NCBI GenBank assembly: GCA_964352335.1
Contig: CAYGRO010000001.1
Span: 125,942-189,941 of the forward strand
Direction of reading: 5' to 3'
From: an uncultured Gammaproteobacteria bacterium
GTDB taxonomy: Bacteria; Patescibacteriota; Patescibacteriia; VMEV01; CAYQCH01
Length of the DNA stretch: 64,000 nt
Positions 1 through 64,000 of the stretch are shown here, in pieces (positions within the stretch are counted from its first letter, which is position 1; each line of letters starts with the position of its first letter). Below the pieces are notes generated by a model. It searched no databases. It was not told where the DNA came from and was given only the letters and a program-made list of their open reading frames with translations. The translations under genes were made by a program, and so were the position numbers.

Positions 1-466
1 CCCGGTGCCAGATGGCGTAAGATCCCTTCTTGGGGTCGCGCTCGGACGTGACCACGAGGTCATCATCCATGAACTTCCACGACGGGAAGAGCTCGGCGCC
101 CCTCTTGTAGAGCCTCTCGGCCGTCATGTCGCCGGCCATGACGAGCAGCCGCCCCAGACCGACGCGCGTCTCGGGGATGCGGAGGTCGGAGAAGCTCAGC
201 TCGAGTCCGTAGATCTCGAGGTAGAAAGACTCCCACCAGCGGAGCTGGTCGCGGACATCGTCCTCACAGACCGTCATCTTGCGGGCGTCCCGCGAAACGA
301 TGAGGTCGGCGATCCGCTCGAGGATGTCCTTCCCATCCGGCGTTGCCAGACGGTGGATGTCCTCGTCGGTTCCCCCCTTCATCCGCACAGTCTCGACGAG
401 GCTAGTGATGATGCCGGTGGCGAGCCCCATCCCACTAACGATTGACGACACGTTCTTCTTGGCCAT
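1..466 (-). CDS. hypothetical protein, 5' part only (ORF runs off the window start); high-GC cassette
   Basis: ATG at 466 on the minus strand gives an open frame (MAKKNVSSIVSGMGLATG...) with no stop before position 1. GC is about 60% against a 35% background. The listed + strand ORF 5..445 is its antisense shadow. Confidence 0.4.
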   Translation of the reverse strand, partial: MAKKNVSSIVSGMGLATGIITSLVETVRMKGGTDEDIHRLATPDGKDILERIADLIVSRDARKMTVCEDDVRDQLRWWESFYLEIYGLELSFSDLRIPETRVGLGRLLVMAGDMTAERLYKRGAELFPSWKFMDDDLVVTSERDPKKGSYAIWHR

Positions 467-970
467 TGGTATGGCTCTCCTTCTCTTTTGGCTCGTCCCT
501 CATCTCCACACACCATGCGCGGAGACCCCAGACGAGCCTCGTTCAATGACAGATTTTAACGCAAAATATGCGCTAAAATCTGCCATTGAGTGATTGTAAA
601 GAACAACGAAATAATATAACACGAATTGGACAAAAAAGCAAGCACAGGCCTATTTTTTTCTAATTAAAAAAAATGCATTTGGGCTCCGGGCATTCACCCC
701 TTTTCAGCCAGAGGCTGATCCGCCTTTGGAGGAAATTCCCCTCTGCCCTCCGCCCAAAAAGAAAAATTTTGTTTTGCTTCATTTGAAGAAAAGCTATTAA
801 ATGCAAAAAGGAATGATAAAAAATGTACGTCGTACAACAGCGCCTAAGCGACAAGCCTTTGCTCCGATGATCCGAATAGCCTATCATCTACGCAAAGGCG
901 CGTCGCCTAGGCGCGAACGTTGTCGGTCATTAATTTGTTTTTTCTCTAAATAAAGCTTTTAATTTGTAGT

Positions 971-1447
971 GTGAATAATAACTATCTCAAATTTCGAAAG
1001 GTCTGGTTCTTATTAGTCCCCATCCAAGTGGTATCAATTGTGTCCCTCTTCATCATCACAACTGCTTATGGGTACTGGGATTTCAAGAGTTCAGGGCTTT
1101 TATTTGGATACCCGCTCTCGATTAGCATTCTATTTGTACCGATTTACGAAGAAATCATCTTCAGAGGATTCATTCTTGAGTGGCTCACAAAACAGATGAG
1201 AAAGAATAGTGCCATTATCATTTCCTCTCTCCTTTTCGGACTGTGGCACCTAAAAAACATATTCTTCCTCACTACTGGTGAGTTGATCTATCAAATGCTC
1301 TACACAGCCCTGATTTTCGGACCAATCGTAGCGGTTGTGACCCTAAGAACTAGAACCATCTGGATAGCGGTCATTATTCACTACCTCCACAACATTCTGT
1401 CTGCAGCATCCTGGGATATCCTAGCAATGCTGAACAAATTAACTTGA
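971..1447 (+). CDS. CPBP family intramembrane metalloprotease (CAAX protease/Abi-like)
   Basis: Motifs EExxxR (YEEIIFRG), FxxxH (FGLWH) and HxxxN (HYLHN) within a multi-TM protein. Confidence 0.75.
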   Translation: MNNNYLKFRKVWFLLVPIQVVSIVSLFIITTAYGYWDFKSSGLLFGYPLSISILFVPIYEEIIFRGFILEWLTKQMRKNSAIIISSLLFGLWHLKNIFFLTTGELIYQMLYTALIFGPIVAVVTLRTRTIWIAVIIHYLHNILSAASWDILAMLNKLT

Positions 1448-1574
1448 TGGGAAAAAACAAATTCACGAACCGACAACAGCGGTCTATTCGACATATCACC
1501 ATGGTCAAAAACCATACCATGTCGATTCATCGCATAGACCGCAAACGTTAGCTGAAATTTCACCCCTCCTCACT

Positions 1575-2222
1575 ATGATAGATAAACAAACATTTGAATT
1601 AGTAAACAAGTTGTGGGATTACCACCACGTTAATCAATTTCTTGAAAAATCTGATTGCATTTTAGTTCTGGGTAGTCATGATTTGAGGGTCGCCGAAAGA
1701 GGCGCAGAATTATATCTTCAAGGATTGGCACCTATTATAATTTTTTCTGGTGGCCTTGGAAATTTTACAAAAGAAATTTGGGATGAAGCTGAGGCTGACA
1801 AGTTCGCAACTATTGCTATGAATATGGGAGTTCCGCGTGATGCAATTTTGATCGAAAATAAATCAACGAACACTGGCGAAAATATTTTATTTACGCAACA
1901 GTTGCTAAAAGAAAAAGATCTTGATCCGCAAAGTTTTATCGTTGTGCAAAAACCATATATGGAAAGAAGGAGTTATGCGACATTTAAAAAGCATTGGCCT
2001 GACAAAAAACTTGCAGTAACATCGCCCCAAATTTCTTTTGAAAAATACCCAAACGATGAAATTCCGCTTGAGAAGGTGATAAATATCATGGTCGGCGACT
2101 TACAAAGGATTAAAATCTACCCAGAAAAAGGGTATCAAATTTTTCAAGAGATACCAGAGAATGTGTGGTCAGCGTACGAAAAACTTGTCGACCTTGGCTA
2201 TACTGATCACTTGGTTAAATAA
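1575..2222 (+). CDS. YdcF/DUF218 (ElyC/SanA-like) family protein
   Basis: Typical DUF218 core (ILVLGSHD ... IIFSGG ... TNTGENI). Confidence 0.65.
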   Translation: MIDKQTFELVNKLWDYHHVNQFLEKSDCILVLGSHDLRVAERGAELYLQGLAPIIIFSGGLGNFTKEIWDEAEADKFATIAMNMGVPRDAILIENKSTNTGENILFTQQLLKEKDLDPQSFIVVQKPYMERRSYATFKKHWPDKKLAVTSPQISFEKYPNDEIPLEKVINIMVGDLQRIKIYPEKGYQIFQEIPENVWSAYEKLVDLGYTDHLVK

Positions 2223-2459
2223 ACAGGAGGAGTGAAACATCATATAACACTGGCTATGCGGTTCAGCTTCGCTTCACCCATATTTGCTTCGGAAACATCA
2301 CACACGCAAACGTTATATGAAATAGCTTTTTGTCTTCTGGGCTTCGCCCAGTTTTTTAAATGGAAAGAATTTGATTTATTAAATTAGGGATGTTCAGGTG
2401 TCACTTGCTCATTTTATGATAAAATCGTTGGCACAGTTGTAAAGAACAACTAAAAACTT

Positions 2460-3191
2460 CTACTTAACCAACCTCGTCTCAACCGTACTTAACAATTCCG
2501 TCGCAAATTCAAAATTAGCAAATAATGCTAATGAATTGGTAAACACCAAAATCCCTAAAATAATTAAAAGCGCACCAAACGCACCATTAATATATTTAAC
2601 GTATTTAGAAAATTTGCTAATAAATTTAGCGGCTGGGCTAGCAAATAATCCCACCAATAAAAATGGGATCCCTAAACCTAGTGCGTAAACAAGTAGTAAG
2701 CTAAAGGCGGCACCTGGTTGTGTTGCAGCCAATCCTAATATCGCTCCTAATACTGCACCAACACAAGGAGTCCAACCAGCAGCAAAGGCGGCACCAAAGA
2801 CAAATGATGTGAGATATTTTGAATTGAATTTTTTCTTTACTCTAAACTTATGTTCTTTTTCTAAGGCAGAAATTTTAATAAGTCCTGTTAAGTAAAGCCC
2901 AAAGAAAATAATTATAACACCACCAACTCGCCCCGCCCAAAGAGTGGCATCATAAGCGACTGAAGCTAAAATGGTATTTAAGATAACTCCGAGTAAGGCA
3001 AAAATGACCGAGAAACCTAAAACAAAAAAGAGACTATTTACAAAAATAGCCAGTCGATGATTTTTAGATTCGTCTAAAGACGTTCCTGCGAGATACGATA
3101 AAAAACCAGGAATAATTGGTAGAACACAAGGAGATAAAAAAGAAACAAGCCCCGCTAAAAAAGCGATAAAAAAACCAAATTCAGAATACAT
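2460..3191 (-). CDS. ccdA: cytochrome c-type biogenesis protein CcdA (DsbD-like thiol-disulfide transporter)
   Basis: Polytopic membrane protein with Cys in TM1 (SPCVLPIIPGFLSY) and a second Cys (WTPCVGAVLGAIL). Confidence 0.75.
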   Translation of the reverse strand: MYSEFGFFIAFLAGLVSFLSPCVLPIIPGFLSYLAGTSLDESKNHRLAIFVNSLFFVLGFSVIFALLGVILNTILASVAYDATLWAGRVGGVIIIFFGLYLTGLIKISALEKEHKFRVKKKFNSKYLTSFVFGAAFAAGWTPCVGAVLGAILGLAATQPGAAFSLLLVYALGLGIPFLLVGLFASPAAKFISKFSKYVKYINGAFGALLIILGILVFTNSLALFANFEFATELLSTVETRLVK

Positions 3192-3223
3192 AAAATAGGA
3201 TTAACAATAGAGAATGAATAATC

Positions 3224-3442
3224 TTATTCTAAGTTATTTTGTAATTGAAAGCGAACCAATTCTTTGCCGTCTTGCTCAACAGGCTGTAAAAAAAGATCTA
3301 GAGGCCTTGCCCAAATTTTTTCTGGTTCCTGAATATTTTGATACACAACCATCTCTTCTAAACTCTCTGAATGTTTGGCTAATGCAAGAATTTTATATTC
3401 TCCCCCTTTATAGTGTTTATACATTTGTCCTATTTCTATCAT
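3224..3442 (-). CDS. DUF1653 family protein
   Basis: YKHYKGGEYKI signature motif. The overlapping + strand ORF 3214..3444 is rejected. Confidence 0.55.
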   Translation of the reverse strand: MIEIGQMYKHYKGGEYKILALAKHSESLEEMVVYQNIQEPEKIWARPLDLFLQPVEQDGKELVRFQLQNNLE

Positions 3443-3453
3443 AAAACCTCGAT

Positions 3454-3861
3454 CTAAATGATTTCTTCTTCCTCTTCTTCAGGTTCTTCGCCTAATAAAA
3501 TTTCTGATGAATGAAGCATTTCTTTAACTAGTCGAGCTCCTTTCATTTGTTTATCGGTAAGCTTTTCTTTATATTGTTTTAATTCTCGCCCTACTTCATC
3601 TTTAAGGGCATCTATTGCGGCATACAAATCGGCATGCACAGCTTCTGCACTTATTAATTGACCTGGTACATCAATATTTGCCTCTGCTTTATAAACATCG
3701 CCTTTTTGATGATGATTTGTTGTTCGTTCTAATAAAATATCAACCGATGCATGTGTCCCTTCTGGTAAAAATTTTGATAACTCTGTTATTTTATTCCACG
3801 CATATTCTCGAATTGGCTCTGTTAACTCCATGTGATTAGCCTGTATTTTATTGAGCTTCAT
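3454..3861 (-). CDS. hpf: ribosome hibernation promoting factor (RaiA/HPF family)
   Basis: N-terminal YfiA/HPF fold sequence (MKLNKIQANHMELTEPIREY...) with an acidic C-terminal tail. Confidence 0.85.
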   Translation of the reverse strand: MKLNKIQANHMELTEPIREYAWNKITELSKFLPEGTHASVDILLERTTNHHQKGDVYKAEANIDVPGQLISAEAVHADLYAAIDALKDEVGRELKQYKEKLTDKQMKGARLVKEMLHSSEILLGEEPEEEEEEII

Positions 3862-3959
3862 AGATTTTAAATCAATGGTTATCTACCCCATTATACAATT
3901 TTTCCAAAGAAATGTCTCAAGCCCCTTGTCATCCCCAAGTAGGCGGGAGTGACAAAAAG

Positions 3960-4829
3960 CTATTTCTGACAACTCACACAAAAATGGGTTCCTCGCCCGG
4001 CTAATTTGGTTTTTTGAATATAATCATCTCCACATCGATCACATCTTTCCCCTTCTCGTCCATAGACTTTTAGATAATCAATATACCCGCCTTTTTTTCC
4101 AGAAGCATCAACAAAATTGGAAAATGTCGTACCACGTTTGGCAACCGCTTGTTCTAAAATAGTATTGCAAGCAGTAAAAAGTCTTTTCTTTTCTGGCCGG
4201 GTAAGCATATTAACCAATCGATCTGGTAGAATTTTAGCTCGATAACAAATTTCATCTGCATAAATATTTCCAATACCTGCAATAACTTGTTGATTGAGTA
4301 AAAGCGCTTTAAGAGAAGTTTTTCTGCGTTCAAATAGGTTTTCAAAAGCCTCCCAAGTAAAATCTAATGTTAATGGTTCAATGCCAAATTTGCTCAAAGC
4401 TGTGGCTGTTTGCACTTCATTGGCGAGATGAAGATATCCAAAGGTTCGTATATCATTAAAATAGAGAATAGATTCATCTGCAAAGTGAATGGCAATATGC
4501 GTATATTGATTTGGCAATTCATCAATCTTTGCCATCGGATGCCCACCGACAATAAGACCGCCAGGAATTTGGCAAATAAGTTGTCCAGTCATTTTTAAAT
4601 GAATCAGAAGTGTTTTATCACCATAGGCAAGCTCAAAAAATAAGAGTTTTCCTCTACGTCTTACTTGTTCAAATCTATTTCCTTCCAAGACGGAAATAAA
4701 TTCTTTTTCGTCATTTTTAAGACAACGCCCAGTTAGCGCTTCTACTTTACGAATGCCTTTTCCTAAAATGGCATATTGTAAATCTCTTCGAATGGTTTCT
4801 ACTTCTGGCAATTCAGGCATAATCGACAA
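3960..4829 (-). CDS. mutM: formamidopyrimidine-DNA glycosylase
   Basis: N-terminal PELPEVE catalytic motif and a C-terminal zinc finger CxxC...CxxC. Confidence 0.9.
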   Translation of the reverse strand: MSIMPELPEVETIRRDLQYAILGKGIRKVEALTGRCLKNDEKEFISVLEGNRFEQVRRRGKLLFFELAYGDKTLLIHLKMTGQLICQIPGGLIVGGHPMAKIDELPNQYTHIAIHFADESILYFNDIRTFGYLHLANEVQTATALSKFGIEPLTLDFTWEAFENLFERRKTSLKALLLNQQVIAGIGNIYADEICYRAKILPDRLVNMLTRPEKKRLFTACNTILEQAVAKRGTTFSNFVDASGKKGGYIDYLKVYGREGERCDRCGDDYIQKTKLAGRGTHFCVSCQK

Positions 4830-4877
4830 TTAACTTAGTTCGCCTATTTTACCTGTTTTTTTAATAAAATCAACTAC

Positions 4878-4906
4878 TTGCGAATCCCTTTTGTGATTGC
4901 TATTAT
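4878..4906 (+). promoter_or_regulatory. sigma70-like promoter, TTGCGA-17-TATTAT
   Basis: -35 at 4878-4883, 17-nt spacer, -10 at 4901-4906. No CDS lies downstream. Confidence 0.45.
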
Positions 4907-4913
4907 ATTTTTC

Positions 4914-5360
4914 AGGACTAAGTGACCCTGGACACTCCTGACATACTTAGCTTCTACCTAAGTTGATTCCAGTAACATAACATGGAGTATCGTGAAGCTG
5001 AACTTCCAAATTGGTAGCATGAAAAGCTACCACACCACGACGTTCGCAATCAGCACCCACTGAACCGCCAAGTCCCAAGGAAAGGAGGTGCCGTTGAAGA
5101 GCTCGATCTTTGACAGTTACTGACTCCCTCACTTGAAGCGCATACATGCGCTTCCACCGAAGCAGCCTAAAAAGGCTGGAAAGGAGGAAAATCATACCTT
5201 ACACTACAGAAGGCAGTTGCTCATCAACGAGTAGCACTATCTTCGGCTAGCGAAGGCCGCACAACCTAACGGCCGACCTGACAACAGCAGTACAAATCTC
5301 GCTGTATACTCGTCGGCCGTAACACAAAAGAGACATCTGATAAGATGTCTCTTTTGTTTG
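4914..5360 (+). ncRNA. unclassified structured non-coding RNA, about 440 nt
   Basis: Promoter upstream and a rho-independent terminator at the end. About 50% GC in a 35% GC genome. Several perfect hairpins, for example gaagcgcat-ac-atgcgcttc and ggtagc-atgaaaa-gctacc. No convincing ORF. Confidence 0.45.
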
Positions 5361-5366
5361 TTTTGA
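5327..5366 (+). terminator. rho-independent terminator
   Basis: aaaagagacatc / tgataa / gatgtctctttt, a 12-bp perfect stem, followed by gtttgttttg. Confidence 0.65.
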
Positions 5367-5374
5367 TGTTTTGT

Positions 5375-7372
5375 TTATTGGTTTTGAATAACAGGGTCTA
5401 AAATAATTGAACCATAATGCATGGTAACAAAAACTTTGTATTTCCCACTTGAATCTGGTTTAAAGTAAAAACCTAATCCAAGGCTATTCCAATCTTCGTG
5501 GTAAATTGTTCGATAATGATCACCATTTGTTGCAGCTTCAGAAAGAAAGAATGCTAAGGTATCATCTAATACTTTTTTTACAGATTCTGTTGAACCATCT
5601 GCGATCCCCCATGCAATATTTTCTGTAAAGTAATTATCATTCCACCCACCTTCACTATGACGAACTGTCCATTGTAAACCTTTTGTTTCAATCCATTGGT
5701 GCATGCTTTTTCCATCTGGGCGAGTATGCGTTGCAGAATTAATAGAACCCATATATCCAGCCCATTCAGAAGCAGTATTTACCCAACGTTGTTCTAATGT
5801 TAATTCACGTAAATCTTTTTCTGCTCGTAGGTTATTTATTTTTCCTGCCCAATATTCATTTAAAGCAATCAAATCTACTCCTTGTGGAATCGTACCTGCT
5901 TGATAAGGACTTTCTTGTACACCAGAAGTTACAAGCCCTTGTACATTTAATACAATTTCATTGCTATAAATATCACAAGCATCTCCAGTATAACGACAAA
6001 CTCTAAAATAATATTTACCTGCAGGCATATTTACTTTTCTAAACTCAAAAGCATTTGGGTCTGCGATATAGATAGAAGAATTTTCTGGATACGTTGGTAA
6101 TTGATCAATTGAATAAACAATTTTATATCCTAAAGAAGAATCTAAGCTTGTTTTTTGCCAACTCAACTTTACAACATCATTTTCTAATACGCCTGATAAT
6201 TGAATAGATCCACCAGGAAGAACCGAAGAACCATCGTTTTCAGAAATAAATATTTTTATATCATTACTATAAACACCACATGTTTTTCCTGTATATTGGC
6301 AAATACGGAAATGGTACTCTCGCCCATCACTTGCTACTTTAAATGCCATTTTTCTTATTTTTTCATCGTCTACAAAAATGGCAGTATCCTCAGAAAGTGT
6401 TGGATTCACTTTTGTACCATAAACTATTTTAAATCCTCGTGAAACATTTGTTTGGTTTACTGACCAGGAAAGATGAACAGTATTATCAATCAATTGACCA
6501 CTTAAACCAATGCTTCCAAAAACTTCTAATTCATCATCTTCTGGGATTTCATTTTTTACATCAGGAATTTCTTCTCCTCGTTTTTCGGCAAGAAAAACAT
6601 CAAAACTTTCAAAAGAAATTTCTTCTAAATCCTTATTAGAAATACCTAAACTAAGCTCTCGCATAATGCGATATGCTTCTGCCCCATCTTTTAGATAATG
6701 AACTGATAAATCTGTTGGATTAATATAATACGCTTCTCCATGAAGCTCTACAGCTAAAACAATTTTTCCTTTTACTTGTGTTGCTAATGTTTTATCTCCA
6801 GCTAGTAATCGATTAATATCTGCTGTAGAAGCACCTAAACCAAATTCACGCATCATTTGATAAGCAGTCGCTCCATCTTTCATATAAAAACGACGTCCAT
6901 CATCTGGATGCACATACCATGCTTCCCCATGATTTTCTACTTGGAGCAAAATATAACCACGAAGCTTTCTTGAAAGCTCAGTGTCTTTCACTTCATTTGA
7001 TGAAGTTGTTTCTTTGGCTTGCGTTGTTTCAATTTTCACAGCATCACCCTTTTCACCTGTAAATTGACGACCAGTAACCGTAATAAATGTATTCCAAACA
7101 TATCCTTTTCTTCCATCTTTCATTAATACAAGGTACCAACCATCTGCTTCTCCAATAATATCGACGGTAAGTCCTGCAGAAATACTTCCAACTGTGGAAC
7201 TATCCATACAAGTCATATCTCGCATATTAACGGTTGAGTTAACGGAACCAGTCCATTTAACGGTTGTAACAGGTTCTGTACAACTTCCTGCTTGTGCTTG
7301 AATAACCAAGCTTGCTGAGAGCAATAAAGTGCTCATCAAAGCGATACTCAGTCCTAAAATGCGCTTATTCAT
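5375..7372 (-). CDS. secreted multidomain protein: signal peptide, SH3b-like, two ~50-aa repeats, two FN3-like repeats, C-terminal CAP/SCP (YkwD-like) domain
   Basis: Signal peptide MNKRILGLSIALMSTLLLSASLVIQAQA. Internal repeated modules. C-terminal CAP motifs HTRPDG and ENIAWG. Confidence 0.6.
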   Translation of the reverse strand: MNKRILGLSIALMSTLLLSASLVIQAQAGSCTEPVTTVKWTGSVNSTVNMRDMTCMDSSTVGSISAGLTVDIIGEADGWYLVLMKDGRKGYVWNTFITVTGRQFTGEKGDAVKIETTQAKETTSSNEVKDTELSRKLRGYILLQVENHGEAWYVHPDDGRRFYMKDGATAYQMMREFGLGASTADINRLLAGDKTLATQVKGKIVLAVELHGEAYYINPTDLSVHYLKDGAEAYRIMRELSLGISNKDLEEISFESFDVFLAEKRGEEIPDVKNEIPEDDELEVFGSIGLSGQLIDNTVHLSWSVNQTNVSRGFKIVYGTKVNPTLSEDTAIFVDDEKIRKMAFKVASDGREYHFRICQYTGKTCGVYSNDIKIFISENDGSSVLPGGSIQLSGVLENDVVKLSWQKTSLDSSLGYKIVYSIDQLPTYPENSSIYIADPNAFEFRKVNMPAGKYYFRVCRYTGDACDIYSNEIVLNVQGLVTSGVQESPYQAGTIPQGVDLIALNEYWAGKINNLRAEKDLRELTLEQRWVNTASEWAGYMGSINSATHTRPDGKSMHQWIETKGLQWTVRHSEGGWNDNYFTENIAWGIADGSTESVKKVLDDTLAFFLSEAATNGDHYRTIYHEDWNSLGLGFYFKPDSSGKYKVFVTMHYGSIILDPVIQNQ

Positions 7373-7456
7373 AGAAAAAAAAGTTAATCAATGATTAATT
7401 ATTGTCGTTTGATTATAGGGAAAATAAACCACTTTGAAAAGCGAAAACTCCCTGAT

Positions 7457-7485
7457 TGACAAAATGTGATATTTTCTTTATATTT
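7457..7485 (+). promoter_or_regulatory. sigma70-like promoter, TTGACA-17-TATATT, upstream of the paired receiver genes
   Basis: Sequence match only. Confidence 0.4.
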
Positions 7486-7568
7486 ACTTGATTGTTTTTT
7501 CATCTTAGCGATAAATCTTTGTATTTATCTTTATGATGAAAATGACCACAGAAAGGGTCTAATAATTA

Positions 7569-7960
7569 TGTGCAAAATCCTTTGCGTCGATGACGACAAG
7601 GTAATGCTCCTCCTTATCGAGGAGTTCCTCGAGTGCAAATTTCCATCAGTAACGGTGGTTACCCATCAGTCCCCGCTCGAGGCAATCTCACAAGTCAAGA
7701 ATGACGAGAACATCAGTCTTGTCATCACTGACTGCGACATGGGCGAAGTGTCCGGCTTCGATGTCATCGAGGCCTGTATCGCGAAAGGCCTCCCCTCTGC
7801 CATCATGGTGAGTGGAGACGACACCAACCTAAAAACGGCGCTGTTCAAATTCAAAGACAAAATCCACTTCCAGACGCTCAACAAGCCAGCAAGCTTGCGA
7901 GAGCTGGAAGTGACCATCCGACACTCATTGGAACAACCAGAAAGGAAGTCTTGCTTATGA
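7569..7960 (+). CDS. single-domain response regulator (CheY-like receiver); high-GC cassette
   Basis: Acidic pocket CVDDD, phospho-acceptor Asp in ITDCDM, Ser in MVSGDD, conserved Lys-Pro (LNKPAS). GC is about 52%. Confidence 0.6.
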
Positions 7961-8352
7961 GCATCATCATCTACGTAGAAGACGAGGAAGAGTTCAGCGA
8001 CAGACTATTCCCACTCCTACAAAACCACTTCTCCGAGCATGAAGTCCTGCACTTCTACTGTGGAGGGCAAGCCATCTCTGCTCTTCGACAGAGAAGGGAT
8101 ACCGTCTCACTTCTCATCACCGATATCGCACTTGGTGTTAAGATCGACGGTCTTCAAGTGGCGCGTGCTGCGATGGAGCTTGGTATCAAACGGATCTTCA
8201 TCCTCTCAAGACAGGCCGAAGATCCGCTGAACAACCTCTACATCGACAGATTTGCCCAAAAGTTCGGGTCCACATTCAGGCTCAAGAACAAGCCAGAAGA
8301 CCTAGCAACAACCATCCCACTTATCAAGGAGCTGCTCAATGCAGATATCTAA
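7957..8352 (+). CDS. second single-domain response regulator (receiver)
   Basis: ATGA overlap with the upstream gene. Motifs YVEDEEE, LLITDIAL, ILSRQ and Lys-Pro (KNKPED). Confidence 0.6.
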   Translation: MSIIIYVEDEEEFSDRLFPLLQNHFSEHEVLHFYCGGQAISALRQRRDTVSLLITDIALGVKIDGLQVARAAMELGIKRIFILSRQAEDPLNNLYIDRFAQKFGSTFRLKNKPEDLATTIPLIKELLNADI

Positions 8353-8377
8353 GAGGTGGAGGTGGAACCACACAACC

Positions 8378-8432
8378 CCGCTCCCGCTCGCCGAGTCGCA
8401 AGACATGGCTAGAGCGGGCGGGGTTGTATTCA
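8378..8432 (+). terminator. GC-rich hairpin terminator
   Basis: caaccccgctcccgctc ... gagcgggcggggttg, followed by a T-rich tail. Confidence 0.5.
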
Positions 8433-8501
8433 TTTATTGACCAAGTAAAAGCTTCATGCTATTTATTAAACAAATGTCACGATAAAAGTATTAAATAAGC
8501 A

Positions 8502-9155
8502 TTGAATATTTTTATTGGCAAAGCAGTCCAAGGAGGACTGTTTTGTATTACCAAACAACAAAACAAGAAAGAGAGCATTTACGTGCTCGAGAATACTCCC
8601 GTGCCGTCTCGTGTCTCGGTCATCACCGACTATACGAGTGGAATGGCTATTGGCAACCGGTTCAAGATCTTGATGGGACATATCCTTTCTGGTGTTGACC
8701 CGAAAGTCTTTTCTCGGGCCGAAGAAGCTCGACAGTGGATCTCTACCAATCGACACCAACCCCCATTCCTCTACAACATCATGTGGCCCATACTAGACCA
8801 CTTCAACTCCCCTGAAGAACTGGGAGAAGAAATCCGTCGTGTCGGGTGGCTCGTCTGGGGCCTTGAACCCTTTGTCCTCAAGGGGATCAGTCACATCCTC
8901 ATCTACGGCATTCCTGGCCGAGCGGAGATCAAAGCTTCTTTGATGAAGATGCAATTCCCCAAAGACGAGGAAACCAAGCGCTTCAGCCTGCAGGTCGAAG
9001 CTGAGCTTGAGCAACATCGACCGTTGGGTGAACCACGTCAACCACCTGTCACCGACTACATCGAGATGGGGAAAAAGGGAGACGCCGTGGACCGTCTCTG
9101 CTTGCTCTGGGGCAACTGCCAAGACGTCGCCAACCGAACCCGAATCCGCTCTTGA
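8502..9155 (+). CDS. hypothetical protein partnered with the two receivers; start uncertain, GTG at 8583 is an alternative
   Basis: Long ORF in the same high-GC block. No family recognised. Confidence 0.4.
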   Translation: MNIFIGKAVQGGLFCITKQQNKKESIYVLENTPVPSRVSVITDYTSGMAIGNRFKILMGHILSGVDPKVFSRAEEARQWISTNRHQPPFLYNIMWPILDHFNSPEELGEEIRRVGWLVWGLEPFVLKGISHILIYGIPGRAEIKASLMKMQFPKDEETKRFSLQVEAELEQHRPLGEPRQPPVTDYIEMGKKGDAVDRLCLLWGNCQDVANRTRIRS

Positions 9156-9202
9156 CAACCCAGATATTCTGTCCTATGCTAGGTACAGGATAGGAGGAAT
9201 CC

Positions 9203-9310
9203 ATGAACGAAATCGAAAAGGCCTTCGCGGCCGCCCTCGACGCCAAGATCAACTCGATCTCGGCGAAGAAGACCGAGCCTTCCGAGGCTCACACCACGTC
9301 CGCGGCCTAG
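9203..9310 (+). CDS. small ORF, 35 aa (MNEIEKAFAAALDAKINSISAKKTEPSEAHTTSAA)
   Basis: Strong SD GGAGGA 6 nt upstream of ATG. Below the ORF-track length cutoff. Inside the high-GC block. Confidence 0.35.
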   Translation: MNEIEKAFAAALDAKINSISAKKTEPSEAHTTSAA

Positions 9311-9539
9311 CACCATGCTGGGCCACAACAATTCGTCGCAACCGCCTTGAGGTGGAACCAGTCATCGCTCTCCCGAGCAACCGACCAGTTCCACCTCTTC
9401 GCCTTTATAGGGACTTTTTCAAGTCTTTTTTTAATACAAAAAAACACCCATCTCTAGGTGCCAACCATCTTAGCAAAAGCCTACTCTCCTACTTTCCTAC
9501 TAGCTTTTAGCAAAGTAGCTAGTAAGAGGGTAGCGACAA

Positions 9540-10508
9540 TTAAACAGTCTCCGGAAACAACATATCAATAATCTTGCTCGCCACATCTCGAGACTTACCA
9601 ATGGTTGGTTCATGATGAATGGTTAAACCTGGATCAGATTCTAATTCAGTAATAAAGCCAGGTCGCCTTGAAATATCTGTAGAAAAAAAATCTACTCCAA
9701 TAATGTCAGCATCAAAATACTTCGCAATTTTTTTAGCCATTTGTTTTACTTCTTTGCAAAGTGAATCAGTTATATCAATAGAAATACCTCCACGATGAGA
9801 ATTTGAAAGCATTCCCAATGCAATTCTTTGGCCACGAGTTGGGATATCGGTTAATTTCATTCCTTGCTTTTTGAGTAATGCCTTACTTTCATCTGTCATT
9901 TTAATTTTTCTATTAGCAACTGGAACTATTTTATTCCATGAAAGGAGCAAATCATTAATAGAAGATTTTCCATCACCAAGAAGATGAGCTGGTACGCGCT
10001 TTACCGCAAAAACAAATTTTTTATTCACCACAAGAATACGATGATCTTCTCCTTTTAATTGTTTTTGAGCTAAAACTGTTTTTTTATATCTTCGACTACA
10101 ACTTAAAGATTTTTCTATTGCTTTTTTAAACTGAGATGGCTTTGTAATATTTACCGTAACACCTTTTCCACCATAGGAGTCCGTTGGTTTAATTACAATC
10201 TGTTTATGCTTATGTAAAAATGCTGTTAATTCTTTTTTTGAATCTGTTAAAAGACAAACGGGCGATGGCAAAGCTAGATCTTGTAAAATTTGAGCCGTTA
10301 AATATTTATCATTAAAAATATCACCGCTTACATACCCCGTTTTATTAGTACCAGCGCGCTTAATAAATTCACGATGTTTTTTGTATTCCAAAATTGCATA
10401 GCTTTCATATTTTTTCCCAAACCCTTTTACAGAAATACCTCGAGAACGAGCTTCATCTACAAGATATTGTGTATAGATACTGAATTTGTGTTCTACTGTT
10501 TTTTTCAT
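9540..10508 (-). CDS. RimK-like ATP-grasp ligase (CphA N-domain-like)
   Basis: Motifs IVIKPTDSYGGKGV and DIIGVDFF, and a C-terminal PTIGKSRDVASKIIDMLFP motif like other RimK-type grasp enzymes. Confidence 0.7.
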   Translation of the reverse strand: MKKTVEHKFSIYTQYLVDEARSRGISVKGFGKKYESYAILEYKKHREFIKRAGTNKTGYVSGDIFNDKYLTAQILQDLALPSPVCLLTDSKKELTAFLHKHKQIVIKPTDSYGGKGVTVNITKPSQFKKAIEKSLSCSRRYKKTVLAQKQLKGEDHRILVVNKKFVFAVKRVPAHLLGDGKSSINDLLLSWNKIVPVANRKIKMTDESKALLKKQGMKLTDIPTRGQRIALGMLSNSHRGGISIDITDSLCKEVKQMAKKIAKYFDADIIGVDFFSTDISRRPGFITELESDPGLTIHHEPTIGKSRDVASKIIDMLFPETV

Positions 10509-10550
10509 ATTGATTCATTGTAAAGAGCATCTCCCGTTCTACAGGATCTT

Positions 10551-11408
10551 CTATACAGTTTCTAAGATTAAAGAACGTTTTTTAATTAAGTGATCAATAA
10601 TAGCACCAGCAATATCTTTTCCTGTTACCATAGAGCATCTCGGAAAAAAACACGGGAAATTTGTTTCTGCAACATACCCTTTTCCACGGTGGATAAGAAT
10701 ATCAACACCGCCAAAATCATAGTCCATTGCATCAACTGCTTTAACAGCTAATTGTTCAATGGCTTTTGAAAACTTTTTCTTTTGAACAAGTGGAGTTGCT
10801 CCAACATTTGAACGAAAATCTCCTTTAGGGGCTCTATATTCAATACTATCGATAACTTTTCCACCTAAAACGATTAAACGAGCAGAACGTCCCCCTGGAA
10901 TAAATTCTCGCATAATCACTCTTTCTGATTTTCCTTTGAAATAATCTGCCAATGAATTTAAAGCAGACAATGAATCTACTTTCATTACCCCTACTCCATG
11001 GCTTCCACCTGTCACCTTGATAATAAGTGGGAATCCCCCCAAGGCAACGGAAGCTTTTTTTAAATCCTCTGGTGTTCTTGGTAATGCATCAATTGTTTTT
11101 GGCTGACGAACTTGCTTTAATCGGTATCTATTAAATGAGTCATAGCTTATAAGTACTCTTTCTAAATTTTTGTGCAATGTAATTGGTTCTTGATGAGATA
11201 AAAAACTTTGAACAATAGCGCTTCGTTTACCAACACTAGATTTATACAATAAATCTCCCTTTTTTACTTTCAAAGGATTGGTAAATGAAAACTCATCAGG
11301 GTTGATTTCAATATAATCAATAGATCGCTCTGCACAAGCGGTGGCAAAGCGAATATTGATATCTGCATTTTTTTCTCGAGTGATATTTATGAATCGTATT
11401 TTTTTCAT
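10551..11408 (-). CDS. RimK family alpha-L-glutamate ligase-like ATP-grasp enzyme
   Basis: Motifs PLIIKVTGGSHGVGVMKV, GGVDIL and GKDIAGAIIDHL. Confidence 0.75.
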   Translation of the reverse strand: MKKIRFINITREKNADINIRFATACAERSIDYIEINPDEFSFTNPLKVKKGDLLYKSSVGKRSAIVQSFLSHQEPITLHKNLERVLISYDSFNRYRLKQVRQPKTIDALPRTPEDLKKASVALGGFPLIIKVTGGSHGVGVMKVDSLSALNSLADYFKGKSERVIMREFIPGGRSARLIVLGGKVIDSIEYRAPKGDFRSNVGATPLVQKKKFSKAIEQLAVKAVDAMDYDFGGVDILIHRGKGYVAETNFPCFFPRCSMVTGKDIAGAIIDHLIKKRSLILETV

Positions 11409-12346
11409 AGATATTTTTCAATATGATCGACAAATTTCACAAGAATTTTTTTCACTTCTTTTTCATGACCAGGTGTCATCTCTAAAGTTGGATTATGATT
11501 CATTTCAATAAGCTTTGGTGTTTTACGATTCAAAAACAACATATCTACTGAATACATTGTATTTTGAAAAGGCTTTAATCGTTTTGTTACTTCTTGTACA
11601 AGTTTTTTAGCTTGAGGAGGTAAATCAGAAAGAGCAATAAAAATTCGTGTACCACCCTGAGCAATATTACAAAGCTCTTTACCTTTAGCAGGAGTACGAA
11701 TATATGCTTGAATAGGTTTATGATCAAGACAAATAACTCGTAAATCATGAATCCCTTTAAATAAGCTAGGGATTCCTTGTTTACTATCTAAAAATGGTTG
11801 CATAATCGCTGGAAACTTTCCTTTGTACTGAGCAACTTTTTTTGAGGAAGAAATTTCTACTCCATTTCCACAAATACCACGAAGGTATTTCGTAACCCAT
11901 TTTCGTGTAGTTTTATGCTTTTTAGCAATTGCAGATAATTCTTCTTTATTATGCGCCAAATAAGATGGAATCGTTATTTCAGGAAACATTAAATGGGTCA
12001 TGAACTTATCTTCTGCAATCATTTGTACTCGTGGAGGATTTAAAGAGGGAGCCATTTCTTGCATCATATTTTTTATTGGCATCCGCTTATCTGAGCAGGC
12101 TGAACGATCTAAAATATAATCCGGCTTGAGATTTTTATTCTTTTCAACAAAGTTCTTACCGTCCCAAATATAATAAGAGGCAAATCCTTTTTCTGATAAT
12201 TCTTGAATATTGGTCCATACTACTTTTATTCCTCGCTCTTTTGCGATTTCATATAACCACAAATATGGCTGAATAATTTTCTCTGCCAAAATTCCATATT
12301 CCCTATTTTTCAGTTTATATCCGAAACAAATAGCAACTATTTTCAT
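11405..12346 (-). CDS. divergent ATP-grasp ligase
   Basis: 4-nt overlap with the downstream gene. ATP-grasp C-terminal motifs CNIAQGG, VDMLF and IEMNHNP. Confidence 0.55.
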   Translation of the reverse strand: MKIVAICFGYKLKNREYGILAEKIIQPYLWLYEIAKERGIKVVWTNIQELSEKGFASYYIWDGKNFVEKNKNLKPDYILDRSACSDKRMPIKNMMQEMAPSLNPPRVQMIAEDKFMTHLMFPEITIPSYLAHNKEELSAIAKKHKTTRKWVTKYLRGICGNGVEISSSKKVAQYKGKFPAIMQPFLDSKQGIPSLFKGIHDLRVICLDHKPIQAYIRTPAKGKELCNIAQGGTRIFIALSDLPPQAKKLVQEVTKRLKPFQNTMYSVDMLFLNRKTPKLIEMNHNPTLEMTPGHEKEVKKILVKFVDHIEKYL

Positions 12347-12513
12347 AAAAAGTAACTTTAATCATAAAAAAACAACATGGGTGCAATGACCAGTTGTTTC
12401 GCTGTTCAAGACTATTACAACATATATTTACCAAAAAAGCAAGTTATTTTGCAATTTTCCCTATTTTGACTATACTAATGCATTCCCAACCACCACCAAG
12501 AACGAGGTAGAAT

Positions 12514-12963
12514 ATGACTATCACAATCATTGCCTCTCTCGAAGAAGGTAGTGAACAATGGGACGCAGTACAGCTTGGCTTACGCATTAAGGAGCAAACC
12601 TCGGTAGGTATGCTCTATAAGCGCTATAACGAGCTCAATACAGCAATCAACAAAATCGACACTGAGGAGCGTTGGTCAGACCTTCGTTTTCTCATCATCT
12701 CTCATGCTAGCGTTCTGCAGGCCATCGACCCAGAAGCGGGAACGATGTCAGCCGTGTCTGCTGAACTACAGCGAGTGAAAGACAAATTCGCTTTCAAGCG
12801 TTATGAACTCGTCATTATTGGAGTTTCCACCAATGACATGTTTGGCCAATCACTCATGCGTAGCGGGTGTGACACCACTTGCTCAGGAGAAGCCCTTCCA
12901 GAGCTTATCCTCGAACTCCTCCAGCCCCGCTCTGGACGGATCAAACTGCCCGACGACCTCTAA
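12514..12963 (+). CDS. hypothetical protein; high-GC cassette
   Basis: GC about 55%. Upstream TTGCAA-17-TATACT promoter and GAGGTAG RBS. Confidence 0.4.
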   Translation: MTITIIASLEEGSEQWDAVQLGLRIKEQTSVGMLYKRYNELNTAINKIDTEERWSDLRFLIISHASVLQAIDPEAGTMSAVSAELQRVKDKFAFKRYELVIIGVSTNDMFGQSLMRSGCDTTCSGEALPELILELLQPRSGRIKLPDDL

Positions 12964-13543
12964 GGTCTCGGGCAGTCTTCATTTTATAGACAAAAATACT
13001 TAACTCTTTTTCTGTCGGCTTGCTCACATATTCTGTCTCCCAACCAGGAATCTCAAATACATAGGAAATAATAATAGTTCCCTCTTTACATTCTTTTTCA
13101 AACTTTTCTTTTAATTTACCTGCTAGTGGTTTAGGCGTTCCAAAAAGATAAATAAGAGAAGCGTCAGACAAATCTTGTTTAAAAAAATCTTTCCACAAAA
13201 AAACCGCTTGAGATTGTGAAAACAATGCTTTAATTTTTGCATAGAAAAAAAGTGGAAAAACGAATTCTATTCCAATGACCTTTTTCTGTAATTCTTGTGC
13301 AATCCCCAACGATACTAAACCGGTTCCTGAACCTAATTCATATAAATTTCCGTGTTCAGGTGCATATTTTTTTACCAATGTAATAATGCGTTGGCGATCT
13401 GATTTTCGAGTAGGAACCCAAGGCGCAAAAACAAAACCAGCATATGCTAATGGAAGCAAAATAAGAATCATCAAAATTAACAGAATGAAATCCATGGGAA
13501 TATTGTTAGAAAACTGCAAAATTGCAAAGTTGCAAAACGGCAA
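12941..13543 (-). CDS. class I SAM-dependent methyltransferase with N-terminal TM segment
   Basis: Motif I LYELGSGTGLVSLGIA. Confidence 0.6.
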   Translation of the reverse strand: MPFCNFAILQFSNNIPMDFILLILMILILLPLAYAGFVFAPWVPTRKSDRQRIITLVKKYAPEHGNLYELGSGTGLVSLGIAQELQKKVIGIEFVFPLFFYAKIKALFSQSQAVFLWKDFFKQDLSDASLIYLFGTPKPLAGKLKEKFEKECKEGTIIISYVFEIPGWETEYVSKPTEKELSIFVYKMKTARDLRGRRAV

Positions 13544-13598
13544 AAGAACTCGAATCTACGAATTAAGACCAATGTACAAATTGATCCCTGACAAATGA

Positions 13599-14873
13599 TC
13601 AAACGATATACCGAATAAAAATATAGACAGTTGAAAGGATAATTGCCAGTAATGATAATGGCACCGCCGTTTTCATATAGTCGACAAATGAAAGTTTATG
13701 CCCGGCTTTTTCTGCCATCCCAGAAACAACAACATTTGCAGACGCCCCAATTAATGTGGCATTTCCACCAAAATCAGCTCCCATTGCAAGTGCCCACCAT
13801 AAAGGTGTGACATCTAGATTTGTTGCTAAGCCCAATTCTTTAATTAATGGAATCATAATTGCAACAAAGGGAACATTATCAACAATGGCAGAAAAAATAG
13901 CACTTCCCCATAATGTCGCCATCAACAAAATACTTCTATTTCCACCTGTTAGTTCTATTAATCCGCCTGCAAGCAATTCAATCGCCCCAACTTGTTCTAG
14001 TCCTGTCACCATAATAAATAAACCGACAAAAAAGAAAATGGTTGTCCATTCACAATCTCGAATATATTCTTCTGGCTCATGCAAAGTAATCAATAACAAT
14101 AAAGCTGCCCCCGTAAGTGCCAGTGTGGCCCCTTCAATTCCTGTTTGGTTATGTGTTAAAAAACCAAGAATAACTAAACCTAAGACAATAAGAGATTTTA
14201 CTAATAAAGCCTTATTGGTAATAGCATCTCTTGGATTGAATTTCATTATTGATTTTTGTGCTAATTCATTAGCCACTAAATCTTTGCGATAGAGTAGAGC
14301 CAATAGCGCGAGTGTACTAATACCAACAACCAAAGAAATTGGCCCCATATGAAATAAAAAGTCATTAAACGAAAGTCCTGCTGCAGAACCAATCAAAATA
14401 TTTGGCTGATCACCAATAAGAGTTGCTGCCCCTCCAATATTGGCAAGCATGATGGCAGAAAATAAAAATGGTTTTGGGCTTGTTCGTAAATTTTGAGCAA
14501 TAACAAAGGTTACAGGTACCATTAATAAAACCGTAGTTACATCATCTAATACGGCAGAAAATACCATGGTAATAATTGCCAGTAAAATAAAAATAGGGAT
14601 TGGTTTCCCTTTCCCCGCTTTCGCTGCCCAAATGGCAATATATTGAAAAATACCTGAATGCTTGGCAATGCCTACTATAACCATCATCCCAATTAAAATA
14701 CCAAGCATATTAAAATCGATCCCTTCGATTGCTTGACGCTGGTTAATTATTCCTAAAATCACCATTAATGCTGCAGCAAAAAGAGCGATAACGGTACGGT
14801 GAACTTTTTCAGTAATGATAATAAAGTAAGCAACGAGAAAAATGGCAACTGCCAAACCCATGAGAACATTCAT
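13599..14873 (-). CDS. ArsB/NhaD superfamily permease (CitMHS/YbiR-like anion transporter)
   Basis: About 12 TM helices with duplicated halves typical of the ArsB/NhaD fold. Confidence 0.7.
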   Translation of the reverse strand: MNVLMGLAVAIFLVAYFIIITEKVHRTVIALFAAALMVILGIINQRQAIEGIDFNMLGILIGMMVIVGIAKHSGIFQYIAIWAAKAGKGKPIPIFILLAIITMVFSAVLDDVTTVLLMVPVTFVIAQNLRTSPKPFLFSAIMLANIGGAATLIGDQPNILIGSAAGLSFNDFLFHMGPISLVVGISTLALLALLYRKDLVANELAQKSIMKFNPRDAITNKALLVKSLIVLGLVILGFLTHNQTGIEGATLALTGAALLLLITLHEPEEYIRDCEWTTIFFFVGLFIMVTGLEQVGAIELLAGGLIELTGGNRSILLMATLWGSAIFSAIVDNVPFVAIMIPLIKELGLATNLDVTPLWWALAMGADFGGNATLIGASANVVVSGMAEKAGHKLSFVDYMKTAVPLSLLAIILSTVYIFIRYIV

Positions 14874-14888
14874 AACATTTATCTATTT

Positions 14889-15398
14889 TTATTTGATACC
14901 AAGCACATCTGCAATGGCACGTTTAATATCTGTATGGTTGATATATCCAACTAATATCCCATCATTATCAACGACAGGTAATTGTCTAATATGAAATTGT
15001 GAAATTTGTGTAGCAGTATGAATCAGCGTATCATCTGGATTTATTACATGTACTTCTTTACTCATGATTTCTACAACAGCTTTATCAGCCAATTGATTTA
15101 CCCTATCCTGAAAAACATTTCCAGCAGCAAATGCAGCTAAATGTTTATCTGACTCTAAATAATCTGGAACAATCGCCTCAATAATTCCCCAAGAAGTAAT
15201 AATACCTACCACATGACGAGTTTCATCTGTTACAACTAATGCATTTGTTTTCTTTTTCACCATTAAAGTGACCGCTTCTTTTAAAGTAGCTGTCTCTTTG
15301 ATATCGACTACATCCTTTCGCATATAGTCGCTTACAATATAATGAGTTGTATTTGGCATAGTTATTGTATTATAGCGAGAAGTTGATAAAGACGACAA
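14889..15398 (-). CDS. CBS domain pair protein
   Basis: Two CBS motifs. Confidence 0.7.
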   Translation of the reverse strand: MSSLSTSRYNTITMPNTTHYIVSDYMRKDVVDIKETATLKEAVTLMVKKKTNALVVTDETRHVVGIITSWGIIEAIVPDYLESDKHLAAFAAGNVFQDRVNQLADKAVVEIMSKEVHVINPDDTLIHTATQISQFHIRQLPVVDNDGILVGYINHTDIKRAIADVLGIK

Positions 15399-15743
15399 CT
15401 ACATTGGTTCATTTTCTCGAATGATATTTAGCTCTTTTCCTTTTTGCGTGTACTTCGCTTTAACTTTTTCTGCTGTTTGCTTGAATCCTTCTTCCAAATC
15501 AATATTCAATTGATTAGCTAATCGACAAAGACCAAAAAAGAGATCGCCCATTTCACTTGTAAATAACTCTTTATTTGTTTTCACAAAATCAATTCGCTCT
15601 TGTTCAGATTTATACCGAAGATGGCGAGACATTTCAATGAGCTCTTCATGAAGATGGTCAAATTTGTCGAGAGAAGGAGTATCATCCCACCCAAGACTTT
15701 CTGTAAAGATTTTGACCTCTTTTTGTAATTGACTAATTTCCAT
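15399..15743 (-). CDS. MazG-like nucleotide pyrophosphohydrolase
   Basis: EExxE and LANQL MazG helices. Confidence 0.7.
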   Translation of the reverse strand: MEISQLQKEVKIFTESLGWDDTPSLDKFDHLHEELIEMSRHLRYKSEQERIDFVKTNKELFTSEMGDLFFGLCRLANQLNIDLEEGFKQTAEKVKAKYTQKGKELNIIRENEPM

Positions 15744-15844
15744 AGCAGTTCATAAATTACGCTCATTCTACTCCTCCCCTATTAATTGAGCAAATTGTCT
15801 ATCTATGATAGATTTTTAATACTGATTTTACTTAAACGAGCATT

Positions 15845-16309
15845 ATGTTTATTGCAGGACATGTAGCAGCAGGCGCACTAATAGGACAACAAGTAAATGA
15901 AAATTTATTTGTTATTTTCTTACTTGGTTTTATTTCTCATTTTCTTATGGATCTTATTCCACACGGAGATGCACATCAAGTAAAAAACTACTTTGAAAAG
16001 AAAACTGAACATCTTAAAAAACTCTACTATGTACTGGTTACAGATTCAGCGGCTGCAATTATTATTGTTGCTTGGCTTATGGCCTATGCCAATGTTAATC
16101 GAGTGGCTGTTGCTTGGGGAGTTATAGGAAGTGTTCTACCAGATCTACTCGTTGGATTAAATGAAGTTTGGAAAAAAACAAAAATCCAATGGTTTTATGA
16201 CTGGCATTTTAAAGTACATAATGCATTAATCCACAAAATCCCGGTTAAACCAATCCCTGGAGCGATTGCTCAAATTGTTCTCATTGGAGCATTTCTCTAC
16301 GCGCTATAA
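15845..16309 (+). CDS. membrane protein, DUF457/YdjM-like metal-dependent hydrolase family
   Basis: HFLMDLIPH motif and TM helices. Confidence 0.45.
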   Translation: MFIAGHVAAGALIGQQVNENLFVIFLLGFISHFLMDLIPHGDAHQVKNYFEKKTEHLKKLYYVLVTDSAAAIIIVAWLMAYANVNRVAVAWGVIGSVLPDLLVGLNEVWKKTKIQWFYDWHFKVHNALIHKIPVKPIPGAIAQIVLIGAFLYAL

Positions 16310-16359
16310 GTAGAGCCTCCATATCTTGGAAAAAGAATCGTGCTAAATGTACGATTCTT

Positions 16360-17724
16360 TTGTATACTACGGATATGTCACAAGAACAATTTTCCAATCA
16401 AGAATTATCTCCCCAACAAAGACGGATAAAACAAGCCGAGAATAGTTTTCTTAATGCCAGGTCTATTGGCTTTCCTGAACCTTTAGCGATACAACATGCA
16501 GCCAAATGGAATGCGATGGGAGTTGAGCGAGATCAAATACCTCAACAAGCATGGAAGAAGCTAGCAAGCTATATTGACGCAGGTTCAATGAACCACCCAA
16601 CGCATGCAGGTATTATGCAAGCAGCGATCGAAAAAAGACTTGCTGAAAAAACGCCCGAAACCTATTCAGAGCCAGATCCAAAAAAAGAAGAAGTTATTTT
16701 AGAATTATTAAGCGAGCCAGAATTCACAGAAAATAAACAACCATTTGTCGACTTAGCTGAGCTCTATGAAGAATTCAAAACAATCGCAAAAAAATATTCC
16801 CCCTCAATTGCAAGTGATTATTGGCTCTTTACACGTAATGTAAGCCCTTTAATTGAATCACAATTAAAGAACGCTATCTCATGGGTACTTACCGAAGATC
16901 TTGGCAATACCATGTACCAAGAACTTTCTGCTTATCTTGGTAATAGAGCTATCCAAGAATTACGCTTTGACCAAGGCAAAGAAATGCCAAAACATGTAGA
17001 AGAACTGACATTAGAAGAATCTTTTACGAAAAATAATGCTATCAATAAAGAAAAAGAAGCTCAACTACAAAAACAAAGAGAAACCATCATGCAAAAACCA
17101 GTGAACGAACGAAGTCGTGATAAAAACAGTATTGTGCTGAAAAATATCCTCAACCAAATTGTTACAAATAACTCTGCACAATTACTAGAAATGCCTAAAA
17201 ATAACACTAGCATCCTTGAAAAAATTGCAGAAGAAGAATTTCAAAATCTACCAGATGAAATCAAACAATATCTTGATGCATTAAGAGAAGATTCGGCAAT
17301 CGATACTGGTAGAAGAGAATCTGCACTTACCTTTTTTGGAGCTCGACTGATGCTCGTAGTTATAGAAAAACGAAAAGAGTTAAGAACCAGTGATGAAGAA
17401 AAACCAACAATATCATCAGAATACAATAAACAACTTGATGCCTTCATCGACGAAATTGTACGTGGTATTTTGCCACTAGCCGAAGAAGAGACCGACATAA
17501 TCACATTTATTGATGATTTTGTTGCAGAACATGCTGAAGAAGAATTTCTAAAACTCCCAATGGCTCTTCAAGAATATTTACAACCAGATCCAACAGAGAC
17601 AGCTAAGTCAGGTGCTCAAAAACTAGCCATCAAATTAACCTATGCTTTAAGCTCAGCAATCCCAAGACAACCAAAAGCAGAAAAGAAAAGTTGGTGGAAA
17701 AGATTATTCAATAGAGACCAATAA
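16360..17724 (+). CDS. hypothetical charged/coiled protein
   Basis: Long ORF with native codon usage and a downstream terminator. Confidence 0.5.
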   Translation: MYTTDMSQEQFSNQELSPQQRRIKQAENSFLNARSIGFPEPLAIQHAAKWNAMGVERDQIPQQAWKKLASYIDAGSMNHPTHAGIMQAAIEKRLAEKTPETYSEPDPKKEEVILELLSEPEFTENKQPFVDLAELYEEFKTIAKKYSPSIASDYWLFTRNVSPLIESQLKNAISWVLTEDLGNTMYQELSAYLGNRAIQELRFDQGKEMPKHVEELTLEESFTKNNAINKEKEAQLQKQRETIMQKPVNERSRDKNSIVLKNILNQIVTNNSAQLLEMPKNNTSILEKIAEEEFQNLPDEIKQYLDALREDSAIDTGRRESALTFFGARLMLVVIEKRKELRTSDEEKPTISSEYNKQLDAFIDEIVRGILPLAEEETDIITFIDDFVAEHAEEEFLKLPMALQEYLQPDPTETAKSGAQKLAIKLTYALSSAIPRQPKAEKKSWWKRLFNRDQ

Positions 17725-17725
17725 A

Positions 17726-17755
17726 AAATCAGCTCATAAGAGAGCTGATTTTTCT
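17726..17755 (+). terminator. rho-independent terminator
   Basis: aatcagctc-ataagag-agctgatt followed by TTTTTC. Confidence 0.6.
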
Positions 17756-17761
17756 TTTCCT

Positions 17762-19036
17762 TTATTTTAACAAAGCTTCAAATGGTGTCGCATCTTCATA
17801 CGGCCCAATAATAGCGAGAGTCAATTTCTTTTCGTCAAAAATATCTTTGGCTACTTGTAAAACATCTTCACTCGTTACTTTGCTTATCGCCGCAAATTTT
17901 TCTTCTGGAGTTTTCACAGTATTTTCTAAGGCTTCTTGCGTTGCATAAAACTGAGCTAATGAACTGGTATTTTCTAAGCTAATACTCGATTTACCAATAA
18001 TATAGTCTTTAGCTCTTTGTAATTCCGCTTCGTCTACAGCTGTTTGCGCAAGCTTTTGCATTTCTGCTCGGATAACTTCGATAGCTGGAGCAATACGTTC
18101 TTTATCTAATCCAGCTTGTACCATGAAGTTTCCAGTATCTTGGTATTCAGTCATTCCAGCTCGTACCATATACGCTAATCCACGTTTTTCACGAACTTCC
18201 ATGAATAAACGAGAACTCATATTTCCTCCAAGAATCGTGGCAAGTAAAGTAGCCGCCGGTAAATCCGGATGATTATAGGCATAGGCAGGAACACCTAGAC
18301 CAATTTGAGCTTGTTCCGCTTTTCTATACATCAATTTTACTCTTGGTGAATCTTGTACAACAGTAAATGGTTCATACCCAAATGCATTTTCTTTTGTCTC
18401 TCCTTCTAATGGAGCAAAAGCTTCTTCTACCATGCTTTCAATATTTGCAGGCAAATTCCCCGCAACAGTAATAACGGTATTATCACCTCGATAATGTGTT
18501 GTTTTATAATCTACCATTGCTTCTCTTGTTGTCGCTCGTACCGTTTCTCGAGAACCGGCAATAAGCCAACCTAGTTTTCCTTCTTTATACATTTCTTCTT
18601 CAAAAACATCCGAAACGTACATTAAAGGATTATCTTCATACATATTAATTTCTTCTACAATAACTCCTTTTTCTTTATTTAATTCGGTTTCGTCAAATTT
18701 AGAATTGAGTAACATATCAGCCACAACATCAATTGCAAGTGGCAAATGTCTATGTGCAACTTTAATATAGTAAGCCGTATGATCTTTAGAAGTAAAAGCA
18801 TTAAACTCCGCCCCTACTCCATCTAATTCTTTTGTAATATCTAAACTCGTTGGACGTTTTTGAGTCCCTTTAAAAAACATATGTTCTAAAAAATGAGACA
18901 TCCCATTGATTTCTTTTGTTTCGTACCGAGAACCAGTAGCAAACATAACAATAATGGTTGCTGTTTCCGCTTGTGGTAATGGAGCTGTAATAAGACGGAC
19001 TCCATTTGAGAAAGTTTTTTTATTGAATGTATTCAT
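17762..19036 (-). CDS. M16 family (pitrilysin/insulinase-like) zinc peptidase
   Basis: Inverted zinc motif HFLEHMFFKGT (HxxEH). Confidence 0.8.
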   Translation of the reverse strand: MNTFNKKTFSNGVRLITAPLPQAETATIIVMFATGSRYETKEINGMSHFLEHMFFKGTQKRPTSLDITKELDGVGAEFNAFTSKDHTAYYIKVAHRHLPLAIDVVADMLLNSKFDETELNKEKGVIVEEINMYEDNPLMYVSDVFEEEMYKEGKLGWLIAGSRETVRATTREAMVDYKTTHYRGDNTVITVAGNLPANIESMVEEAFAPLEGETKENAFGYEPFTVVQDSPRVKLMYRKAEQAQIGLGVPAYAYNHPDLPAATLLATILGGNMSSRLFMEVREKRGLAYMVRAGMTEYQDTGNFMVQAGLDKERIAPAIEVIRAEMQKLAQTAVDEAELQRAKDYIIGKSSISLENTSSLAQFYATQEALENTVKTPEEKFAAISKVTSEDVLQVAKDIFDEKKLTLAIIGPYEDATPFEALLK

Positions 19037-19072
19037 AGATTCGTTTATAGATTATTTGTGCCTAAACAATAC

Positions 19073-19158
19073 CGCCCCCAGCCCCTCCTAGAAGGAGGGG
19101 TGCAGCTACACTCAGCATTACATTTTTCTCCCCTCCTTCTAGGAGGGGCTGGGGGCGG
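19073..19158. repeat. GC-rich palindromic REP-like element (copy R1)
   Basis: Outer IR ccgcccccag/ctgggggcgg encloses two hairpins, cccctcc-tagaa-ggagggg and cccctcc-ttcta-ggagggg. Confidence 0.6.
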
Positions 19159-19191
19159 TAAAGGACAAAACTTATATTATTTCGTGTCTGA

Positions 19192-20580
19192 CTATTTGCC
19201 AAACTTCTCCCCCAAGTATCCTTTCAACTCTTCGATTTTAATCCGTTCTTGTTCCATGGTATCTCGGTCTCTTACCGTCACGGCTTGATCATCAAGTGTG
19301 TCGAAATCTACCGTAATACAATACGGTGTTCCAATTTCATCTTGCCGACGATATCGTTTCCCGATTGATTGAGTGATATCGAGCTCTGTTCGATAGCTTT
19401 TTGCTAATTGGTCCAGAATTTTTTGTGCTGGATCTACTAATTCATCTTTTTTAGATAATGGTAATACAGCTATCTGTATTGGTGCCATCTCTTTGGTGAA
19501 TTTCATAACTACCCGCTCGTCACCACCAACTTGCTCTTCTGTATATGCAGAAATAAGAATAGCTAACAATGTTCGGTCTACACCAAAAGTTGGCTCTATA
19601 ACATGTGGGGTAAATTTATTTGTATTATCGTCTGGATCTGTATAAATTAATTTTTCACCAGAATGTTCAGTATGATTTTTAAGATCAAAATCTGTTCGAT
19701 AAGCTAATCCCCAAAGTTCTTTTGTTCCAAAGGGAAATTCAAATTCAAAATCGATTGTTCGTTTTGAATAATGAGCCAAACTTTCTGCAGGTACTTCGTA
19801 ACGATGAAGTTTTTTTGTATCTACACCAATTTCTGCTGCCCAATTTTCCATCCATTTTGCCCATTCTTCAATTGAGCTTTCCCAATTTTCTTCTTTTAGG
19901 AAATATTCAATTTCCATTTGTTCGAACTCTAATGTTCGATACGTAAAATTCCCTGGAGTTATTTCATTTCGAAAAGCTTTTCCAATTTGAGCCATCCCAA
20001 ATGGAAGACGTTTTCTTGTCGTCTCTAAAACATTTTTAAAGTTTACAAACATCGCTTGTGCTGTTTCTGGACGCAAATAAACCGTCGTCTTGTCGTCCTC
20101 TGTTTTCCCGATTCCTGTTTCAAACATTAAATTAAATTGCTTGGCTTCACTCAAATCATTTCCGTCGGGGCTTTTAAGCTTATGTTCTTGAATGATTTTA
20201 TTAATGGCTTCAATTGGTTGGCCATCTACATTCATTTTCAATACTTCTTCAATTAAATGATCCGCTCGATAGCGTTTATGTGTTACGACATCTTCTACTA
20301 AAGGATCAGAAAAACCAGCCACATGACCAGATGCTTCCCAAACTTTTGGATTCATTAAAATAGCACCGTCTAAACCAACCATATCTTGACGTTGCTCGAC
20401 GACTTTATTCCACCAATTCTTTTTTAAATTCATGCGCATTTGCGCCCCCAAAGGACCGTAATCCCAAGAATTAGCAAGTCCTCCATAGATTTCGGACCCA
20501 GGGAAAATAAATCCACGACGTTTACAAAGCGAAATAATTTTATCCATCATATTTTTTCTAAAACATGGCACATGGTGCAT
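19192..20580 (-). CDS. glyQS: glycine--tRNA ligase (dimeric class II GlyQS type)
   Basis: Full-length match to GlyRS architecture and motifs. Confidence 0.9.
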   Translation of the reverse strand: MHHVPCFRKNMMDKIISLCKRRGFIFPGSEIYGGLANSWDYGPLGAQMRMNLKKNWWNKVVEQRQDMVGLDGAILMNPKVWEASGHVAGFSDPLVEDVVTHKRYRADHLIEEVLKMNVDGQPIEAINKIIQEHKLKSPDGNDLSEAKQFNLMFETGIGKTEDDKTTVYLRPETAQAMFVNFKNVLETTRKRLPFGMAQIGKAFRNEITPGNFTYRTLEFEQMEIEYFLKEENWESSIEEWAKWMENWAAEIGVDTKKLHRYEVPAESLAHYSKRTIDFEFEFPFGTKELWGLAYRTDFDLKNHTEHSGEKLIYTDPDDNTNKFTPHVIEPTFGVDRTLLAILISAYTEEQVGGDERVVMKFTKEMAPIQIAVLPLSKKDELVDPAQKILDQLAKSYRTELDITQSIGKRYRRQDEIGTPYCITVDFDTLDDQAVTVRDRDTMEQERIKIEELKGYLGEKFGK

Positions 20581-20689
20581 GATTCATTTCAATCATTTGA
20601 ATTAAAAATGGCCCCATGATCCATGTCTCATGAGACGTGATTTCTTTCTTCGAGTGTACCAATGAAAATGGGATGAGACAAGCCATCTA

Positions 20690-20718
20690 TTGACAAAAAT
20701 GAGCATTTATGATATTGT
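20690..20718 (+). promoter_or_regulatory. sigma70-like promoter, TTGACA-17-TATTGT
   Basis: Sequence match only. Confidence 0.35.
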
Positions 20719-20724
20719 CTTCAA

Positions 20725-21086
20725 ACGTTCGTAAAGAAGTGAGTTGTTGCGTTATTTGCTCAAAAAAGGAAACCCTGTCTCATTTGAGATGACTTCTGTC
20801 ATGAGAACTACCTCGTTGGTACTTCTCCAGATTCCGAGTAAAGACAAGACGAATCCTTTTGAACGAACCACCTTCTCCATTGCCTAAGAACAATCGAGAA
20901 GGGACAGACTTACTGCCGAGACGTTCACCCCCCTTAGAGAAGGAAATCCTCTCCCTGTTGGAGAAAAACACTGGTTGGTGTTAGGGAGATTCGTGAGCCT
21001 GGTCCCCAAGACCCGCTCATGTTGGGGTGTCGCAGTAAACCTCTGTTTCAGCGCCGTCGATTCATTTCGAGGGCGCTTTCTTTTTG
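20725..21086 (+). ncRNA. candidate non-coding transcript, about 360 nt, class unknown
   Basis: Promoter to terminator (agcgccgtcga-ttcatt-tcgagggcgct followed by TTTCTTTTTG). No ORF of 60 aa or more on this strand. GC elevated. Confidence 0.3.
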
Positions 21087-21391
21087 TAAAAAAACATTAA
21101 GGTAAATTGACAAAAACACCCACCAATGCTACATTATGAACACGAAGCAATTCGTTTCTCTCTCGTCTAGCTCCTCTCGCAGGTGCTTTTTTTTTGAGAG
21201 GAATACAATACATGAGTGAGCCGACGAGAAGTCCAAAACGTCAGTGCCTGAAGGTTGGAGTAACTATGTACTAGTCCGAAACTTGGTCGTAGTAATACGG
21301 CGGAGAAGTACGATACTAGCCCGTAACGGTACGTAGAGACAAAGACTGAACAAGCCCAGTATACATAACTGCTTGTTCGGCTCACTCGCCC

Positions 21392-21464
21392 GTGGATGTA
21401 GCTTAACAGGGAGAGCACGTCATCAAAAGTGACGAAGGTAGGGGTTCGAGACCCTTCATCCACA
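21392..21464 (+). tRNA. tRNA-like gene with non-canonical anticodon loop UCAAAAG (C33, anticodon AAA if read conventionally)
   Basis: Perfect 7-bp acceptor GTGGATG/CATCCAC. D-loop has A14, G18, G19, A21. Anticodon stem CGTCA/TGACG. T-arm AGGGG-TTCGAGA-CCCTT. Confidence 0.5.
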
Positions 21465-21472
21465 AACAACAA

Positions 21473-21546
21473 GCTCATATAGCTCAATTGGTTAGAGCAC
21501 GTCATTGATAACGACGAGGTTCAAGGTTCGAGTCCTTGTGTGAGTG
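21473..21546 (+). tRNA. tRNA-Ile (anticodon GAT)
   Basis: Cloverleaf with D-stem GCTC/GAGC, anticodon loop TTGATAA, T-arm CAAGG-TTCGAGT-CCTTG. Confidence 0.75.
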
Positions 21547-21689
21547 TAGAGACAGCCATTCGGATAGGTGGAAATCTTCTACCCCACGCCTATTGAGGTC
21601 GCCCCCTCACTGTCTCGCCTATTCTGACCCCTCGAATCGATGTTTACGCATTGGCTCGAGGGTTCTTCTTTTTGAAAAAAGTTAGAAAA

Positions 21690-21760
21690 CTAAAAAACTG
21701 AAAAGCTAAAAAACAGACAATTTTTTAGCTTTTCAGTTTTTTAGTTTTTTAGTTTTACTA
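21690..21760. terminator. AT-rich 26-bp perfect inverted repeat, bidirectional terminator between the tRNA operon and argS
   Basis: aactaaaaaactgaaaagctaaaaaa / cagacaa / ttttttagcttttcagttttttagtt. Confidence 0.5.
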
Positions 21761-23527
21761 TTACATCTCCTCTACAATTTCTATCCCTAATAACCAAAGT
21801 CCATTTTTAATGGTTTGAGCAACGGCTTTAGTTAAAGCAAGCTTATAAGAAGTTTGAGGATTCCCTTCTTCAATAATTTTTGTATTTCCATACCAAGAAT
21901 TATAGGTATGTGCTAAAAGCAATAAATAATTCGCAATATAATGAGAAGAATAATTCTTTAATGATTTTTCTACTTCTTCTGGCAACCGTAGAACAATTTT
22001 TTCTACTTCTGTTGTTTGCCAATCAGCTGGTAATTCGGCAATTGCTTGTAAGCCTAAACTTTCTGCTTTTCGTAACACAGATTTAGACCGAGCATAAGTA
22101 TATTGTAAATACGGACCAGTGTCTCCTTCAAACGAAAGGCTTTTTTCAAAATCAAAAATGATATCGCTACCAGCAGATTGGCTTAAAATAGAAAACTTGA
22201 TTGCAGCGATAGAAATTTTCATTGCAACTTCAGAATCTGAAACAGTATCTCGTGCCAAGACTTGTTCTTGTACCTGATTAATCAAATCTTCAGCTGCAAT
22301 AATACTCCCTGTTCGAGAAGACATTTTCCCACTTGGTAAACGTAACATTCCATGCCCAATATGCTTGGTTTTTTCTTGTAACTCTGGGTAAATAAAAGAC
22401 ATGGCTTTTAAGAGCACTTGAAAATACTGATTGATTTCATTCCCTGTCACTACAACCGAAAGATCATATGGATAGGTTTCGTATTTAATCTTTGCTAACC
22501 CTAATTCTTTGGCCTCATACGTTGGTAAGCCCTCTGCATTTTTAAAGACACGTGTATGAAGGTCATATTTTTCTCCAGGAAAAATAATAGCGCCTTTGCT
22601 TTCTTCAAAAATTCCTTTTTGTAAATATTCATCTACCAAAGCCATGCCTGTACTGGCAACTTTGCTTTCAAAAAAGTAGTAATCGAATTTTGTTCCAAGT
22701 ATTTTATATTGCAATTCAAAGTAATCAAGACTTACTAGTCTTCCCCATGCATATAAATCATTTAATGTTTCATCGCTTTGTTCGTAAACTTGTTTATTGA
22801 TTTTTTTGATTGCTTCTGAAACATTTTCTTCTCCTTCACTATAAGCGGTAGAACCTTTGGCATAGGCTTGGCCTAAATACACTACTTGTTCAGACAATGA
22901 TTTTTCTTTAGGGATATTTTCTACCCCCATCGCAATAATTCCCCAAAGTGATTTGGCCACATGCATACCAACATCGCCTTGATAACAAGCTCTTTTAATT
23001 TCTGCGCCAGACCATTCAATGATACGAGAAAAAGATTCTCCTAAAGTATTATTCATTAAATGTCCGATATGCAAAACCTTAAATGGGTTTGGATCTGTAT
23101 ATTCTACAATCGCTTTTTTCTTTTCTAAGAGAGTGTTCTTTCCAAAGTTTTCGTCGATCGTTTGTAAATTTGTACTAAAAACTTCTGGTAAAATTGTAAG
23201 ATTAATAAACCCAGGACCAGCAACTTCCATTTTATCTACTATGGAATGTAATTCTTTATGATGAGATAAAGAAGCAATAATTTCTTCTGCAATCTCTCTT
23301 GGATTTCTGCCTAATTGTTTAGCCAATTTCATCGCAACTGTTAAAGCGTAATCCCCATGCGTTAAATCTGCTGGATGTTCTAAAACAAAATTAATCTCCG
23401 CTTCTGGATAAAGCGTTTTTAAAACCTGATCAATGATTATTGATAATTGCTGATTGATCTTCATATACGTTGATACTAGCAATACTTCTCTAAAAAATGA
23501 AGACGGCCCCAAGTCCAGGAAGGACAA
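21761..23527 (-). CDS. argS: arginine--tRNA ligase
   Basis: Class I HIGH region (PNPFKVLHIGHLMN) and C-terminal DALR domain. Confidence 0.9.
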   Translation of the reverse strand: MSFLDLGPSSFFREVLLVSTYMKINQQLSIIIDQVLKTLYPEAEINFVLEHPADLTHGDYALTVAMKLAKQLGRNPREIAEEIIASLSHHKELHSIVDKMEVAGPGFINLTILPEVFSTNLQTIDENFGKNTLLEKKKAIVEYTDPNPFKVLHIGHLMNNTLGESFSRIIEWSGAEIKRACYQGDVGMHVAKSLWGIIAMGVENIPKEKSLSEQVVYLGQAYAKGSTAYSEGEENVSEAIKKINKQVYEQSDETLNDLYAWGRLVSLDYFELQYKILGTKFDYYFFESKVASTGMALVDEYLQKGIFEESKGAIIFPGEKYDLHTRVFKNAEGLPTYEAKELGLAKIKYETYPYDLSVVVTGNEINQYFQVLLKAMSFIYPELQEKTKHIGHGMLRLPSGKMSSRTGSIIAAEDLINQVQEQVLARDTVSDSEVAMKISIAAIKFSILSQSAGSDIIFDFEKSLSFEGDTGPYLQYTYARSKSVLRKAESLGLQAIAELPADWQTTEVEKIVLRLPEEVEKSLKNYSSHYIANYLLLLAHTYNSWYGNTKIIEEGNPQTSYKLALTKAVAQTIKNGLWLLGIEIVEEM

Positions 23528-23562
23528 GGGGCACGACTTGTGCGTCTCGTTGGTCTACTGAC

Positions 23563-23967
23563 CTAGAGCGAATCGCCCGGATCTCGGCTACGGCCAGAGA
23601 TGTCGATCTGGATGTACCGGATGACACTGAGCGGGATGCGAAAGCGACGACGAATGAGCACGGTACTTCCTACCTGCTCTGCAGGGAAGTCCTTGATCAT
23701 CGCACCGAAGCCACCTGGCGTGCACTCAGCTTCCTTGATCGAGTCGAGTGTCTCCCACTTCCCTCGACGGTTGGGGTTGATGGTCAAGACCAGAATGATC
23801 TGGCCCTGCGCCGTCCCTTCGTGGTCTGGCACGAGAGTGATGCTCTCGATATAGGGTGAACGAAAGAGTTCCCCTGTCACTAGACGACCGACCTCTTCTA
23901 AGGTCTTGCCATGCACGATGGCCAACTGCTTTTCATGCTTCACGATAACTTGGTCCGAACCCGACAT
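23563..23967 (-). CDS. hypothetical protein; high-GC cassette directly upstream of argS
   Basis: GC about 57%. GGGGAGGG upstream of ATG. Confidence 0.4.
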   Translation of the reverse strand: MSGSDQVIVKHEKQLAIVHGKTLEEVGRLVTGELFRSPYIESITLVPDHEGTAQGQIILVLTINPNRRGKWETLDSIKEAECTPGGFGAMIKDFPAEQVGSTVLIRRRFRIPLSVIRYIQIDISGRSRDPGDSL

Positions 23968-24015
23968 ATGCCCTCCCCAGGCTTGTTTGTTTTTTCCTCA
24001 CCACAAAAACGGATT

Positions 24016-24159
24016 TTATGATGAGATCTTACGACGTTTCTCCATGAGCTTAGTTGCCACCACCAGAATACTTGCTCCACATAGCGCAATGCTAATACAA
24101 ACCAAGTCTCCGATGAAGGCACGAAAAGAAGGTTCTGTCTGACCCTCTTGATCTGACAT
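24016..24159 (-). CDS. small single-TM protein, 47 aa (MSDQEGQTEPSFRAFIGDLVCISIALCGASILVVATKLMEKRRKISS)
   Basis: AGAGGAG RBS 5 nt before ATG. High GC. Shorter than the track ORF 24016..24234. Confidence 0.35.
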   Translation of the reverse strand: MSDQEGQTEPSFRAFIGDLVCISIALCGASILVVATKLMEKRRKISS

Positions 24160-24227
24160 AACTCCTCTTTTCTTGATTACGAGATACTTATTTATAGCGT
24201 ATATATACAGGTAGAACAAGGCTTGTG

Positions 24228-24256
24228 TTGACAAAAACCAATATTTATTGTATTAT
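24228..24256 (+). promoter_or_regulatory. sigma70-like promoter TTGACA-17-TATTAT for smpB
   Basis: The -10 element lies inside the track ORF start (24248). This supports ATG 24269 as the true smpB start. Confidence 0.5.
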
Positions 24257-24268
24257 TATCCTAATTCT

Positions 24269-24712
24269 ATGCCTACATTAGCCGTAAATAAAAAAGCCCG
24301 ATTTGACTATGAAATCCTCGAAACTTATGAGGCTGGCTTAGTATTGACGGGTCAAGAAGTAAAGTCGGCGAAAAAAGGACGAATCAATTTAAAAGGAAGC
24401 TATGTAACTTTGACCAATGGAACAGCGAGTGTTTTGAATATGCATATTTCAAAATATGAGAAAGCAGGACATTTACCTGACTATAAACCTGACCGAACAA
24501 GATTATTGCTTTTGCATAAAAAAGAAATGATCAAGCTCATGGGAAAAAAAGATGAACAAGGACTTACATTAGTTCCGATTAAAGTGTATACAAAAAGAAA
24601 TAAAATCAAATTAGAATTTGGACTTGGTCGCGGGAAGAAAAAATACGACAAGCGACAAGATCTTAAAGACAAGGATATTAAAAAAAGAATGAAACGAGAT
24701 TATGGGGTTTAA
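24269..24712 (+). CDS. smpB: SsrA-binding protein
   Basis: MPTLAVNKKARFDYEIL ... C-terminal basic tail. Confidence 0.85.
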   Translation: MPTLAVNKKARFDYEILETYEAGLVLTGQEVKSAKKGRINLKGSYVTLTNGTASVLNMHISKYEKAGHLPDYKPDRTRLLLLHKKEMIKLMGKKDEQGLTLVPIKVYTKRNKIKLEFGLGRGKKKYDKRQDLKDKDIKKRMKRDYGV

Positions 24713-24831
24713 TTGTTACAACTGACAATTGACCACTGACAACGGACTGATTCCCCTTCTCGCAACGGAGTTGATTCTATTTCTAGATCAAGATTCTAGA
24801 CTTAGAGTGCGACTGCGTCGCGGGGATGCCG

Positions 24832-25220
24832 GGAATCGATAGGAGGATTCTTTAACAACAAGGCATGTCGAGGTTGATAGATTTTCCTCGTAAATACAGA
24901 TCTATCTAATGATAAGTGCAAAAACACTTACACGCGCTAAAAACGTTCTTGCTAATGCATTTTCGTTCAGCGCGGTTCCAGTTTTAGCCTAAGCGCTTAA
25001 AACTCATCGACTCTCTGACGTCTTCTAGGAGTCAGTCGGTGCCATATCAGAAGACTGGGTTACATTTGTTCCCTCACTTGTAACTAAGAAAATTGGGATA
25101 AGGATTCTGTCATTTTGTTTGTCTTAAGGCAGCATCCCGAAAATTTAGGACAAACTAAACATGTAGTCTTCTTGATTAAAACCTAACTACACGGGGGTTC
25201 AACTCCCCCCATCTCCACCA
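24832..25220 (+). ncRNA. ssrA: transfer-messenger RNA (tmRNA)
   Basis: 5' GGGGAUGCCGGGAAUCGAUAGG and 3' GGGGGUUCAACUCCCCCCAUCUCCACCA. G3:U70 acceptor pair. Located immediately downstream of smpB. Candidate tag ORF ends ...AVPVLA followed by UAA. Confidence 0.8.
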
Positions 25221-25221
25221 G

Positions 25222-25250
25222 AAAACACCTTCGCTTGAAGGTGTTTTTTG
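25222..25250 (+). terminator. rho-independent terminator after ssrA
   Basis: aaaacacctt-cgcttg-aaggtgtttttt. Confidence 0.6.
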
Positions 25251-25805
25251 TATCCCCTATTGACACTCCGCCTTTTTTATAGTATCGTACACAGTCGCAA
25301 AACCAAGGAGGGTACTATGCGATTATAGAGGTTTGCTCCCGGTAAGTTCTCCCCGGTGAGTAAAAACCAAAACAAGCACATCCATCACCCCCTCATACCG
25401 CGCTGCGGACTGAGGGCACCAAGCTACCGCTGTCTTAGTGACAATTAGCCGAAGAGGTGTAGAGACACCTGCGGTAGCTATCCCACCTGTGAGAACCCGA
25501 TTGGTTGAGTCGGAGGCGGCATGTAGTCTCTCATTTCTGCAAAGTGCAGAATGCAATCATGCCATAACGGTTGCTAGATCCTGGGCCACCTCGAATAGAG
25601 CCTTTGCGAAAGGAACCATTCGTGCGGAATTGATCACCGCTACGAATATCGAGCCCCAGTAAAACGCGATTGTCAGATCATGCGCGAGTGTCGCAGTAAA
25701 TGGGCCAGTCTATCTTTCACAGATAGACTGGCCCCGGATGTAAGTGGTTCATACTGAACCATTTACATCCGGAACGCCAAACAAGAACAGAATGAGAGTC
25801 ATCGA

Positions 25806-26168
25806 GTGCAGACACCAGCAAACCAGAAAAACGACGAGCTGCGGAAGAGGTTGTACATCGTCTACCTAAGCTGGATGATCAACATCCTCCTCAGGGAGAA
25901 TCACCCTGAGGACTCCATCACTCCAATCAAGCGCCAGATGGAGAAGGCCCTCAAGACCCGCGAGCTCGAGGAACAACTCAAGGAACTGGGCAGCGTCTTC
26001 GATGAGTGCTACGGCATTTTCAAGAAGACGTTCTACAACCTCAACCGGTATCAACCACCGGAGTTCGCCCGAGAGGTGGCCATGAACGACAACAATCTCG
26101 AGCGAGGAGGCCTCGTCCTCCAGATCGAGCGAGCGAAAGAGCTGGATCTCTTCACTCGACTCAACTAA
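25806..26168 (+). CDS. hypothetical protein; high-GC cassette with a long structured 5' leader
   Basis: GC about 55%. No family recognised. Confidence 0.35.
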   Translation: MQTPANQKNDELRKRLYIVYLSWMINILLRENHPEDSITPIKRQMEKALKTRELEEQLKELGSVFDECYGIFKKTFYNLNRYQPPEFAREVAMNDNNLERGGLVLQIERAKELDLFTRLN

Positions 26169-26217
26169 ATCGCCCACCCAGCACCAGGGTCTGAGCATAG
26201 TGCTCAACAAGGACTCA

Positions 26218-26925
26218 TCATGGTGCTAGCGGTGGGTTTTTGTTTTGTTTTTTTAAATTTTGCAAATCTTCATTCCATTTGTTTACATTGTTAATGATAT
26301 ATCTCCTCGCATTAAATAAATGGGTTTCATTTCGAATAATTGTTTCATGATAATTTCGTTGCCATATTATTCCATCAAATCCAGACAACCGAGCCTCACG
26401 CGTAACCGCAGATTTATATGACCGAATAATGGCCGATAATGAACCAGGTTTAATCACGCCATATGCCGGCACACACCCCACCCGGGAATGATTCGTACGC
26501 CAACGGCGACGGAGGGGCGCAGCATGCTGCGCCCCTCCGTCGCCGTTGGCGTCATCGGGTTTGGCGCGTGGGGTGTGTGCCGGCTGGTGATCAACATGAT
26601 TCTTGATATGAATCATCGCATGCACATGGTCGGGCATGATAATAAATTCATCAACAACAACATTTGGAAAATGGTTCGGTATTTCTTGTAAAAACCTTTC
26701 TGCAATTTCACCATATTTTGATAAATTCATTTTGCCGTTTTTTATGTGACCAAATAACCTTAATCGATCTTTGGTACAAATCGTGACAAAATAATATCCG
26801 ATCGAACAATAATCATGCATTCGTAACCGAATTGATCTTCTCCCACCATCTCGCATAAAAAATACCCCACAGCAATAGCATTGATGTGAGGTGCTTATAT
26901 TATACCATACCCATTGACACCCCAC
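26218..26925 (-). CDS. REP-associated tyrosine transposase (RAYT) / IS200-like Y1 HuH transposase
   Basis: Motifs YCSIGYYFVTICTKDR, HuH MPDHVHAMIH and catalytic Tyr region IWQRNYHETIIRNE...YIINN. The true start is probably internal (MRDGG... or MHDYC...). Confidence 0.7.
   Translation of the reverse strand: MGCQWVWYNISTSHQCYCCGVFFMRDGGRRSIRLRMHDYCSIGYYFVTICTKDRLRLFGHIKNGKMNLSKYGEIAERFLQEIPNHFPNVVVDEFIIMPDHVHAMIHIKNHVDHQPAHTPRAKPDDANGDGGAQHAAPLRRRWRTNHSRVGCVPAYGVIKPGSLSAIIRSYKSAVTREARLSGFDGIIWQRNYHETIIRNETHLFNARRYIINNVNKWNEDLQNLKKQNKNPPLAP
26464..26588. repeat. GC-rich perfect palindrome embedded in-frame in the RAYT gene
   Basis: Outer gccggcacacaccccac / gtggggtgtgtgccggc. Inner 52-bp perfect palindrome gccaacggcgacggaggggcgcagcatgctgcgcccctccgtcgccgttggc. 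It carries the same CCCCTCC/GGAGGGG arms as the intergenic REP-like family. Confidence 0.6.
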
Positions 26926-26985
26926 TCTTTTTTTATTCCACCCCCCAATGATAAAATATCCACACTAACCCTTAACCATATCCCT

Positions 26986-27132
26986 ATGTTCTTATTCGAC
27001 GGAGAAGGAGCTTCTTGCTCTGGAGACGGTGGATCTTGTTCTGGTGAAGAACACAAAGAAGAAGGAATGGAATCTGCAGAAGGTGAAGAAGCAGGTTCTT
27101 GCGAAGGTGGATCTTGTGGTGGAGGTGAATAG
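26986..27132 (+). CDS. small Cys/Gly/Glu-rich repeat peptide, 48 aa (MFLFDGEGASCSGDGGSCSGEEHKEEGMESAEGEEAGSCEGGSCGGGE)
   Basis: Internal start of track ORF 26914..27132. Four GSC/ASC repeats. Native AT-rich third-position codon usage. No obvious SD. Confidence 0.3.
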   Translation: MFLFDGEGASCSGDGGSCSGEEHKEEGMESAEGEEAGSCEGGSCGGGE

Positions 27133-27162
27133 TTTTCACTTCATAGATCTAGAAAAGAGCTT

Positions 27163-27588
27163 ATGATAAGCTCTTTTCTTTTTGGAAAAAATACGGCAAA
27201 CTATTTTTATATGGATACATCAAATTTTTCTCCCACATTAGAAGAAGTTGACAATTACCCAAGCCCCGAAATGCTTATCCCGCGTATTGCAAAAGAACAT
27301 GGGTATTCACAAGATGATGCGACCAACTTATTGAAAGAAGCAAAGCGAATGTTGTATTTAAGTGTGCGAACCAAATCTCGCATTTCCCCCTCTATTAAAG
27401 TAGACGATGCTTGGCATGAAATGCTTATGTTTACTCGTTATTATAAAGAGTTTTCAGAATTCATCGGCGGATTTATTCACCATGACCCAACACCAGGACC
27501 GCCAGATGGAGGAAAAACCTATAAAGCGACTAAAGAAAATTACGAACAAACCTTTGGAATACAACCAGACCCTCGCTATTGGCGCTAA
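27163..27588 (+). CDS. DUF1399 (GRDP-like) domain protein; likely start at 27211 (MDTSNF...)
   Basis: Signature D-AWH-x2-L-x5-Y ... GGFIHHDP. Confidence 0.5.
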   Translation: MISSFLFGKNTANYFYMDTSNFSPTLEEVDNYPSPEMLIPRIAKEHGYSQDDATNLLKEAKRMLYLSVRTKSRISPSIKVDDAWHEMLMFTRYYKEFSEFIGGFIHHDPTPGPPDGGKTYKATKENYEQTFGIQPDPRYWR

Positions 27589-27592
27589 TCCT

Positions 27593-27620
27593 TGCAATTT
27601 TAAAGCTTTTATCCTATAAT
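27593..27620 (+). promoter_or_regulatory. sigma70-like promoter TTGCAA-16-TATAAT plus structured leader of the infC-rpmI-rplT operon
   Basis: Consensus elements. The leader hairpin caatgg-ttttag-ccattg could be an L20 autoregulatory site. Confidence 0.5.
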
Positions 27621-27724
27621 CCTATCAACCCTAAAAGACGGGGTTGTTTTCAATCTCAATGGTTTTAGCCATTGAATGCCATTTTCTCTACAAGAGAAGA
27701 TATTGGCTAACTTAAGCACAAAAA

Positions 27725-28285
27725 ATGCGAAGAACGTATAGAAAAAAGAAATACAAGCCTGACAAAACACAATATCGTGCAAACGAGAAAATTCGCGTTC
27801 CCGAAGTTCGTCTTATTGACGAAAAAGGAGAAATGCTTGGTGTTATGCCAACAAAAGAGGCTTTAGCTCTTGCCCGAGAACGAAAATTAGATCTAGTAGA
27901 GGTGAATCCAACAGATGAACCACCATTGGCTAAATTCATGGATTTCGGGAAAATGCAGTATGAAAAAGAAAAATTAAAGCAAAAACAAAAGGCTAGCCAA
28001 AAAGTATTGGAAACAAAAGGAGTTCGACTTTCATTTAGAATGAGCGAACATGACCTAGAAACACGCAAAAGACAAGCTGTGAAATTCTTAGAAAAAGGTC
28101 ATAAAGTAAAAAGCGAACTCATTGTAAAAGGAAGAGAAAATGCTTTTCTTAAACAAGCATTCGACAAAGCAACTCTTTTCTTAGAACAAATACAAGAAGC
28201 AACAGAAGGAAAAGAACTTGTAATTGAACAAGCTCCAAAAAAAGAAGGACATCGTATTACTACTATTGTTTACATTAAAAAATAA
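27725..28285 (+). CDS. infC: translation initiation factor IF-3
   Basis: Conserved IF3 N- and C-domains (IRVPEVRLIDEKGEMLGV ...). Confidence 0.85.
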   Translation: MRRTYRKKKYKPDKTQYRANEKIRVPEVRLIDEKGEMLGVMPTKEALALARERKLDLVEVNPTDEPPLAKFMDFGKMQYEKEKLKQKQKASQKVLETKGVRLSFRMSEHDLETRKRQAVKFLEKGHKVKSELIVKGRENAFLKQAFDKATLFLEQIQEATEGKELVIEQAPKKEGHRITTIVYIKK

Positions 28286-28360
28286 TTGTATATGATGTAG
28301 ACGCAAGGCGAGAACTTTTCTCTCTCCTATCGCCTACATCCTACAACTTATCTAAAACCT

Positions 28361-28558
28361 ATGCCTAAGATGAAAACCCAGAAATCTGTTTCATCTCGAA
28401 TCGCGAAAACAAAAACAGGTAAATATAAAAGACGACGTGCTGGACAAGGTCACTTCAATTCTCGAGACACTGGTAATGCAGGTCGACGAAAGAAAAGTGA
28501 TATGCCTGTTTCTAAAGCAGAGCACAAAGCTTTAGACCAATTAATGCCTTATAACTAA
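28361..28558 (+). CDS. rpmI: 50S ribosomal protein L35
   Basis: MPKMKTQKSVSSRIAKTKTGK. Confidence 0.9.
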   Translation: MPKMKTQKSVSSRIAKTKTGKYKRRRAGQGHFNSRDTGNAGRRKKSDMPVSKAEHKALDQLMPYN

Positions 28559-28605
28559 ATTGATGATCCAGTAGATTCCTAACAGAATTGCTGATTTATA
28601 AAACT

Positions 28606-28950
28606 ATGCCAAGAGTAAAACGTGGGATGATGCATGCAAAGCGTCGTCGAAATATCCTCAAACAAACAAAAGGATACTACGCTGGTCGAAAGAACTTGAT
28701 CAAGCTAGCCCAAACAGCCATCCTTAAAGCCGGTCAAAATTCTTTCCGAGACCGTCGAGATAAAAAGAGTACTCGTCGTCGATTATGGAATGTCCAAATC
28801 AATGCAGCCGCTCGATTAAACGGAACAAAATATAGCGCAATGATTGACGGAATGAAAAAGAAAAACATTGTACTAGACCGTAAAATCCTGGCCGACCTTG
28901 CAAATAACAACCCAGAAGTTTTCACAAAAGTTGTTGAAGCAATCAAATAA
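28606..28950 (+). CDS. rplT: 50S ribosomal protein L20
   Basis: MPRVKRGMMHAKRRRNILK; internal start of the track ORF. Confidence 0.9.
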   Translation: MPRVKRGMMHAKRRRNILKQTKGYYAGRKNLIKLAQTAILKAGQNSFRDRRDKKSTRRRLWNVQINAAARLNGTKYSAMIDGMKKKNIVLDRKILADLANNNPEVFTKVVEAIK

Positions 28951-28990
28951 GATTTCAAAAAACGTCCCTATGGACGTTTTTTTGTTTTCG

Positions 28991-29140
28991 GGAACCCTCC
29001 CTCGCTTATGCCTTTTAGGCATGGCGCATTTCCCTCCCTTTTCAAGAGAGGGAGAGCTGCATCATAAAAACAAATTTCCCTCTCTTGAAAAGGGAGGGAA
29101 ATGTTTAGTCCGCAAGGCTGGCTGAACGAGGGAGGGTTCC
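28991..29140. repeat. GC-rich palindromic REP-like element (copy R2, about 150 bp)
   Basis: Outer IR ggaaccctccctcg / cgagggagggttcc. Inner mirrored hairpins ccctcccttttcaagagagggag and ccctctcttgaaaagggaggg. Confidence 0.55.
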
Positions 29141-29146
29141 AGCTAC

Positions 29147-29653
29147 CTACATCTTCCGCGAATCATACGCCCAATGCAATAATGCTTGGCGTTGTTTTTT
29201 TCTACAAGATAAATCCCCTCTTACACAATTCTTTTTTATTTGTGCAATATGGCGAACCATTTGCCGCCAACGTTTTATTTGCCTGTCATCATCTATATGT
29301 CTGCGCCCCCAATAATACCTGCAATACCATTGAAACCAACCATGAGGATCATCTGGGTGAATCCATCCTTTTTTTTGCCAAACCTCTAATGGTTGAGAGG
29401 CAGAGACTTCAAAAAAATTATAGCTAGGTTCTTTTTCGTTTTTTGGATTTAACTTAGATTTGGTAAACCAAGATTTTGGAAACTCAGGTTCTCCACCAAT
29501 AAAATAATACCCACCAAAGACTCCAAGTTTGAGCATTTCCTTTGGAGTTAACTCTGGTTTAAAATCTGGATCAAAATTCTTCCCTATTGGCTCAATCAAT
29601 TCATAGGTATAGGTTTTCTTTTGAAGATTGTCTTTATGTTTAATGATTTTCAT
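29147..29653 (-). CDS. conserved hypothetical protein with Trp/Tyr-rich motif (GWIHPDDPHGWFQWYCRYYWGRR)
   Basis: Long ORF with native codon usage. Family not recognised. Confidence 0.45.
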   Translation of the reverse strand: MKIIKHKDNLQKKTYTYELIEPIGKNFDPDFKPELTPKEMLKLGVFGGYYFIGGEPEFPKSWFTKSKLNPKNEKEPSYNFFEVSASQPLEVWQKKGWIHPDDPHGWFQWYCRYYWGRRHIDDDRQIKRWRQMVRHIAQIKKNCVRGDLSCRKKQRQALLHWAYDSRKM

Positions 29654-29662
29654 ACGACCTAA

Positions 29663-29989
29663 TTATTTTCTTATAATACATCTAGTTATTTGAAACAAAA
29701 CCACGCCAACCATTCCGATAAGGATATCCCAAGTAAAATCTAAAGGCTGTTCGGTTGCAAAAATGAATTGCCCAGATGCGTTTTCCCAAAGCTCATAGAG
29801 AACAATAATCAAAAACGCCACTAGATACATTTTTACTCCTTTTAAAAACTGAGCAAGAATCAACCCTAAAAGAAAACCATTTATGAGATGAACCAAAGAC
29901 CAACCATCAAAATAAATCCAATCAGAAACATAAATCTCTTTAATCAGCCATTGTCGAATTGGATGATTTGCAAATAAGGGTTCTTGCAT
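29663..29989 (-). CDS. small membrane protein
   Basis: Two or three TM helices. Confidence 0.4.
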   Translation of the reverse strand: MQEPLFANHPIRQWLIKEIYVSDWIYFDGWSLVHLINGFLLGLILAQFLKGVKMYLVAFLIIVLYELWENASGQFIFATEQPLDFTWDILIGMVGVVLFQITRCIIRK

Positions 29990-30111
29990 AAAACTTTTAC
30001 TTTAGTTAAAAATTCTTTTGATAAAGCCAGGCCGATCTGTTATAAATATAACATACGGAAGATAAATCTTCTTAAATTGTATTAATATTCTTAGACTTAA
30101 CGCATGATTTT

Positions 30112-30498
30112 ATGAAAGGATTTGTAGGAAATATTGAAAAACTCACTTTAGAAAATACCGATTATCGCCGAGTATTGTATACAGCAAAGAATAGCCAATT
30201 AGTTTTAATGAATATCCAACCCGGTGATGAAATTGGAGAAGAAACACATCATCTAGACCAATTTATTCGTCTTGAACAAGGAAATGGAAAAGCAATCTTA
30301 GATGATGTCGAACATGAAATTAAAGATGATTATGCCATTGTTATCCCATCTGGAACCAAACATAATGTCATCAATACCGGAACAGAAGAAATGAAACTCT
30401 ATTCAGTTTATTCTCCACCAAATCATCTTGATGGAACTGTTCATGTAACCAAAGCAGATGAAAGCGAAGAACATTTTGATGGAAAGACGACGGAATAA
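30112..30498 (+). CDS. cupin domain protein
   Basis: Cupin motifs (G..E.H.H...E ... PSGTKHNVIN). Followed by terminator aacacctag-tttaaaac-caggtgtt-TTTTTG. Confidence 0.7.
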   Translation: MKGFVGNIEKLTLENTDYRRVLYTAKNSQLVLMNIQPGDEIGEETHHLDQFIRLEQGNGKAILDDVEHEIKDDYAIVIPSGTKHNVINTGTEEMKLYSVYSPPNHLDGTVHVTKADESEEHFDGKTTE

Positions 30499-30625
30499 TA
30501 CAACTTTTTTTCAATCGAAAAACACCTAGTTTAAAACCAGGTGTTTTTTGATTTTAGCTAAACCCTTGTCATATTAACTAATATCTGTTAACTTCCCCCT
30601 TAACCCAATACCTAAGGAGATTCCG

Positions 30626-30955
30626 TTGAATATTTTCTTCTACCCCAATTACATCAACTGCCAAGCGACGAGAAGTCTTTCGCCTTGGCTCTACAAACAG
30701 CTAGACGCGAGAGAAATCCCACTAGAGGAAATCTTCTGGGCGGGTGAACTCGATGCCATACTGCGAATCGAAAAGCCATCAATTATCCGAGCATCCTCTG
30801 TTATGAGGTGCCAAGAAAAAGACCTCGCCGAGGTTTGCCACCAAAAAGGACATTTTCTCTTCTACGACGACCACCACATCCTGCCATCGGGCAGAGTCTC
30901 GGGAAAAGAAGCTGAGCTCGCACTTCGCGAATGGCTCGACAGAAACGCCAATTAG
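30626..30955 (+). CDS. hypothetical protein; high-GC cassette, TTG start
   Basis: AAGGAG 6 nt upstream of TTG. GC about 52%. Confidence 0.4.
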   Translation: MNIFFYPNYINCQATRSLSPWLYKQLDAREIPLEEIFWAGELDAILRIEKPSIIRASSVMRCQEKDLAEVCHQKGHFLFYDDHHILPSGRVSGKEAELALREWLDRNAN

Positions 30956-30998
30956 CCCACGACGGAGTTCACCTCTGTTCGTGGGCTTCGTTGTTTAT
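30954..30998 (+). terminator. terminator module copy 1 (gcccacga ... tcgtgggc followed by ttcgttgtttattgg)
   Basis: 8-bp stem. Near-identical copy at 31378..31425. Confidence 0.5.
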
Positions 30999-31065
30999 TG
31001 GAGTAATTGACAGCAAAACCAAAAAAAGGTTTAATCACCTTTCATGGATCTAGTATGGAGGTACT

Positions 31066-31364
31066 CTGTGAATAATACCGAGACGGTTTCGATCAAACTA
31101 TTCTTGTCCAAAGATGTCTTGGGAGAACCAATTTACACGGCCGAGGTCCACTGCCCTTCAAGGGAGGTCACACAAGGAACGGGAAATTGCGTCACGATAC
31201 AATTCCTCACCCATGTGATACGAGGCTTTCTCATTTCTTTTGGGAGAAAGTCTGGTGAAACCCCGGATGAGATTGTGGTGGAGCATGGTTCAAAAAGAAA
31301 AAACAAGCAAGTTACCGAAACCGAGCTTCAGACGGTAAAGCAAGCACTAAAGGAGTTCATCTAA
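31066..31364 (+). CDS. hypothetical protein; high-GC cassette, GTG start after GGAGG
   Basis: GC-rich ORF. The track lists it as 31044..31364. Confidence 0.4.
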
Positions 31365-31377
31365 TCAAAAAAAACGG

Positions 31378-31425
31378 GAAGCGGCCCACGACGGAGTAAT
31401 CCATTCGTGGGCTTCGTTGTTTATT
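31378..31425 (+). terminator. terminator module copy 2, identical stem and tail to 30954..30998
   Basis: gcccacgacggagtaatccattcgtgggcttcgttgtttattgg. Confidence 0.5.
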
Positions 31426-31434
31426 GGGGCGAAA

Positions 31435-32169
31435 TTATGATCTAAAGTTTTCAAATGAATTATCACATTCATTTAATTGATTCTGATTCTCAGGGCTCTT
31501 GAGGAGAATATCTAAATAGGCCTTTGTTGAAATTAATTGATTCGCTCGTTCATAATCTATCTCTTCTGTACGAGAGACTAAATTGTTTGAAATAAGTTCT
31601 TGTCGCACTAATTCTAATTCATTTTGGTTTGCATCTACCGCCAGAACTGGTTGAATAAGAGCACAAGAAAAAACTTTAGAGGCTTCTTTTTCTTTAAGCA
31701 AATAAATCTTTGACCAACGTTCAACATATCCAGCACCTGTAGAGAAACCACTTCCACCTGCGCTAAATTCGTATTGTGTTAAAAGGTCTTGGCTATTAGA
31801 TTCACAGTATTCATAAGGAAGCATTTCACCAGAAGCTCTTACAAGCAATGAGCTATCACATCTTAAAGAAAGCTGAGCTTGATTTAAGCTTTTGTACATT
31901 CTATATGGCCCCGAGTAATCCGGATAATACCCCAGTGCACCAATGAGAAAAGCGTTATTTGATGCATACGCTTCAATAGCCATATCCAATTCATCAAGCG
32001 CATAATAATCTGGTATGCTTTGGTTTTTTGGTGATAGTAATGGAGCTGAACTTTCTTGTTCAATTGTCGTTGATTGTTTTTGCTCCCCGTTATTACAACT
32101 TGCCCCCAAAAGAAGGATAGCTGAAAGAGAGATGATAGATACGTATTTCATATAAACAGAATTTATCAT
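31435..32169 (-). CDS. lipoprotein, function unknown
   Basis: Signal peptide with lipobox LLLGASC. Confidence 0.55.
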   Translation of the reverse strand: MINSVYMKYVSIISLSAILLLGASCNNGEQKQSTTIEQESSAPLLSPKNQSIPDYYALDELDMAIEAYASNNAFLIGALGYYPDYSGPYRMYKSLNQAQLSLRCDSSLLVRASGEMLPYEYCESNSQDLLTQYEFSAGGSGFSTGAGYVERWSKIYLLKEKEASKVFSCALIQPVLAVDANQNELELVRQELISNNLVSRTEEIDYERANQLISTKAYLDILLKSPENQNQLNECDNSFENFRS

Positions 32170-32206
32170 AGAAAATATCCCTCTACAAATGAGGAGGGTG
32201 TTTTTC

Positions 32207-32626
32207 TTACGAGCTTAATTTCTTTTTCAGCAAATACCTAGTAAAGCCTTTTGGTAAATTATCTAACTGACCAGCTATCTCATATCCATTCTTTTTATAA
32301 AAATCTACGGATTGAAAATCATGGGTATCAAGATGAATACTATGACACCCTCTATTGAGCGCTTCTTTTTCTGCCATTTCAAGTAATTGTTTCCCAAAAC
32401 CTTTTCCTCTGTAGTTTTCATCAATCCAGAATGTATCTATATTTAGCCAATCCCAATAAGAGGTTCCTGTAATCCCTCCTTTAATTCCCCCTGAATCATC
32501 TCTAAGAAAAATCACTAAAGGTTTATTATTATCTTTTGGAGAATATTTTTCATTGTATTTTTGGAGTTGATCAAAAAGAAACTTTTTATCTTTTTCATTG
32601 GGTTGATCTTCAGTCTCTAGTCTCAT
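32207..32626 (-). CDS. GNAT family N-acetyltransferase
   Basis: Acetyl-CoA motif RGKGFGKQLL. Confidence 0.75.
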   Translation of the reverse strand: MRLETEDQPNEKDKKFLFDQLQKYNEKYSPKDNNKPLVIFLRDDSGGIKGGITGTSYWDWLNIDTFWIDENYRGKGFGKQLLEMAEKEALNRGCHSIHLDTHDFQSVDFYKKNGYEIAGQLDNLPKGFTRYLLKKKLSS

Positions 32627-32834
32627 ATATTTTGAATCTAATTTTTCTCATAGTAACACAATAGCCCCAACTAGTTCCATGGATATCAAAAAAAAGACAG
32701 TAAAATTAGTGTACTTTCATGGCTGAGCCACGTGAACGGGAGCGTTCAATGTTGGTCCTGTCGCGTATAACCAGCAAGCTGGCACGCGACTCCCGCCTAC
32801 GAAAAAACAGCAGTACGAGCTGCTGTTTTTACGT

Positions 32835-32895
32835 GGCGGGCCGGACGAGAATCGAACTCGCGATCTTCTCCGTGACAGGGAGACGTGATAACCGT
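32835..32895 (-). pseudogene. 61-nt 3' fragment of tRNA-Asp (D-loop through CCA); direct repeat of 37627..37687
   Basis: Identical to the 3' portion of the intact tRNA-Asp 4.8 kb away. Homology stops at the tRNA D-loop. Confidence 0.65.
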
Positions 32896-32908
32896 TTGTG
32901 GAACGGAG

Positions 32909-34027
32909 CTATGGGTAAGTTTTAATGTTTTTCAATCTTGGGTACAGAATAGTGTCTTTGATGTCATCATGACATAATGCCCAAGTTATGAATCTTTCTA
33001 ATCCTAATCCAAACCCAGATGTTGTTTTATAATTAGGCATATCTCTTAGATCTATATACCACTGATATGATAATGGACTTATATTTTGTCTGTTTAATGA
33101 TTCTAAAATTTCTTCTGAAGAGTTTTGTCTTTCTCCACACCCAACAACTTCTCCTCCAAATGAGTTCTGAGTAATTGGTGGAAATATTAAGTCCCCATTG
33201 ATAACTTTGTCTGCATCATTCTCATCAGGTTTTTGGTAAAAAGGAACTCTATCTCTATCAAAATTTTTGATCCAGAATGGGGTTAAGAATTTGAAAATAT
33301 TAGCTAATTTTATTTCTCCTTCAGAAGAAATATCTCTGCCATGTTCCGTAAAGTTAATAAGTGATTCAAAACCATGCTTTTTTAGACTAGAAACAGCCTG
33401 ATCAAAAGAGATTGAAGGGAACGTCTTTGACTGCATTATTTTTGTTAAAGATAAATTAGTTTGTTCTGGATTTAAACTGATTTTATTAATAATTCTTGGC
33501 ATTTCTAAAAGTGTAGCTGCAAGATGTTTGATATAGGATTCTATTATTGGGTATAAAGAATCGAGATCCCCCAAGATTTCTGCTTCGCAATGAAAAAATT
33601 GATTTAAATGACGCTTGTCAGGGTCTTCTCCTCTCATAGATGGTAAATAGCAATATACTTTATCTATATTGTTCATAAGTATAGGTTCGAATCCAAACTG
33701 AGACGAATCGACTAGATTTGATACATGTTTACCAAACTGAATTGGTAGTGGTTCTGAGTCAGATCCTGGACCCATTGGAGATGAAACACTTGGTGTAATC
33801 ATAAATAAATCAATATTTTTGGCTCCAACTATATTACTAAAATAATAATCTGAAATTTTTTTCAAATAGTGTCTAAGAATTATTAAAGCACGGAAATAAT
33901 TGCTATTTGTAAGATCTTTATAATGAGAAGCAGGGTTATATTTTGGTATTGCGCAAGAATCTTTGTTTAGTGAAATAAAAATCTGGTCATCTTTAAACAT
34001 TTCCTCTTTCAGATTGTCGGGTATCAT
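32909..34027 (-). CDS. class II aminoacyl-tRNA synthetase catalytic-core paralog (Asp/Asn/Lys-RS type, no anticodon-binding domain; AsnA-like)
   Basis: Motif 2-like RGEDPDKRHLNQFFHCEAE. GGEVVGCGER motif. Motif 3 SGFGLGLERFITWALCHDDIKDTILYPR. Confidence 0.6.
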   Translation of the reverse strand: MIPDNLKEEMFKDDQIFISLNKDSCAIPKYNPASHYKDLTNSNYFRALIILRHYLKKISDYYFSNIVGAKNIDLFMITPSVSSPMGPGSDSEPLPIQFGKHVSNLVDSSQFGFEPILMNNIDKVYCYLPSMRGEDPDKRHLNQFFHCEAEILGDLDSLYPIIESYIKHLAATLLEMPRIINKISLNPEQTNLSLTKIMQSKTFPSISFDQAVSSLKKHGFESLINFTEHGRDISSEGEIKLANIFKFLTPFWIKNFDRDRVPFYQKPDENDADKVINGDLIFPPITQNSFGGEVVGCGERQNSSEEILESLNRQNISPLSYQWYIDLRDMPNYKTTSGFGLGLERFITWALCHDDIKDTILYPRLKNIKTYP

Positions 34028-34030
34028 AGA

Positions 34031-35023
34031 TTAATTCTCAATTATTTTAAATTCAACTGTCTCATTAACTATAGTTAACTCTGCTGTCCCTCCTATTGGC
34101 ATAGTAAGCAATGGCGAAGTATGACCAAAATCTACATTTGCTATGATAGGGATATCTTGTAGTTCTTGTTTTGATTTAATAATTTTCATTAATAAATCTT
34201 TAGACATTTTTGTTTCTTTTTGAAAACGTCCGATGCAGATAGCTTTTACTCCAGAAAAATCTGATTGATGTATTAGAGATTGAAGCTGTCTGTCGAATAA
34301 TTGAGGATTTATCTCAGCATCTTCTTCTAATATAAGAAGAGAGTCTTCCAACATTGGCCAGTATTCTGTCCCTTGAAGAGCATTAAGACATCTCATATGC
34401 CCTCCAATAATTCGTCCTAGAGCATGCCCCGTATTGATAATCCAATAACCAGAATTATCAATGAACTCTCTGTTTTCTTGATCAAGATACCATTGGTCGT
34501 CACTCCACTCTTTTGAGGGCTCGATATTAAAAGATTCCGAATTAGTGCAAGCTTTTTCAAAATAATCTTTTGTATAAGTAAAACCTTTTTTCATCGCCCA
34601 TGTAGAAAAATGAGGACCAATATAACAAATCATTCCTGTTTTAGTATTGATAGCATTTGCAAGAACTGTTATATCAGAGAAACCACAAAAAACCTTGGGG
34701 TTTTTTAAGATAAGGTCATAATCTATATATTGCAATAATTGATTAGCATTATATCCACCAATAACACTAAATATTGCATCTACAGTTGGGTCTTTAAATG
34801 CATCGTGTAAATCAGATACCCTAGATTCAACAGATGATGATATAAATTCATCTAATTCTGAAACATTTTTCCCGAATGATAACTTAAATCCGAATTTTTC
34901 TAAGTTTTTGATTGACTCTGCGATAATTTCATCAGTCAATAAACTTAAGCTTCTTGATGGTGCAATAATTCTTATATGATCACCTTTCTCAAGTTTCCTT
35001 GGTCGTATTGTATTTTTAATCAT
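34031..35023 (-). CDS. S66 family LD-carboxypeptidase (LdcA/MccF-like)
   Basis: Nucleophile motif FCGFSDITVLANAI, plus GGYNANQLL and a C-terminal His region. Confidence 0.75.
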   Translation of the reverse strand: MIKNTIRPRKLEKGDHIRIIAPSRSLSLLTDEIIAESIKNLEKFGFKLSFGKNVSELDEFISSSVESRVSDLHDAFKDPTVDAIFSVIGGYNANQLLQYIDYDLILKNPKVFCGFSDITVLANAINTKTGMICYIGPHFSTWAMKKGFTYTKDYFEKACTNSESFNIEPSKEWSDDQWYLDQENREFIDNSGYWIINTGHALGRIIGGHMRCLNALQGTEYWPMLEDSLLILEEDAEINPQLFDRQLQSLIHQSDFSGVKAICIGRFQKETKMSKDLLMKIIKSKQELQDIPIIANVDFGHTSPLLTMPIGGTAELTIVNETVEFKIIEN

Positions 35024-35027
35024 AAAG

Positions 35028-36149
35028 TTATTCTGGTTTAGATAAAGCTTGTTTAGTCTTTAATTCATTAGTAGTTAGCTTTTGTCTTGATTCTAGATCT
35101 CGCTCAAGTGCTTTAATTATATCTATAAGAAGATGCGGCACACTAGGGTCTGTATCGAATGGTGCTCGCTCTTGAAAGCTAGTAATCATTTGCTCAAGAT
35201 CATCTATATTGATCCCTGATTTTGCCCGAAAGTAACTCAAAGATCTTACATATTCTTTCAATATTCTATTTCTATTATGCTGTCCAAAAGGACGGAGACC
35301 TTCTCCAAATAATAAACTCGAGGTGATTATAGAATCTTCGAATTTTCTTTTGATTGCTTCATTTTCAATTTTTTCCAATCCTAATACGGGGAGACAGTCT
35401 TGAACATGTTCTAATCCAAACATTTGTTTTAGAATCATGGTTGATCCTAGTGCCGTTTCAACTCCAAGTCCTTGCTTATCATTTTCAAGCATTATTATAT
35501 TTCCAATATCAGCAAATTCACCAGATTTAGCATTTCTAATAGCTATGTTAAAATTTCTTCCTCTAACTCCTTTGACACCTATTTTATGACGATAGAAAGA
35601 TAAGGGCTTTGTATCTACTTCCTTTGAAATAGTAGCTACAGTTTTTTCACAAGCATCTAAAAGATCATTGTCCGATGAGTGTATCCTTATTAATAAATCT
35701 TTATTTGAAACTCCTAATGCTTTTTGCAGAAATGAAAAAGCATTTGAACATGATTGCTCAAGCTGGTCAGGGTTGTTGAGAGCTCCAATGCTAGGGAAAT
35801 ATGACCCCCAGTTAGGATTATATTCATCATCGAACAATTTATTTGTATTCCTTGTTCTTAAACAATCTTGTTTAATATATAATCCTTCTTCCGGTATCCT
35901 GTCTTCAAGTAGATAAGGTTTTAGTACACTAATATGAGAGCCTATAAACCTAACCGTAGGGTCTATACCAGAGGTAACCAATAAGGGGGGCTCTTCTGTG
36001 TATCCTAAAGAATTGAAATGAGATTTGAACAATAGTACAAGTCTTTCAATATATTCTTTAGATTTTTCTTTGTTGAATTCTTTATCCGGCAAATGTTCGC
36101 TTATATGGCTTTGATCAAATTTTTCTGACATATTTATATAAAAGTACAA
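35028..36149 (-). CDS. alanyl-tRNA synthetase catalytic-domain-like protein (truncated AlaRS paralog)
   Basis: The AlaRS N-domain pattern F..F.S.G...DPT..F ... Q.C.R is conserved. Motif-3-like GLGVETALGSTMILKQ. No editing or C-terminal domains. Confidence 0.5.
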   Translation of the reverse strand: MYFYINMSEKFDQSHISEHLPDKEFNKEKSKEYIERLVLLFKSHFNSLGYTEEPPLLVTSGIDPTVRFIGSHISVLKPYLLEDRIPEEGLYIKQDCLRTRNTNKLFDDEYNPNWGSYFPSIGALNNPDQLEQSCSNAFSFLQKALGVSNKDLLIRIHSSDNDLLDACEKTVATISKEVDTKPLSFYRHKIGVKGVRGRNFNIAIRNAKSGEFADIGNIIMLENDKQGLGVETALGSTMILKQMFGLEHVQDCLPVLGLEKIENEAIKRKFEDSIITSSLLFGEGLRPFGQHNRNRILKEYVRSLSYFRAKSGINIDDLEQMITSFQERAPFDTDPSVPHLLIDIIKALERDLESRQKLTTNELKTKQALSKPE

Positions 36150-36907
36150 CTAATCATTATCAAAAACTTATTTCTTTTGAATAAGTTTTTAGCAATATAT
36201 CCAATAGTTTTAATAAAAAATTTAGGCGTTTCCATAATTAAAGGATTCCCGAAATAATCAATATTTATGGAGCCAACATTTTTGTTTGATGCTTTAGCTG
36301 CTACTTCAATAATATTTATTATTGATTTGGTAGAGTAAAAATGCTCTGTATCTAGTTTATATCCTGGAATGAATTTAAGATACTTTAAAATCCATGCTTT
36401 TAGCGTAGGGCCAGAATAGAAATTAGGCATACCAATAGCAATTGATCCATTTTTACTAGAGACCCTGATCATTTCTTTAATAATCAAACTTATTTCTTTA
36501 GGTTTATAGTGCTCAATAACTCCAATATTCCAAACAAAATCAAATGATTCATCTGGGATATTCATCTCAAATATATTACCCTCCTGATAAGTAATCTCAT
36601 TCTGGTTTAGCTTTTGTGATAAAAATTCAGCATATGTTAATGCCGAGGGAGAAATGTCTAATAGGGTTTTAGTATAATTACTATCTAATAGTAGCGTTGC
36701 TTTGCCAGAGCCGCAGCCAGGCTCAAGAATAGAATTATATTTGTTCTTTTGCATTATGGTGTTGCCAAAATAAGATAATTCTTCGTAATACTCTTCCCAC
36801 CAGTAGGAAGAGTACTTTTTGAAACTTGTTTGATTTAATTCATTAGAAAAAATTTTGCTCCACTGTTCGTTTTCATGCTGAATCATCTCATTTAAACTAT
36901 TACTCAT
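36134..36907 (-). CDS. class I SAM-dependent methyltransferase
   Basis: Motif I ILEPGCGSGKATLLL. Confidence 0.7.
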   Translation of the reverse strand: MSNSLNEMIQHENEQWSKIFSNELNQTSFKKYSSYWWEEYYEELSYFGNTIMQKNKYNSILEPGCGSGKATLLLDSNYTKTLLDISPSALTYAEFLSQKLNQNEITYQEGNIFEMNIPDESFDFVWNIGVIEHYKPKEISLIIKEMIRVSSKNGSIAIGMPNFYSGPTLKAWILKYLKFIPGYKLDTEHFYSTKSIINIIEVAAKASNKNVGSINIDYFGNPLIMETPKFFIKTIGYIAKNLFKRNKFLIMISCTFI

Positions 36908-37551
36908 AGATTGTTTTGAACTAATTCTTTTTTGAGTTGGTCTAAAAATAATAATAAAAAGGCCGTTCGTTGCTCAGCTATTTCTTTTGCAGCTTTGGTA
37001 TGAAGCCTGTCTTTTATTACTAATAGTCTGGTATAAAAAAGATCTAAAGCATATTTTGAATTATCAGGAAGTCGATTAACACAAAAAGGATCTAGCGTGT
37101 TATAAAAGCTCATATTCATAGATCCTGCAGAAGCAAAAGTTCTCATTATTGATATAGCGCCTGTTGCCTCTAGGCTATCTGCATCTTGTAATATTTTACC
37201 TTCAATAAAATCCACTGTTGTCCCTTTTGAAAAAGAACAGTTAATTATTGATTGATATACTAAATCAATTTTTTCTGATGGGTAATCTTTATCTTTTTCT
37301 AGAGCTTCCTTTGCAAATAAAGCACTTTCTATTGAGCTATTATGTCTGTTTTTATGGTTTTTAGGGTAGCAAATCACATCATGAAAAATTGCAGCAGGAA
37401 TAACGATTTCTAAATCAGCATTTTCATCTTTAGCTAGTGTTTGAGCGATAGAAAGTACACGAAAAGCATGGTCAATATCATGAGATGAGTCATTTTCTAG
37501 TATCTTTTTTTTCGCTAACTCGATTAGTCTTTTTTTGATTAAATCATTCAT
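36904..37551 (-). CDS. HD domain phosphohydrolase
   Basis: H...HD...H...D metal ligands (HDIDHAF ... FHDV ... D). Confidence 0.7.
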   Translation of the reverse strand: MNDLIKKRLIELAKKKILENDSSHDIDHAFRVLSIAQTLAKDENADLEIVIPAAIFHDVICYPKNHKNRHNSSIESALFAKEALEKDKDYPSEKIDLVYQSIINCSFSKGTTVDFIEGKILQDADSLEATGAISIMRTFASAGSMNMSFYNTLDPFCVNRLPDNSKYALDLFYTRLLVIKDRLHTKAAKEIAEQRTAFLLLFLDQLKKELVQNNL

Positions 37552-37626
37552 ATGCTAAATCTTAGCAAAATATTGCGTGCCAATCTACCTAATCAAAAAC
37601 ACCGCTAGTTTTAGCGATGCTTTTGA

Positions 37627-37702
37627 TGGCGGGCCGGACGAGAATCGAACTCGCGATCTTCTCCGTGACAGGGAGACGTGATAACCGCTACACTACCGGC
37701 CC
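37627..37702 (-). tRNA. tRNA-Asp (anticodon GTC), CCA encoded
   Basis: GGGCCGG acceptor, anticodon loop CTGTCAC, T-arm GCGAG-TTCGATT-CTCGT, 3' CCGGCCC-G-CCA. Confidence 0.85.
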
Positions 37703-37909
37703 AAATATTAAATTGTCTTTCCACAAGATTTATCGTTCCAAAGTTCCTCAAGGAGCGAAGGAAGATAAACAAAACCCGCCCGTTAAGGAGGGTATGGAGA
37801 ATATAGCAAATGGAGGGATATTTGTCTAGAAGAGCTGAAATCATTGACTTATGCTAGAAATGATGCTAATTTTTACTGTCAACAAAAACACAAGGACAGT
37901 ACAGACCTA

Positions 37910-38620
37910 ATGAACAATAAGAACCGTATCGCCCTGGTGGTGGCCTTTCTTCTCGTTATTGGAACTAGCTGGTTGCTGGTCTCAAAAAAGGAAAGGCAGC
38001 CGAAGCCTATTCCCCCAGCCCCGTCGGTAAGTATCGCCCCGCTTAATACGCGGGCAACCCATACGCTCCTTCCGGGGGCGGCCGTGCCAACCATGGAGCA
38101 AGTCTACTTTGTGAGCAACCTCATGCTCCCAATGTTCGACAAGACGGCACTGACTTACCCAGAACCGAGCATTCGCGAACGCTTTGCTCGCTTCCTGCAA
38201 AGAACCAGAGACGGAGGGGATGTTCATTTCAATATGGACACCGGAATCCAATCCCAAGTGATGGCTGCGGTCAGTCTTCATGAAGGGAGGATCACCTTAA
38301 CCATTTGGGTTTGTGTGCCAATGCAATGGTACAAAGAATCAGGTGAGGATCTAGAAGCTCTCGAAGACGAAATGGTGATGAGCATGCTCCATGAGCAATA
38401 TCATGTAGAGCACCATGTTTTGCAAAACGCACCTCATCGCCTCGCCGAGTCGGAAGCTTGGTGGTATACCATTGAAACGGTCTGCCTCCCCATGCGAAAA
38501 ACTGGCCGTCTCAAAAAAATCAAGCCATTCTTGGCAAGAGCACTCGAGGCTTATCGTCAGGCCAATGGTGACCCAAAGTCTGCCAGTTGGCAGAACTTCC
38601 TCGACGAGCTAGGAAACTAA
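37910..38620 (+). CDS. membrane-anchored hypothetical protein; high-GC cassette abutting tRNA-Asp
   Basis: N-terminal TM helix (IALVVAFLLVIGTSWLLV). GC about 55%. Upstream TTGACT-17-TAATTT. Confidence 0.4.
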   Translation: MNNKNRIALVVAFLLVIGTSWLLVSKKERQPKPIPPAPSVSIAPLNTRATHTLLPGAAVPTMEQVYFVSNLMLPMFDKTALTYPEPSIRERFARFLQRTRDGGDVHFNMDTGIQSQVMAAVSLHEGRITLTIWVCVPMQWYKESGEDLEALEDEMVMSMLHEQYHVEHHVLQNAPHRLAESEAWWYTIETVCLPMRKTGRLKKIKPFLARALEAYRQANGDPKSASWQNFLDELGN

Positions 38621-38696
38621 TCCTAGATCAGCAGCCCACCTCCCCCTCGGGAGCGTCGGGCTGTCTTCATTTATTTCTCTCTGCTAGGATAACTTT

Positions 38697-39947
38697 ATGA
38701 AAACGACAAAAAAAATCGCAATCATCGGCGGTGGAGCAGCTGGAATGATGGCTGCTGCTACCCTTTTAGAATCTGGCAAAAATTGCGAGGTTCATTTATT
38801 TGAAAAAAATAAAAACCTGGGAGCAAAGGTTATTATTAGTGGAGGGGGAAGATGTAATGTGACAACAGGATTACAAAACAAACAACAATTGTTAAAAAAA
38901 TATTCTAGAGGTTCTGAATTTCTAAAAGCGGCTTTGTCTAAATTCCCCCCAGCCAAAGTATATGAATGGTTTGAAGAGCATGGTGTCCCATTAAAAACCG
39001 AAGACGATTTACGAGTCTTTCCCCAATCAAATGACGGGCATGATATTGTTGCTGTTTTTGAAACAATGTTTAAAGAAAAAAATGGTTTTTTACATTTGCT
39101 TTCGAATGTAAAAGAAATCACAAAACAAGAAGAGCACTTTTTGCTAAAAACAACAAAGGAAGAATTTCACTTTGATCTTGTAATACTCACAACGGGTGGA
39201 AATGCGTATAGACATACAGGCTCTACTGGAGATGGCTATGCATTTGCTACTGCACTTGGACATAGTATCACCCCATTAGGCCCATCATTAAACAGTTTTG
39301 TTGTACAAGAAGAATGGCCAAAAGCCTTATCTGGAATTAGTCTACCAAATGCAGAATTACGATATAAAAAAACAGCTGTAAAGGGACCTGTCTTGCTTAC
39401 CCATTTTGGAATTTCTGGACCAGTCACCTTTTCACTCTCTTCTCAAATCGCCTTTGAAAAAATTTCACCAGCCACCCCACTGACAATTCAATTGATTCCA
39501 GATGCAGAAAAAAAGTTTGAAGACTGGGAACAAACATTTTTAAAAACAATAAAAAATGAACCCAAAAAACAACTTATTACCTTTCTCCAAACATTTTTCC
39601 CCAAACGTTTAGCAGAAAGTTTAGTTGCGATTGCACAAGTAAAGCGTACAAAAGAATTAGCTGAATTAACAAAAGAAGAACGAAAAAAAATGAGCCACTT
39701 GCTCTCTGGAAACTTAGAACTCACCTTAGAACAACGTAGACCAGGTGATGAATTTGTGACCGCAGGCGGAGTATCAACCGAAGAAATCGATCCACAAACA
39801 ATGGAATCACTTATTACGCCAAATCTCTATTTCGGTGGAGAACTAATGAATGTAGATGGTGTAACCGGCGGATACAATTTGCAAGCCTCTTGGGCAACTG
39901 GGCAATTGGCAGGAAAAAGCATTATTAAAAAGTTGAAAACAGATTAA
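38697..39947 (+). CDS. HI0933-like flavoprotein (NAD(P)/FAD-dependent oxidoreductase, BaiN family)
   Basis: IAIIGGGAAGMMAA ... ISGGGRCNVT. Confidence 0.8.
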   Translation: MKTTKKIAIIGGGAAGMMAAATLLESGKNCEVHLFEKNKNLGAKVIISGGGRCNVTTGLQNKQQLLKKYSRGSEFLKAALSKFPPAKVYEWFEEHGVPLKTEDDLRVFPQSNDGHDIVAVFETMFKEKNGFLHLLSNVKEITKQEEHFLLKTTKEEFHFDLVILTTGGNAYRHTGSTGDGYAFATALGHSITPLGPSLNSFVVQEEWPKALSGISLPNAELRYKKTAVKGPVLLTHFGISGPVTFSLSSQIAFEKISPATPLTIQLIPDAEKKFEDWEQTFLKTIKNEPKKQLITFLQTFFPKRLAESLVAIAQVKRTKELAELTKEERKKMSHLLSGNLELTLEQRRPGDEFVTAGGVSTEEIDPQTMESLITPNLYFGGELMNVDGVTGGYNLQASWATGQLAGKSIIKKLKTD

Positions 39948-39951
39948 CTCT

Positions 39952-40806
39952 ATGAACAAAACGATTGTTGAAGTTATCAAGACAAAAACCGTTCTCGAGG
40001 GTGCAGGCGTGAAACTTCATCGAGGTTTTTCAAACCCTGAAATACCTAAGTTTGACCCATTTTTACTTTTCGATGACTTTAGTAGTGAAGACCCAGCTGA
40101 TTATAGATTAGGTTTTCCCTGGCATCCACATCGTGGAATAGAAACGATTACCTATATTTTATCTGGAGAAGTATTGCACCATGACTCGATTGGAAATCAA
40201 GGAAGAATTGGAGCAGGAGAAGTACAATGGATGAGTGCTGGTAGCGGGATATTACATGAAGAAATGCCAAAAAGTATTCCTGGTCTTCAAGGATTTCAAC
40301 TCTGGGTCAACTTACCTAAAAAGCACAAAATGTCTGAACCACGATACCAAGACATCACCGCTAAAATGATTCCAGAAATTTCCATTGGAAAAAATGCCAC
40401 GGCAAAAGTAATTGCTGGAACGGTTCAAGATACCCATGGGCCTGTAGAAGAACTTATGGCCATGCCTTTTTATCTAGACATAATAGTAGAACATGGAAAA
40501 GAATTTCAGCTCCCTATTCCGAATGAGTACAATACGTTTATCTACGTAATAGAAGGAAGTATTGGAACCACCGACTCAGAAAAAATTGCATATAAACAAG
40601 GTCAAATACTTCTTTTTAGTATGAATGGAGACACTCTTTCACTTAAAGCAGGGTCCTCATCTGCTCGATTCTTATTATGTTCAGGAAAACCACTGAATGA
40701 ACCCATTGCATGGCAAGGACCAATTGTCATGAATACCCAAGAAGAATTAGAAAAGGCCTATTATGAATTACAAGTCGGAAGCTTCATAAAAAATAACCTC
40801 CATTGA
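39952..40806 (+). CDS. pirin family protein
   Basis: HPHRGIETITY cupin metal site. Confidence 0.85.
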   Translation: MNKTIVEVIKTKTVLEGAGVKLHRGFSNPEIPKFDPFLLFDDFSSEDPADYRLGFPWHPHRGIETITYILSGEVLHHDSIGNQGRIGAGEVQWMSAGSGILHEEMPKSIPGLQGFQLWVNLPKKHKMSEPRYQDITAKMIPEISIGKNATAKVIAGTVQDTHGPVEELMAMPFYLDIIVEHGKEFQLPIPNEYNTFIYVIEGSIGTTDSEKIAYKQGQILLFSMNGDTLSLKAGSSSARFLLCSGKPLNEPIAWQGPIVMNTQEELEKAYYELQVGSFIKNNLH

Positions 40807-40840
40807 TTCACACTAAAATCATTGCTACACTCTCTCAACT

Positions 40841-41755
40841 ATGAATAATGCAATTACAATAAAAGACCTCACAAAAACATACCAGTCAAAAGCTGGAGAA
40901 GTACATGCCCTCAAAGGGGTTTCTTTTGAAATTAAAAAAGGAGAACTCTTTGGATTACTCGGACCAAATGGTGCTGGTAAATCTACATTGATCAATATCT
41001 TAGGAGGCGTTTCAGAAAAAACAAGTGGAACAGCCATTGTAGACGGTGTAGACATTTCTAAAGACCATAGAGCAGCTAAAATGAAACTTGGTATTGTTGG
41101 CCAAGAAATTTCTTTTGATGCGTTTTTAACTTTAGAACAAGCACTTCTCTTACAATTTGGGTATTACAATCTGCCAATCGATAGAGACCATATGATGAAA
41201 GTGCTAAAACAATTAGCATTAGACGACAAATTAAAAGCAAATCCTCGTTGGCTTTCTGGTGGAATGAAAAGACGCTTTATGATTGCCCGAGCCATGATGC
41301 ATAAACCAGAAATTCTCATTTTAGACGAACCAACAGCTGGTGTAGATGTAGAATTACGTCATGATATGTACGACTTAATTCGCACATTACACGAAAGCGG
41401 GACCACGATTATTTTAACGACTCATTATTTAGAAGAAGTAGAACTCTTAGCTGAACGCGTTGGGATTCTAAAAAAAGGTGAACTTGTTGCCCTAGATAAT
41501 AAACATGATTTAAAAGATCGTTTTCAATCTACAAGAGAATTAAAACTTGCCTTAACAGAAGCACTTACAACAATCCCAGAATCACTCACTATTTTTTCCC
41601 CTAAACAAAATGGAACTGAATTGGTTTTAACTTTTGAAGAAGTTGATTATAAAAAAGTCCTTCAAGTAGTTGCCAAAGCCGATTTACCAGTCGCCCATTT
41701 TACAGTGATTGAACCAACAATTGAAGATGTTTTCTTGAACCTAACAAAAAACTAA
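40841..41755 (+). CDS. ABC transporter ATP-binding protein
   Basis: Walker A GPNGAGKST, signature LSGGMKRR, Walker B ILILDEP. Confidence 0.85.
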   Translation: MNNAITIKDLTKTYQSKAGEVHALKGVSFEIKKGELFGLLGPNGAGKSTLINILGGVSEKTSGTAIVDGVDISKDHRAAKMKLGIVGQEISFDAFLTLEQALLLQFGYYNLPIDRDHMMKVLKQLALDDKLKANPRWLSGGMKRRFMIARAMMHKPEILILDEPTAGVDVELRHDMYDLIRTLHESGTTIILTTHYLEEVELLAERVGILKKGELVALDNKHDLKDRFQSTRELKLALTEALTTIPESLTIFSPKQNGTELVLTFEEVDYKKVLQVVAKADLPVAHFTVIEPTIEDVFLNLTKN

Positions 41756-41756
41756 T

Positions 41757-42524
41757 ATGATGATTAATACCCGTGGTGTTTTAACCATGATGAAAAAAGA
41801 ATGGCTTCGTATTAAAGATGTTTGGAAGCAAAGCATCCTTGCCCCTGTTATTTCTAACCTCCTCTTTTTTGTTGTCTTCGGCGTTGCTATTGCTGGTCGC
41901 GTGCAAACCCCAGACGGATTTAGTTATTTAACGGTGCTTGTTCCAGGTCTTGTGGCCATGGGATTAATGATGAATGCCCTACAAAACCCAATCTTCTCTC
42001 TCGTTATTTCTAAGTACTCAAATAATATTGCCGACTTACTCATGCTCCCTTTAAGCGGGCTTGAACTTGCTTTTGGGTATTTATTCGGAGGCATGATCAG
42101 AGGATTTGCCGTTGCTCTTGTGACCCTAATTGTTGGAATGTTCTTTACACCAGTTCCCTTCACCCATCCATTCTTGATTATCCTTTTCCTTTTCTTAATT
42201 GGAGGTATCTTTGCTTCCCTTGGATCAATGATCGGAGTTATTGCCGACGACTTTGATAAAGGAAACTTCATCCCAACTTTTGTGATCAACCCCTTAATTT
42301 ATTTGGGTGGTGTTTTCTATTCCGTAGACCAATTACCAGGAGTCCTCGCTTCTATCTCAAAATTCAATCCAATCCTCTATATGATTGACGGACTCCGATA
42401 CAGCTTCTTAGGCGTCGGTGACATCTCAATCGCAATCTCCCTCACAATCACAACCATCATCTTCCTCATCACCTTCTCCATCACCAGTTACATGTTCCAC
42501 ACAGGATATAAATTAAAAACCTAG
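41757..42524 (+). CDS. ABC-2 type transporter permease
   Basis: Six-TM ABC-2 permease; start overlaps the ATPase stop. Confidence 0.7.
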   Translation: MMINTRGVLTMMKKEWLRIKDVWKQSILAPVISNLLFFVVFGVAIAGRVQTPDGFSYLTVLVPGLVAMGLMMNALQNPIFSLVISKYSNNIADLLMLPLSGLELAFGYLFGGMIRGFAVALVTLIVGMFFTPVPFTHPFLIILFLFLIGGIFASLGSMIGVIADDFDKGNFIPTFVINPLIYLGGVFYSVDQLPGVLASISKFNPILYMIDGLRYSFLGVGDISIAISLTITTIIFLITFSITSYMFHTGYKLKT

Positions 42525-42882
42525 GTAAACAACAGATCAAACCAAAAACTACTCGTGTACTCACTAGTAGTTTTTTTGTAAAAAAATGAATAATCCACCA
42601 TGCGCTAAATGGGGTCCGGGGTAGTCGTGCTTCTGGGAACAAAAATCGGTGCAAGAACATACAAGAAGCTTCTACTACCCCGGCGACTTTTTTGCTTCGT
42701 TTTTTGGTCGCTCAAAAAATGAAGGCCCGTGCGGCGAGCACAATGACAAACCCTCAATCTAGTCAAAACAAAAACGAGCTCGCATTGAGCTCATTTTTAT
42801 TCCTCAAAGAAAAACGAATTTCTCTCTAAGGGACGGGCGAGATCAAAGCGTGGGGCTTCGATCTCATCCCTTCTGTAATGTG

Positions 42883-43089
42883 TTACAAAACCTCGAACGC
42901 GAGGTCCACGATGATCATGACGGCGATGAACGCCAACGTGATCAACGTCATCAGGAGCGGAAGCCCCCACTTGGAGTGCACGAAGCGCTCCCACCGGGTC
43001 TCATCACACTGGATGACCCCCTTCTGAGCACGACGGAACTCCGACATTGACGTCATACGCGGCAAAGTGCGCGGGTTCATTTGAACCAC
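42883..43089 (-). CDS. small membrane protein (68 aa, C-terminal TM helix); high-GC cassette
   Basis: Consensus promoter TTGACA-17-TATAGT at 43097..43125 on the minus strand plus an AAAGGTGG RBS. Terminator at 42776..42792. Confidence 0.45.
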   Translation of the reverse strand: MVQMNPRTLPRMTSMSEFRRAQKGVIQCDETRWERFVHSKWGLPLLMTLITLAFIAVMIIVDLAFEVL

Positions 43090-43174
43090 CTTTCTGAAAA
43101 CACTATACCATATTTATGGTATTTTGTCAAGGTGTGTGTAAATACTAGGGATAACCATGATATAATAGACTCAT

Positions 43175-43501
43175 ATGAAAAAAACCCTCTTTTTACTGCT
43201 TATTCTCCCCCTTTTAGGAGCAGGATGTAGCACTAGCGACCAACAAATAGCTTGTTATTATAATGAAAAGCCTTATCAAGTAGGCGAATCCTTTACAGCT
43301 GATGATGGCTGTAATACCTGTTCTTGTGGTCTAAATGGCCAAATTGCCTGCACAGAAATGGCTTGCCCAGCAGCTTTAGGAATTGACCAATGCCAAACAG
43401 CCAATGACTGCCTAGACCAAGGTATAGATACTTCCTACTGTTCTGATGGCCAATGGGCATGTGTAAATTCCATGTGTGAATATAGTTGTGAAATAGGATA
43501 G
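43175..43501 (+). CDS. cysteine-rich secreted lipoprotein (14 Cys; TIL/VWC-like spacing)
   Basis: Lipobox LLGAGCS. TATAAT -10 upstream. Confidence 0.55.
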   Translation: MKKTLFLLLILPLLGAGCSTSDQQIACYYNEKPYQVGESFTADDGCNTCSCGLNGQIACTEMACPAALGIDQCQTANDCLDQGIDTSYCSDGQWACVNSMCEYSCEIG

Positions 43502-43581
43502 CCAAAAAAATCAGATCAAAAAAATCAGCCCACACAGGCTGATTTTTTAATGTACCATGTCCCATGACTAATGCCCCATGC

Positions 43582-44712
43582 CTAAAGACTTTCCAATGCC
43601 TTAAACGCAGCTTCCAAATCTGCAGGGTCAACAGCATCTCCACCTTCTAAATTTTTTAAGAATGCTTTTGCATCATCAATTTCCATATTTCCGCTGCTTT
43701 GTATTGAATCCATACTACCACCAAAAAGTTCTAAATCACCAAATAGACTTCCTCCCATTATTTTTGCCATAACATCTTCAAATGAAATAGCATCGCTCGG
43801 AGCAACTACGGCACTGGCATTATTGTAATTATACAAAGTTACAACTACTTTTGCTGATTGTTTTACATTGGCACCGTTTAATTCCGTTGGATTTGCTTCA
43901 AATTGGTAAAGCCGATTATCTTTTTTCCCAATCCATAAATAGGTATCACCAGAATTAATTCGATCAATCAATTGACCTAAATCAGTCTTTGCTTCGCCAG
44001 TCATAGGATCATTGCTGATTTCAGAAGCCAAAGTGACAAATGCTAAAATACCAGCTTTATCTAAAACAACTTTATATTTTGTTGTTACTTCTCCTTCAAT
44101 TTTTTCTTCCCCTAAATCCGCTGTTTCACTAAACAAAGTTGCATCTTTAAATGCATCTTCAATTGCTTTTACTTGATCATCTGTTAATTCAGATTCTTCA
44201 TCATCGTCCATACTCCCTTCTAATATCATCATTGCTTCTGGATCATTAGGAGCAATCACCCACGTATTTAAGATACCGGCTAAATCAAATGGTAATCCTA
44301 ATTGCTCAGTCCCTGTTAACTCAGTAAGTTGAAAAAAGTTTGATTCATTTGTTCCCACATAATCACCTGCAACCTTAAACCCTTGTTCCCCTTCTGCAGA
44401 AATAAGAAAACTTCCCATTGATTCACCAAGCAATTGATCTTCACGAGTAAATTGCCCAGACAATTCTACGCTTACAGAATTAACACCAGGAGCAACTTGC
44501 TGCAAAGAAGAATTAGCATCTTCATCAAAAATAGAAGGATTTCCAGAGAAAGCAATTTTATAATTCGCAGATTGAATATCTACCATTGCACTTGGCATTT
44601 GCTTGATAACTGTTTCTGGGTTTTTCGGTTTACAACCAAACCCTGTAAGAGCAAGGGAGACGAAAAGTACAGCTCCTCCAAAAAATAAACGCTTATTCAT
44701 AACATTGAGCAT
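43582..44712 (-). CDS. lipoprotein, function unknown (probable start MNKRLFF at 44700)
   Basis: Lipobox LTGFGCK. Confidence 0.5.
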   Translation of the reverse strand: MLNVMNKRLFFGGAVLFVSLALTGFGCKPKNPETVIKQMPSAMVDIQSANYKIAFSGNPSIFDEDANSSLQQVAPGVNSVSVELSGQFTREDQLLGESMGSFLISAEGEQGFKVAGDYVGTNESNFFQLTELTGTEQLGLPFDLAGILNTWVIAPNDPEAMMILEGSMDDDEESELTDDQVKAIEDAFKDATLFSETADLGEEKIEGEVTTKYKVVLDKAGILAFVTLASEISNDPMTGEAKTDLGQLIDRINSGDTYLWIGKKDNRLYQFEANPTELNGANVKQSAKVVVTLYNYNNASAVVAPSDAISFEDVMAKIMGGSLFGDLELFGGSMDSIQSSGNMEIDDAKAFLKNLEGGDAVDPADLEAAFKALESL

Positions 44713-44880
44713 GGATCATGGTACATGGCGCATAATTCAATTCACAAACAGCGTTGTTAAAAATGAACCATGTCCCATGTCTCATATACCATGAGAAAAA
44801 GGTAAGAGTATATAATATCAAAAATAAATAACCTTGTACTCATTGACAAAACTACTATTTCTAGGTATTATTACGATTCT

Positions 44881-45930
44881 ATGTCAAACAAACCTGTAAC
44901 CAGAAATATGCAACTTTCTAAGCTCTTAGCAAAAGAGCCAGCTTTTCGTTTTAAACAAATCCAAAAGGCCCTTTTTCAACCACAAATTTCATCTTGGAAA
45001 GAAATCACAACTCTTCCAGCAAAATTACAAGAAGTATTAGAGAGCCAAGTCCCTTTTATCACAGTAAAAGAGAAGCTAATCCAAACAAATAAAAGAAAAG
45101 ACACACATAAAGCAGCTTTGACTTTGGAAGATGGATCAGCTATTGAAACGGTTTTAATGAAAAACCCAAGAGATTATTGGACCATTTGTGTTTCATCACA
45201 AGTTGGATGTGCCATGCGCTGTGATTTTTGTGCAACTGGAAAAATGGGTTTTACAAGAAATTTAACAAAAGAAGAAATTGTCGACCAATATCGATTCTGG
45301 CAACAGTATTTGCAAAAGCACCCTGAATTAAATCAACGTATTTCCAATATTGTTTTTATGGGCATGGGTGAACCACTCGCCAATTATGACAATGTCAGAG
45401 ATACAATGAATGAATGGCTCGAACAAACAGATATGGGACCAACAAGAATTACCGTTTCAACAGTTGGGCATATGGCATCTTTAGAAAAATTACTCGACGA
45501 CAAACAATGGCCACATGTACGACTCGCTATTTCATTACATAGTGCTGATAAAAATACTCGAAAAGAAATTGTACCAACTTCACATGAAGGGTTTTTACCA
45601 AACCTAGCATTTTGGGCAAAAAGATATTTAGAAAAATTTGGCAACCAAAGACATCATTTAACTTTTGAATATGTCATGCTCGACCGAATTAATGATACCG
45701 ATAAGCATGCTCGACTTCTTGCTGAATATGTTAATAAAATTGGAAAAGTTAAAGTCAATTTAATTCCCTACAATTTTACAGATTCAGAATACAAACGAAG
45801 TAAAGACGAACAAATCGCAGCTTTTAAAAACTATCTAGAATCAAAAGGGTTAACTGTTACATTACGCCGAACCATGGGTGACGACATTGACGCAGCTTGT
45901 GGTCAATTGATTCAACTTGGGAAAAAGTAA
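44881..45930 (+). CDS. rlmN: 23S rRNA (adenine2503-C2)-methyltransferase, radical SAM
   Basis: CAMRCDFCATG cluster plus the RlmN/Cfr core. Confidence 0.85.
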   Translation: MSNKPVTRNMQLSKLLAKEPAFRFKQIQKALFQPQISSWKEITTLPAKLQEVLESQVPFITVKEKLIQTNKRKDTHKAALTLEDGSAIETVLMKNPRDYWTICVSSQVGCAMRCDFCATGKMGFTRNLTKEEIVDQYRFWQQYLQKHPELNQRISNIVFMGMGEPLANYDNVRDTMNEWLEQTDMGPTRITVSTVGHMASLEKLLDDKQWPHVRLAISLHSADKNTRKEIVPTSHEGFLPNLAFWAKRYLEKFGNQRHHLTFEYVMLDRINDTDKHARLLAEYVNKIGKVKVNLIPYNFTDSEYKRSKDEQIAAFKNYLESKGLTVTLRRTMGDDIDAACGQLIQLGKK

Positions 45931-45934
45931 GTTA

Positions 45935-46028
45935 AGCCCCCCCCCTAACCCCCTCCTATCCTAGGAGGGGGAAGTACAACAGCATCTCTTACCTCCCTCC
46001 CTTTGCTAAGGGGAGGGTCGGGGTGGAG
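45935..46028. repeat. GC-rich palindromic REP-like element (copy R3)
   Basis: ccccctaaccccctcc-tatccta-ggagggggaag ... ggggagggtcggggtgg. Homologous to R4. Confidence 0.55.
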
Positions 46029-46040
46029 TATTTAAAAACT

Positions 46041-46493
46041 ATGATCTTCATCCTCGTTTCACTACGATCACTTTATAATGTCGGTTCCATTTTTCGATCA
46101 GCCGACGCTCTTGGGGTAGAAAAAATTTATCTTACTGGCTTTACTGGAACGCCAAAACAAGCAAAAATTGGAAAAACCGCTCTAGGGGCAGAGGAATCTG
46201 TTCCATGGGAGTACGTAAAAAGCACAAGTGAAGTCATCAAACGACTAAAATCTGAAGGATACTCTATCGTCGGCTTAGAAAAAACGTCAACATCACTTAA
46301 CGCATTTAAGTGGAATCCTAGCGAAAAAACTGCTATTCTATTAGGGAATGAGGAAAGAGGTTTATCTGACCGAATCATGAACCTTTGTGATGAGGTCGTA
46401 CATCTTCCAATGGAAGGAATGAAAGAAAGCCTCAATGTTTCAGTAGCTGCTGGAGCTATCGGCTACCTCATCAAATCTAAGCTCACTAAATAA
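46041..46493 (+). CDS. SpoU/TrmH family RNA 2'-O-methyltransferase
   Basis: SpoU motifs (NVGSIFRSADALG ... ILLGNEERGL ... LNVSVAAG). Confidence 0.7.
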   Translation: MIFILVSLRSLYNVGSIFRSADALGVEKIYLTGFTGTPKQAKIGKTALGAEESVPWEYVKSTSEVIKRLKSEGYSIVGLEKTSTSLNAFKWNPSEKTAILLGNEERGLSDRIMNLCDEVVHLPMEGMKESLNVSVAAGAIGYLIKSKLTK

Positions 46494-46650
46494 ACTGTGA
46501 CAATTCTCTACAGTCAAATGTCAGTGGTCAATTGTCAGTTGTACAATATGGATATACGTTTGAAAATCATTTCAATTATTAGCGTCATTTCCCTTGTTCT
46601 CTTGGCAGGAGCTTGGTACCTGGCGGTTTAATTATTAAACTAATAATACT

Positions 46651-47343
46651 ATGGAGCCCAATTATCTCGCTGCATTTGCAGCAACAGTTCTAGAGTCTTT
46701 TAATAAAGTGTGGGTAGGTTTACTTAACTTACTTCCAAGTATGATTGCGGCATTATTCGTATTGGTCATTGGTTGGCTAGCTGCATCATGGCTGGGTAAA
46801 CTCGTTACAAAAGTTGTCGAGTTTACAAAAGTAGATGATATTATCGATAAAGCAGGTTTAGACAAAAGTCTTGCTGATGCTGGAATCGAATTTAATTTAG
46901 CTAAATTGGTAGGGTGGCTAGTTAAATGGTTCATTATCGTGGTTGTTCTTATTGCTGTAGCCGAAATTTTAGGTCTAGACCAAATCACAAACTTCTTAGA
47001 AACAATTGCATTATATATTCCAAATATTATTATTGCTGTTGTTATCTTACTTGTTGGTTTAGTTGTAGGAAATTTTGTCGACAAAGTTGTTCATAAAGCG
47101 GTTCAAGCAAGTAGATTAAGTTCTGCGGCAGGAGCTTTATCAGCTATCGCAAAATGGGCAATTATTACATTTACTGTTCTAGCTGCATTAACACATCTTA
47201 AAATTGCACAAGAATTAATCCAAACATTATTCATGGGATTAGTCGGAATGCTTGCCTTAGCAGGTGGACTAGCCTTTGGACTTGGAGGAAAAGAAGCAGC
47301 TCGTGAATTGATTGATACAATCAAGCGCGATGTACAAAAATAG
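46651..47343 (+). CDS. membrane protein with conserved TM-helix repeats (mechanosensitive-channel-related)
   Basis: Repeated hydrophobic helix motifs. Terminator at 47362..47398 (atcaccc-tgaataaa-gggtgat followed by TTTTTT). Confidence 0.5.
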   Translation: MEPNYLAAFAATVLESFNKVWVGLLNLLPSMIAALFVLVIGWLAASWLGKLVTKVVEFTKVDDIIDKAGLDKSLADAGIEFNLAKLVGWLVKWFIIVVVLIAVAEILGLDQITNFLETIALYIPNIIIAVVILLVGLVVGNFVDKVVHKAVQASRLSSAAGALSAIAKWAIITFTVLAALTHLKIAQELIQTLFMGLVGMLALAGGLAFGLGGKEAARELIDTIKRDVQK

Positions 47344-47406
47344 GTAGAGCAACGTATTTGCCAATAAAAAATCACCCCTGAATAAAGGGTGATTTTTTAT
47401 TTGTCA

Positions 47407-49839
47407 TTATAATGCTCCTAATGAAAACCCTAGATAACCAACCAAAACAATGAAAATAAAGATGGATAGATAAAATACCCCATTAGAATACAATTTATTT
47501 TTCACGGTTAAAGATTTTAATCTCACACTATTTAAGACGACTGAAATTGAACTAAAAGCCATCGCAGCACTAGCAATAACGGGAGATAGCAATAAACCAA
47601 GCCCAGGGTAAAGAACTCCTGCTGCCACGGGAATAGCGATAATATTATACCCAAAGGCCCAAAAGAGGTTTTGTTTAATCACCCCAAGTGTTAACTTGGA
47701 TAATTCAATTGTTTCGATTACTTTATCTAATGTTCCGTTGACTAAGACAATATCTGCTGATTCAATCGCAACATCAGTCCCTGTTCCCATGGCAATTCCA
47801 ATTGTTGCTTGTGCCAGTGCAGGTGCGTCATTAATACCATCACCAACCATCGCAATAACTTGATTTGGATATTGTTGTTGTAATTCTTTAATTTTATTTG
47901 CTTTATCCTGAGGAAGAACTTCAGCAATAACAGAATCAATACCTAATTGTTTCGCAATTGCTGTTGCTGTCACTTTATTATCTCCCGTTAACATAACAAC
48001 TTGTATACCAAGCTCATGTAATCTTTTCACGGCAACTTCTGCTTCTGCTTTAATGACATCCGCTAATGCAAAGGTCGCAACATGCTTATTATTTATTGCC
48101 ATAAAGACAACCGTTTTTCCTTCTACACTTAAATTAGCCGATTGCTTCATCAAAACAGAATTCTCGCGAATGGAGTTTTCTTTAAATAGTAACGCATTCC
48201 CAATCAATACAGTTTTATTATCAATTTTAGCAGAGACACCACGACCTTCTACAGCCTCAAAACCTTGTACGTCTAGTGACAATTTATTATGCAAGCTAAA
48301 TTTTGCAATCGCATCTGACAACGGATGTTCCGACAAAGATTCAATTGCATGAGCAAAAGCTAAAACTTCATTTTCTTTTACCTCTTCCGCAAAAAACACA
48401 TCTGTTACTTCTGGCTTACCTTTTGTGAGTGTTCCTGTTTTATCAAAGACAATGGTATGAATTTTATGAGCTTGCTCTAGACTTTCTGCATTTTTAACCA
48501 AAATCCCTTTACTTGCTGATTTACCAGTACCGACCATTACCGCCGTTGGAGTTGCCAAACCAAGAGCACATGGGCAAGCAATAATCAATATTGTTGCCGC
48601 GATATAGACGGCCAACTGTAATAACGAACCCTCACTTTGCGTAAACCCTAATTGTGGTGAAACAAAAAGCCAAAAAAGAAAACCACTAATCGCAATTGCA
48701 ATAACGACAGGAACAAATACAGAAGAAATAGCATCAGCTCTTTTTTGAATAGGAGCCGTTGTCCCTTGAGCTTCTTCAACCATTTGAATAATTGTAGCAA
48801 GCATGGTTTCTTTACCAACTTTATCTGCGGTAAATTGAAAACTTCCTGTTTTATTAATGGTTGCACCAATAACTTTATCCCCAATCTTTTTATCTACAGG
48901 TAAAGACTCTCCCGTAACCATAGATTCATCTAAAGTGCTTGAACCTTTAATAATTGTTCCATCAACAGGGATTTTTTCACCAGGGCGAACCACAATGATA
49001 TCTCCAGCCACTACTTCTTCAATTGAAATTCGTACCTCTTGATTATCACGTAAAACAACGGCATCTTTTGCTTGGAGTTCAAGTAATTTTTTGATGGCAT
49101 CATTTGCCTGTCCTTTTGCTCGAGCTTCTAATAATCTTCCCAAGAGAATAAAAAAGACAATAAAGACGGCTGCTTCATAAAATACATCAACCTCAATTGA
49201 ACCAAAAACCGAAGGAGCAAATGTAACAATCGCAGAAAACAACCATGCTGTTGTTGTTCCTAAGGCTATTAATGTATCCATATTTGCTGCCCCCGCCTTA
49301 AGAGCATTCCAAGTACTGGTATAAAATTGTTTTCCACCAATAAATAAAATTGGAGTAGTAATCAAAAACTGAATCAAAAAGAAAAGATTGATTGAATACG
49401 ATGAATTACTCAAAGTGAACATACCCAATGGATTATGACTACCACTAAATACCCCCACTGAAATACCAATCATCCTTGCCATAAGTAAAACAAAAGGAAT
49501 AGCACCTATTCCCACCCAAATAACAGTTCGTTTTAATTTTTGATAGTCTTTCTTTTTTAAAGCCGAGGCATGATCCATATGACCTCCATGCTTCATTTTT
49601 GAATGATCTTGTTCTTCAACAATGTCTGTAGCAATTAATTGGTAATTACCAGCTTTTTTTACCGCTTCTTTAATATCTTTTAATGAAACTTTTGTATGAT
49701 CATATTCAAGATAGATCTTTTCACTTGCATAGTTCACAGTAACAGAATGAACACCGTCAATTCTACTTACCATTTTTTCAATCAGCTGTTTACATGAAGC
49801 ACAATGCATTCCAATCACTGGATAAGTATCTTTTTTCAT
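47407..49839 (-). CDS. copA: copper-translocating P1B-type ATPase
   Basis: N-terminal [14 protein letters not shown] motif ([13 protein letters not shown]), [15 protein letters not shown]. Confidence 0.9.
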
Positions 49840-49851
49840 AAAATAAATAAG

Positions 49852-50067
49852 TTACGATGCCTTATATTCACCCATGGCATTAATAATGGTAAGAATTTTT
49901 TCTCTGTCTTCTTTTTTTGCTTCTTCCGTAAGTGAAAGTGTGCCCAAATTCTCTTCTTCTTGTACAAAACTTGCCACAAACTTTTTTAGCCCTGCATCTT
50001 CTAATTCTATTGAGATAAGTTTTTGACAAGCATCACAATGTATTCCTTGAATTGTTATTTTTTCCAT
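49852..50067 (-). CDS. copZ: copper chaperone (HMA domain)
   Basis: GIHCDACQ metal-binding motif; internal start of the track ORF. Confidence 0.7.
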   Translation of the reverse strand: MEKITIQGIHCDACQKLISIELEDAGLKKFVASFVQEEENLGTLSLTEEAKKEDREKILTIINAMGEYKAS

Positions 50068-50069
50068 AC

Positions 50070-51506
50070 CTATTGAAACGTTATTGTTAAAGGTGGGACC
50101 ATCCCCATAGAACACGTTATTTTATAGCTTCCTTTTGTGGGAGAACCTAAGTCAATTGCATTTAATCCAGGAACAAGAGAAACGAAACCAGAAATCAACC
50201 CTCGAGACGCAAGATAATTCCCGCAACCTAATACCCCTTTATTATCTACAAGCAATGTCGTTGGCGTATCAGCAGTAAAGACTGTTGGCCCATTCGCAAG
50301 ATAATCAAATCCTTGTGCAATGATTTGTATTTCTTGTTTTTCTCCATTAATAACTTGCTCAGAAATAACAGCTACTTCTTTTTCGCTTGTAAAATCAATA
50401 TCGCTTAAACTAGGTAATCCAAGTACATTTAATTGACCATTTACATTATAGAGCGCAAAGAAAAGGACAATAAGTCCAGCAATATGGGAAAATTTCGCAG
50501 TCATCTTTGGCTTTTTTGTTAATGTAAGTCCTGTAATACTAATCCCTAATAACATCGGTAACGTTCCAAGTGCAAAGAAAAACATAATCATCGCACCTTG
50601 GAAAAAACTCCCTGTTGTAAGCGCCACACCTTGAGCAATTAGTGTAAAACCACAAGGTAGAAAAAAGGTTAATACACCCGTAAGAAACGGGATATGTTTT
50701 CCAGAAAGAGTATTTTCATTCGCAGCGGCTCTTGTGATAAATTTTGGTAAACGAAAATGAATTTTTTGAGCCCACTGTACCCCCAACATTTGCAAAGCCA
50801 AAATAAACATGATCAAAGAAACACCAATGACTAGAGTTGCATAAACGGTAGCATTGTCTAAGGAAACAACTTCTCCTAATAACCCTAAAAGCCCACCTAA
50901 AAGAAAAAAGGAAATTAATCTTCCAAAATGGAAAAGAATATGTGGAACTTTTCTTGCCGCTTGGTTTTCATGACCGAGATATAATTCATTCCAACGCTTA
51001 ATAAGTGAAAGTAATATCCCCCCAATAAGAGCAGCGCAACTAGAAACCCCAGCAACAAGACCAAGAAGAAAAAAGCCAATAAGTGAAGAAGATCCATCTA
51101 TTGAGATAAACCTTCCAAATTGCATTTTCTCTAAAATAAAAAAGAGCAATAAAAAGGAAAGAAAAACTACCAATGTTTTTACGAATGTACTTACTTTTTG
51201 TTTATTCAATACAAGCTCACCAGATGTATACGAAAATAAGGGTGCCTTGTCATTAGGAAATGGAGTTTTTGAAAACTCATACCCATCTTCTTTGAAAAGT
51301 TCATTCAACTCATCTAAATCTATATACTCCCCTCGTTCAACATATACTTTGGCACTATTATCACTAATCGAAACATCGGCGGTAACGACTTGTGGCTTTT
51401 TTAATAAACGTTTTTCAATCAAAATTTCGCAAGAGGAACAATGCATCCCTTTTACATAGAGAATTGTTTCCTTGGGTTTTCGCTTCTCATTATTAATTTC
51501 AGACAT
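50070..51506 (-). CDS. HMA domain fused to TauE/SafE-like (DUF81) permease with C-terminal extracytoplasmic domain
   Basis: GMHCSSCE followed by a polytopic membrane core (FLPCGFTLIAQG). Confidence 0.5.
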   Translation of the reverse strand: MSEINNEKRKPKETILYVKGMHCSSCEILIEKRLLKKPQVVTADVSISDNSAKVYVERGEYIDLDELNELFKEDGYEFSKTPFPNDKAPLFSYTSGELVLNKQKVSTFVKTLVVFLSFLLLFFILEKMQFGRFISIDGSSSLIGFFLLGLVAGVSSCAALIGGILLSLIKRWNELYLGHENQAARKVPHILFHFGRLISFFLLGGLLGLLGEVVSLDNATVYATLVIGVSLIMFILALQMLGVQWAQKIHFRLPKFITRAAANENTLSGKHIPFLTGVLTFFLPCGFTLIAQGVALTTGSFFQGAMIMFFFALGTLPMLLGISITGLTLTKKPKMTAKFSHIAGLIVLFFALYNVNGQLNVLGLPSLSDIDFTSEKEVAVISEQVINGEKQEIQIIAQGFDYLANGPTVFTADTPTTLLVDNKGVLGCGNYLASRGLISGFVSLVPGLNAIDLGSPTKGSYKITCSMGMVPPLTITFQ

Positions 51507-51509
51507 ACT

Positions 51510-51782
51510 CTAATTACTCTTTCTTGTTAATTGATAAATTTTCATTAATTCGTCAACCGCTTTTTTTGTTTTCCCTTCTATCATTTGGCGTTTCACACAA
51601 GAATTCAAATGACCTTCAAGCAATTTTGCATCCACTTGTTTTAACGCATTTTGCGCAGCCAGTGACTGCGTTAATACATCGGGGCAATAATTATCACTTT
51701 CCACAGCATCAATAAGTCCTTGAATTTGACCTTTGATAATTTTTAAACGATGTAAGGCACTTTTTTTCGTTTCAGCGAGCAT
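51510..51782 (-). CDS. csoR: CsoR/RcnR family metal-sensing repressor
   Basis: C-H-C ligands (YCPDV ... H ... C). Confidence 0.8.
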   Translation of the reverse strand: MLAETKKSALHRLKIIKGQIQGLIDAVESDNYCPDVLTQSLAAQNALKQVDAKLLEGHLNSCVKRQMIEGKTKKAVDELMKIYQLTRKSN

Positions 51783-52119
51783 AGTGTTTTAAATGAATAC
51801 TTAATGAAATCCATACTATTTTAATACCCTAGGGGGGTATTACAAGAATATCCCATCTTTCTTTCAATGTCTAGTAAAAAACTCTCTTCTTTTTTAAAAA
51901 GTGCAATTTATATCCACATTTCATTGTCTCTCCCCCTACCAAGTGGGCCCTGACTGTCGGCAAGTAGGGATGTCTGACAGACAAAGGGGGTATAACCATT
52001 TACAAATAAAAAAGCCTCTCCATTTGGAGGGCTTTTTCTTAATTTATTTCGAACCAGACAATATTCCAGGTTATCTGTAAAGTTCCGTACTCCGCTAAGC
52101 TTTGATAAAATACTTAGGC

Positions 52120-52659
52120 TTAACCTTGCAATTCATTGTCCTTAAAAATTCGACTTCCTACTGTTTTCACTTGCCCCTGGTATTTACCTCGGTAAGGATG
52201 CTCTGCCTTTTTATCCATTTTACAAAAGACTAATTGGCAAACGCGTCGTCCAGCTTCTAAGCGAATAGGAAGTGAATTTGCATTGTAAAGTTCTAAGGTA
52301 ATTCGTCCTTCAAAACCAGCATCTACCCAACCAGCATTTTCGATGAAGAGACCAAGACGACCAATAGAGCTTCGGCCTTCTACGAAAGCGGTTACATCAT
52401 CTGGAAGTTTAATATATTCCATAGTGGTAGCAAGTAGAAAGGAACGTGGTGGAATGGTAATAGAATCTGCTTCAAATTCTCTATACGTAATTTCAGAATC
52501 AAGCGAGATAATTTCCATCCCCTTATCTTCTACATCTAAAAAGTTGGTTCCGAGCCGACAGTCAATTGAACTACATTGGATAGAGTCAGGCACAAGAGGT
52601 TCGCAAACCAATTCTCCTTTTGCCATCATTTCTTTAAGCGTTCCATCAGATAAAATCAT
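52120..52659 (-). CDS. dcd: dCTP deaminase
   Basis: Conserved Dcd core. Bidirectional terminator at about 52001..52030. Confidence 0.85.
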   Translation of the reverse strand: MILSDGTLKEMMAKGELVCEPLVPDSIQCSSIDCRLGTNFLDVEDKGMEIISLDSEITYREFEADSITIPPRSFLLATTMEYIKLPDDVTAFVEGRSSIGRLGLFIENAGWVDAGFEGRITLELYNANSLPIRLEAGRRVCQLVFCKMDKKAEHPYRGKYQGQVKTVGSRIFKDNELQG

Positions 52660-52736
52660 ATGATCTAGCAGGTTTAATACAATAGGTACTAGGATAGTAC
52701 CGAAAAAGATTTAATTCAGCAAATAATTTTTTCCTT

Positions 52737-53666
52737 ATGAAACAATATTTAGACCTTTTGCAACATATTACTGATCATGGAGTTCAAAAAGATGACCGTA
52801 CTAATACCGGAACAAAAAGTATCTTCGGTTATCAAATGCGATTTGACCTAGCAAATGGCTTTCCACTTGTAACAACAAAAAAAACTTACCTAAAAGCAAT
52901 CATTCATGAATTATTATGGTTCTTACAAGGAGCTACAAATATTCAATACCTTGTAAAAAACAATGTTCGTATTTGGAATGAATGGTCTTACCAAATTTAT
53001 TTAGAAGAAAATAACTTAGAAGAAAAATACCCTCGGTATTCAGAAGAATGGACAGCTCACTTAGCTGAATTTGTCGAAAATATTAAAACCGATGATGAAT
53101 TTGCAAAAAAATGGGGTGAACTTGGTCCTATTTATGGAAAACAATGGACACGATGGGAAGGACCAAATGGTGTAGAGATCAATCAAATCCAAAACTGCAT
53201 CGATATGATTAAAAACAAACCAACTTCACGAAGAATTATGGTAAGTGGTTGGAATGTTGGTGAAATTCAAGAGCTTATCAAAAGTGATCATCATGCCCCC
53301 CCACCATGTCATAGTCTTTTCCAATTTATGGTCATTAATGGAAAACTTTCTTGCCAACTTTACCAAAGAAGTGCCGATGTTTTCTTAGGTGTTCCTTTTA
53401 ATATTGCTTCATACGCATTACTCACAATGATGATGGCTCAAGTAACAGGACTAGAACCAGGAGAATTTGTACATACTTTTGGAGATGTTCATATTTACAA
53501 TAATCATGTTGACCAGGTAAAAGAACAACTTTCTCGAGAACCAAGACCATTGCCAACTATGAAATTAAACCCTGAGGTAAAAGATATTTTTGCTTTCAAA
53601 TACGAAGACTTTACCTTAGAAGGATACGACCCTCATCCACCTATTAAAGCGCCTATCGCTGTATAA
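52737..53666 (+). CDS. thyA: thymidylate synthase
   Basis: PPCHSLFQF active-site Cys region. Confidence 0.9.
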
Positions 53667-53669
53667 CTT

Positions 53670-54188
53670 ATGACTAGACCCACTGTTATTCTTGTCATGG
53701 CCATGTCTGCCGACGGTTTCATTACCAAACATCAAGGCGGACTTGTCGACTGGACAAGCAAAGAAGATAAAAAACATTTTCGAACCATTACCAAAGAAGT
53801 CGGCGCTGTTATTTATGGAAAAAAAACATTCGACACTTTTCCTGGCCCATTACCCGACAGATTAAACCTTATCATGACGAGAACCCCAGAAGGATTAGAG
53901 CAAGAAGAAGGTATTTTAGAGTTTACCAATGCCGAGCCTTTAGCCATTCTAAAAGATTTAGCCAAACGAGAATTTGAACAAGTTGTTTTAGGTGGTGGTT
54001 CTCAAATTAATAAACTCTTTTTAGAACAAAACTTAGTAGATGAAATCTATCTAACGATTGAGCCTAAATTATTTGGCTCAGGTCACCCACTTTTGTCTGA
54101 AGCTATAATTGATTTAGATTTAGAATTAATTCATCTTACAAATTTAACGGCTGATAGCATTCTTCTTCACTACAAAGTAAAAAAATAA
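53670..54188 (+). CDS. dihydrofolate reductase family protein
   Basis: ILVMAMSADGFI ... YGKKTF. Confidence 0.7.
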   Translation: MTRPTVILVMAMSADGFITKHQGGLVDWTSKEDKKHFRTITKEVGAVIYGKKTFDTFPGPLPDRLNLIMTRTPEGLEQEEGILEFTNAEPLAILKDLAKREFEQVVLGGGSQINKLFLEQNLVDEIYLTIEPKLFGSGHPLLSEAIIDLDLELIHLTNLTADSILLHYKVKK

Positions 54189-54189
54189 C

Positions 54190-54630
54190 ATGGAAAAACC
54201 ATTCTCACTATACGTTGCTGGACCACTTACCCATCTCAAAGACCCTGAGATTAAAAATTTGTATATCAAAATTGGGATGATGGCAACTGAGCTTGGAATA
54301 AACGCTATTGTTCCTCATGTAGATATTGAACAAAATGCAGATATGGTAACTCCACAATTTATTTACCATGCAGACAGCAAGGCGGTAAGAGAAGCTGATA
54401 TGATGGTAGCCTATGTGGGAGAAACATCATTGGGAGTGGGGATGGAATTAGAAGTTGCCAATCAAAATAATACGCTCTTCGTTTTAATCAGTGAAAAAGG
54501 GACCCATATTTCTCGTATGGTCTTGGGAAGTCCAAACCTGATTAAACATATTGAATTTGATTCCCCTCAACATGCTTTAGATCAATTAAAAGAAGTCTTT
54601 ACCATGTGTCTTAATTCATTACGTAAATAA
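54190..54630 (+). CDS. nucleoside 2-deoxyribosyltransferase-like protein (paralog 1)
   Basis: YVAGPL ... EADMMVAY ... GVGMELEVA. Confidence 0.6.
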   Translation: MEKPFSLYVAGPLTHLKDPEIKNLYIKIGMMATELGINAIVPHVDIEQNADMVTPQFIYHADSKAVREADMMVAYVGETSLGVGMELEVANQNNTLFVLISEKGTHISRMVLGSPNLIKHIEFDSPQHALDQLKEVFTMCLNSLRK

Positions 54631-54673
54631 ATACATGGTATATGGGCCATCGGACACGTAGTATTTAACAATA

Positions 54674-55123
54674 TTGTCCCATGCACCATATACCATGCCT
54701 CATATCCATATGAATAAAATCGCCTATATCGCAGGAGCTATTACGCATCTTGCTGACGAAGAATATCTAAATTGGTATGAAGCTATTGGAAAAGCTTTGG
54801 AAGAGCATGGGTATGAAGCCTTCATTCCTCATCGTGATATTCATGTTCCTAAACATGCTGATCCACAAGAGATCCATCCTAGAAACCATGAAGCCGCTAA
54901 ACAAGCGGATATTATCATCGCTTATGTGGGTCGCCCATCACTCGGTGTAGGGATGACACTTGAACTCGCATTCAACGAAGGAATTCGAACTATTTTACTC
55001 TCTGAACAAGATGCTACGATTTCCGAAATGGTTCTCTCTTTACCAAATGTCATTGAACATATTCGATTTAATAATAAAGACGTTGCTATAGATGAATTAG
55101 TAGAATTTGTCGCCCAGCTTTAA
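54674..55123 (+). CDS. nucleoside 2-deoxyribosyltransferase-like protein (paralog 2)
   Basis: YIAGAI ... QADIIIAY ... GVGMTLELA. Confidence 0.6.
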   Translation: MSHAPYTMPHIHMNKIAYIAGAITHLADEEYLNWYEAIGKALEEHGYEAFIPHRDIHVPKHADPQEIHPRNHEAAKQADIIIAYVGRPSLGVGMTLELAFNEGIRTILLSEQDATISEMVLSLPNVIEHIRFNNKDVAIDELVEFVAQL

Positions 55124-56282
55124 CCTCAGATTTATGAGAACGCATGAAGAAATGATCAAAGAATTTGACCAAAATCTTGCTCCCTATGCAATAAAAAATG
55201 CAGGAGAACATGGACGAGTTTACCTAGAACAACACCATAGCGCCAAGCTTCCTTTTCAAAGAGATCGTGATCGCATTATTCATTGCAAAGCTTTTCGTCG
55301 TTTAAAACATAAAACACAAGTACTGGTTAGCCCAAAAGATGACCATGTTCGAGATAGACTAACCCATAGTATTGAAGGCGCTCAAATTGTGCGTGGGCTT
55401 TGTCGGTCTTTACGCTTGAATGAAGACCTGGCAGAAGCGGCTATTTTAGCTCATGATCTTGGCCACCCACCATTTGGACATGAAGGAGAATATGCTTTAC
55501 ACGAAATGATGCAAGAATTTAATTTAGCATTTGATCATAATGAACATAGTTATAGAATAGTAACTGAATTAGAACAAAGTTATCCAGATTTCCCTGGACT
55601 AAATTTAACCCAAGAAACTCGCGCCGCTATTCAAAAACATCATGTCCCTTGGGAAATGAAATCTGCGACAACGCCACATCAAGCAAGCCTAGAAGCACAA
55701 CTTGTAAACCTTGCTGACGAAATCGCTTATTACTCACATGATATTGACGATGGATTACGTTCAACTATTTTAAAAATTGATGATCTCTTGCAATTAGAAA
55801 TAGGGCAACTTGCTTTAGAAGTTATTCGTAATCGATACACAAAATTAGAAAAAGATTCTCCATTTTTTCAAGCACAATTAGTGCGATCTGTTTTACATTT
55901 ACTTTCGAAAGATATTACAGAAAACACCTCTTCTCGCATTACAGCTCTAAATATACAAACCGTAGATGATATTTACACTTTAGATAAACCAGTTGCGAAC
56001 TATAGCCCTGCCATTGAAGAGGCCACATTAGAACTAAGAAAATACCTCTATAAAAACTTCTACCACTCTCAAGAAGTAAGTAAGTTCACACATGAAGGCA
56101 AACAACTATTAAAAGAACTCTTTGCTCGTCTCTATGAAGAACCAAGACACTTACCAGAAGATCAACAAAAATTAATTGACAATACTGTGTCAAAAGCTAT
56201 TGTGATAAAAGACTATATCGCAGGAATGACCGACAACTTCGCAATAGACTTAGTTAAGTCCTTAAGAAACAAGCTCATCTAG
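55107..56282 (+). CDS. dgt: dGTP triphosphohydrolase-like HD phosphohydrolase
   Basis: RDRIIHCKAFRRL ... HDLGHPPFGH. Confidence 0.8.
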   Translation: MSPSFNLRFMRTHEEMIKEFDQNLAPYAIKNAGEHGRVYLEQHHSAKLPFQRDRDRIIHCKAFRRLKHKTQVLVSPKDDHVRDRLTHSIEGAQIVRGLCRSLRLNEDLAEAAILAHDLGHPPFGHEGEYALHEMMQEFNLAFDHNEHSYRIVTELEQSYPDFPGLNLTQETRAAIQKHHVPWEMKSATTPHQASLEAQLVNLADEIAYYSHDIDDGLRSTILKIDDLLQLEIGQLALEVIRNRYTKLEKDSPFFQAQLVRSVLHLLSKDITENTSSRITALNIQTVDDIYTLDKPVANYSPAIEEATLELRKYLYKNFYHSQEVSKFTHEGKQLLKELFARLYEEPRHLPEDQQKLIDNTVSKAIVIKDYIAGMTDNFAIDLVKSLRNKLI

Positions 56283-56290
56283 GAGAGTGT

Positions 56291-56400
56291 GATGCGAATT
56301 TACGAATGCATTCGAATCTGCAAATAGGCTACGAATTAATCGCTAACCAATTTGAAGAATATTCGTAGATTAGTATAAATTCGTATATTCGCATCATACC
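56291..56400. promoter_or_regulatory. array of TTCGTA/TACGAA half-sites including a 14-bp perfect palindrome TCGAATGCATTCGA; candidate operator upstream of tmk
   Basis: Five or more half-sites within 110 bp. Outer IR gatgcgaat / attcgcatc. Confidence 0.4.
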
Positions 56401-56439
56401 ACCGTGATAAACACCCTTAACTTGTTAACGCTCAATTCT

Positions 56440-57168
56440 ATGGCTGGAAAATTAATTGTAATCGACGGAACTGATGGAAGTGGAAAAACCACTCAATTTA
56501 ATATGCTTTTAGATCGATTACATGAAGAAAATATCGACACGCAAACAAAAGACTTCCCTCAATACGGCAAAAAATCAGCCGGCCCTGTGGAAGAATACTT
56601 AAATGGAGCATACGGCGACTCTCAATCTGTTGGACCATACCGAGGCTCTATCCTTTTTGCCGTTGACCGATACGATGCAAGTTTTGAAATGAAAAAATGG
56701 TTAAGCGAAGATAAATTTGTTCTCTGTAATCGGTATGTCACTGCCAATATGATGCATCAAGGAGGAAAGATTAAAGACGCAAAAGAACGAACGAACTATT
56801 TTGAATGGTTAAAAAATTTGGAATACAATGTTTTTGAAATCCCTGAACCAGATATTAATCTTTTCTTACATGTTCCCCCAGCTATCGCGACGAAACTTGT
56901 AGAAAAAAAAGGGCATCGAGATTATATCGGCGGTGAAGGCAAAGATATGCACGAAGCAGACATGGAACATCAAAAAGATACAGAAAAAACGTTACTAGAA
57001 CTTGCTGAAACCATGCCTAATACCTTTTTAATTAAATGTGCACCAGAAGGAGAAATGTTAAGCCCGGAAGAAATTCATGCATTGATTTGGGAAGTTGTTG
57101 CAAAAGAAATTGGTAAGCCAATAAGCAGCCCATCAAAAGCCAAAGCAAAAGGCAAACTTGTTTTTTAA
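56440..57168 (+). CDS. tmk: thymidylate kinase
   Basis: P-loop IVIDGTDGSGKTTQ, DRY motif. Confidence 0.75.
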   Translation: MAGKLIVIDGTDGSGKTTQFNMLLDRLHEENIDTQTKDFPQYGKKSAGPVEEYLNGAYGDSQSVGPYRGSILFAVDRYDASFEMKKWLSEDKFVLCNRYVTANMMHQGGKIKDAKERTNYFEWLKNLEYNVFEIPEPDINLFLHVPPAIATKLVEKKGHRDYIGGEGKDMHEADMEHQKDTEKTLLELAETMPNTFLIKCAPEGEMLSPEEIHALIWEVVAKEIGKPISSPSKAKAKGKLVF

Positions 57169-57223
57169 CAAAAAAGATATTTTTCGAGCCCCTACTCCAT
57201 GAGAGAAGTAGGGGCTCGTTTTG

Positions 57224-57934
57224 TTACTGCCGAAGCAGAAACTCAACCACGCATAGCGACGACGAAGCCGTTAGCATGATAAAAAAGTTGTCAGCAGGGG
57301 TAAGATGCCCTGCAAATGGTCCGCTGCGAATTGTCCATTGCTTGGTTTTCAACTCTACAATGGAGCAGAGGATACCAGAGACAAGTAAGAGAGGCCAAAG
57401 CTTCATCTTATAGCAAAGCGCTGCTACGAGAAAAGCTGTTCCAGCACAGGTGAACGTTCCTTCAACCGACTTTCGGGAGTTACGCCACCTCGTTTTCACC
57501 TTGCTCGCTTGTCCAACAAAAGCAGCGGCTGGATCGCACCATGCTGTGACGAGCAAAGCAACGGTCACGACAAATTGTGGAAAGAGGGTCACACAAATAG
57601 CGCATCCCACGAGAAAATCCACCATAGTGGTTCGACCACCAGCAGTTTCATGTTCTCGCTCCAGACTCCTCACCAATGGAATCGTTACTCGTTTTCTGAG
57701 CCACTCATACCCAAAAGAGAGTAAGAGTGCCGACCAGATGATGAGGACCTTTACCTCCCAGCTTTCCAAATACCAGTTTAGGGCAGCGACCCCGCTTATC
57801 GATCCGGCATGCCAGATCTTACGCAAAATCTCTACTTCCTGGCAGAAATCAAAAAAGCGAGTGCGGGACTTCCCCAGCAGTCGCAAGACAAACTCGGGCA
57901 TGAACACACTCCTTTCGTGGTATAACTCTATCAA
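57224..57934 (-). CDS. polytopic membrane protein, CTP-transferase/dolichol-kinase-like (PF01148-like); moderately high GC
   Basis: VEGTFTCAGTAF C-terminal motif. GC about 48%. Confidence 0.4.
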   Translation of the reverse strand: MIELYHERSVFMPEFVLRLLGKSRTRFFDFCQEVEILRKIWHAGSISGVAALNWYLESWEVKVLIIWSALLLSFGYEWLRKRVTIPLVRSLEREHETAGGRTTMVDFLVGCAICVTLFPQFVVTVALLVTAWCDPAAAFVGQASKVKTRWRNSRKSVEGTFTCAGTAFLVAALCYKMKLWPLLLVSGILCSIVELKTKQWTIRSGPFAGHLTPADNFFIMLTASSSLCVVEFLLRQ

Positions 57935-58048
57935 ATTCTCCTTTTATTGGAAATATTGAAATCATACCTATTTTCTGGTAGAGTTACACCACTTTAACCT
58001 CTTTACAGGGCCTCTTTTTTTAACAAAAAAAGCCCGTTTTCTAGCATT

Positions 58049-59584
58049 ATGTCTGCATACGAAGCTATTATCGGACTAGAAGTCCATGTACAGCTAAAAA
58101 CTAAATCAAAAATGTTTGCCCCGGTAGATAATCGAGCAGACGAATTACCACCAAATACGGCTATTAGCCCCTATTGTTTAGCACACCCAGGAACATTGCC
58201 AGTCGCTAACCAACAAGCTATTGAATGGTCTGCCATGACCGCAATGGCGCTAAATTGTGAAATCCCAGAAGTTTCAAAATTTGACCGAAAACATTACTTT
58301 TACCCTGATCTTCCAAAAGGATACCAAATTTCACAATTCGACCAACCAATTGGAATCAATGGAAAACTCAAAGTAACTTTAGAAGACGGAATACAATCTG
58401 AAATCCGCGTAAACCGATTGCATTTAGAAGAAGATGCAGCCAAATTAACGCATTCTGACCAAGGAAGTTTTGTCGACTTTAATCGTGCAGGAACACCATT
58501 AATGGAAATTGTAAGTGAAGCAGATATTCGAAATGCAGACGAAGCTAAAGCTTACTTGCAAGAAATCCGAGCGATTGTTCGATACCTTAATGTATCAGAC
58601 GCCGATATGGAAAAAGGAAATATGCGTTGTGATGTAAATATTTCTTTACGACCAATCGGTGAATCGCAACTATATACAAAAACAGAAATCAAAAACGTAA
58701 ACTCTTTCCGTGCTGTAGAACGCTCTATTAAATACGAAATCGCTCGTCAAACCGAACTTTGGGATGAAGGAAACCCACCAGATATTACAACAACACGTGG
58801 ATGGAATGACACATTACAAAAAACGGAAGAACAACGAGAAAAAGAAGATTCAGCAGACTATCGATATTTCCCAGAACCAGATTTACCCCCTATTCGATTT
58901 GGCTATAATTTAGATGAAGATGCCAAATCAAAAGGTGTAATCGATTTACGCTTGCTTGAAGCAGAATTACCAGAACTTCCAGCAAAAAAACGAGATCGTT
59001 TTATGGAAGAATATGGTTTAACTCCTACGGAAGTAAGTGCTTTTGTATACGACGTTGATTTAGCTGGATATTTAGAAAATGTTATTTCTGAATTACAAAA
59101 TTGGTGTAAAGATGCCAATATCGACTGGGAAAAAGACAAAAGTAAGTTGATTAAATCAGCAAGTGGATGGATGACAAGTAAATTAATGAAAATTTTACTT
59201 GACGAAGACCTGCCTGCCGGACAGGCAGGAAAGAATATCACAGACACTAAAGCAGACCCAGAAAACTTAGCAGAGTTGATTGTGATGCTTCATAAAGGAG
59301 AAATTAATTCTTCTATTGGTCAAAAAGTTCTTCAAATCATGCATGAAACAGGTGGAGACCCTAGCAATATCGTAGAAACAAAAGGTTGGGGGCAAGTAAA
59401 TGATGAAGGAGCATTAGAAGAAGCCGCTAAAAAAGCGATTGAAGACAATCCAAAAGTTGCTGAAGACTATAGAAATGGAACAGAAAACGCTATTCAATTC
59501 CTTTTAGGACAAGTGATGAAAAATACTCAAGGAAAAGCGAATCCTCAGGCTGCGATTGAAACCTTGAAGAAGTTGCTTTCATAA
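58049..59584 (+). CDS. gatB: Asp-tRNA(Asn)/Glu-tRNA(Gln) amidotransferase subunit B
   Basis: Full-length GatB. Contains an in-frame GC palindrome cctgcctgccggacaggcagg at about 59205. Confidence 0.9.
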   Translation: MSAYEAIIGLEVHVQLKTKSKMFAPVDNRADELPPNTAISPYCLAHPGTLPVANQQAIEWSAMTAMALNCEIPEVSKFDRKHYFYPDLPKGYQISQFDQPIGINGKLKVTLEDGIQSEIRVNRLHLEEDAAKLTHSDQGSFVDFNRAGTPLMEIVSEADIRNADEAKAYLQEIRAIVRYLNVSDADMEKGNMRCDVNISLRPIGESQLYTKTEIKNVNSFRAVERSIKYEIARQTELWDEGNPPDITTTRGWNDTLQKTEEQREKEDSADYRYFPEPDLPPIRFGYNLDEDAKSKGVIDLRLLEAELPELPAKKRDRFMEEYGLTPTEVSAFVYDVDLAGYLENVISELQNWCKDANIDWEKDKSKLIKSASGWMTSKLMKILLDEDLPAGQAGKNITDTKADPENLAELIVMLHKGEINSSIGQKVLQIMHETGGDPSNIVETKGWGQVNDEGALEEAAKKAIEDNPKVAEDYRNGTENAIQFLLGQVMKNTQGKANPQAAIETLKKLLS

Positions 59585-59660
59585 ATGACCTCTCTGTCTC
59601 TAGTCGCTACCGCTCCGCGAGACATCCCTGCCTGCCGGCAGGCTGGTCTCCTTACGGGCG

Positions 59661-60227
59661 TTGCCCTATGAGAGAAATACATCATATAAATTTTACGTTT
59701 TTACACTTTACACTTTTACACCTATGTCTGAAGAAGAAACAAAACAACCCTTTGCACAAACAATGAACGATCGAATTGCGGATACAACAATTCAAGATCA
59801 AATCGATAATGACTATAAAACAGCCTTTAAAGCAAAAGAAGAAAAGAAATATAAGGCTTTACGACATGTTTTAGCCAAGCTTAAACAAGTAACTATTGAT
59901 ACTCGAAAAGAACTAAATGACGAAGATATTATTAAAATCTTAAAGTCAGAAGTGAAAAGCCGAAAAGATGCTTTAGAGCAATTTAAAGCAGGAAAACGTG
60001 ATGACCTAATTGAACAAACTGAATACGAAATCTCTGAAATTGAAAACTATCTTCCCGCTCAAATGTCAGATGAAGATTTAGAAAAAGCTGTTAAAGAAGC
60101 TTTAGCAGAATCAGGAGCAACAAGCCCTGCAGATATGGGCAAAGCTATGGGTGCTGCGATGAAAAAAGTTGGAAGTGATGCTGATGGAGGAAGAGTGAAG
60201 GAGATGGTGAGTAGATTACTTAAATAA
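59661..60227 (+). CDS. GatB/YqeY domain protein
   Basis: YqeY signature helices; probable start 59724. Confidence 0.7.
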   Translation: MPYERNTSYKFYVFTLYTFTPMSEEETKQPFAQTMNDRIADTTIQDQIDNDYKTAFKAKEEKKYKALRHVLAKLKQVTIDTRKELNDEDIIKILKSEVKSRKDALEQFKAGKRDDLIEQTEYEISEIENYLPAQMSDEDLEKAVKEALAESGATSPADMGKAMGAAMKKVGSDADGGRVKEMVSRLLK

Positions 60228-60292
60228 AACTTAAAATCTGAAAAGCTAAAAAACTGAAAACGCCCCACTATTTATTTTTCATCTGATAAATT

Positions 60293-60652
60293 ATGAGTGG
60301 GCGGAAATATCAACAATTAGAAAACCGAACAACGGAATTTGCAAGAAATGTTGTTCGGTTTTCATATACTTTAAAAAATGACTTTTTGATCAAACCAATA
60401 CTGCTACAAATAGTTCGATCATCATCGTCAATTGGAGCAAACTATCATGAAATGAATGAATCTAGAACAATTAAAGAAAAAATACATATACTCTCCATCA
60501 TCAAACGTGAGATAAATGAAACAGTTCACTGGCTCTCTATTCTAGAAGTAGCAGAAAATGTTAATAAAACAAGACTCACCTCCTTAAAAGCTGAATGCAA
60601 AGAACTAAAAAATATTTTTGTCACAATCCTATTTGCACTAAAACGAAAATAA
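60293..60652 (+). CDS. four-helix-bundle protein (23S rRNA intervening-sequence protein family)
   Basis: IVRSSSSIGANYHE motif. Flanked by AT-rich inverted repeats at 60228..60260 and 60655..60700. Confidence 0.7.
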   Translation: MSGRKYQQLENRTTEFARNVVRFSYTLKNDFLIKPILLQIVRSSSSIGANYHEMNESRTIKEKIHILSIIKREINETVHWLSILEVAENVNKTRLTSLKAECKELKNIFVTILFALKRK

Positions 60653-60684
60653 CAATTTTTTTAGCTTTTTAGTTTTTCAGATTT

Positions 60685-61689
60685 TTAGCTTTTATGATGT
60701 AAAAATTCTTTTGTAAGTTTTTGAGCTTCACCAAGCTCACACCACCTCACATCCCCATGTTTTCTCCACCAAGTAAGTTGTCTTTTGGCATAGTGACGCG
60801 TTACCTTTTTGCTTTCTTCCAAGGCTTGCTCTAAAGACCATTCACCTTGTAAATATTTCCCTATTTGCTGGTATGCATGCCCTGTCATGGCAACAACATC
60901 ATATCCATATTTTTCTCCCACAGCTTTTACTTCTTCGACTAATCCGAGTTCTACCATTTTATCTACACGTTGGTTAATACGATCATAAACTTCTTCTCGA
61001 TCAATTGTTGGCGCTAAGTAAAGTGGTTGATATTTAGGATCTAGCTTATTTAAAGATTTATTCATTCTCCCTTGAACAGCAATTTCAATAGCTCTAATCA
61101 TTCTTCGTCTATTGGTTAAATCAATTTTTTTTGTTGACTTACTATCTACTGCATCTAAATACCGAATAAGCTCTACATCACTTAATCGATCTAATTCATT
61201 TCGTAATTCTTTATCTGGTTCCACTTCTGGAATTTGCCAATTTTCTAAAATAGCTGATGTGTACAGAGATGTCCCGCCAACTAAAATTGGTGTTTTCCCT
61301 CTTTGGATAATATCTTCAATAATTCCAAAAGCAAGTGTTTGAAAATGCGCTAAAGTTAAAACGTCAGCAGGAGAAACAACACTCATCATATAATGAGGAA
61401 TTCCATCTACTTCATAAACTGACTCCACCGCTTCTTGTAAAGATAATGGAGAACTCATTTGCTCTAACTTATCTTCGTATTCATCAAAAACCCAATGCTT
61501 AACATCATTGCGCTCAGTGTGAACAAGTTTACCTGGTTCTTTATTTGTCCCAATATCCATTTCTTTATAAATTTGTCGAGAATCTGCCGAGATTACTTCC
61601 CCATTAAATTTTTTTGCCAAATCTAAAGCCATATCAGATTTCCCTGAAGCTGTTGTTCCGACGACAGCAATGATTTTGGGTAAAGACAT
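60685..61689 (-). CDS. miaA: tRNA dimethylallyltransferase
   Basis: P-loop GTTASGKS. Confidence 0.9.
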   Translation of the reverse strand: MSLPKIIAVVGTTASGKSDMALDLAKKFNGEVISADSRQIYKEMDIGTNKEPGKLVHTERNDVKHWVFDEYEDKLEQMSSPLSLQEAVESVYEVDGIPHYMMSVVSPADVLTLAHFQTLAFGIIEDIIQRGKTPILVGGTSLYTSAILENWQIPEVEPDKELRNELDRLSDVELIRYLDAVDSKSTKKIDLTNRRRMIRAIEIAVQGRMNKSLNKLDPKYQPLYLAPTIDREEVYDRINQRVDKMVELGLVEEVKAVGEKYGYDVVAMTGHAYQQIGKYLQGEWSLEQALEESKKVTRHYAKRQLTWWRKHGDVRWCELGEAQKLTKEFLHHKS

Positions 61690-61806
61690 AAATGGGATAT
61701 GGGTTATGAGTGATGAGTTACAGGTTTCAAGTTGAAGGTTAAAAGTTCGGGGTATTCATACATTAGTAAATTGGCATCATATCAAACGAAATCACAGGAA
61801 TAAGAA

Positions 61807-63156
61807 CTAAACAAGCTCCCCTTTCATTCCAAATGATTTAACTTCGATAATGCTCACATCAACAAATTGCCCGGTATAATCTCGAGCAGAATCGAAATGA
61901 ACATTTTTCCAAAGGTCCGTTTTTCCTTTATTCGTCTTGATCCCATCTTTCCCTTCTTTGATTTCATCAACAAGAACACGAACCGATTTTCCTACATAGG
62001 GCATATTCTTTTCCAAAGCAGTTTCTTTCAAAATTTCATTAACGGCTTCTTCTCGTCTTTTCTTTTCATCCCATGGAATCGTATCTTCATATTTTCGTTC
62101 AGCTACTGTTCCAGGCCTAGGAGAGTATTTGTTTAAATAGGCCATATCGTACCGAACTTCTGACATTAAATTTAGCGTTTCTTGAAATTCTTCTTCTGTT
62201 TCTCCACAAAACCCAACAATAATATCGGTAGATAATGCAATAGGGTTTAATAATTCTCGAATTTTAGCTACACGTTCTTTATAATGCTCGACCGTATAAT
62301 GTCGATTCATCTTTTTGATGATAGCATTTGAACCAGCTTGAACAGGAAGATTAATCCAATTTACAATTTTTTCATTCTTCGCCATGGTTTCAATCAATTT
62401 ATCTGACATATCATAAGGATGGCTTGTCACATAACGAATCCAAAAATCACCTGGGATATCTGCCACCATTTGCAAAAGATCAGAAAAATCGATTGATTGT
62501 TGTGGCGCTTCTCCAGCTTCCTCAGCTTTTCTATTCATGACAAGTAATCCACGTTTTTCTTGCTCAATATCGATCTTTCCTAAATAGCTATTTACGTTTT
62601 GGCCAAGTAAAGTGATTTCTTTATATCCTTGCTCCACTAACTTTTTACATTCATTCACAATATCTTGTGCTGGGCGAGAAATTTCTCTTCCTCGAGTATA
62701 GGGAACAGCGCAATAGGTACAAAATTTATCGCAACCAGTCATGATTGGAATAAAGGCCTTGAATTCTGAATTATGTTTTGGCGCTACAGCAAAATAATGT
62801 TCTAAATCTAAAGCAGCTCCTTCACCCAATACTTCTGGAATTTTTGGAATATCTTCTAAGTCGACAATATGGTCAAATTCTTTTCCAAGTCTTTCTCGAT
62901 CATGTTTTAAAATACATCCAGTTAAAATTGTTGTTAACTCTCCTTTTTCTTGCCTTGGCCGCCAATGACGCAACATTCCATAAATTCTATCCATAGATGT
63001 TTGTCTAATTGCACAAGAATTCACAACCAATACCGAAGCATCTTTTTCGTCTATAGCTTCTGAATACCCAATCGATTGAAAAACCGAAGAAACCCGTTCG
63101 GAATCTGAACGGTTTTGCTGACAACCAAGTGTAAGAATATGATATTTTTTCGACAT
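61807..63156 (-). CDS. miaB: tRNA-2-methylthio-N6-dimethylallyladenosine synthase (radical SAM)
   Basis: CxxxCxxC (CDKFCTYCAVP) and TRAM domain. The track ORF extends to 63210; start chosen at MSKKYHIL. Confidence 0.85.
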   Translation of the reverse strand: MSKKYHILTLGCQQNRSDSERVSSVFQSIGYSEAIDEKDASVLVVNSCAIRQTSMDRIYGMLRHWRPRQEKGELTTILTGCILKHDRERLGKEFDHIVDLEDIPKIPEVLGEGAALDLEHYFAVAPKHNSEFKAFIPIMTGCDKFCTYCAVPYTRGREISRPAQDIVNECKKLVEQGYKEITLLGQNVNSYLGKIDIEQEKRGLLVMNRKAEEAGEAPQQSIDFSDLLQMVADIPGDFWIRYVTSHPYDMSDKLIETMAKNEKIVNWINLPVQAGSNAIIKKMNRHYTVEHYKERVAKIRELLNPIALSTDIIVGFCGETEEEFQETLNLMSEVRYDMAYLNKYSPRPGTVAERKYEDTIPWDEKKRREEAVNEILKETALEKNMPYVGKSVRVLVDEIKEGKDGIKTNKGKTDLWKNVHFDSARDYTGQFVDVSIIEVKSFGMKGELV

Positions 63157-63230
63157 AAAAAACACTTTCTTTGAAGTACTACAATACAAGAAAACAGGCC
63201 TAATTGTCAATGAGGTTTTGACAACTTAAC

Positions 63231-63322
63231 ACCCCCTAACCCCCTCCATTCTATAGAGGGGGAAGAAAATGTGTCTAGTATTACCTTCCCCTTCTAAGGT
63301 AGGAGGGGGACTGAGGGGTGGT
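63231..63322. repeat. GC-rich palindromic REP-like element (copy R4)
   Basis: ccccctaaccccctcc-attctata-gagggggaag ... ccccttctaaggtaggaggggga ... ggggtgg. Close homologue of R3. Confidence 0.55.
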
Positions 63323-63325
63323 AAA

Positions 63326-64000
63326 TCACAGCGTATCTTCAATCGTAAATGGAACAATAGTCATTGCGAAGAGAAATATCGCTAAAGTCATAAATACATG
63401 GCCTAAACCGAATCCTAGTGCCAAAATAAGGGATGCCAATACCGGACTAATCATATAAGCAATTGACCGAGTATTTCTAAACAGATTAATCAAATCTAAG
63501 TCTGTTTCATCCACTTTTTTATAAAAGTAGACATCACGCATAATTTCTACAAAAGCAGCACCAATTCTTGAACAAAATAAAACTAACATCATTCCCCAAA
63601 ATGATGAGGCATATAATAACGCTAAAACTGAAATCCCAATAATGGCAAACCCTAAAGTAAGCATTTCTGTTTCCCCAAAATATCTATCAGCAAGCCATCC
63701 AGCTGGATATTCAATCAAAACAAAAGGCACAAGCATAACGGTAAAGAGTGAACCGATTTGCTCCCAAGAAAAACCAGATTCTAATAAGTAAATAGGCGTA
63801 TAAATAACCATCCATGAATAAAATAAATACAAAGCAAAGGCAATAAAATAAATTCCACGTAAATCTTTATCTTGATGTACTTTTTTTATTGTTGCTAATA
63901 ATTTAGCATGCGGTTTGAATGTAGTGTGTTTTTCGTTTTTATAAGCAAAAAAGATCATTAACCATACAGGTATCAAGATAATCCCCGAAACAAAATACGC
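63326..64000 (-). CDS. MFS-type transporter, C-terminal part (gene continues past the window end)
   Basis: Multiple TM helices. ORF is open to position 64000. Confidence 0.55.
   Translation of the reverse strand, partial: AYFVSGIILIPVWLMIFFAYKNEKHTTFKPHAKLLATIKKVHQDKDLRGIYFIAFALYLFYSWMVIYTPIYLLESGFSWEQIGSLFTVMLVPFVLIEYPAGWLADRYFGETEMLTLGFAIIGISVLALLYASSFWGMMLVLFCSRIGAAFVEIMRDVYFYKKVDETDLDLINLFRNTRSIAYMISPVLASLILALGFGLGHVFMTLAIFLFAMTIVPFTIEDTL

Follow-up and report, generated by a model that had tools for sequence, protein, structure and literature searches.

The cassette described here is a reduced version of a combinatorial multi-ligase module that recurs across Patescibacteria. It consists of three ATP-grasp genes, A, B and C, in a 64-kb stretch of DNA (the window). 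We favor, tentatively and with some doubt, the view that their products are C-terminal-extending ligases that would jointly build a short, probably acidic, nonribosomal peptide or peptide tail. The genes are as follows.

11405..12346, minus strand: ligase A, an ATP-grasp amide ligase of 313 aa
10551..11408, minus strand: ligase B, an ATP-grasp amide ligase of 285 aa
9540..10508, minus strand: ligase C, an ATP-grasp amide ligase of 322 aa

The ligase genes are under purifying selection and are predicted to be cotranscribed

The original prediction had described three minus-strand ORFs of 313, 285 and 322 aa, the first two overlapping by 4 nt, and the ORF listing agrees exactly: the B start codon lies over the A stop codon (11405-11408), and B and C are 42 nt apart. 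Close spacing is kept in relatives, with gaps of 4 and 21 nt in L001, a 4-nt overlap in L093 and an 11-nt B/C overlap in L004. Compared with an 82%-identical relative, dN/dS is 0.09 for A, 0.08 for B and 0.12 for C, denoting strong purifying selection. We conclude from these values that A, B and C are real genes. By their layout, they are predicted to form one codirectional transcription unit of three ligases. The following elements lie at its two ends.

12364..12442, minus strand: conserved 5' region of the cassette, with a promoter-like site and a hairpin
12442-12437 and 12419-12414, minus strand: sigma-70-like promoter, -35 TTGCTT and -10 TGTAAT, respectively, with a 17-nt spacer
12400-12369, minus strand: terminator-like hairpin with a U7 tract, about 20 nt 5' of the start of A
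9433..9462, minus strand: terminator-like hairpin with a T-run, 78 nt 3' of the C stop codon

The 5' intergenic DNA is 82.5% identical to that of L093 and 73% identical to that of L001, even though protein A and its L001 homologue share no more than 43 to 44% identity, and a four-relative alignment conserves both CTTG...TAAT and the hairpin. All 10 base pairs of this hairpin are kept in four sequences, one through a compensatory change (U-A to A-U), whereas slid controls pair at only 40 to 72%; the minimum free energy z-score of -1.5 is not significant alone. Hairpin and U7 tract together form a possible transcription attenuator. On the 3' side, a consensus scan of the minus strand found GGCACCTAGAGATGGGTGTT and then TTTTTGTATT, the likely 3' end of an A-B-C transcript. 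Rfam returned no RNA family in the high-GC flanks (gathering threshold for the window and L001; E-value threshold for positions 8200 to 9700), and PADLOC gave zero defense-system matches in the cassette or its flanks.

Three distinct ATP-grasp subfamilies are represented

That all three proteins are ATP-grasp enzymes was borne out by both Pfam and NCBIfam. However, the description of all three as RimK-like was not: C is of the CphA-G/GshF type, and the classes nearest to A are RloC/ATPgrasp_ST and GshB/LysX. Judged by these profiles, we are dealing with three distinct subfamilies, not three RimKs. Every score of A, B and C against the curated housekeeping families of NCBIfam (RimK, GshB, LysX and CphA) lies below the cut-off. 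RimK model TIGR00768 (cut-off, 143.4) scores 47.5 for A, 95.3 for B and 50.1 for C, and the best score among the three with GshB model TIGR01380 (cut-off, 299) is 49.5. Since no ligase resolves as a housekeeping RimK, GshB or LysX, the original prediction stands on this point. Nor are the ATP-binding residues intact in one protein only: the catalytic set is kept in all three. In an alignment with RimK, positions K141, G148, R189, N213, D248 and E260 are invariant in A, B, C and their orthologues, while N262 is kept in A and B and is Glu in C. With these residues intact, all three ligases are apparently catalytically competent. The best match in a genome scan was 48% identical.

The pI values of A, B and C are 9.6 to 9.8. 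Lys-rich, basic proteins are expected in AT-rich genomes of this kind; hence, we judged the high pI to be uninformative as a sign of an acidic substrate.

B is a RimK-like ATP-grasp ligase from a family that is widespread in Patescibacteria, with 390 homologues in Parcubacteria, Andersenbacteria, Doudnabacteria, Kerfeldbacteria, Gracilibacteria and others. It scores 77.8 bits with Pfam RimK, 81.3 with NF007764 (cut-off, 331) and 75.4 with LysX model TIGR02144 (cut-off, 275.6), and in the PDB its C-terminal 170 aa match E. coli RimK (5zct/4iwx) best. Invariant residues are K131, G134, G138, G140, R177, N201, D236, E248 and N250. The RimK/CphA-type C-terminal motif that had been noted in two of the ORFs is present in B (...TGKDIAGAIIDHL) and C (...PTIGKSRDVASKIIDMLFPETV); the tails of RimK (TGIDIAGKMIRW) and CphA1 (G.ARNVAG.VMDMLFP) align with both. 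With RimK, B shares the fold, the K/R/N/D/E-x-N set and the C-terminal TG.DIAG motif, as does A more distantly. RimK is an S6:L-glutamate ligase and poly-alpha-glutamate synthetase that iteratively extends a C-terminal alpha-carboxylate; in its mechanism, the basic belt (R96/R98/R102), DK motif and NLHRGG loop handle Glu and poly-Glu (PMC10375531). B differs in scoring far below the cut-offs, in lacking both the N-terminal, ATP-binding Lys of DK and most of the basic belt (R96/R98/R102, with no RxR segment), and in carrying NVGATP in place of NLHRGG. The cassette has no rimB or rimA gene, although B lies beside a RimB-type retropepsin domain in other Patescibacteria.

C is a stand-alone homologue of the CphA G domain and the GshF ligase domain. 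It scores 225.6 bits with TIGR02068, over CphA positions 155 to 473 only (cut-off, 850), and 163 bits with the C-terminal half of GshAB (NF002688; cut-off, 425). It also resembles Ngg in NCBIfam, and it matches the CphA1 structures 7lgm/7wac in the PDB at E values of 1e-40 to 3e-42. C spans the whole G domain (core, lid and omega), for which a mechanism is documented (PMC9427784), and retains the ATP, Mg and acyl-phosphate residues and the DMLFP tail: K220, K261, R309, R323 and N394 of TeCphA1 correspond to K68, K107, R157, R171 and N236, and D431, E450 and G456 correspond to D273, E288 and G294. In contrast to the N-G-M enzyme of about 870 aa, C has no N or M domain and has other residues at the positions that read the Arg-decorated primer and Asp substrate. 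The changes are H267 to G113, S396 to H238, R458 to T296, N452 to E290 and E215 to D63; E215, H267, S396 and R458 have primer- or aspartate-specific roles in TeCphA1, and S396W abolishes CphA1 activity (PMC9427784). The Asn of the Mg-binding E-x-N is replaced in C (E-L-E) and in its nearest orthologues (E-L-A in L001).

The P-loop of C, DSYGGKG, has Gly at the H/Y/F position and no GshF-type Tyr or Phe. Its NSHRGG loop, found in C alone among the three ligases, is nearer to NLHRGG of RimK than to NLSTGG of CphA, and Glu specificity for C would be a guess from this one motif. C belongs to the same ATP-grasp subclass as GshB and the GshF/GshAB ligase half, both of which add one amino acid to a peptide C terminus. 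It differs from them in its P-loop and substrate residues, in its scores below the cut-offs and in a cassette without a glutamate-cysteine ligase partner. Full-length CphA1 genes (about 875 aa) made up most of what a metagenome scan with a C-type alignment recovered; stand-alone arrays were few (L095, L150 and L152).

A is a rare, divergent, GshB/RimK/RloC-like amide ligase of the GshB/RimK/LysX structural class. Its Pfam scores are 35.2 bits for ATPgrasp_ST, 29.2 for RimK and 28.6 for GSH-S_ATP; the first (PF14397; cut-off, 31.4) passes for the whole protein, but no single stretch does. With hhalign, A matches ST-type ligases at a probability of 97.8, an N[IL]AQG loop being common to both, and A is about equally close to B as to the ST family. 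Conserved residues are K153, G160/G162, Q183, D201-L-R203, R217, N227, G231, D268 and E281-x-N283. A has the RimK-type DK motif, with NIAQGG instead of NLHRGG as its specificity loop, which resembles that of the RloC-like ATPgrasp_ST family. In Foldseek searches with the AF2 model (pLDDT, 86.5), the best matches were GshB (1gsa, the top hit), LysX/ArgX and RimK (TM, 0.65 to 0.69), with PsnB and MdnC at lower rank. A metagenome scan with an A-type alignment of four closer sequences found no relative.

Ligase arrays recur across Patescibacteria

We counted ligase neighbors at 42 loci with a close B orthologue. Another ATP-grasp gene lies within 1.5 kb in 16 of the 42, and 36 of 38 neighboring ligase genes are on the same strand. 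The density of ATP-grasp genes near B declines from 0.325 per flank-kb at 0 to 1 kb to about 0 beyond 5 kb. The A/B/C triad occurs in at least three separate lineages, in differing gene orders. L008 and L010 read 7TM_transglut - ATPgrasp_ST/retropepsin - A - C - C - B - C, and L018 reads C - C - xseB - B - Mur-ligase - A - A; further arrays are C-B-C (L011), B-C-C (L021), ST-B-A (L012), ST-A-A-B (L080) and ST-B-C-B' (L036 and L047). Recurrent arrays include A-C-C-B-C, B-C-C, C-B-C and A-A-B. Because A, B and C types co-cluster in distant Patescibacteria, the recurrence supports a shared function, which would be multistep amide ligation. The N-x-x-x-G-G loop differs among C paralogues of the same array (NSHRGG, NLSTGG, NAALGG, NISMGG, NVGAGG and others), which is what one would expect of ligases that each add a residue of their own. 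A literature search found nothing specific on ATP-grasp arrays in Patescibacteria.

The content of the cassette is modular: the syntenic locus L009 has A alone, L004 has B and C only, and most loci have B alone. Hence, the three ligases need not form one obligatory pathway. In addition, the unrelated housekeeping genes ruvA, xseA and xseB are interleaved with ligases in long codirectional strings in Patescibacteria, so some ligase adjacency is not functional. The idea of a multistep cassette therefore holds in part: the ligases are codirectional and intact, and their types recur side by side, but content and order vary, and the proposed polymer or tailing system stays an inference.

RloB-like 7TM genes and RloC-like ligases fused to a RimB/RloA-like retropepsin adjoin about 9 of the 42 B loci. 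The P. aeruginosa RloABC system comprises a secreted retropepsin (RloA), a 7TM inactive transglutaminase (RloB) and an ATP-grasp ligase (RloC). RloA cleaves poly-Glu, the phenotype of rloA-null cells is suppressed when rloB or rloC is lost, and Rlo mutants are altered in envelope and morphology (PMC11957051). The same study reported almost no RloB matches in Patescibacteria, 96% of matches being in Proteobacteria (PMC11957051). At the Patescibacteria loci, homologous 7TM_transglut (PF14402) and ATPgrasp_ST genes flank the B/A/C arrays, and ligase A, with its N[IL]AQG loop, is a profile-level relative of the RloC ligase family. Unlike RloABC, the Patescibacteria versions have ligase and retropepsin fused, with one to five extra stand-alone ligases appended, and the window has neither 7TM_transglut (PF14402) nor a RimB/RloA-like retropepsin (PF05618). 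This Rlo-like context, frequent beside B-type ligases elsewhere and missing here, is the most informative one and had escaped notice earlier.

Flanking ORFs and genes absent from the window

Two small ORFs on the opposite strand, at 9203 and 12514, had been pointed out, and both exist.

9203..9310, plus strand: ORF of 35 aa, adjoining C
12514..12963, plus strand: gene for a 149-aa REC-like protein, adjoining A

The 35-aa ORF is equipped with a strong promoter and a Shine-Dalgarno sequence, and its C terminus, ...EP(S/T)EA(H/Q)TT(S)AA, is conserved. It adjoins C in both genomes that carry B and C and is missing from the A-only relative. Because its dN/dS is about 0.8 and conservation at its synonymous sites exceeds that in the neighboring genes, a putative RNA element fits better than a protein. 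It encodes no Cys and no acidic EGWGE-type tail. The 149-aa protein, conserved beside A in four of four relatives, is lineage specific and REC/flavodoxin-like, with 7 clusters among 1.84 billion representatives. In codon usage, which is of an odd, high-GC3 kind, both ORFs go with the opposite-strand gene group rather than with the cassette, and neither was found in distant ligase arrays. We rejected the 149-aa neighbor as a substrate or regulator, since it has no demonstrable link to the cassette.

Neighbor Pfam scans and window tblastn detected no S6, cyanophycinase, Mur ligase, FemAB, 7TM-transglutaminase or retropepsin gene near the cassette. Across the 64-kb window, tblastn found no match to Mur ligase, FemAB, PBP, LCP, 7TM or retropepsin queries, and with Patescibacteria 7TM and protease domains as queries it found no RloB, RloC or retropepsin gene. 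It also found no rpsF, a weak test with E. coli S6 as the sole query. These searches agree with the original prediction that no precursor peptide, cyanophycinase or S6 gene is adjacent, weakly so for S6. No LysW-like Zn-ribbon small protein was found near the cassette, and no product, acceptor or carrier gene was identified for it at the locus.

What might the ligases make?

As in the characterized close relatives (RimK, the CphA1 G domain and GshB/GshF), ATP would phosphorylate the C-terminal alpha-carboxylate of a peptide or protein, and the activated carboxylate would then be joined to one incoming amino acid. Because every characterized close relative shares this chemistry, we infer a shared pathway in which A, B and C would act on a common growing chain, each adding its own residue, to yield a short, probably acidic oligopeptide or tail. 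Elsewhere, the module is often joined to an RloB-like 7TM gene and an RloC-like ligase-retropepsin fusion, which suggests that the product is akin to the envelope-linked, poly-glutamate-like material inferred for Rlo in Pseudomonas.

The most serious alternative, though an unlikely one, is that three independent enzymes merely adjoin: B could be a RimK equivalent (S6 glutamylation or poly-alpha-Glu), C could make a glutathione- or NAGGN-like di- or tripeptide, and A could have a third, unrelated role. The modularity of L009, L004 and the B-only loci fits this, as do Patescibacterial superoperons that interleave unrelated genes and the resemblance of C to the GshAB ligase half and Ngg. However, same-strand ATP-grasp genes are strongly and distance-dependently enriched beside B, the triad recurs in at least three lineages in varied orders with start/stop overlaps, and no ligase reaches an equivalog cut-off. 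Could the ligases instead tail a specific protein in the manner of RimK, TTL or LysX? RimK, LysX/ArgX and TTL, which all act on protein C termini (PMC10375531), rank among the best structural and sequence matches of A and B, and the acyl-carboxylate Arg (RimK R189) does not vary. LysX/ArgX-LysW, whose ligases are structural relatives of A and B, suggests how several RimK-type ligases could share a small acidic carrier. The candidate substrates would be S6, the 35-aa ORF, with its conserved C terminus beside C in both B+C genomes, and the 149-aa protein beside A in all four relatives. Against this, the 35-aa ORF shows no protein-level constraint, both small genes follow the codon usage of the opposite-strand group and are absent from distant arrays, and the weak E. 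coli S6 search saw no S6 gene in the window. The cassette also differs from LysX/ArgX-LysW in having no Zn-ribbon carrier, lysine/arginine pathway genes or acidic EGWGE-type tail. We consider such tailing quite improbable.

Cell wall chemistry, in which amino acids would be placed on a peptidoglycan stem or cross-bridge or on a wall-linked polymer, has a comparator in the enterococcal D-aspartate ligase, itself an ATP-grasp enzyme. Wall genes do adjoin distant arrays: class A PBP genes at four loci and genes for Mur-ligase-like (L018 and L039), FemAB (L018 and L004), LCP (L018) and LysM-M23 peptidase (L004) proteins. The envelope and morphology phenotypes of Pseudomonas Rlo mutants (PMC11957051) point the same way. 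Yet the 64-kb window contains none of these genes, a handful of related lineages with conserved synteny may account for the associations, and Ddl/Asl-type similarity never exceeds RimK or CphA similarity, which leaves this explanation very unlikely. We give little credence to a split, all-ATP-grasp cyanophycin-like synthetase, with C extending a poly-Asp/Glu backbone and A or B decorating side chains. The closest similarity of C is to the CphA1 G domain, and one distant array has a Mur-ligase (M-domain-like) gene, but H267G, S396H and R458T replace key positions at one of which S396W kills CphA1 (PMC9427784), there is no N or M domain or cyanophycinase, and C scores 225 against a cut-off of 850. 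Least credible of all are graspetide (RiPP) maturases that would cross-link a ribosomal precursor through lactones or lactams. CPR bacteria are reported to carry graspetide clusters (PMC8939145), PsnB and MdnC are lower-rank structural matches of A, and a distant C homologue in L005 adjoins a radical SAM gene. Nevertheless, no NCBIfam maturase model matched A, B or C at E<0.01, the best relatives are backbone-extending ligases, and the locus has no precursor-like conserved peptide, cluster-23 gene, TPR gene or leader peptidase.

Joint extension of a common chain thus remains our tentative preference. It is rather unlikely, at present, that it extends to a previously unrecognized assembly line independent of both NRPS and the ribosome, in which stand-alone, single-step A, B, C and RloC-type ligases, each with its own amino acid loop, would combine to make a defined hetero-oligopeptide or branched poly-amino acid handed to the RloB-like 7TM protein for the surface, the window holding a minimal three-module version.

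Significance

Patescibacteria (CPR) live as ultra-small episymbionts and have hardly any biosynthetic capacity. Given that background and the strong purifying selection on the ligases, these enzymes likely matter biologically, perhaps serving the cell surface or host contact. The arrays link RimK-like, CphA-G-like and RloC-like ligases into one recurrent, variable gene module and extend the little-understood Rlo system (7TM transglutaminase, ATP-grasp ligase and retropepsin) to Patescibacteria. Their co-clustering points to an uncharacterized, ribosome-independent route to a short peptide or peptide tail. The three-gene version in the window is a tractable start: once identified, its product would reveal what CphA-G-type domains make when they stand alone and would also define new amino acid ligase specificities.

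The cassette is a conserved unit

The original prediction described three tandem minus-strand ORFs. The ORF listing returned them with exactly the same coordinates and sizes, ATP-grasp profiles matched each one, and the quoted C-terminal motifs were found and could be aligned with the tails of RimK and CphA1. The 35-aa small ORF named nearby is also present. The features are as follows.

12514-12963, plus strand: p149, a divergently oriented 149-aa gene conserved beside A in all four relatives
12442-12437 (-35) and 12419-12414 (-10), minus strand: sigma-70-like promoter 5' of A, in the conserved upstream region
12400-12369, minus strand: hairpin, then a U7 tract, downstream of the promoter and 5' of A
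11405..12346, minus strand: ligase A, 313 aa
10551..11408, minus strand: ligase B, 285 aa, its start overlapping the A stop by 4 nt
9540..10508, minus strand: ligase C, 322 aa, 42 nt after B
9462-9433, minus strand: terminator-like hairpin with a T-run, 78 nt 3' of C
9203..9310, plus strand: 35-aa ORF, within a conserved unit at 9152-9441

Conservation of the intergenic DNA 5' of A is unusually high: identity is 82.5% to the locus of L093, an 82% relative, and 73% to that of L001, whose A homologue is only 43-44% identical as a protein. The hairpin in this DNA keeps 10/10 base pairs across four relatives, with one compensatory change. Measured against L094, dN/dS is 0.09 for A, 0.08 for B and 0.12 for C, indicating strong purifying selection. 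Taken together, the ORFs, the conserved upstream region, the terminator-like hairpin and the purifying selection mark A-B-C, at the level of sequence, as a real and expressed-looking unit.

In close relatives, the housekeeping genes around the locus are constant (GlyRS, M16 peptidase, MazG-like, CBS, CitMHS, methyltransferase, CAP/SH3 protein, Fpg and HPF). The full set is found in the window, L001 and L093/L094; A stands alone at the L009 locus; and the more distant genome L004 has only B and C, overlapping by 11 nt. In L005, a 65%-GC organism, C adjoins a radical-SAM gene.

The ligases belong to three subfamilies

The description of the three as RimK-like did not hold: A, B and C fall in three different subfamilies. 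Nor did they resolve as housekeeping enzymes, the outcome that was to count against the original prediction, because all three scored below every equivalog cut-off checked by profile search (RimK, GshB, LysX, MptN, CofF, CphA, Ngg and Ddl).

B is RimK-like (Pfam RimK, 77.8 bits), and its best PDB match is E. coli RimK, across the C-terminal 170 residues. However, it falls under the curated RimK cut-offs (TIGR00768, 95 versus 143; NF007764, 81 versus 331), lacks the DK lysine and the R96/R98/R102 belt of RimK, and has the loop NVGATP where RimK has NLHRGG (roles of these elements from PMC10375531). Hundreds of B homologues at 40-50% identity occur in Parcubacteria, Andersen-, Doudna-, Jackson-, Kerfeld-, Woese- and Gracilibacteria and in Saccharibacteria MAGs, which places the window in a Patescibacteria/CPR genome.

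The full length of C can be aligned with the cyanophycin synthetase G domain (TIGR02068, 225 bits, positions 155-473; E of about 1e-41 against CphA1 structures), and the ligase half of GshAB can also be aligned with it. Mapped on TeCphA1, C keeps the general catalytic residues K68, K107, R157, R171, N236, D273, E288 and G294, whereas the cyanophycin-specific residues have changed: H267 to G113, S396 to H238 and R458 to T296 (residue roles from PMC9427784). In the E-x-N motif, more distant orthologues of C have the Asn, but the window protein has Glu in its place and the L001 protein has Ala. Active ATP-grasp enzymes that also lack this Asn exist, PurK among them.

A had no match among PDB sequences. 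It keeps K153, the Gly-rich loop, D-L-R203, N227-x-x-x-G-G, D268 and E281-x-N283, and its AF2 model (pLDDT 86.5) predicts a full three-domain ATP-grasp fold, nearest to GshB, LysX/ArgX and RimK (TM 0.65-0.69). Profile comparison places A at about the same distance from B as from the RloC-like ATPgrasp_ST ligases; the N[IL]AQG loop is one that it has in common with the latter.

Ligase arrays recur in distant genomes

We scanned the B alignment against 185,579 species genomes and typed ORFs with custom A/B/C HMMs. Gene-neighbourhood comparison showed that the same ligase types co-occur again in distant genomes.

Ligase arrays at distant loci (ST, RloC-like ATPgrasp_ST ligase)
L008/L010: ST - A - C - C - B - C
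L011: C-B-C
L021: B-C-C
L012: ST-B-A
L080: ST-A-A-B
L036/L047: ST-B-C-B'
L046: B-B-C
L018: C - C - xseB - B - Mur-ligase - A - A

Of 42 loci that carry a close orthologue of B, 16 have a second ATP-grasp gene <=1.5 kb away. Across these 42 loci, the density of ATP-grasp neighbours is 0.325 per flank-kb at 0-1 kb and about zero beyond 5 kb, and 36/38 neighbouring ligase genes are on the same strand. Since ruvA, xseA and xseB are also interleaved with the ligases, we conclude that adjacency in these long co-directional strings is not all functional.

The L018 ligases (48-15615) sit in a 17-gene co-directional string of a MAG labelled Gammaproteobacteria, with Patescibacteria-like gene content. 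There, xseA and xseB are separated by two C-type genes, and B is separated from A-A by a Mur-ligase-like gene (Mur_ligase_M+C, 427 aa); the neighbourhood also holds FemAB, CofD-like and LCP genes. At L039 (6592-7899), a homologue of this Mur-ligase gene is oriented divergently to B.

At nine or ten loci the array is preceded by a 7TM_transglut (PF14402) gene and a gene for a fusion protein of ~466 aa, in which an ATPgrasp_ST ligase is joined to a RimB/RloA-type retropepsin (PF05618). Together they are the Patescibacteria equivalent of the Pseudomonas 7TM protein RloB, ligase RloC and retropepsin RloA. In Pseudomonas, poly-glutamate is cleaved by the protease, and the envelope phenotypes of protease-null cells are suppressed when rloB or rloC is lost (PMC11957051). 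Neither partner is encoded in the 64-kb window.

Sequences flanking the cassette

The conserved unit at 9152-9441 (plus strand; L001 11264-10979) lies between the convergent genes for ligase C and p217, a 217-aa protein. It has a conserved TTGACA-17-TATGCT promoter (9152-9180), an AGGAGG site, the 35-aa ORF and, 3' of it, a long conserved hairpin (GAGGUGGAAC...GUUCCACCUC) with one compensatory change. The L001 counterpart of the ORF has 39 codons, and the C-terminus EP(S/T)EA(H/Q)TT(S)AA is common to both. With dN/dS near 0.8 and synonymous sites better conserved (low pS) than those of neighbours, the unit is at least as likely to be a small RNA as a peptide gene. Rfam gave no match for it, and it is absent from the A-only relative L009. 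Neither the 35-aa ORF nor the p149 gene accompanies the distant arrays.

The p149 family is very rare (7 clusters among 1.84 billion representatives), and neither Pfam nor PDB sequences gave a match for p149. The fold predicted for it is REC/flavodoxin-like (pLDDT 85.6), with conserved motifs ERW..LR.LIV, IGVS.N.M and GCD.TC. As read off the model, His/Ser would follow strand beta-3, where receivers usually carry the phospho-acceptor Asp.

Codon usage in the window falls into two modes: GC3 is 0.18-0.30 in most genes and 0.5-0.9 in scattered, mostly small ones. The high-GC3 set includes two REC proteins, p217 and p149, an Rce1-like protease and an ABC-2 permease, and occupies 7466-9510 and 12514-12963 (plus strand), 1-1447, 23563-24142, 25806-26168, 30626-31364, 37844-38620, 41757-42524, 43293-43643 and 57224-57934. 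Relatives only 41-65% identical (L001, L009 and L093) show the anomaly at the orthologous genes too, so recent transfer seems unlikely. At L001 11279-12496, the public plus-strand gene calls (240 aa and 161 aa) are apparently on the wrong strand; the opposite strand matches window 8502..9155 (217 aa) at 54% identity and 7951..8352 (REC-like) at 33%.

Two RNA genes were also observed in the window.

21392-21464, plus strand: tRNA Phe, anticodon AAA (ARAGORN; Rfam tRNA score 54.2)
24822-25220, plus strand: tmRNA gene, tag peptide AKTLTRAKNVLANAFSFSAVPVLA (Rfam, 131 bits)

Two features of the tRNA anticodon loop, UCAAAAG, are unusual for bacteria: the C in position 33 and an unmodified-type A34.

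What the cassette might make

ATP-grasp ligases phosphorylate a carboxylate, which is then joined to an amine. In the nearest relatives (RimK, the CphA1 G domain and GshB/GshF), it is the C-terminal alpha-carboxylate of a peptide or protein, and one amino acid is added to it (PMC10375531, PMC9427784). We tentatively favor a reading, at somewhat under even odds, in which A-B-C form a shared peptide-building pathway and each would add one residue to a common chain. The N-x-x-x-G-G loop, which in CphA1 touches the incoming amino acid via N394/S396, is hypervariable when the C-type paralogues in arrays are compared, and this fits a different residue for each ligase. Our best guess is that the product would be acidic, because the C loop NSHRGG resembles the Glu-adding NLHRGG of RimK and because of the Rlo/retropepsin link.

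That the three are independent enzymes is unlikely, if the strongest of the other readings: the varying ligase content of relatives (A-B-C, A alone or B+C) would suit it, but the recurrence of the types together in distant genomes speaks against it. Tailing of a protein C-terminus is less probable again; it would draw on the kinship of A and B with RimK, and the 35-aa ORF and the p149 gene were considered as candidate substrate genes. Class A PBP, FemAB, LCP, Mur-ligase or LysM-M23 genes adjoin some arrays, as cell-wall peptide chemistry would have it, yet these strings also hold ruvA, xseA and xseB, and we consider this reading improbable. A split cyanophycin-like synthetase would suit the alignment of C but not its exchanged cyanophycin-specific residues, and is very improbable. 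Graspetide maturation is the least credible: graspetide clusters have been reported in CPR (PMC8939145), but they are of a different kind from the multi-ATP-grasp arrays.

Literature searches turned up neither multi-ATP-grasp arrays nor Rlo-like systems described for Patescibacteria. The multi-ligase arrays relate to known amide ligases of the RimK, Rlo and CphA-G types. The minimal cassette is experimentally tractable.

What the first reader, a model, noticed from the sequence alone, without database searches (positions are those of the whole stretch)
32835..37702. tRNA-Asp-integrated AT-rich island carrying two aaRS catalytic-core paralogs, an S66 (MccF/LdcA-type) peptidase, a methyltransferase and an HD hydrolase: candidate aminoacyl-nucleotide antibiotic locus
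Seen in sequence:
- An intact tRNA-Asp(GTC) at 37627..37702.
- A 61-nt identical copy of its 3' end (D-loop to CCA) at 32835..32895. This is the classic att duplication left by integration into a tRNA 3' end.
- Five co-oriented, overlapping genes in between: a class IIb aaRS core without anticodon-binding domain, an S66 peptidase, a truncated AlaRS catalytic domain, a SAM methyltransferase and an HD phosphohydrolase.
- Island GC is lower than the flanks.

Established knowledge:
- S66 peptidases of the MccF type cleave the aminoacyl-nucleotide amide of microcin C-like Trojan-horse aaRS inhibitors.
- Free-standing aaRS catalytic cores act as amino acid ligases, for example AsnA, PoxA and amino-acid:carrier-protein ligases.

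Inference:
The combination suggests synthesis of, or immunity to, an aminoacyl-nucleotide or aminoacyl-conjugate compound. This gene combination does not correspond to any cluster I know of. No integrase is present, so the island may be a decayed integrative element.
Basis: partly seen in the sequence, partly recalled or inferred. Interest (0 to 1): 0.8.

Follow-up and report, generated by a model that had tools for sequence, protein, structure and literature searches.

The report
tRNA-Asp island with agrocin-like operon
A 4.7-kb piece of foreign DNA inserted at a tRNA-Asp gene of an ultra-small (Patescibacteria) bacterium carries a five-gene operon whose key enzyme is a relative of the agrocin 84 synthetase, so it probably makes, and protects the cell from, a small aminoacyl-nucleotide type toxin, and the same operon is widespread in such bacteria.

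Summary
An exact 61-nt copy of the 3' part of tRNA-Asp(GTC) (32834-32894) and the intact tRNA (37627-37702) bracket a 4,732-bp segment. That segment has the lowest GC in the window and holds five tightly packed minus-strand genes. Two contigs from a related organism (85-88% identical flanks) have tRNA-Asp followed directly by the left-flank GNAT gene, so the site is empty there. No integrase is present.

The class IIb core is not AsnA. It is a full-length homolog of AgnA, the proposed agrocin 84 synthetase (33% identity, E=2e-49). The S66 enzyme is MccF-type: the catalytic triad and the nucleobase-stacking Trp are conserved. The third protein has the AlaRS catalytic-fragment fold, but its motif 3 Arg is lost and it carries the same Asp-to-Glu change reported for AcmF.

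The same operon occurs in many other genomes, mostly Patescibacteria. There it usually lies away from tRNAs, and AgnA-like and S66 genes are almost always paired.

Best reading (about 0.5): a compact biosynthesis-plus-immunity operon for an aminoacyl-nucleotide-like aaRS inhibitor. No product or activity has been shown. I found no description of this cluster in the searchable literature.

The parts
32806..32824 (-). Terminator-like hairpin followed by a T run, just downstream of the partial tRNA copy. It is probably the native tRNA-Asp terminator and now also ends the island operon.
   Evidence: Scan; inverted repeat I25. The bases right after the repeat (CGT) match those after the tRNA in the relative L084.
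32834..32894 (-). attR-like direct repeat: a 61-nt copy of the 3' part of tRNA-Asp (the displaced native 3' end).
32909..34027 (-). AgnA-like synthetase: a class IIb (AsnRS-type) catalytic core without anticodon-binding domain, 372 aa. Motif 2 (PSMRGE, R132/E134) and motif 3 (GLER, R345) are intact.
   Evidence: Pfam PF00152 E=5e-25. NCBIfam AsnA/AsnRS models match far below their cut-offs. 33% identity over 359 aa to AgnA of pAgK84, E=2e-49. Alignment to P. horikoshii AsnRS 1x54.
34031..35023 (-). MccF-type S66 serine peptidase, 330 aa. Ser116/Glu234/His301 align with the MccF triad and Trp178 aligns with MccF Trp186.
35028..36131 (-). Truncated AlaRS-like protein, 367 aa: aminoacylation domain plus helical tRNA-recognition domain. 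Motif 2 Arg (R92) is kept, Asp-to-Glu (E225), motif 3 Arg is lost.
   Evidence: Profile against PDB AlaRS, E=1.2e-5. AF2 pLDDT 89.7. Foldseek hit to 1riq, E=1e-12, TMq 0.70. MAFFT with genuine AlaRS.
36134..36907 (-). Class I SAM-dependent methyltransferase, 257 aa. Substrate unknown.
   Evidence: Only generic similarity to MccD and to the agn methyltransferases.
36904..37551 (-). HD-domain phosphohydrolase, YedJ-like, 215 aa.
   Evidence: Pfam HD E=7e-11. NCBIfam PRK10119 164.7 bits, below the 286-bit cut-off.
37627..37702 (-). Intact tRNA-Asp(GTC). Its 3' 61 nt (37627-37687) form the attL-like direct repeat.
37800..37828 (-). Best promoter-like site of the region (10 of 12 matches, extended -10), upstream of the tRNA. 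The stretch is conserved in relative L084. The island lies between this site and the terminator-like hairpin.

Best explanation
What it is: a 4.7-kb horizontally acquired island in a Parcubacteria-type Patescibacteria genome. It sits at the 3' end of tRNA-Asp, between the tRNA and its native terminator. It carries one operon, a copy of a widespread portable cassette.

Proposed working (inferred unless marked as shown):
1. The AgnA-like AsnRS core has an intact class II ATP and amino-acid site (shown). It couples an Asn/Asp-like substrate to the alpha-phosphate of ATP and gives a stable aminoacyl-AMP mimic. This is what is proposed for AgnA in agrocin 84 synthesis.
2. The truncated AlaRS-like protein has lost the motif 3 arginine (shown) and so can hardly make an adenylate itself. 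It transfers an aminoacyl group, probably alanine from Ala-tRNA, onto a free amine of that intermediate, as AcmF does in ascamycin synthesis. The result is a masked 'Trojan-horse' form.
3. The methyltransferase and the HD phosphohydrolase tailor the phosphate, nucleotide or amine.
4. The MccF-type S66 peptidase cleaves the aminoacyl-nucleotide amide of any unmasked toxin inside the producer, giving self-immunity.
5. The island was captured by site-specific recombination at the tRNA, by an integrase acting in trans or since lost.
For: Island:
- Exact 61-nt tRNA-derived direct repeats.
- An empty site in L084 and L085, with 71-88% identical flanks and tRNA-Asp followed by the GNAT gene.
- GC of 0.319, the lowest in the window.
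- A promoter-like site upstream of the tRNA and a terminator-like hairpin after attR.

Synthetase:
- Full-length homology to AgnA, E=2e-49. This includes the region before residue 100, which did not align to AsnRS.
- Motif 2 and motif 3 residues are invariant in 32 homologs.
- AgnA's proposed role comes from PMC8323819 and PMC4392301.

S66:
- E=1e-42 to MccF over the full length, against 1e-20 to LdcA over the N-terminal domain only.
- Triad and Trp186 equivalent are conserved.
- 28% identical to AgnC5.

AlaRS-like protein:
- AlaRS catalytic-fragment fold.
- Loss of the motif 3 Arg and the Asp-to-Glu change.
- AcmF shows the same truncation and the same Asp-to-Glu change (PMC12945691).

Pathway linkage:
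- Same gene order in at least 20 other genomes, and AgnA-like plus S66 paired in 77 of 83 loci.
- Fusion proteins AlaRS-like+HD, AlaRS-like+methyltransferase and GNAT+AlaRS-like exist.
- Variable tailoring genes sit in sister cassettes: ATP-grasp, RpiB, SDR, HAD, GT4, PLP decarboxylase, kinase, HIT, ABC exporter, and a ThrRS inside one cassette. This pattern is typical of biosynthetic clusters.
Against: - No product or activity is known. AgnA's N-P bond formation is itself only a proposal.
- The island holds no exporter and no resistant aaRS copy.
- The S66 protein's closest relatives (about 50% identity: BA_5613, Lmo1638) are uncharacterised stand-alone genes. The MccF residues N220 and K247 are not conserved.
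- The AlaRS-like protein keeps Asn211, where AcmF has Gln, and lacks the PSN motif that I recall as part of G3:U70 recognition. tRNA dependence is therefore uncertain.
- AcmF itself could not be aligned because no sequence was available.
- The methyltransferase has no specific similarity to MccD or to the Agn methyltransferases.
- No PADLOC or other curated system matches.
Confidence: 0.5

Rival explanations
1. The operon makes a small modified amino acid or dipeptide, not a nucleotide conjugate. The AsnRS-like core acts as an AsnA/SlgZ-type amide synthetase on an Asp-like beta-carboxyl. The methyltransferase methylates the product. The AlaRS-like protein adds alanine. The S66 enzyme trims or recycles the peptide.
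For: - The best NCBIfam matches of the core are archaeal-type AsnA and AsnRS, and its pocket motifs are AsnRS-like.
- An AsnRS-like SlgZ and a methyltransferase SlgM act together in streptolydigin tetramic acid biosynthesis (PMC5357945).
- S66 enzymes are peptidases.
Against: - AsnA model scores lie far below their cut-offs (148 against 389 bits).
- The PDB archaeal AsnA gives only 29.5 bits, whereas AgnA aligns over the full length.
- The S66 carries the MccF-type nucleobase-stacking Trp.
- HD, NUDIX and HIT nucleotide hydrolases recur in or next to cassettes.
Confidence: 0.2
2. The cassette modifies a macromolecule or a cell-wall precursor. The aaRS-derived enzymes would aminoacylate a protein, tRNA nucleoside or muropeptide, as EpmA/PoxA or GluQRS do, and the S66 enzyme would act as the reversing or trimming hydrolase.
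For: - Free-standing aaRS cores such as EpmA and GluQRS do this (established knowledge; GluQRS in PMC3542578, listed).
- The AgnA-like protein is very strongly conserved: mean column identity 74% across phyla.
- S66 is the LD-carboxypeptidase family.
Against: - The closest characterised relative of the core is a small-molecule biosynthetic enzyme.
- Cassettes carry variable sugar- and nucleotide-type tailoring genes.
- The cassette occurs in bins labelled archaeal, which would have no murein.
- The S66 is nearer to MccF than to LdcA.
Confidence: 0.12
3. The cassette only confers resistance or salvage. It would detoxify or recycle aminoacyl-nucleotide antibiotics made by other organisms and would produce nothing itself.
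For: - MccF-type enzymes confer resistance as stand-alone genes (PMC8323819).
- HIT and GNAT proteins are known microcin C resistance types, and they occur near some cassettes or fused to the AlaRS-like protein.
- There is no exporter in the island.
Against: - A hydrolase alone would suffice for resistance.
- The strict pairing with an ATP-dependent synthetase that has an intact active site, in 77 of 83 loci, points to synthesis.
Confidence: 0.1
4. These are ordinary housekeeping paralogs (AsnA, an AlaRS fragment or AlaX-like protein, LdcA) that happen to lie together.
For: The host uses GatB, so a separate asparagine source could be useful. Generic annotations call these proteins AsnRS and LD-carboxypeptidase.
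Against: - The island is absent from the closest relative.
- GC is foreign.
- The AgnA-like protein is 60-67% identical to copies in other candidate phyla, whereas the housekeeping GatB is only 52-55% identical to proteins from such phyla.
- None of the equivalog models is reached.
- The AlaRS-like protein has no editing domain and lacks the motif 3 Arg.
Confidence: 0.04

Closest known systems
Agrocin 84 (agn) cluster of pAgK84, Rhizobium rhizogenes K84
   Same: - AgnA is a truncated AsnRS without anticodon-binding domain. The window protein aligns with it end to end (33% identity).
- agn also encodes SAM methyltransferases (one directly after agnA), an MccF-like S66 (AgnC5, 28% identical to the window S66) and a second protein reported as remotely class II aaRS-like (AgnC1; PMC8323819).
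   Different: - agn has 17 genes, including a resistant LeuRS, an exporter and enzymes for the pentanamide and sugar parts. The island has five genes, with no resistant aaRS and no exporter.
- The second aaRS-like protein here is AlaRS-derived and shows no similarity to AgnC1.
- The methyltransferases are only generically similar.
- The host is a Patescibacteria bacterium, not a rhizobium.
Microcin C (mcc) clusters and the MccF immunity peptidase
   Same: An S66 peptidase with the MccF triad and the adenine-stacking Trp. The general logic is a Trojan-horse aminoacyl-adenylate mimic combined with a hydrolytic immunity enzyme.
   Different: There is no MccA peptide gene and no ThiF-like MccB. 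The methyltransferase is not MccD-like. MccF residues N220 and K247 are replaced. This is not an mcc cluster.
AcmF, the truncated AlaRS-like aminoacyl-tRNA-dependent transferase of ascamycin biosynthesis
   Same: It is truncated to the aminoacylation and tRNA-recognition domains. The Asp that binds the alanine amino group is changed to Glu. ATP-binding elements are degraded (PMC12945691).
   Different: No direct alignment was possible. Asn211 is kept, where AcmF has Gln. The loop after motif 2 is longer. The cluster has no sulfamate chemistry.
Archaeal-type asparagine synthetase A, AsnRS, and SlgZ
   Same: The same class IIb catalytic core with AsnRS-like pocket motifs.
   Different: Scores lie far below the equivalog cut-offs. 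The protein is always paired with an S66 peptidase, it is horizontally mobile, and it is closer to AgnA.
tRNA-gene-integrated genomic islands, including att-flanked islands without an integrase (from my own knowledge: cis-mobilizable elements)
   Same: An intact tRNA at one end, a partial 3' copy at the other, deviant GC, and absence from a relative.
   Different: There is no integrase, no excisionase and no space for a remnant. The repeat is long (61 nt) and exact.

Membership tests
tRNA-integrated genomic island | Direct repeats made of the tRNA 3' end, with an intact tRNA at one boundary | tested here: met
   61/61 nt repeat at 32834-32894 and 37627-37687. The tRNA is intact.
tRNA-integrated genomic island | Empty site in a related genome | tested here: met
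   In L084 and L085 the order is right-flank gene, tRNA-Asp, about 450 bp, GNAT. The five genes are absent. The stretch just after the tRNA also differs: a GIY-YIG ORF in L084 against 170 bp in the window.
tRNA-integrated genomic island | Integrase or recombinase gene in the element | tested here: not met
   All five island genes have other identities. None of the neighbours scanned within about 8 kb matches an integrase family, and three of them have no Pfam match at all. Non-coding space inside the island is only 75 nt plus 14 nt.
tRNA-integrated genomic island | Deviant base composition | tested here: met
   GC 0.319 against 0.384. The minimum of 100 other 4.7-kb windows is 0.355.
AgnA family (agrocin 84 synthetase-like truncated AsnRS) | Class IIb catalytic core without anticodon-binding domain, homologous to AgnA over its whole length | tested here: met
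   BLASTP: 117 of 359 identical, E=2e-49, query residues 14-364. Pfam matches the core only.
AgnA family (agrocin 84 synthetase-like truncated AsnRS) | Intact class II motifs 2 and 3 (ATP-binding arginines) | tested here: met
   R132, E134, R300 and R345 are invariant in 32 homologs. Alignment to AsnRS 1x54.
AgnA family (agrocin 84 synthetase-like truncated AsnRS) | Forms a phosphoramidate (N-P) aminoacyl-nucleotide | not testable with these tools
   This is only a proposal even for AgnA (PMC8323819).
Self-protected aaRS-inhibitor gene cluster | Resistant aaRS copy and/or dedicated exporter in the cluster | tested here: not met
   There is none in the island. Some sister cassettes hold or adjoin a ThrRS, GlyRS, AlaRS, MetRS or an ABC exporter, but the enrichment is weak.
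MccF-type S66 peptidase | S66 N and C domains with a Ser-His-Glu triad | tested here: met
   Pfam E=1.8e-35 and 2.8e-27. S116, E234 and H301 align with MccF S118, E243 and H311.
MccF-type S66 peptidase | Inserted loop with the Trp that stacks on the nucleobase (MccF W186) | tested here: met
   W178 aligns with W186. The alignment to MccF structures is full-length, whereas only the N-terminal domain aligns to LdcA. The W186 role is from PMC8323819.
MccF-type S66 peptidase | Other substrate-contact residues (N220, K247) and hydrolysis of aminoacyl-nucleotides | tested here: inconclusive
   N220 aligns with Arg and K247 with Ile. That these two residues contact the substrate is my recollection, not a tool result. 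Activity is not testable here.
AcmF-like aminoacyl-tRNA-dependent transferase (truncated AlaRS) | AlaRS aminoacylation plus tRNA-recognition domains only | tested here: met
   AF2 model with pLDDT 89.7. Foldseek top hits are AlaRS catalytic fragments, E=1e-12. Length is 367 aa.
AcmF-like aminoacyl-tRNA-dependent transferase (truncated AlaRS) | Loss of adenylation residues; Asp-to-Glu and Asn-to-Gln in the active site | tested here: inconclusive
   The motif 3 'ER' is replaced by 'TM' or 'TT', and Asp-to-Glu (E225) is invariant. However, the motif 2 Arg (R92) and Asn211 are kept.
AcmF-like aminoacyl-tRNA-dependent transferase (truncated AlaRS) | Sequence relationship to AcmF itself; use of Ala-tRNA | not tested
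The PSN motif of the tRNA-recognition helix is PFG here.
Microcin C (mcc) cluster | MccA precursor peptide and a ThiF-like MccB adenylyltransferase | tested here: not met
   There is no ThiF-like protein among the five. Compare the mcc operon in L087.
Housekeeping AsnA, LdcA, or AlaRS | Reaches the curated equivalog score | tested here: not met
   AsnA 148 against 389 bits; LdcA 98.5 against 378 bits; AlaRS 17.6 against 529 bits.

The most novel reading that the evidence does not exclude
Patescibacteria (CPR), together with some bins labelled as predatory bacteria, cyanobacteria or archaea, share a compact, horizontally mobile pathway built from two aaRS-derived enzymes: an AgnA-like synthetase and a catalytically remodelled AlaRS- or HisRS-like partner, plus an MccF-type immunity peptidase. 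The pathway makes agrocin/microcin C/ascamycin-like aminoacyl-nucleotide toxins. This would be a previously unrecognised chemical weapon of genome-reduced episymbionts. In this genome it was captured as an integrase-less island at tRNA-Asp.
Probability: 0.4. Interest if true: 0.85.

Novelty: new variant of a known kind. Interest (0 to 1): 0.68.

Why it matters
- Only a handful of natural Trojan-horse aaRS inhibitors are known: agrocin 84, microcin C-like compounds, albomycin and ascamycin. [quoted passage not shown]
- A five-gene AgnA-plus-MccF cassette would give a minimal, tractable system to establish what AgnA-type enzymes really do.
- It could reveal a new family of aaRS-targeting compounds.
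- It would assign an offensive or defensive chemistry to Patescibacteria, whose genomes are thought to hold very little secondary metabolism. The cassette is present in about 100 GTDB species representatives and in hundreds of metagenomic contigs.

Tried and rejected
- PADLOC defence models gave only a generic methyltransferase hit.
- The Rfam scan of the window found nothing beyond the tRNAs and the tmRNA.
- MccD-like role for the methyltransferase: no specific similarity to MccD or to AgnB1 or AgnC3. The type B methyltransferases c2 and c6 are likewise only generic matches to AgnB1.
- AgnC1 against the AlaRS-like profile, and against the HisRS-like c3 protein: no similarity.
- tRNA-derived direct repeats around cassettes in 13 other loci that have a tRNA near the cassette: none flank a cassette. 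L009 has att-like repeats, but on the far side of its tRNA.
- Circular contigs among 22 short contigs: none by terminal overlap.
- Integrases or transposases among 120 proteins flanking cassettes: no such family appears among those shown, which are the families matched by the most proteins.
- Viral contigs carrying the synthetase: none.
- Literature on the BA_5613/Lmo1638 S66 subfamily, on AgnA-like genes in CPR, and on aaRS-paralog plus S66 clusters: nothing relevant found.
- The exact-sequence look-up of the right-flank HI0933-like protein found nothing.
- A metagenome scan for the same island lineage was not run. The protein search already showed that the nearest copy of the synthetase is only 66-68% identical, and the exact-sequence look-up found its 90%-identity cluster to hold this sequence alone.

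Full report
**Observation**

ARAGORN and Rfam both find tRNA-Asp(GTC) at 37627-37702 on the minus strand. The repeat finder gives one outstanding direct repeat, 61 of 61 nt, at 32834-32894 and 37627-37687. This is the 3' part of the tRNA, from the D-loop to CCA. A 24-nt probe from the repeat matches only these two places, with zero expected by chance.

Five minus-strand ORFs fill the space between the repeats. They are separated by 2-4 nt or overlap by 4 nt, and leave only 14 nt and 75 nt of non-coding DNA at the two ends. Island GC is 0.319, against 0.384 for the rest of the window. The lowest of 100 other 4.7-kb windows is 0.355.

**Is it an insertion?**

The left-flank GNAT protein belongs to a 90% identity cluster that includes a JGI metagenome protein. 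Its contig, L084, and a Logan contig, L085, are 71-88% identical to the window flanks. In these contigs the gene order is: homolog of 37844-38620, then the conserved promoter stretch, then tRNA-Asp, then about 450 bp, then GNAT. The five genes are absent.

In the alignment, the partial copy at 32834-32894 is followed by the same bases (CGT) as the tRNA in L084. The intact tRNA in the window is followed by island DNA. This is the geometry expected when an element integrates into the tRNA 3' end, supplies a new 3' end and displaces the native one.

The best promoter-like site lies upstream of the tRNA (37828-37800). A terminator-like hairpin lies just after the displaced copy (32824-32806). The operon therefore sits between the tRNA and its old terminator. 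Co-transcription with the tRNA is an inference.

No integrase is present in the island or among the neighbours tested, and there is no room for a remnant.

The comparison is not perfectly clean. The short stretch between the tRNA and GNAT also differs between the two genomes: a GIY-YIG ORF in L084, 170 bp in the window. Both window copies of the repeat share three T-arm differences from the L084 tRNA.

**Host**

GatB, GlyRS, ArgRS and MiaB lie in the window. The GatB protein's closest named relatives are from the Parcubacteria group and other Patescibacteria, at 66% identity and then about 50-55%. The host is therefore a Patescibacteria (CPR) bacterium. The window's own genome is not among the GTDB species representatives that were scanned.

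**The proteins**

*(1) 32909-34027, the class IIb core*
- It holds a class IIb catalytic core only (PF00152).
- It matches AsnA and AsnRS models far below their cut-offs.
- It aligns to the P. horikoshii AsnRS catalytic domain with all motifs present: PSMRGE, RHLNQFFHCEAE, GGE..G.G.RQ and GFGLG.ER. These residues are invariant in 32 homologs. The ATP and amino-acid site is therefore intact, and the pocket motifs are AsnRS-like.
- The decisive comparison is with the agrocin 84 plasmid, which I reached through the S66 search. The protein is 33% identical to AgnA over 359 residues, E=2e-49. The match includes the N-terminal part that did not align to AsnRS.
- AgnA itself scores 88.9 bits against its best PDB AsnRS.
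- AgnA is described as a truncated AsnRS that lacks the anticodon-binding domain. It is proposed, not shown, to attach the amide moiety to AMP through the phosphoramidate bond (PMC8323819 and PMC4392301).

*(2) 34031-35023, the S66 peptidase*
- It has both S66 domains.
- It matches the 'MccF-like' structures BA_5613 and Lmo1638 at E=1e-108, and MccF proteins at 1e-35 to 1e-42 over the full length. LdcA-type enzymes reach only about 1e-20, mostly over one domain.
- Against E. coli MccF, the triad (S116, E234, H301) and the adenine-stacking Trp (W178, aligned with W186) are conserved. N220 and K247 are not.
- It is 28% identical to AgnC5.

*(3) 35028-36131, the AlaRS-like protein*
- Pfam sees only a sub-threshold AlaRS signal.
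- A 30-sequence profile hits AlaRS catalytic fragments in the PDB at E=1.2e-5.
- The AF2 model (pLDDT 89.7) matches AlaRS catalytic fragments best (1riq, E=1e-12, TMq 0.70).
- In a MAFFT alignment with genuine AlaRS sequences:
  - the motif 2 Arg and Asn211 are kept;
  - the loop after motif 2 is replaced;
  - a Cys-rich insertion is gone;
  - the Asp that binds the alanine amino group is Glu (E225, invariant);
  - the motif 3 'ER' is 'TM' or 'TT';
  - the PSN motif of the tRNA-recognition helix is PFG.
- This resembles AcmF of ascamycin biosynthesis. AcmF is a truncated AlaRS-like enzyme with D232E and lost adenylation residues, and it transfers Ala from Ala-tRNA onto an amine (PMC12945691). 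I could not align AcmF directly.
- The family is large and distinct: 597 representatives at 50% identity, nearly all 320-400 aa long.
- The family includes fusions to an HD domain, to a SAM methyltransferase, to a GNAT and to a receiver domain. These fusions link the AlaRS-like protein functionally to the enzyme types encoded beside it here.

*(4, 5) The methyltransferase and the HD protein*
- Both are generic: class I SAM methyltransferase, and HD protein of the YedJ-like PRK10119 type below its cut-off.

**The cassette elsewhere**

The synthetase has more than 1,600 database relatives. The top 120 are 60-68% identical and almost all are 372 aa long.

A scan of GTDB species representatives confirmed 100 loci, of which 80 were kept. 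Most are Patescibacteria of many candidate phyla. Others are bins labelled Gammaproteobacteria, Bdellovibrionales, Micavibrio, Calothrix (including a plasmid), Desulfobacteraceae and archaea.

Mapping the five proteins onto all loci and clustering the neighbours gave the following picture:
- An S66 gene accompanies the synthetase in 77 of 83 loci.
- About 25 loci have the window's architecture, [HD]-MT-AlaRS-like-S66-synthetase.
- Most of the others have a second architecture: synthetase, one or two methyltransferases, S66, and a divergently oriented protein with a weak HisRS signature, sometimes with a PLP decarboxylase.
- Accessory genes vary: ATP-grasp, RpiB, SDR, HAD, GT4, an APH-like kinase, HIT, an ABC exporter, and a ThrRS plus aminotransferase inside one cassette.

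Only about eight loci have a tRNA within 300 bp of the cassette. None of these cassettes is flanked by tRNA-derived repeats. Flanking proteins show no recurrent integrase. No viral contig carries the synthetase.

The synthetase is more conserved between candidate phyla (60-67% identity) than the housekeeping GatB (52-55%), which points to horizontal transfer.

The cassette is therefore a portable operon. Its capture at tRNA-Asp is specific to this genome.

**Interpretation**

What is shown:
- an acquired island at the tRNA-Asp 3' end;
- an operon whose synthetase belongs with AgnA;
- a peptidase that belongs with MccF;
- a third enzyme that is a remodelled AlaRS fragment;
- a conserved association of these genes across many genomes.

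What is inferred is the chemistry: formation of a stable aminoacyl-AMP mimic, aminoacylation by the AlaRS-like protein, tailoring by the methyltransferase and HD protein, and self-protection by the S66 enzyme. I put this at about 0.5.

The main rival (0.2) is an AsnA/SlgZ-type amide synthetase pathway to a small modified amino acid or peptide. SlgZ plus SlgM is a precedent (PMC5357945). Lesser rivals are macromolecule or cell-wall modification, a resistance-only cassette, and housekeeping paralogs.

- The five genes do occur at non-tRNA sites in other, unrelated genomes. However, the closest relative has an empty site, so the island reading stands.
- The aaRS-like proteins do not reach the housekeeping AsnA or AlaRS models, and the AlaRS-like protein has no AlaX-type editing domain.
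- By sequence, the S66 enzyme is MccF-type, not LdcA-type.

**Novelty**

I found no paper that describes this cluster or AgnA-like genes in Patescibacteria. The 2021 review reports AgnA homologs only in one Ensifer cluster, and AgnC1-based agn-like clusters only in Actinobacteria.

I rate the finding as a new variant of a known kind (Trojan-horse aminoacyl-nucleotide clusters), provided the function holds.

Noticed in passing
window 21392-21464: ARAGORN calls a tRNA-Phe with anticodon AAA. The anticodon loop reads TCAAAAG, so position 33 is C rather than U. It lies 8 nt upstream of tRNA-Ile(GAT). Rfam scores it as tRNA at 54 bits. The anticodon and loop are unusual.
   Followed up: partly
window 30500-32200 compared with L084 2816-4357: The gene content between the cupin gene and the GNAT gene differs between the window and its relative, although both sides are 84-88% identical. 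This is a second variable stretch next to the tRNA-Asp site.
   Followed up: no
L084 1875-2135; window 32663-32833: The relative has an 86-aa GIY-YIG ORF between tRNA-Asp and GNAT. The window instead has a GC-rich 170-bp stretch there, covered only by a probably spurious 68-aa ORF (32719-32925).
   Followed up: no
L009 3658-3924: In another Patescibacteria bin, a cassette ends 33 nt before a tRNA-Asp. The tRNA is followed by two units of about 93 nt, each ending in a 20-nt copy of the tRNA 3' end. These look like stacked att-like sites.
   Followed up: partly
window 26218-26925 (-): Weak IS200-like Y1 transposase match (E=2.7e-4, below the cut-off).
   Followed up: no
contigs listed; L001, L006: Many contigs that carry the synthetase are 4.3-6.1 kb long, about the size of the cassette. 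This suggests that assemblies often break at its borders. L001, which is identical to the island, ends with exactly 30 nt of the 61-nt repeat. None of the short contigs is circular by terminal overlap.
   Followed up: partly
L019, L028, L040, L043, L078: Several loci hold two or three paralogs of the AgnA-like synthetase side by side.
   Followed up: no
L050 8736-9914: A different truncated AlaRS-like protein (392 aa) lies directly upstream of the synthetase in a cassette of the second architecture. Its motif 3 'ER' is intact, but it also has Glu in place of the alanine-binding Asp.
   Followed up: no
L003 1460-5201; L063 and L075: A ThrRS, an aminotransferase and an extra methyltransferase are inserted inside one cassette. 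GlyRS genes flank two others. These are possible self-resistance copies, but this was not tested against the whole genomes.
   Followed up: partly
window 40841-42524 (+): A DrrA-like ABC ATPase and an ABC-2 permease lie 3 kb to the right of the tRNA, outside the island. Whether they export anything made by the island is unknown.
   Followed up: no
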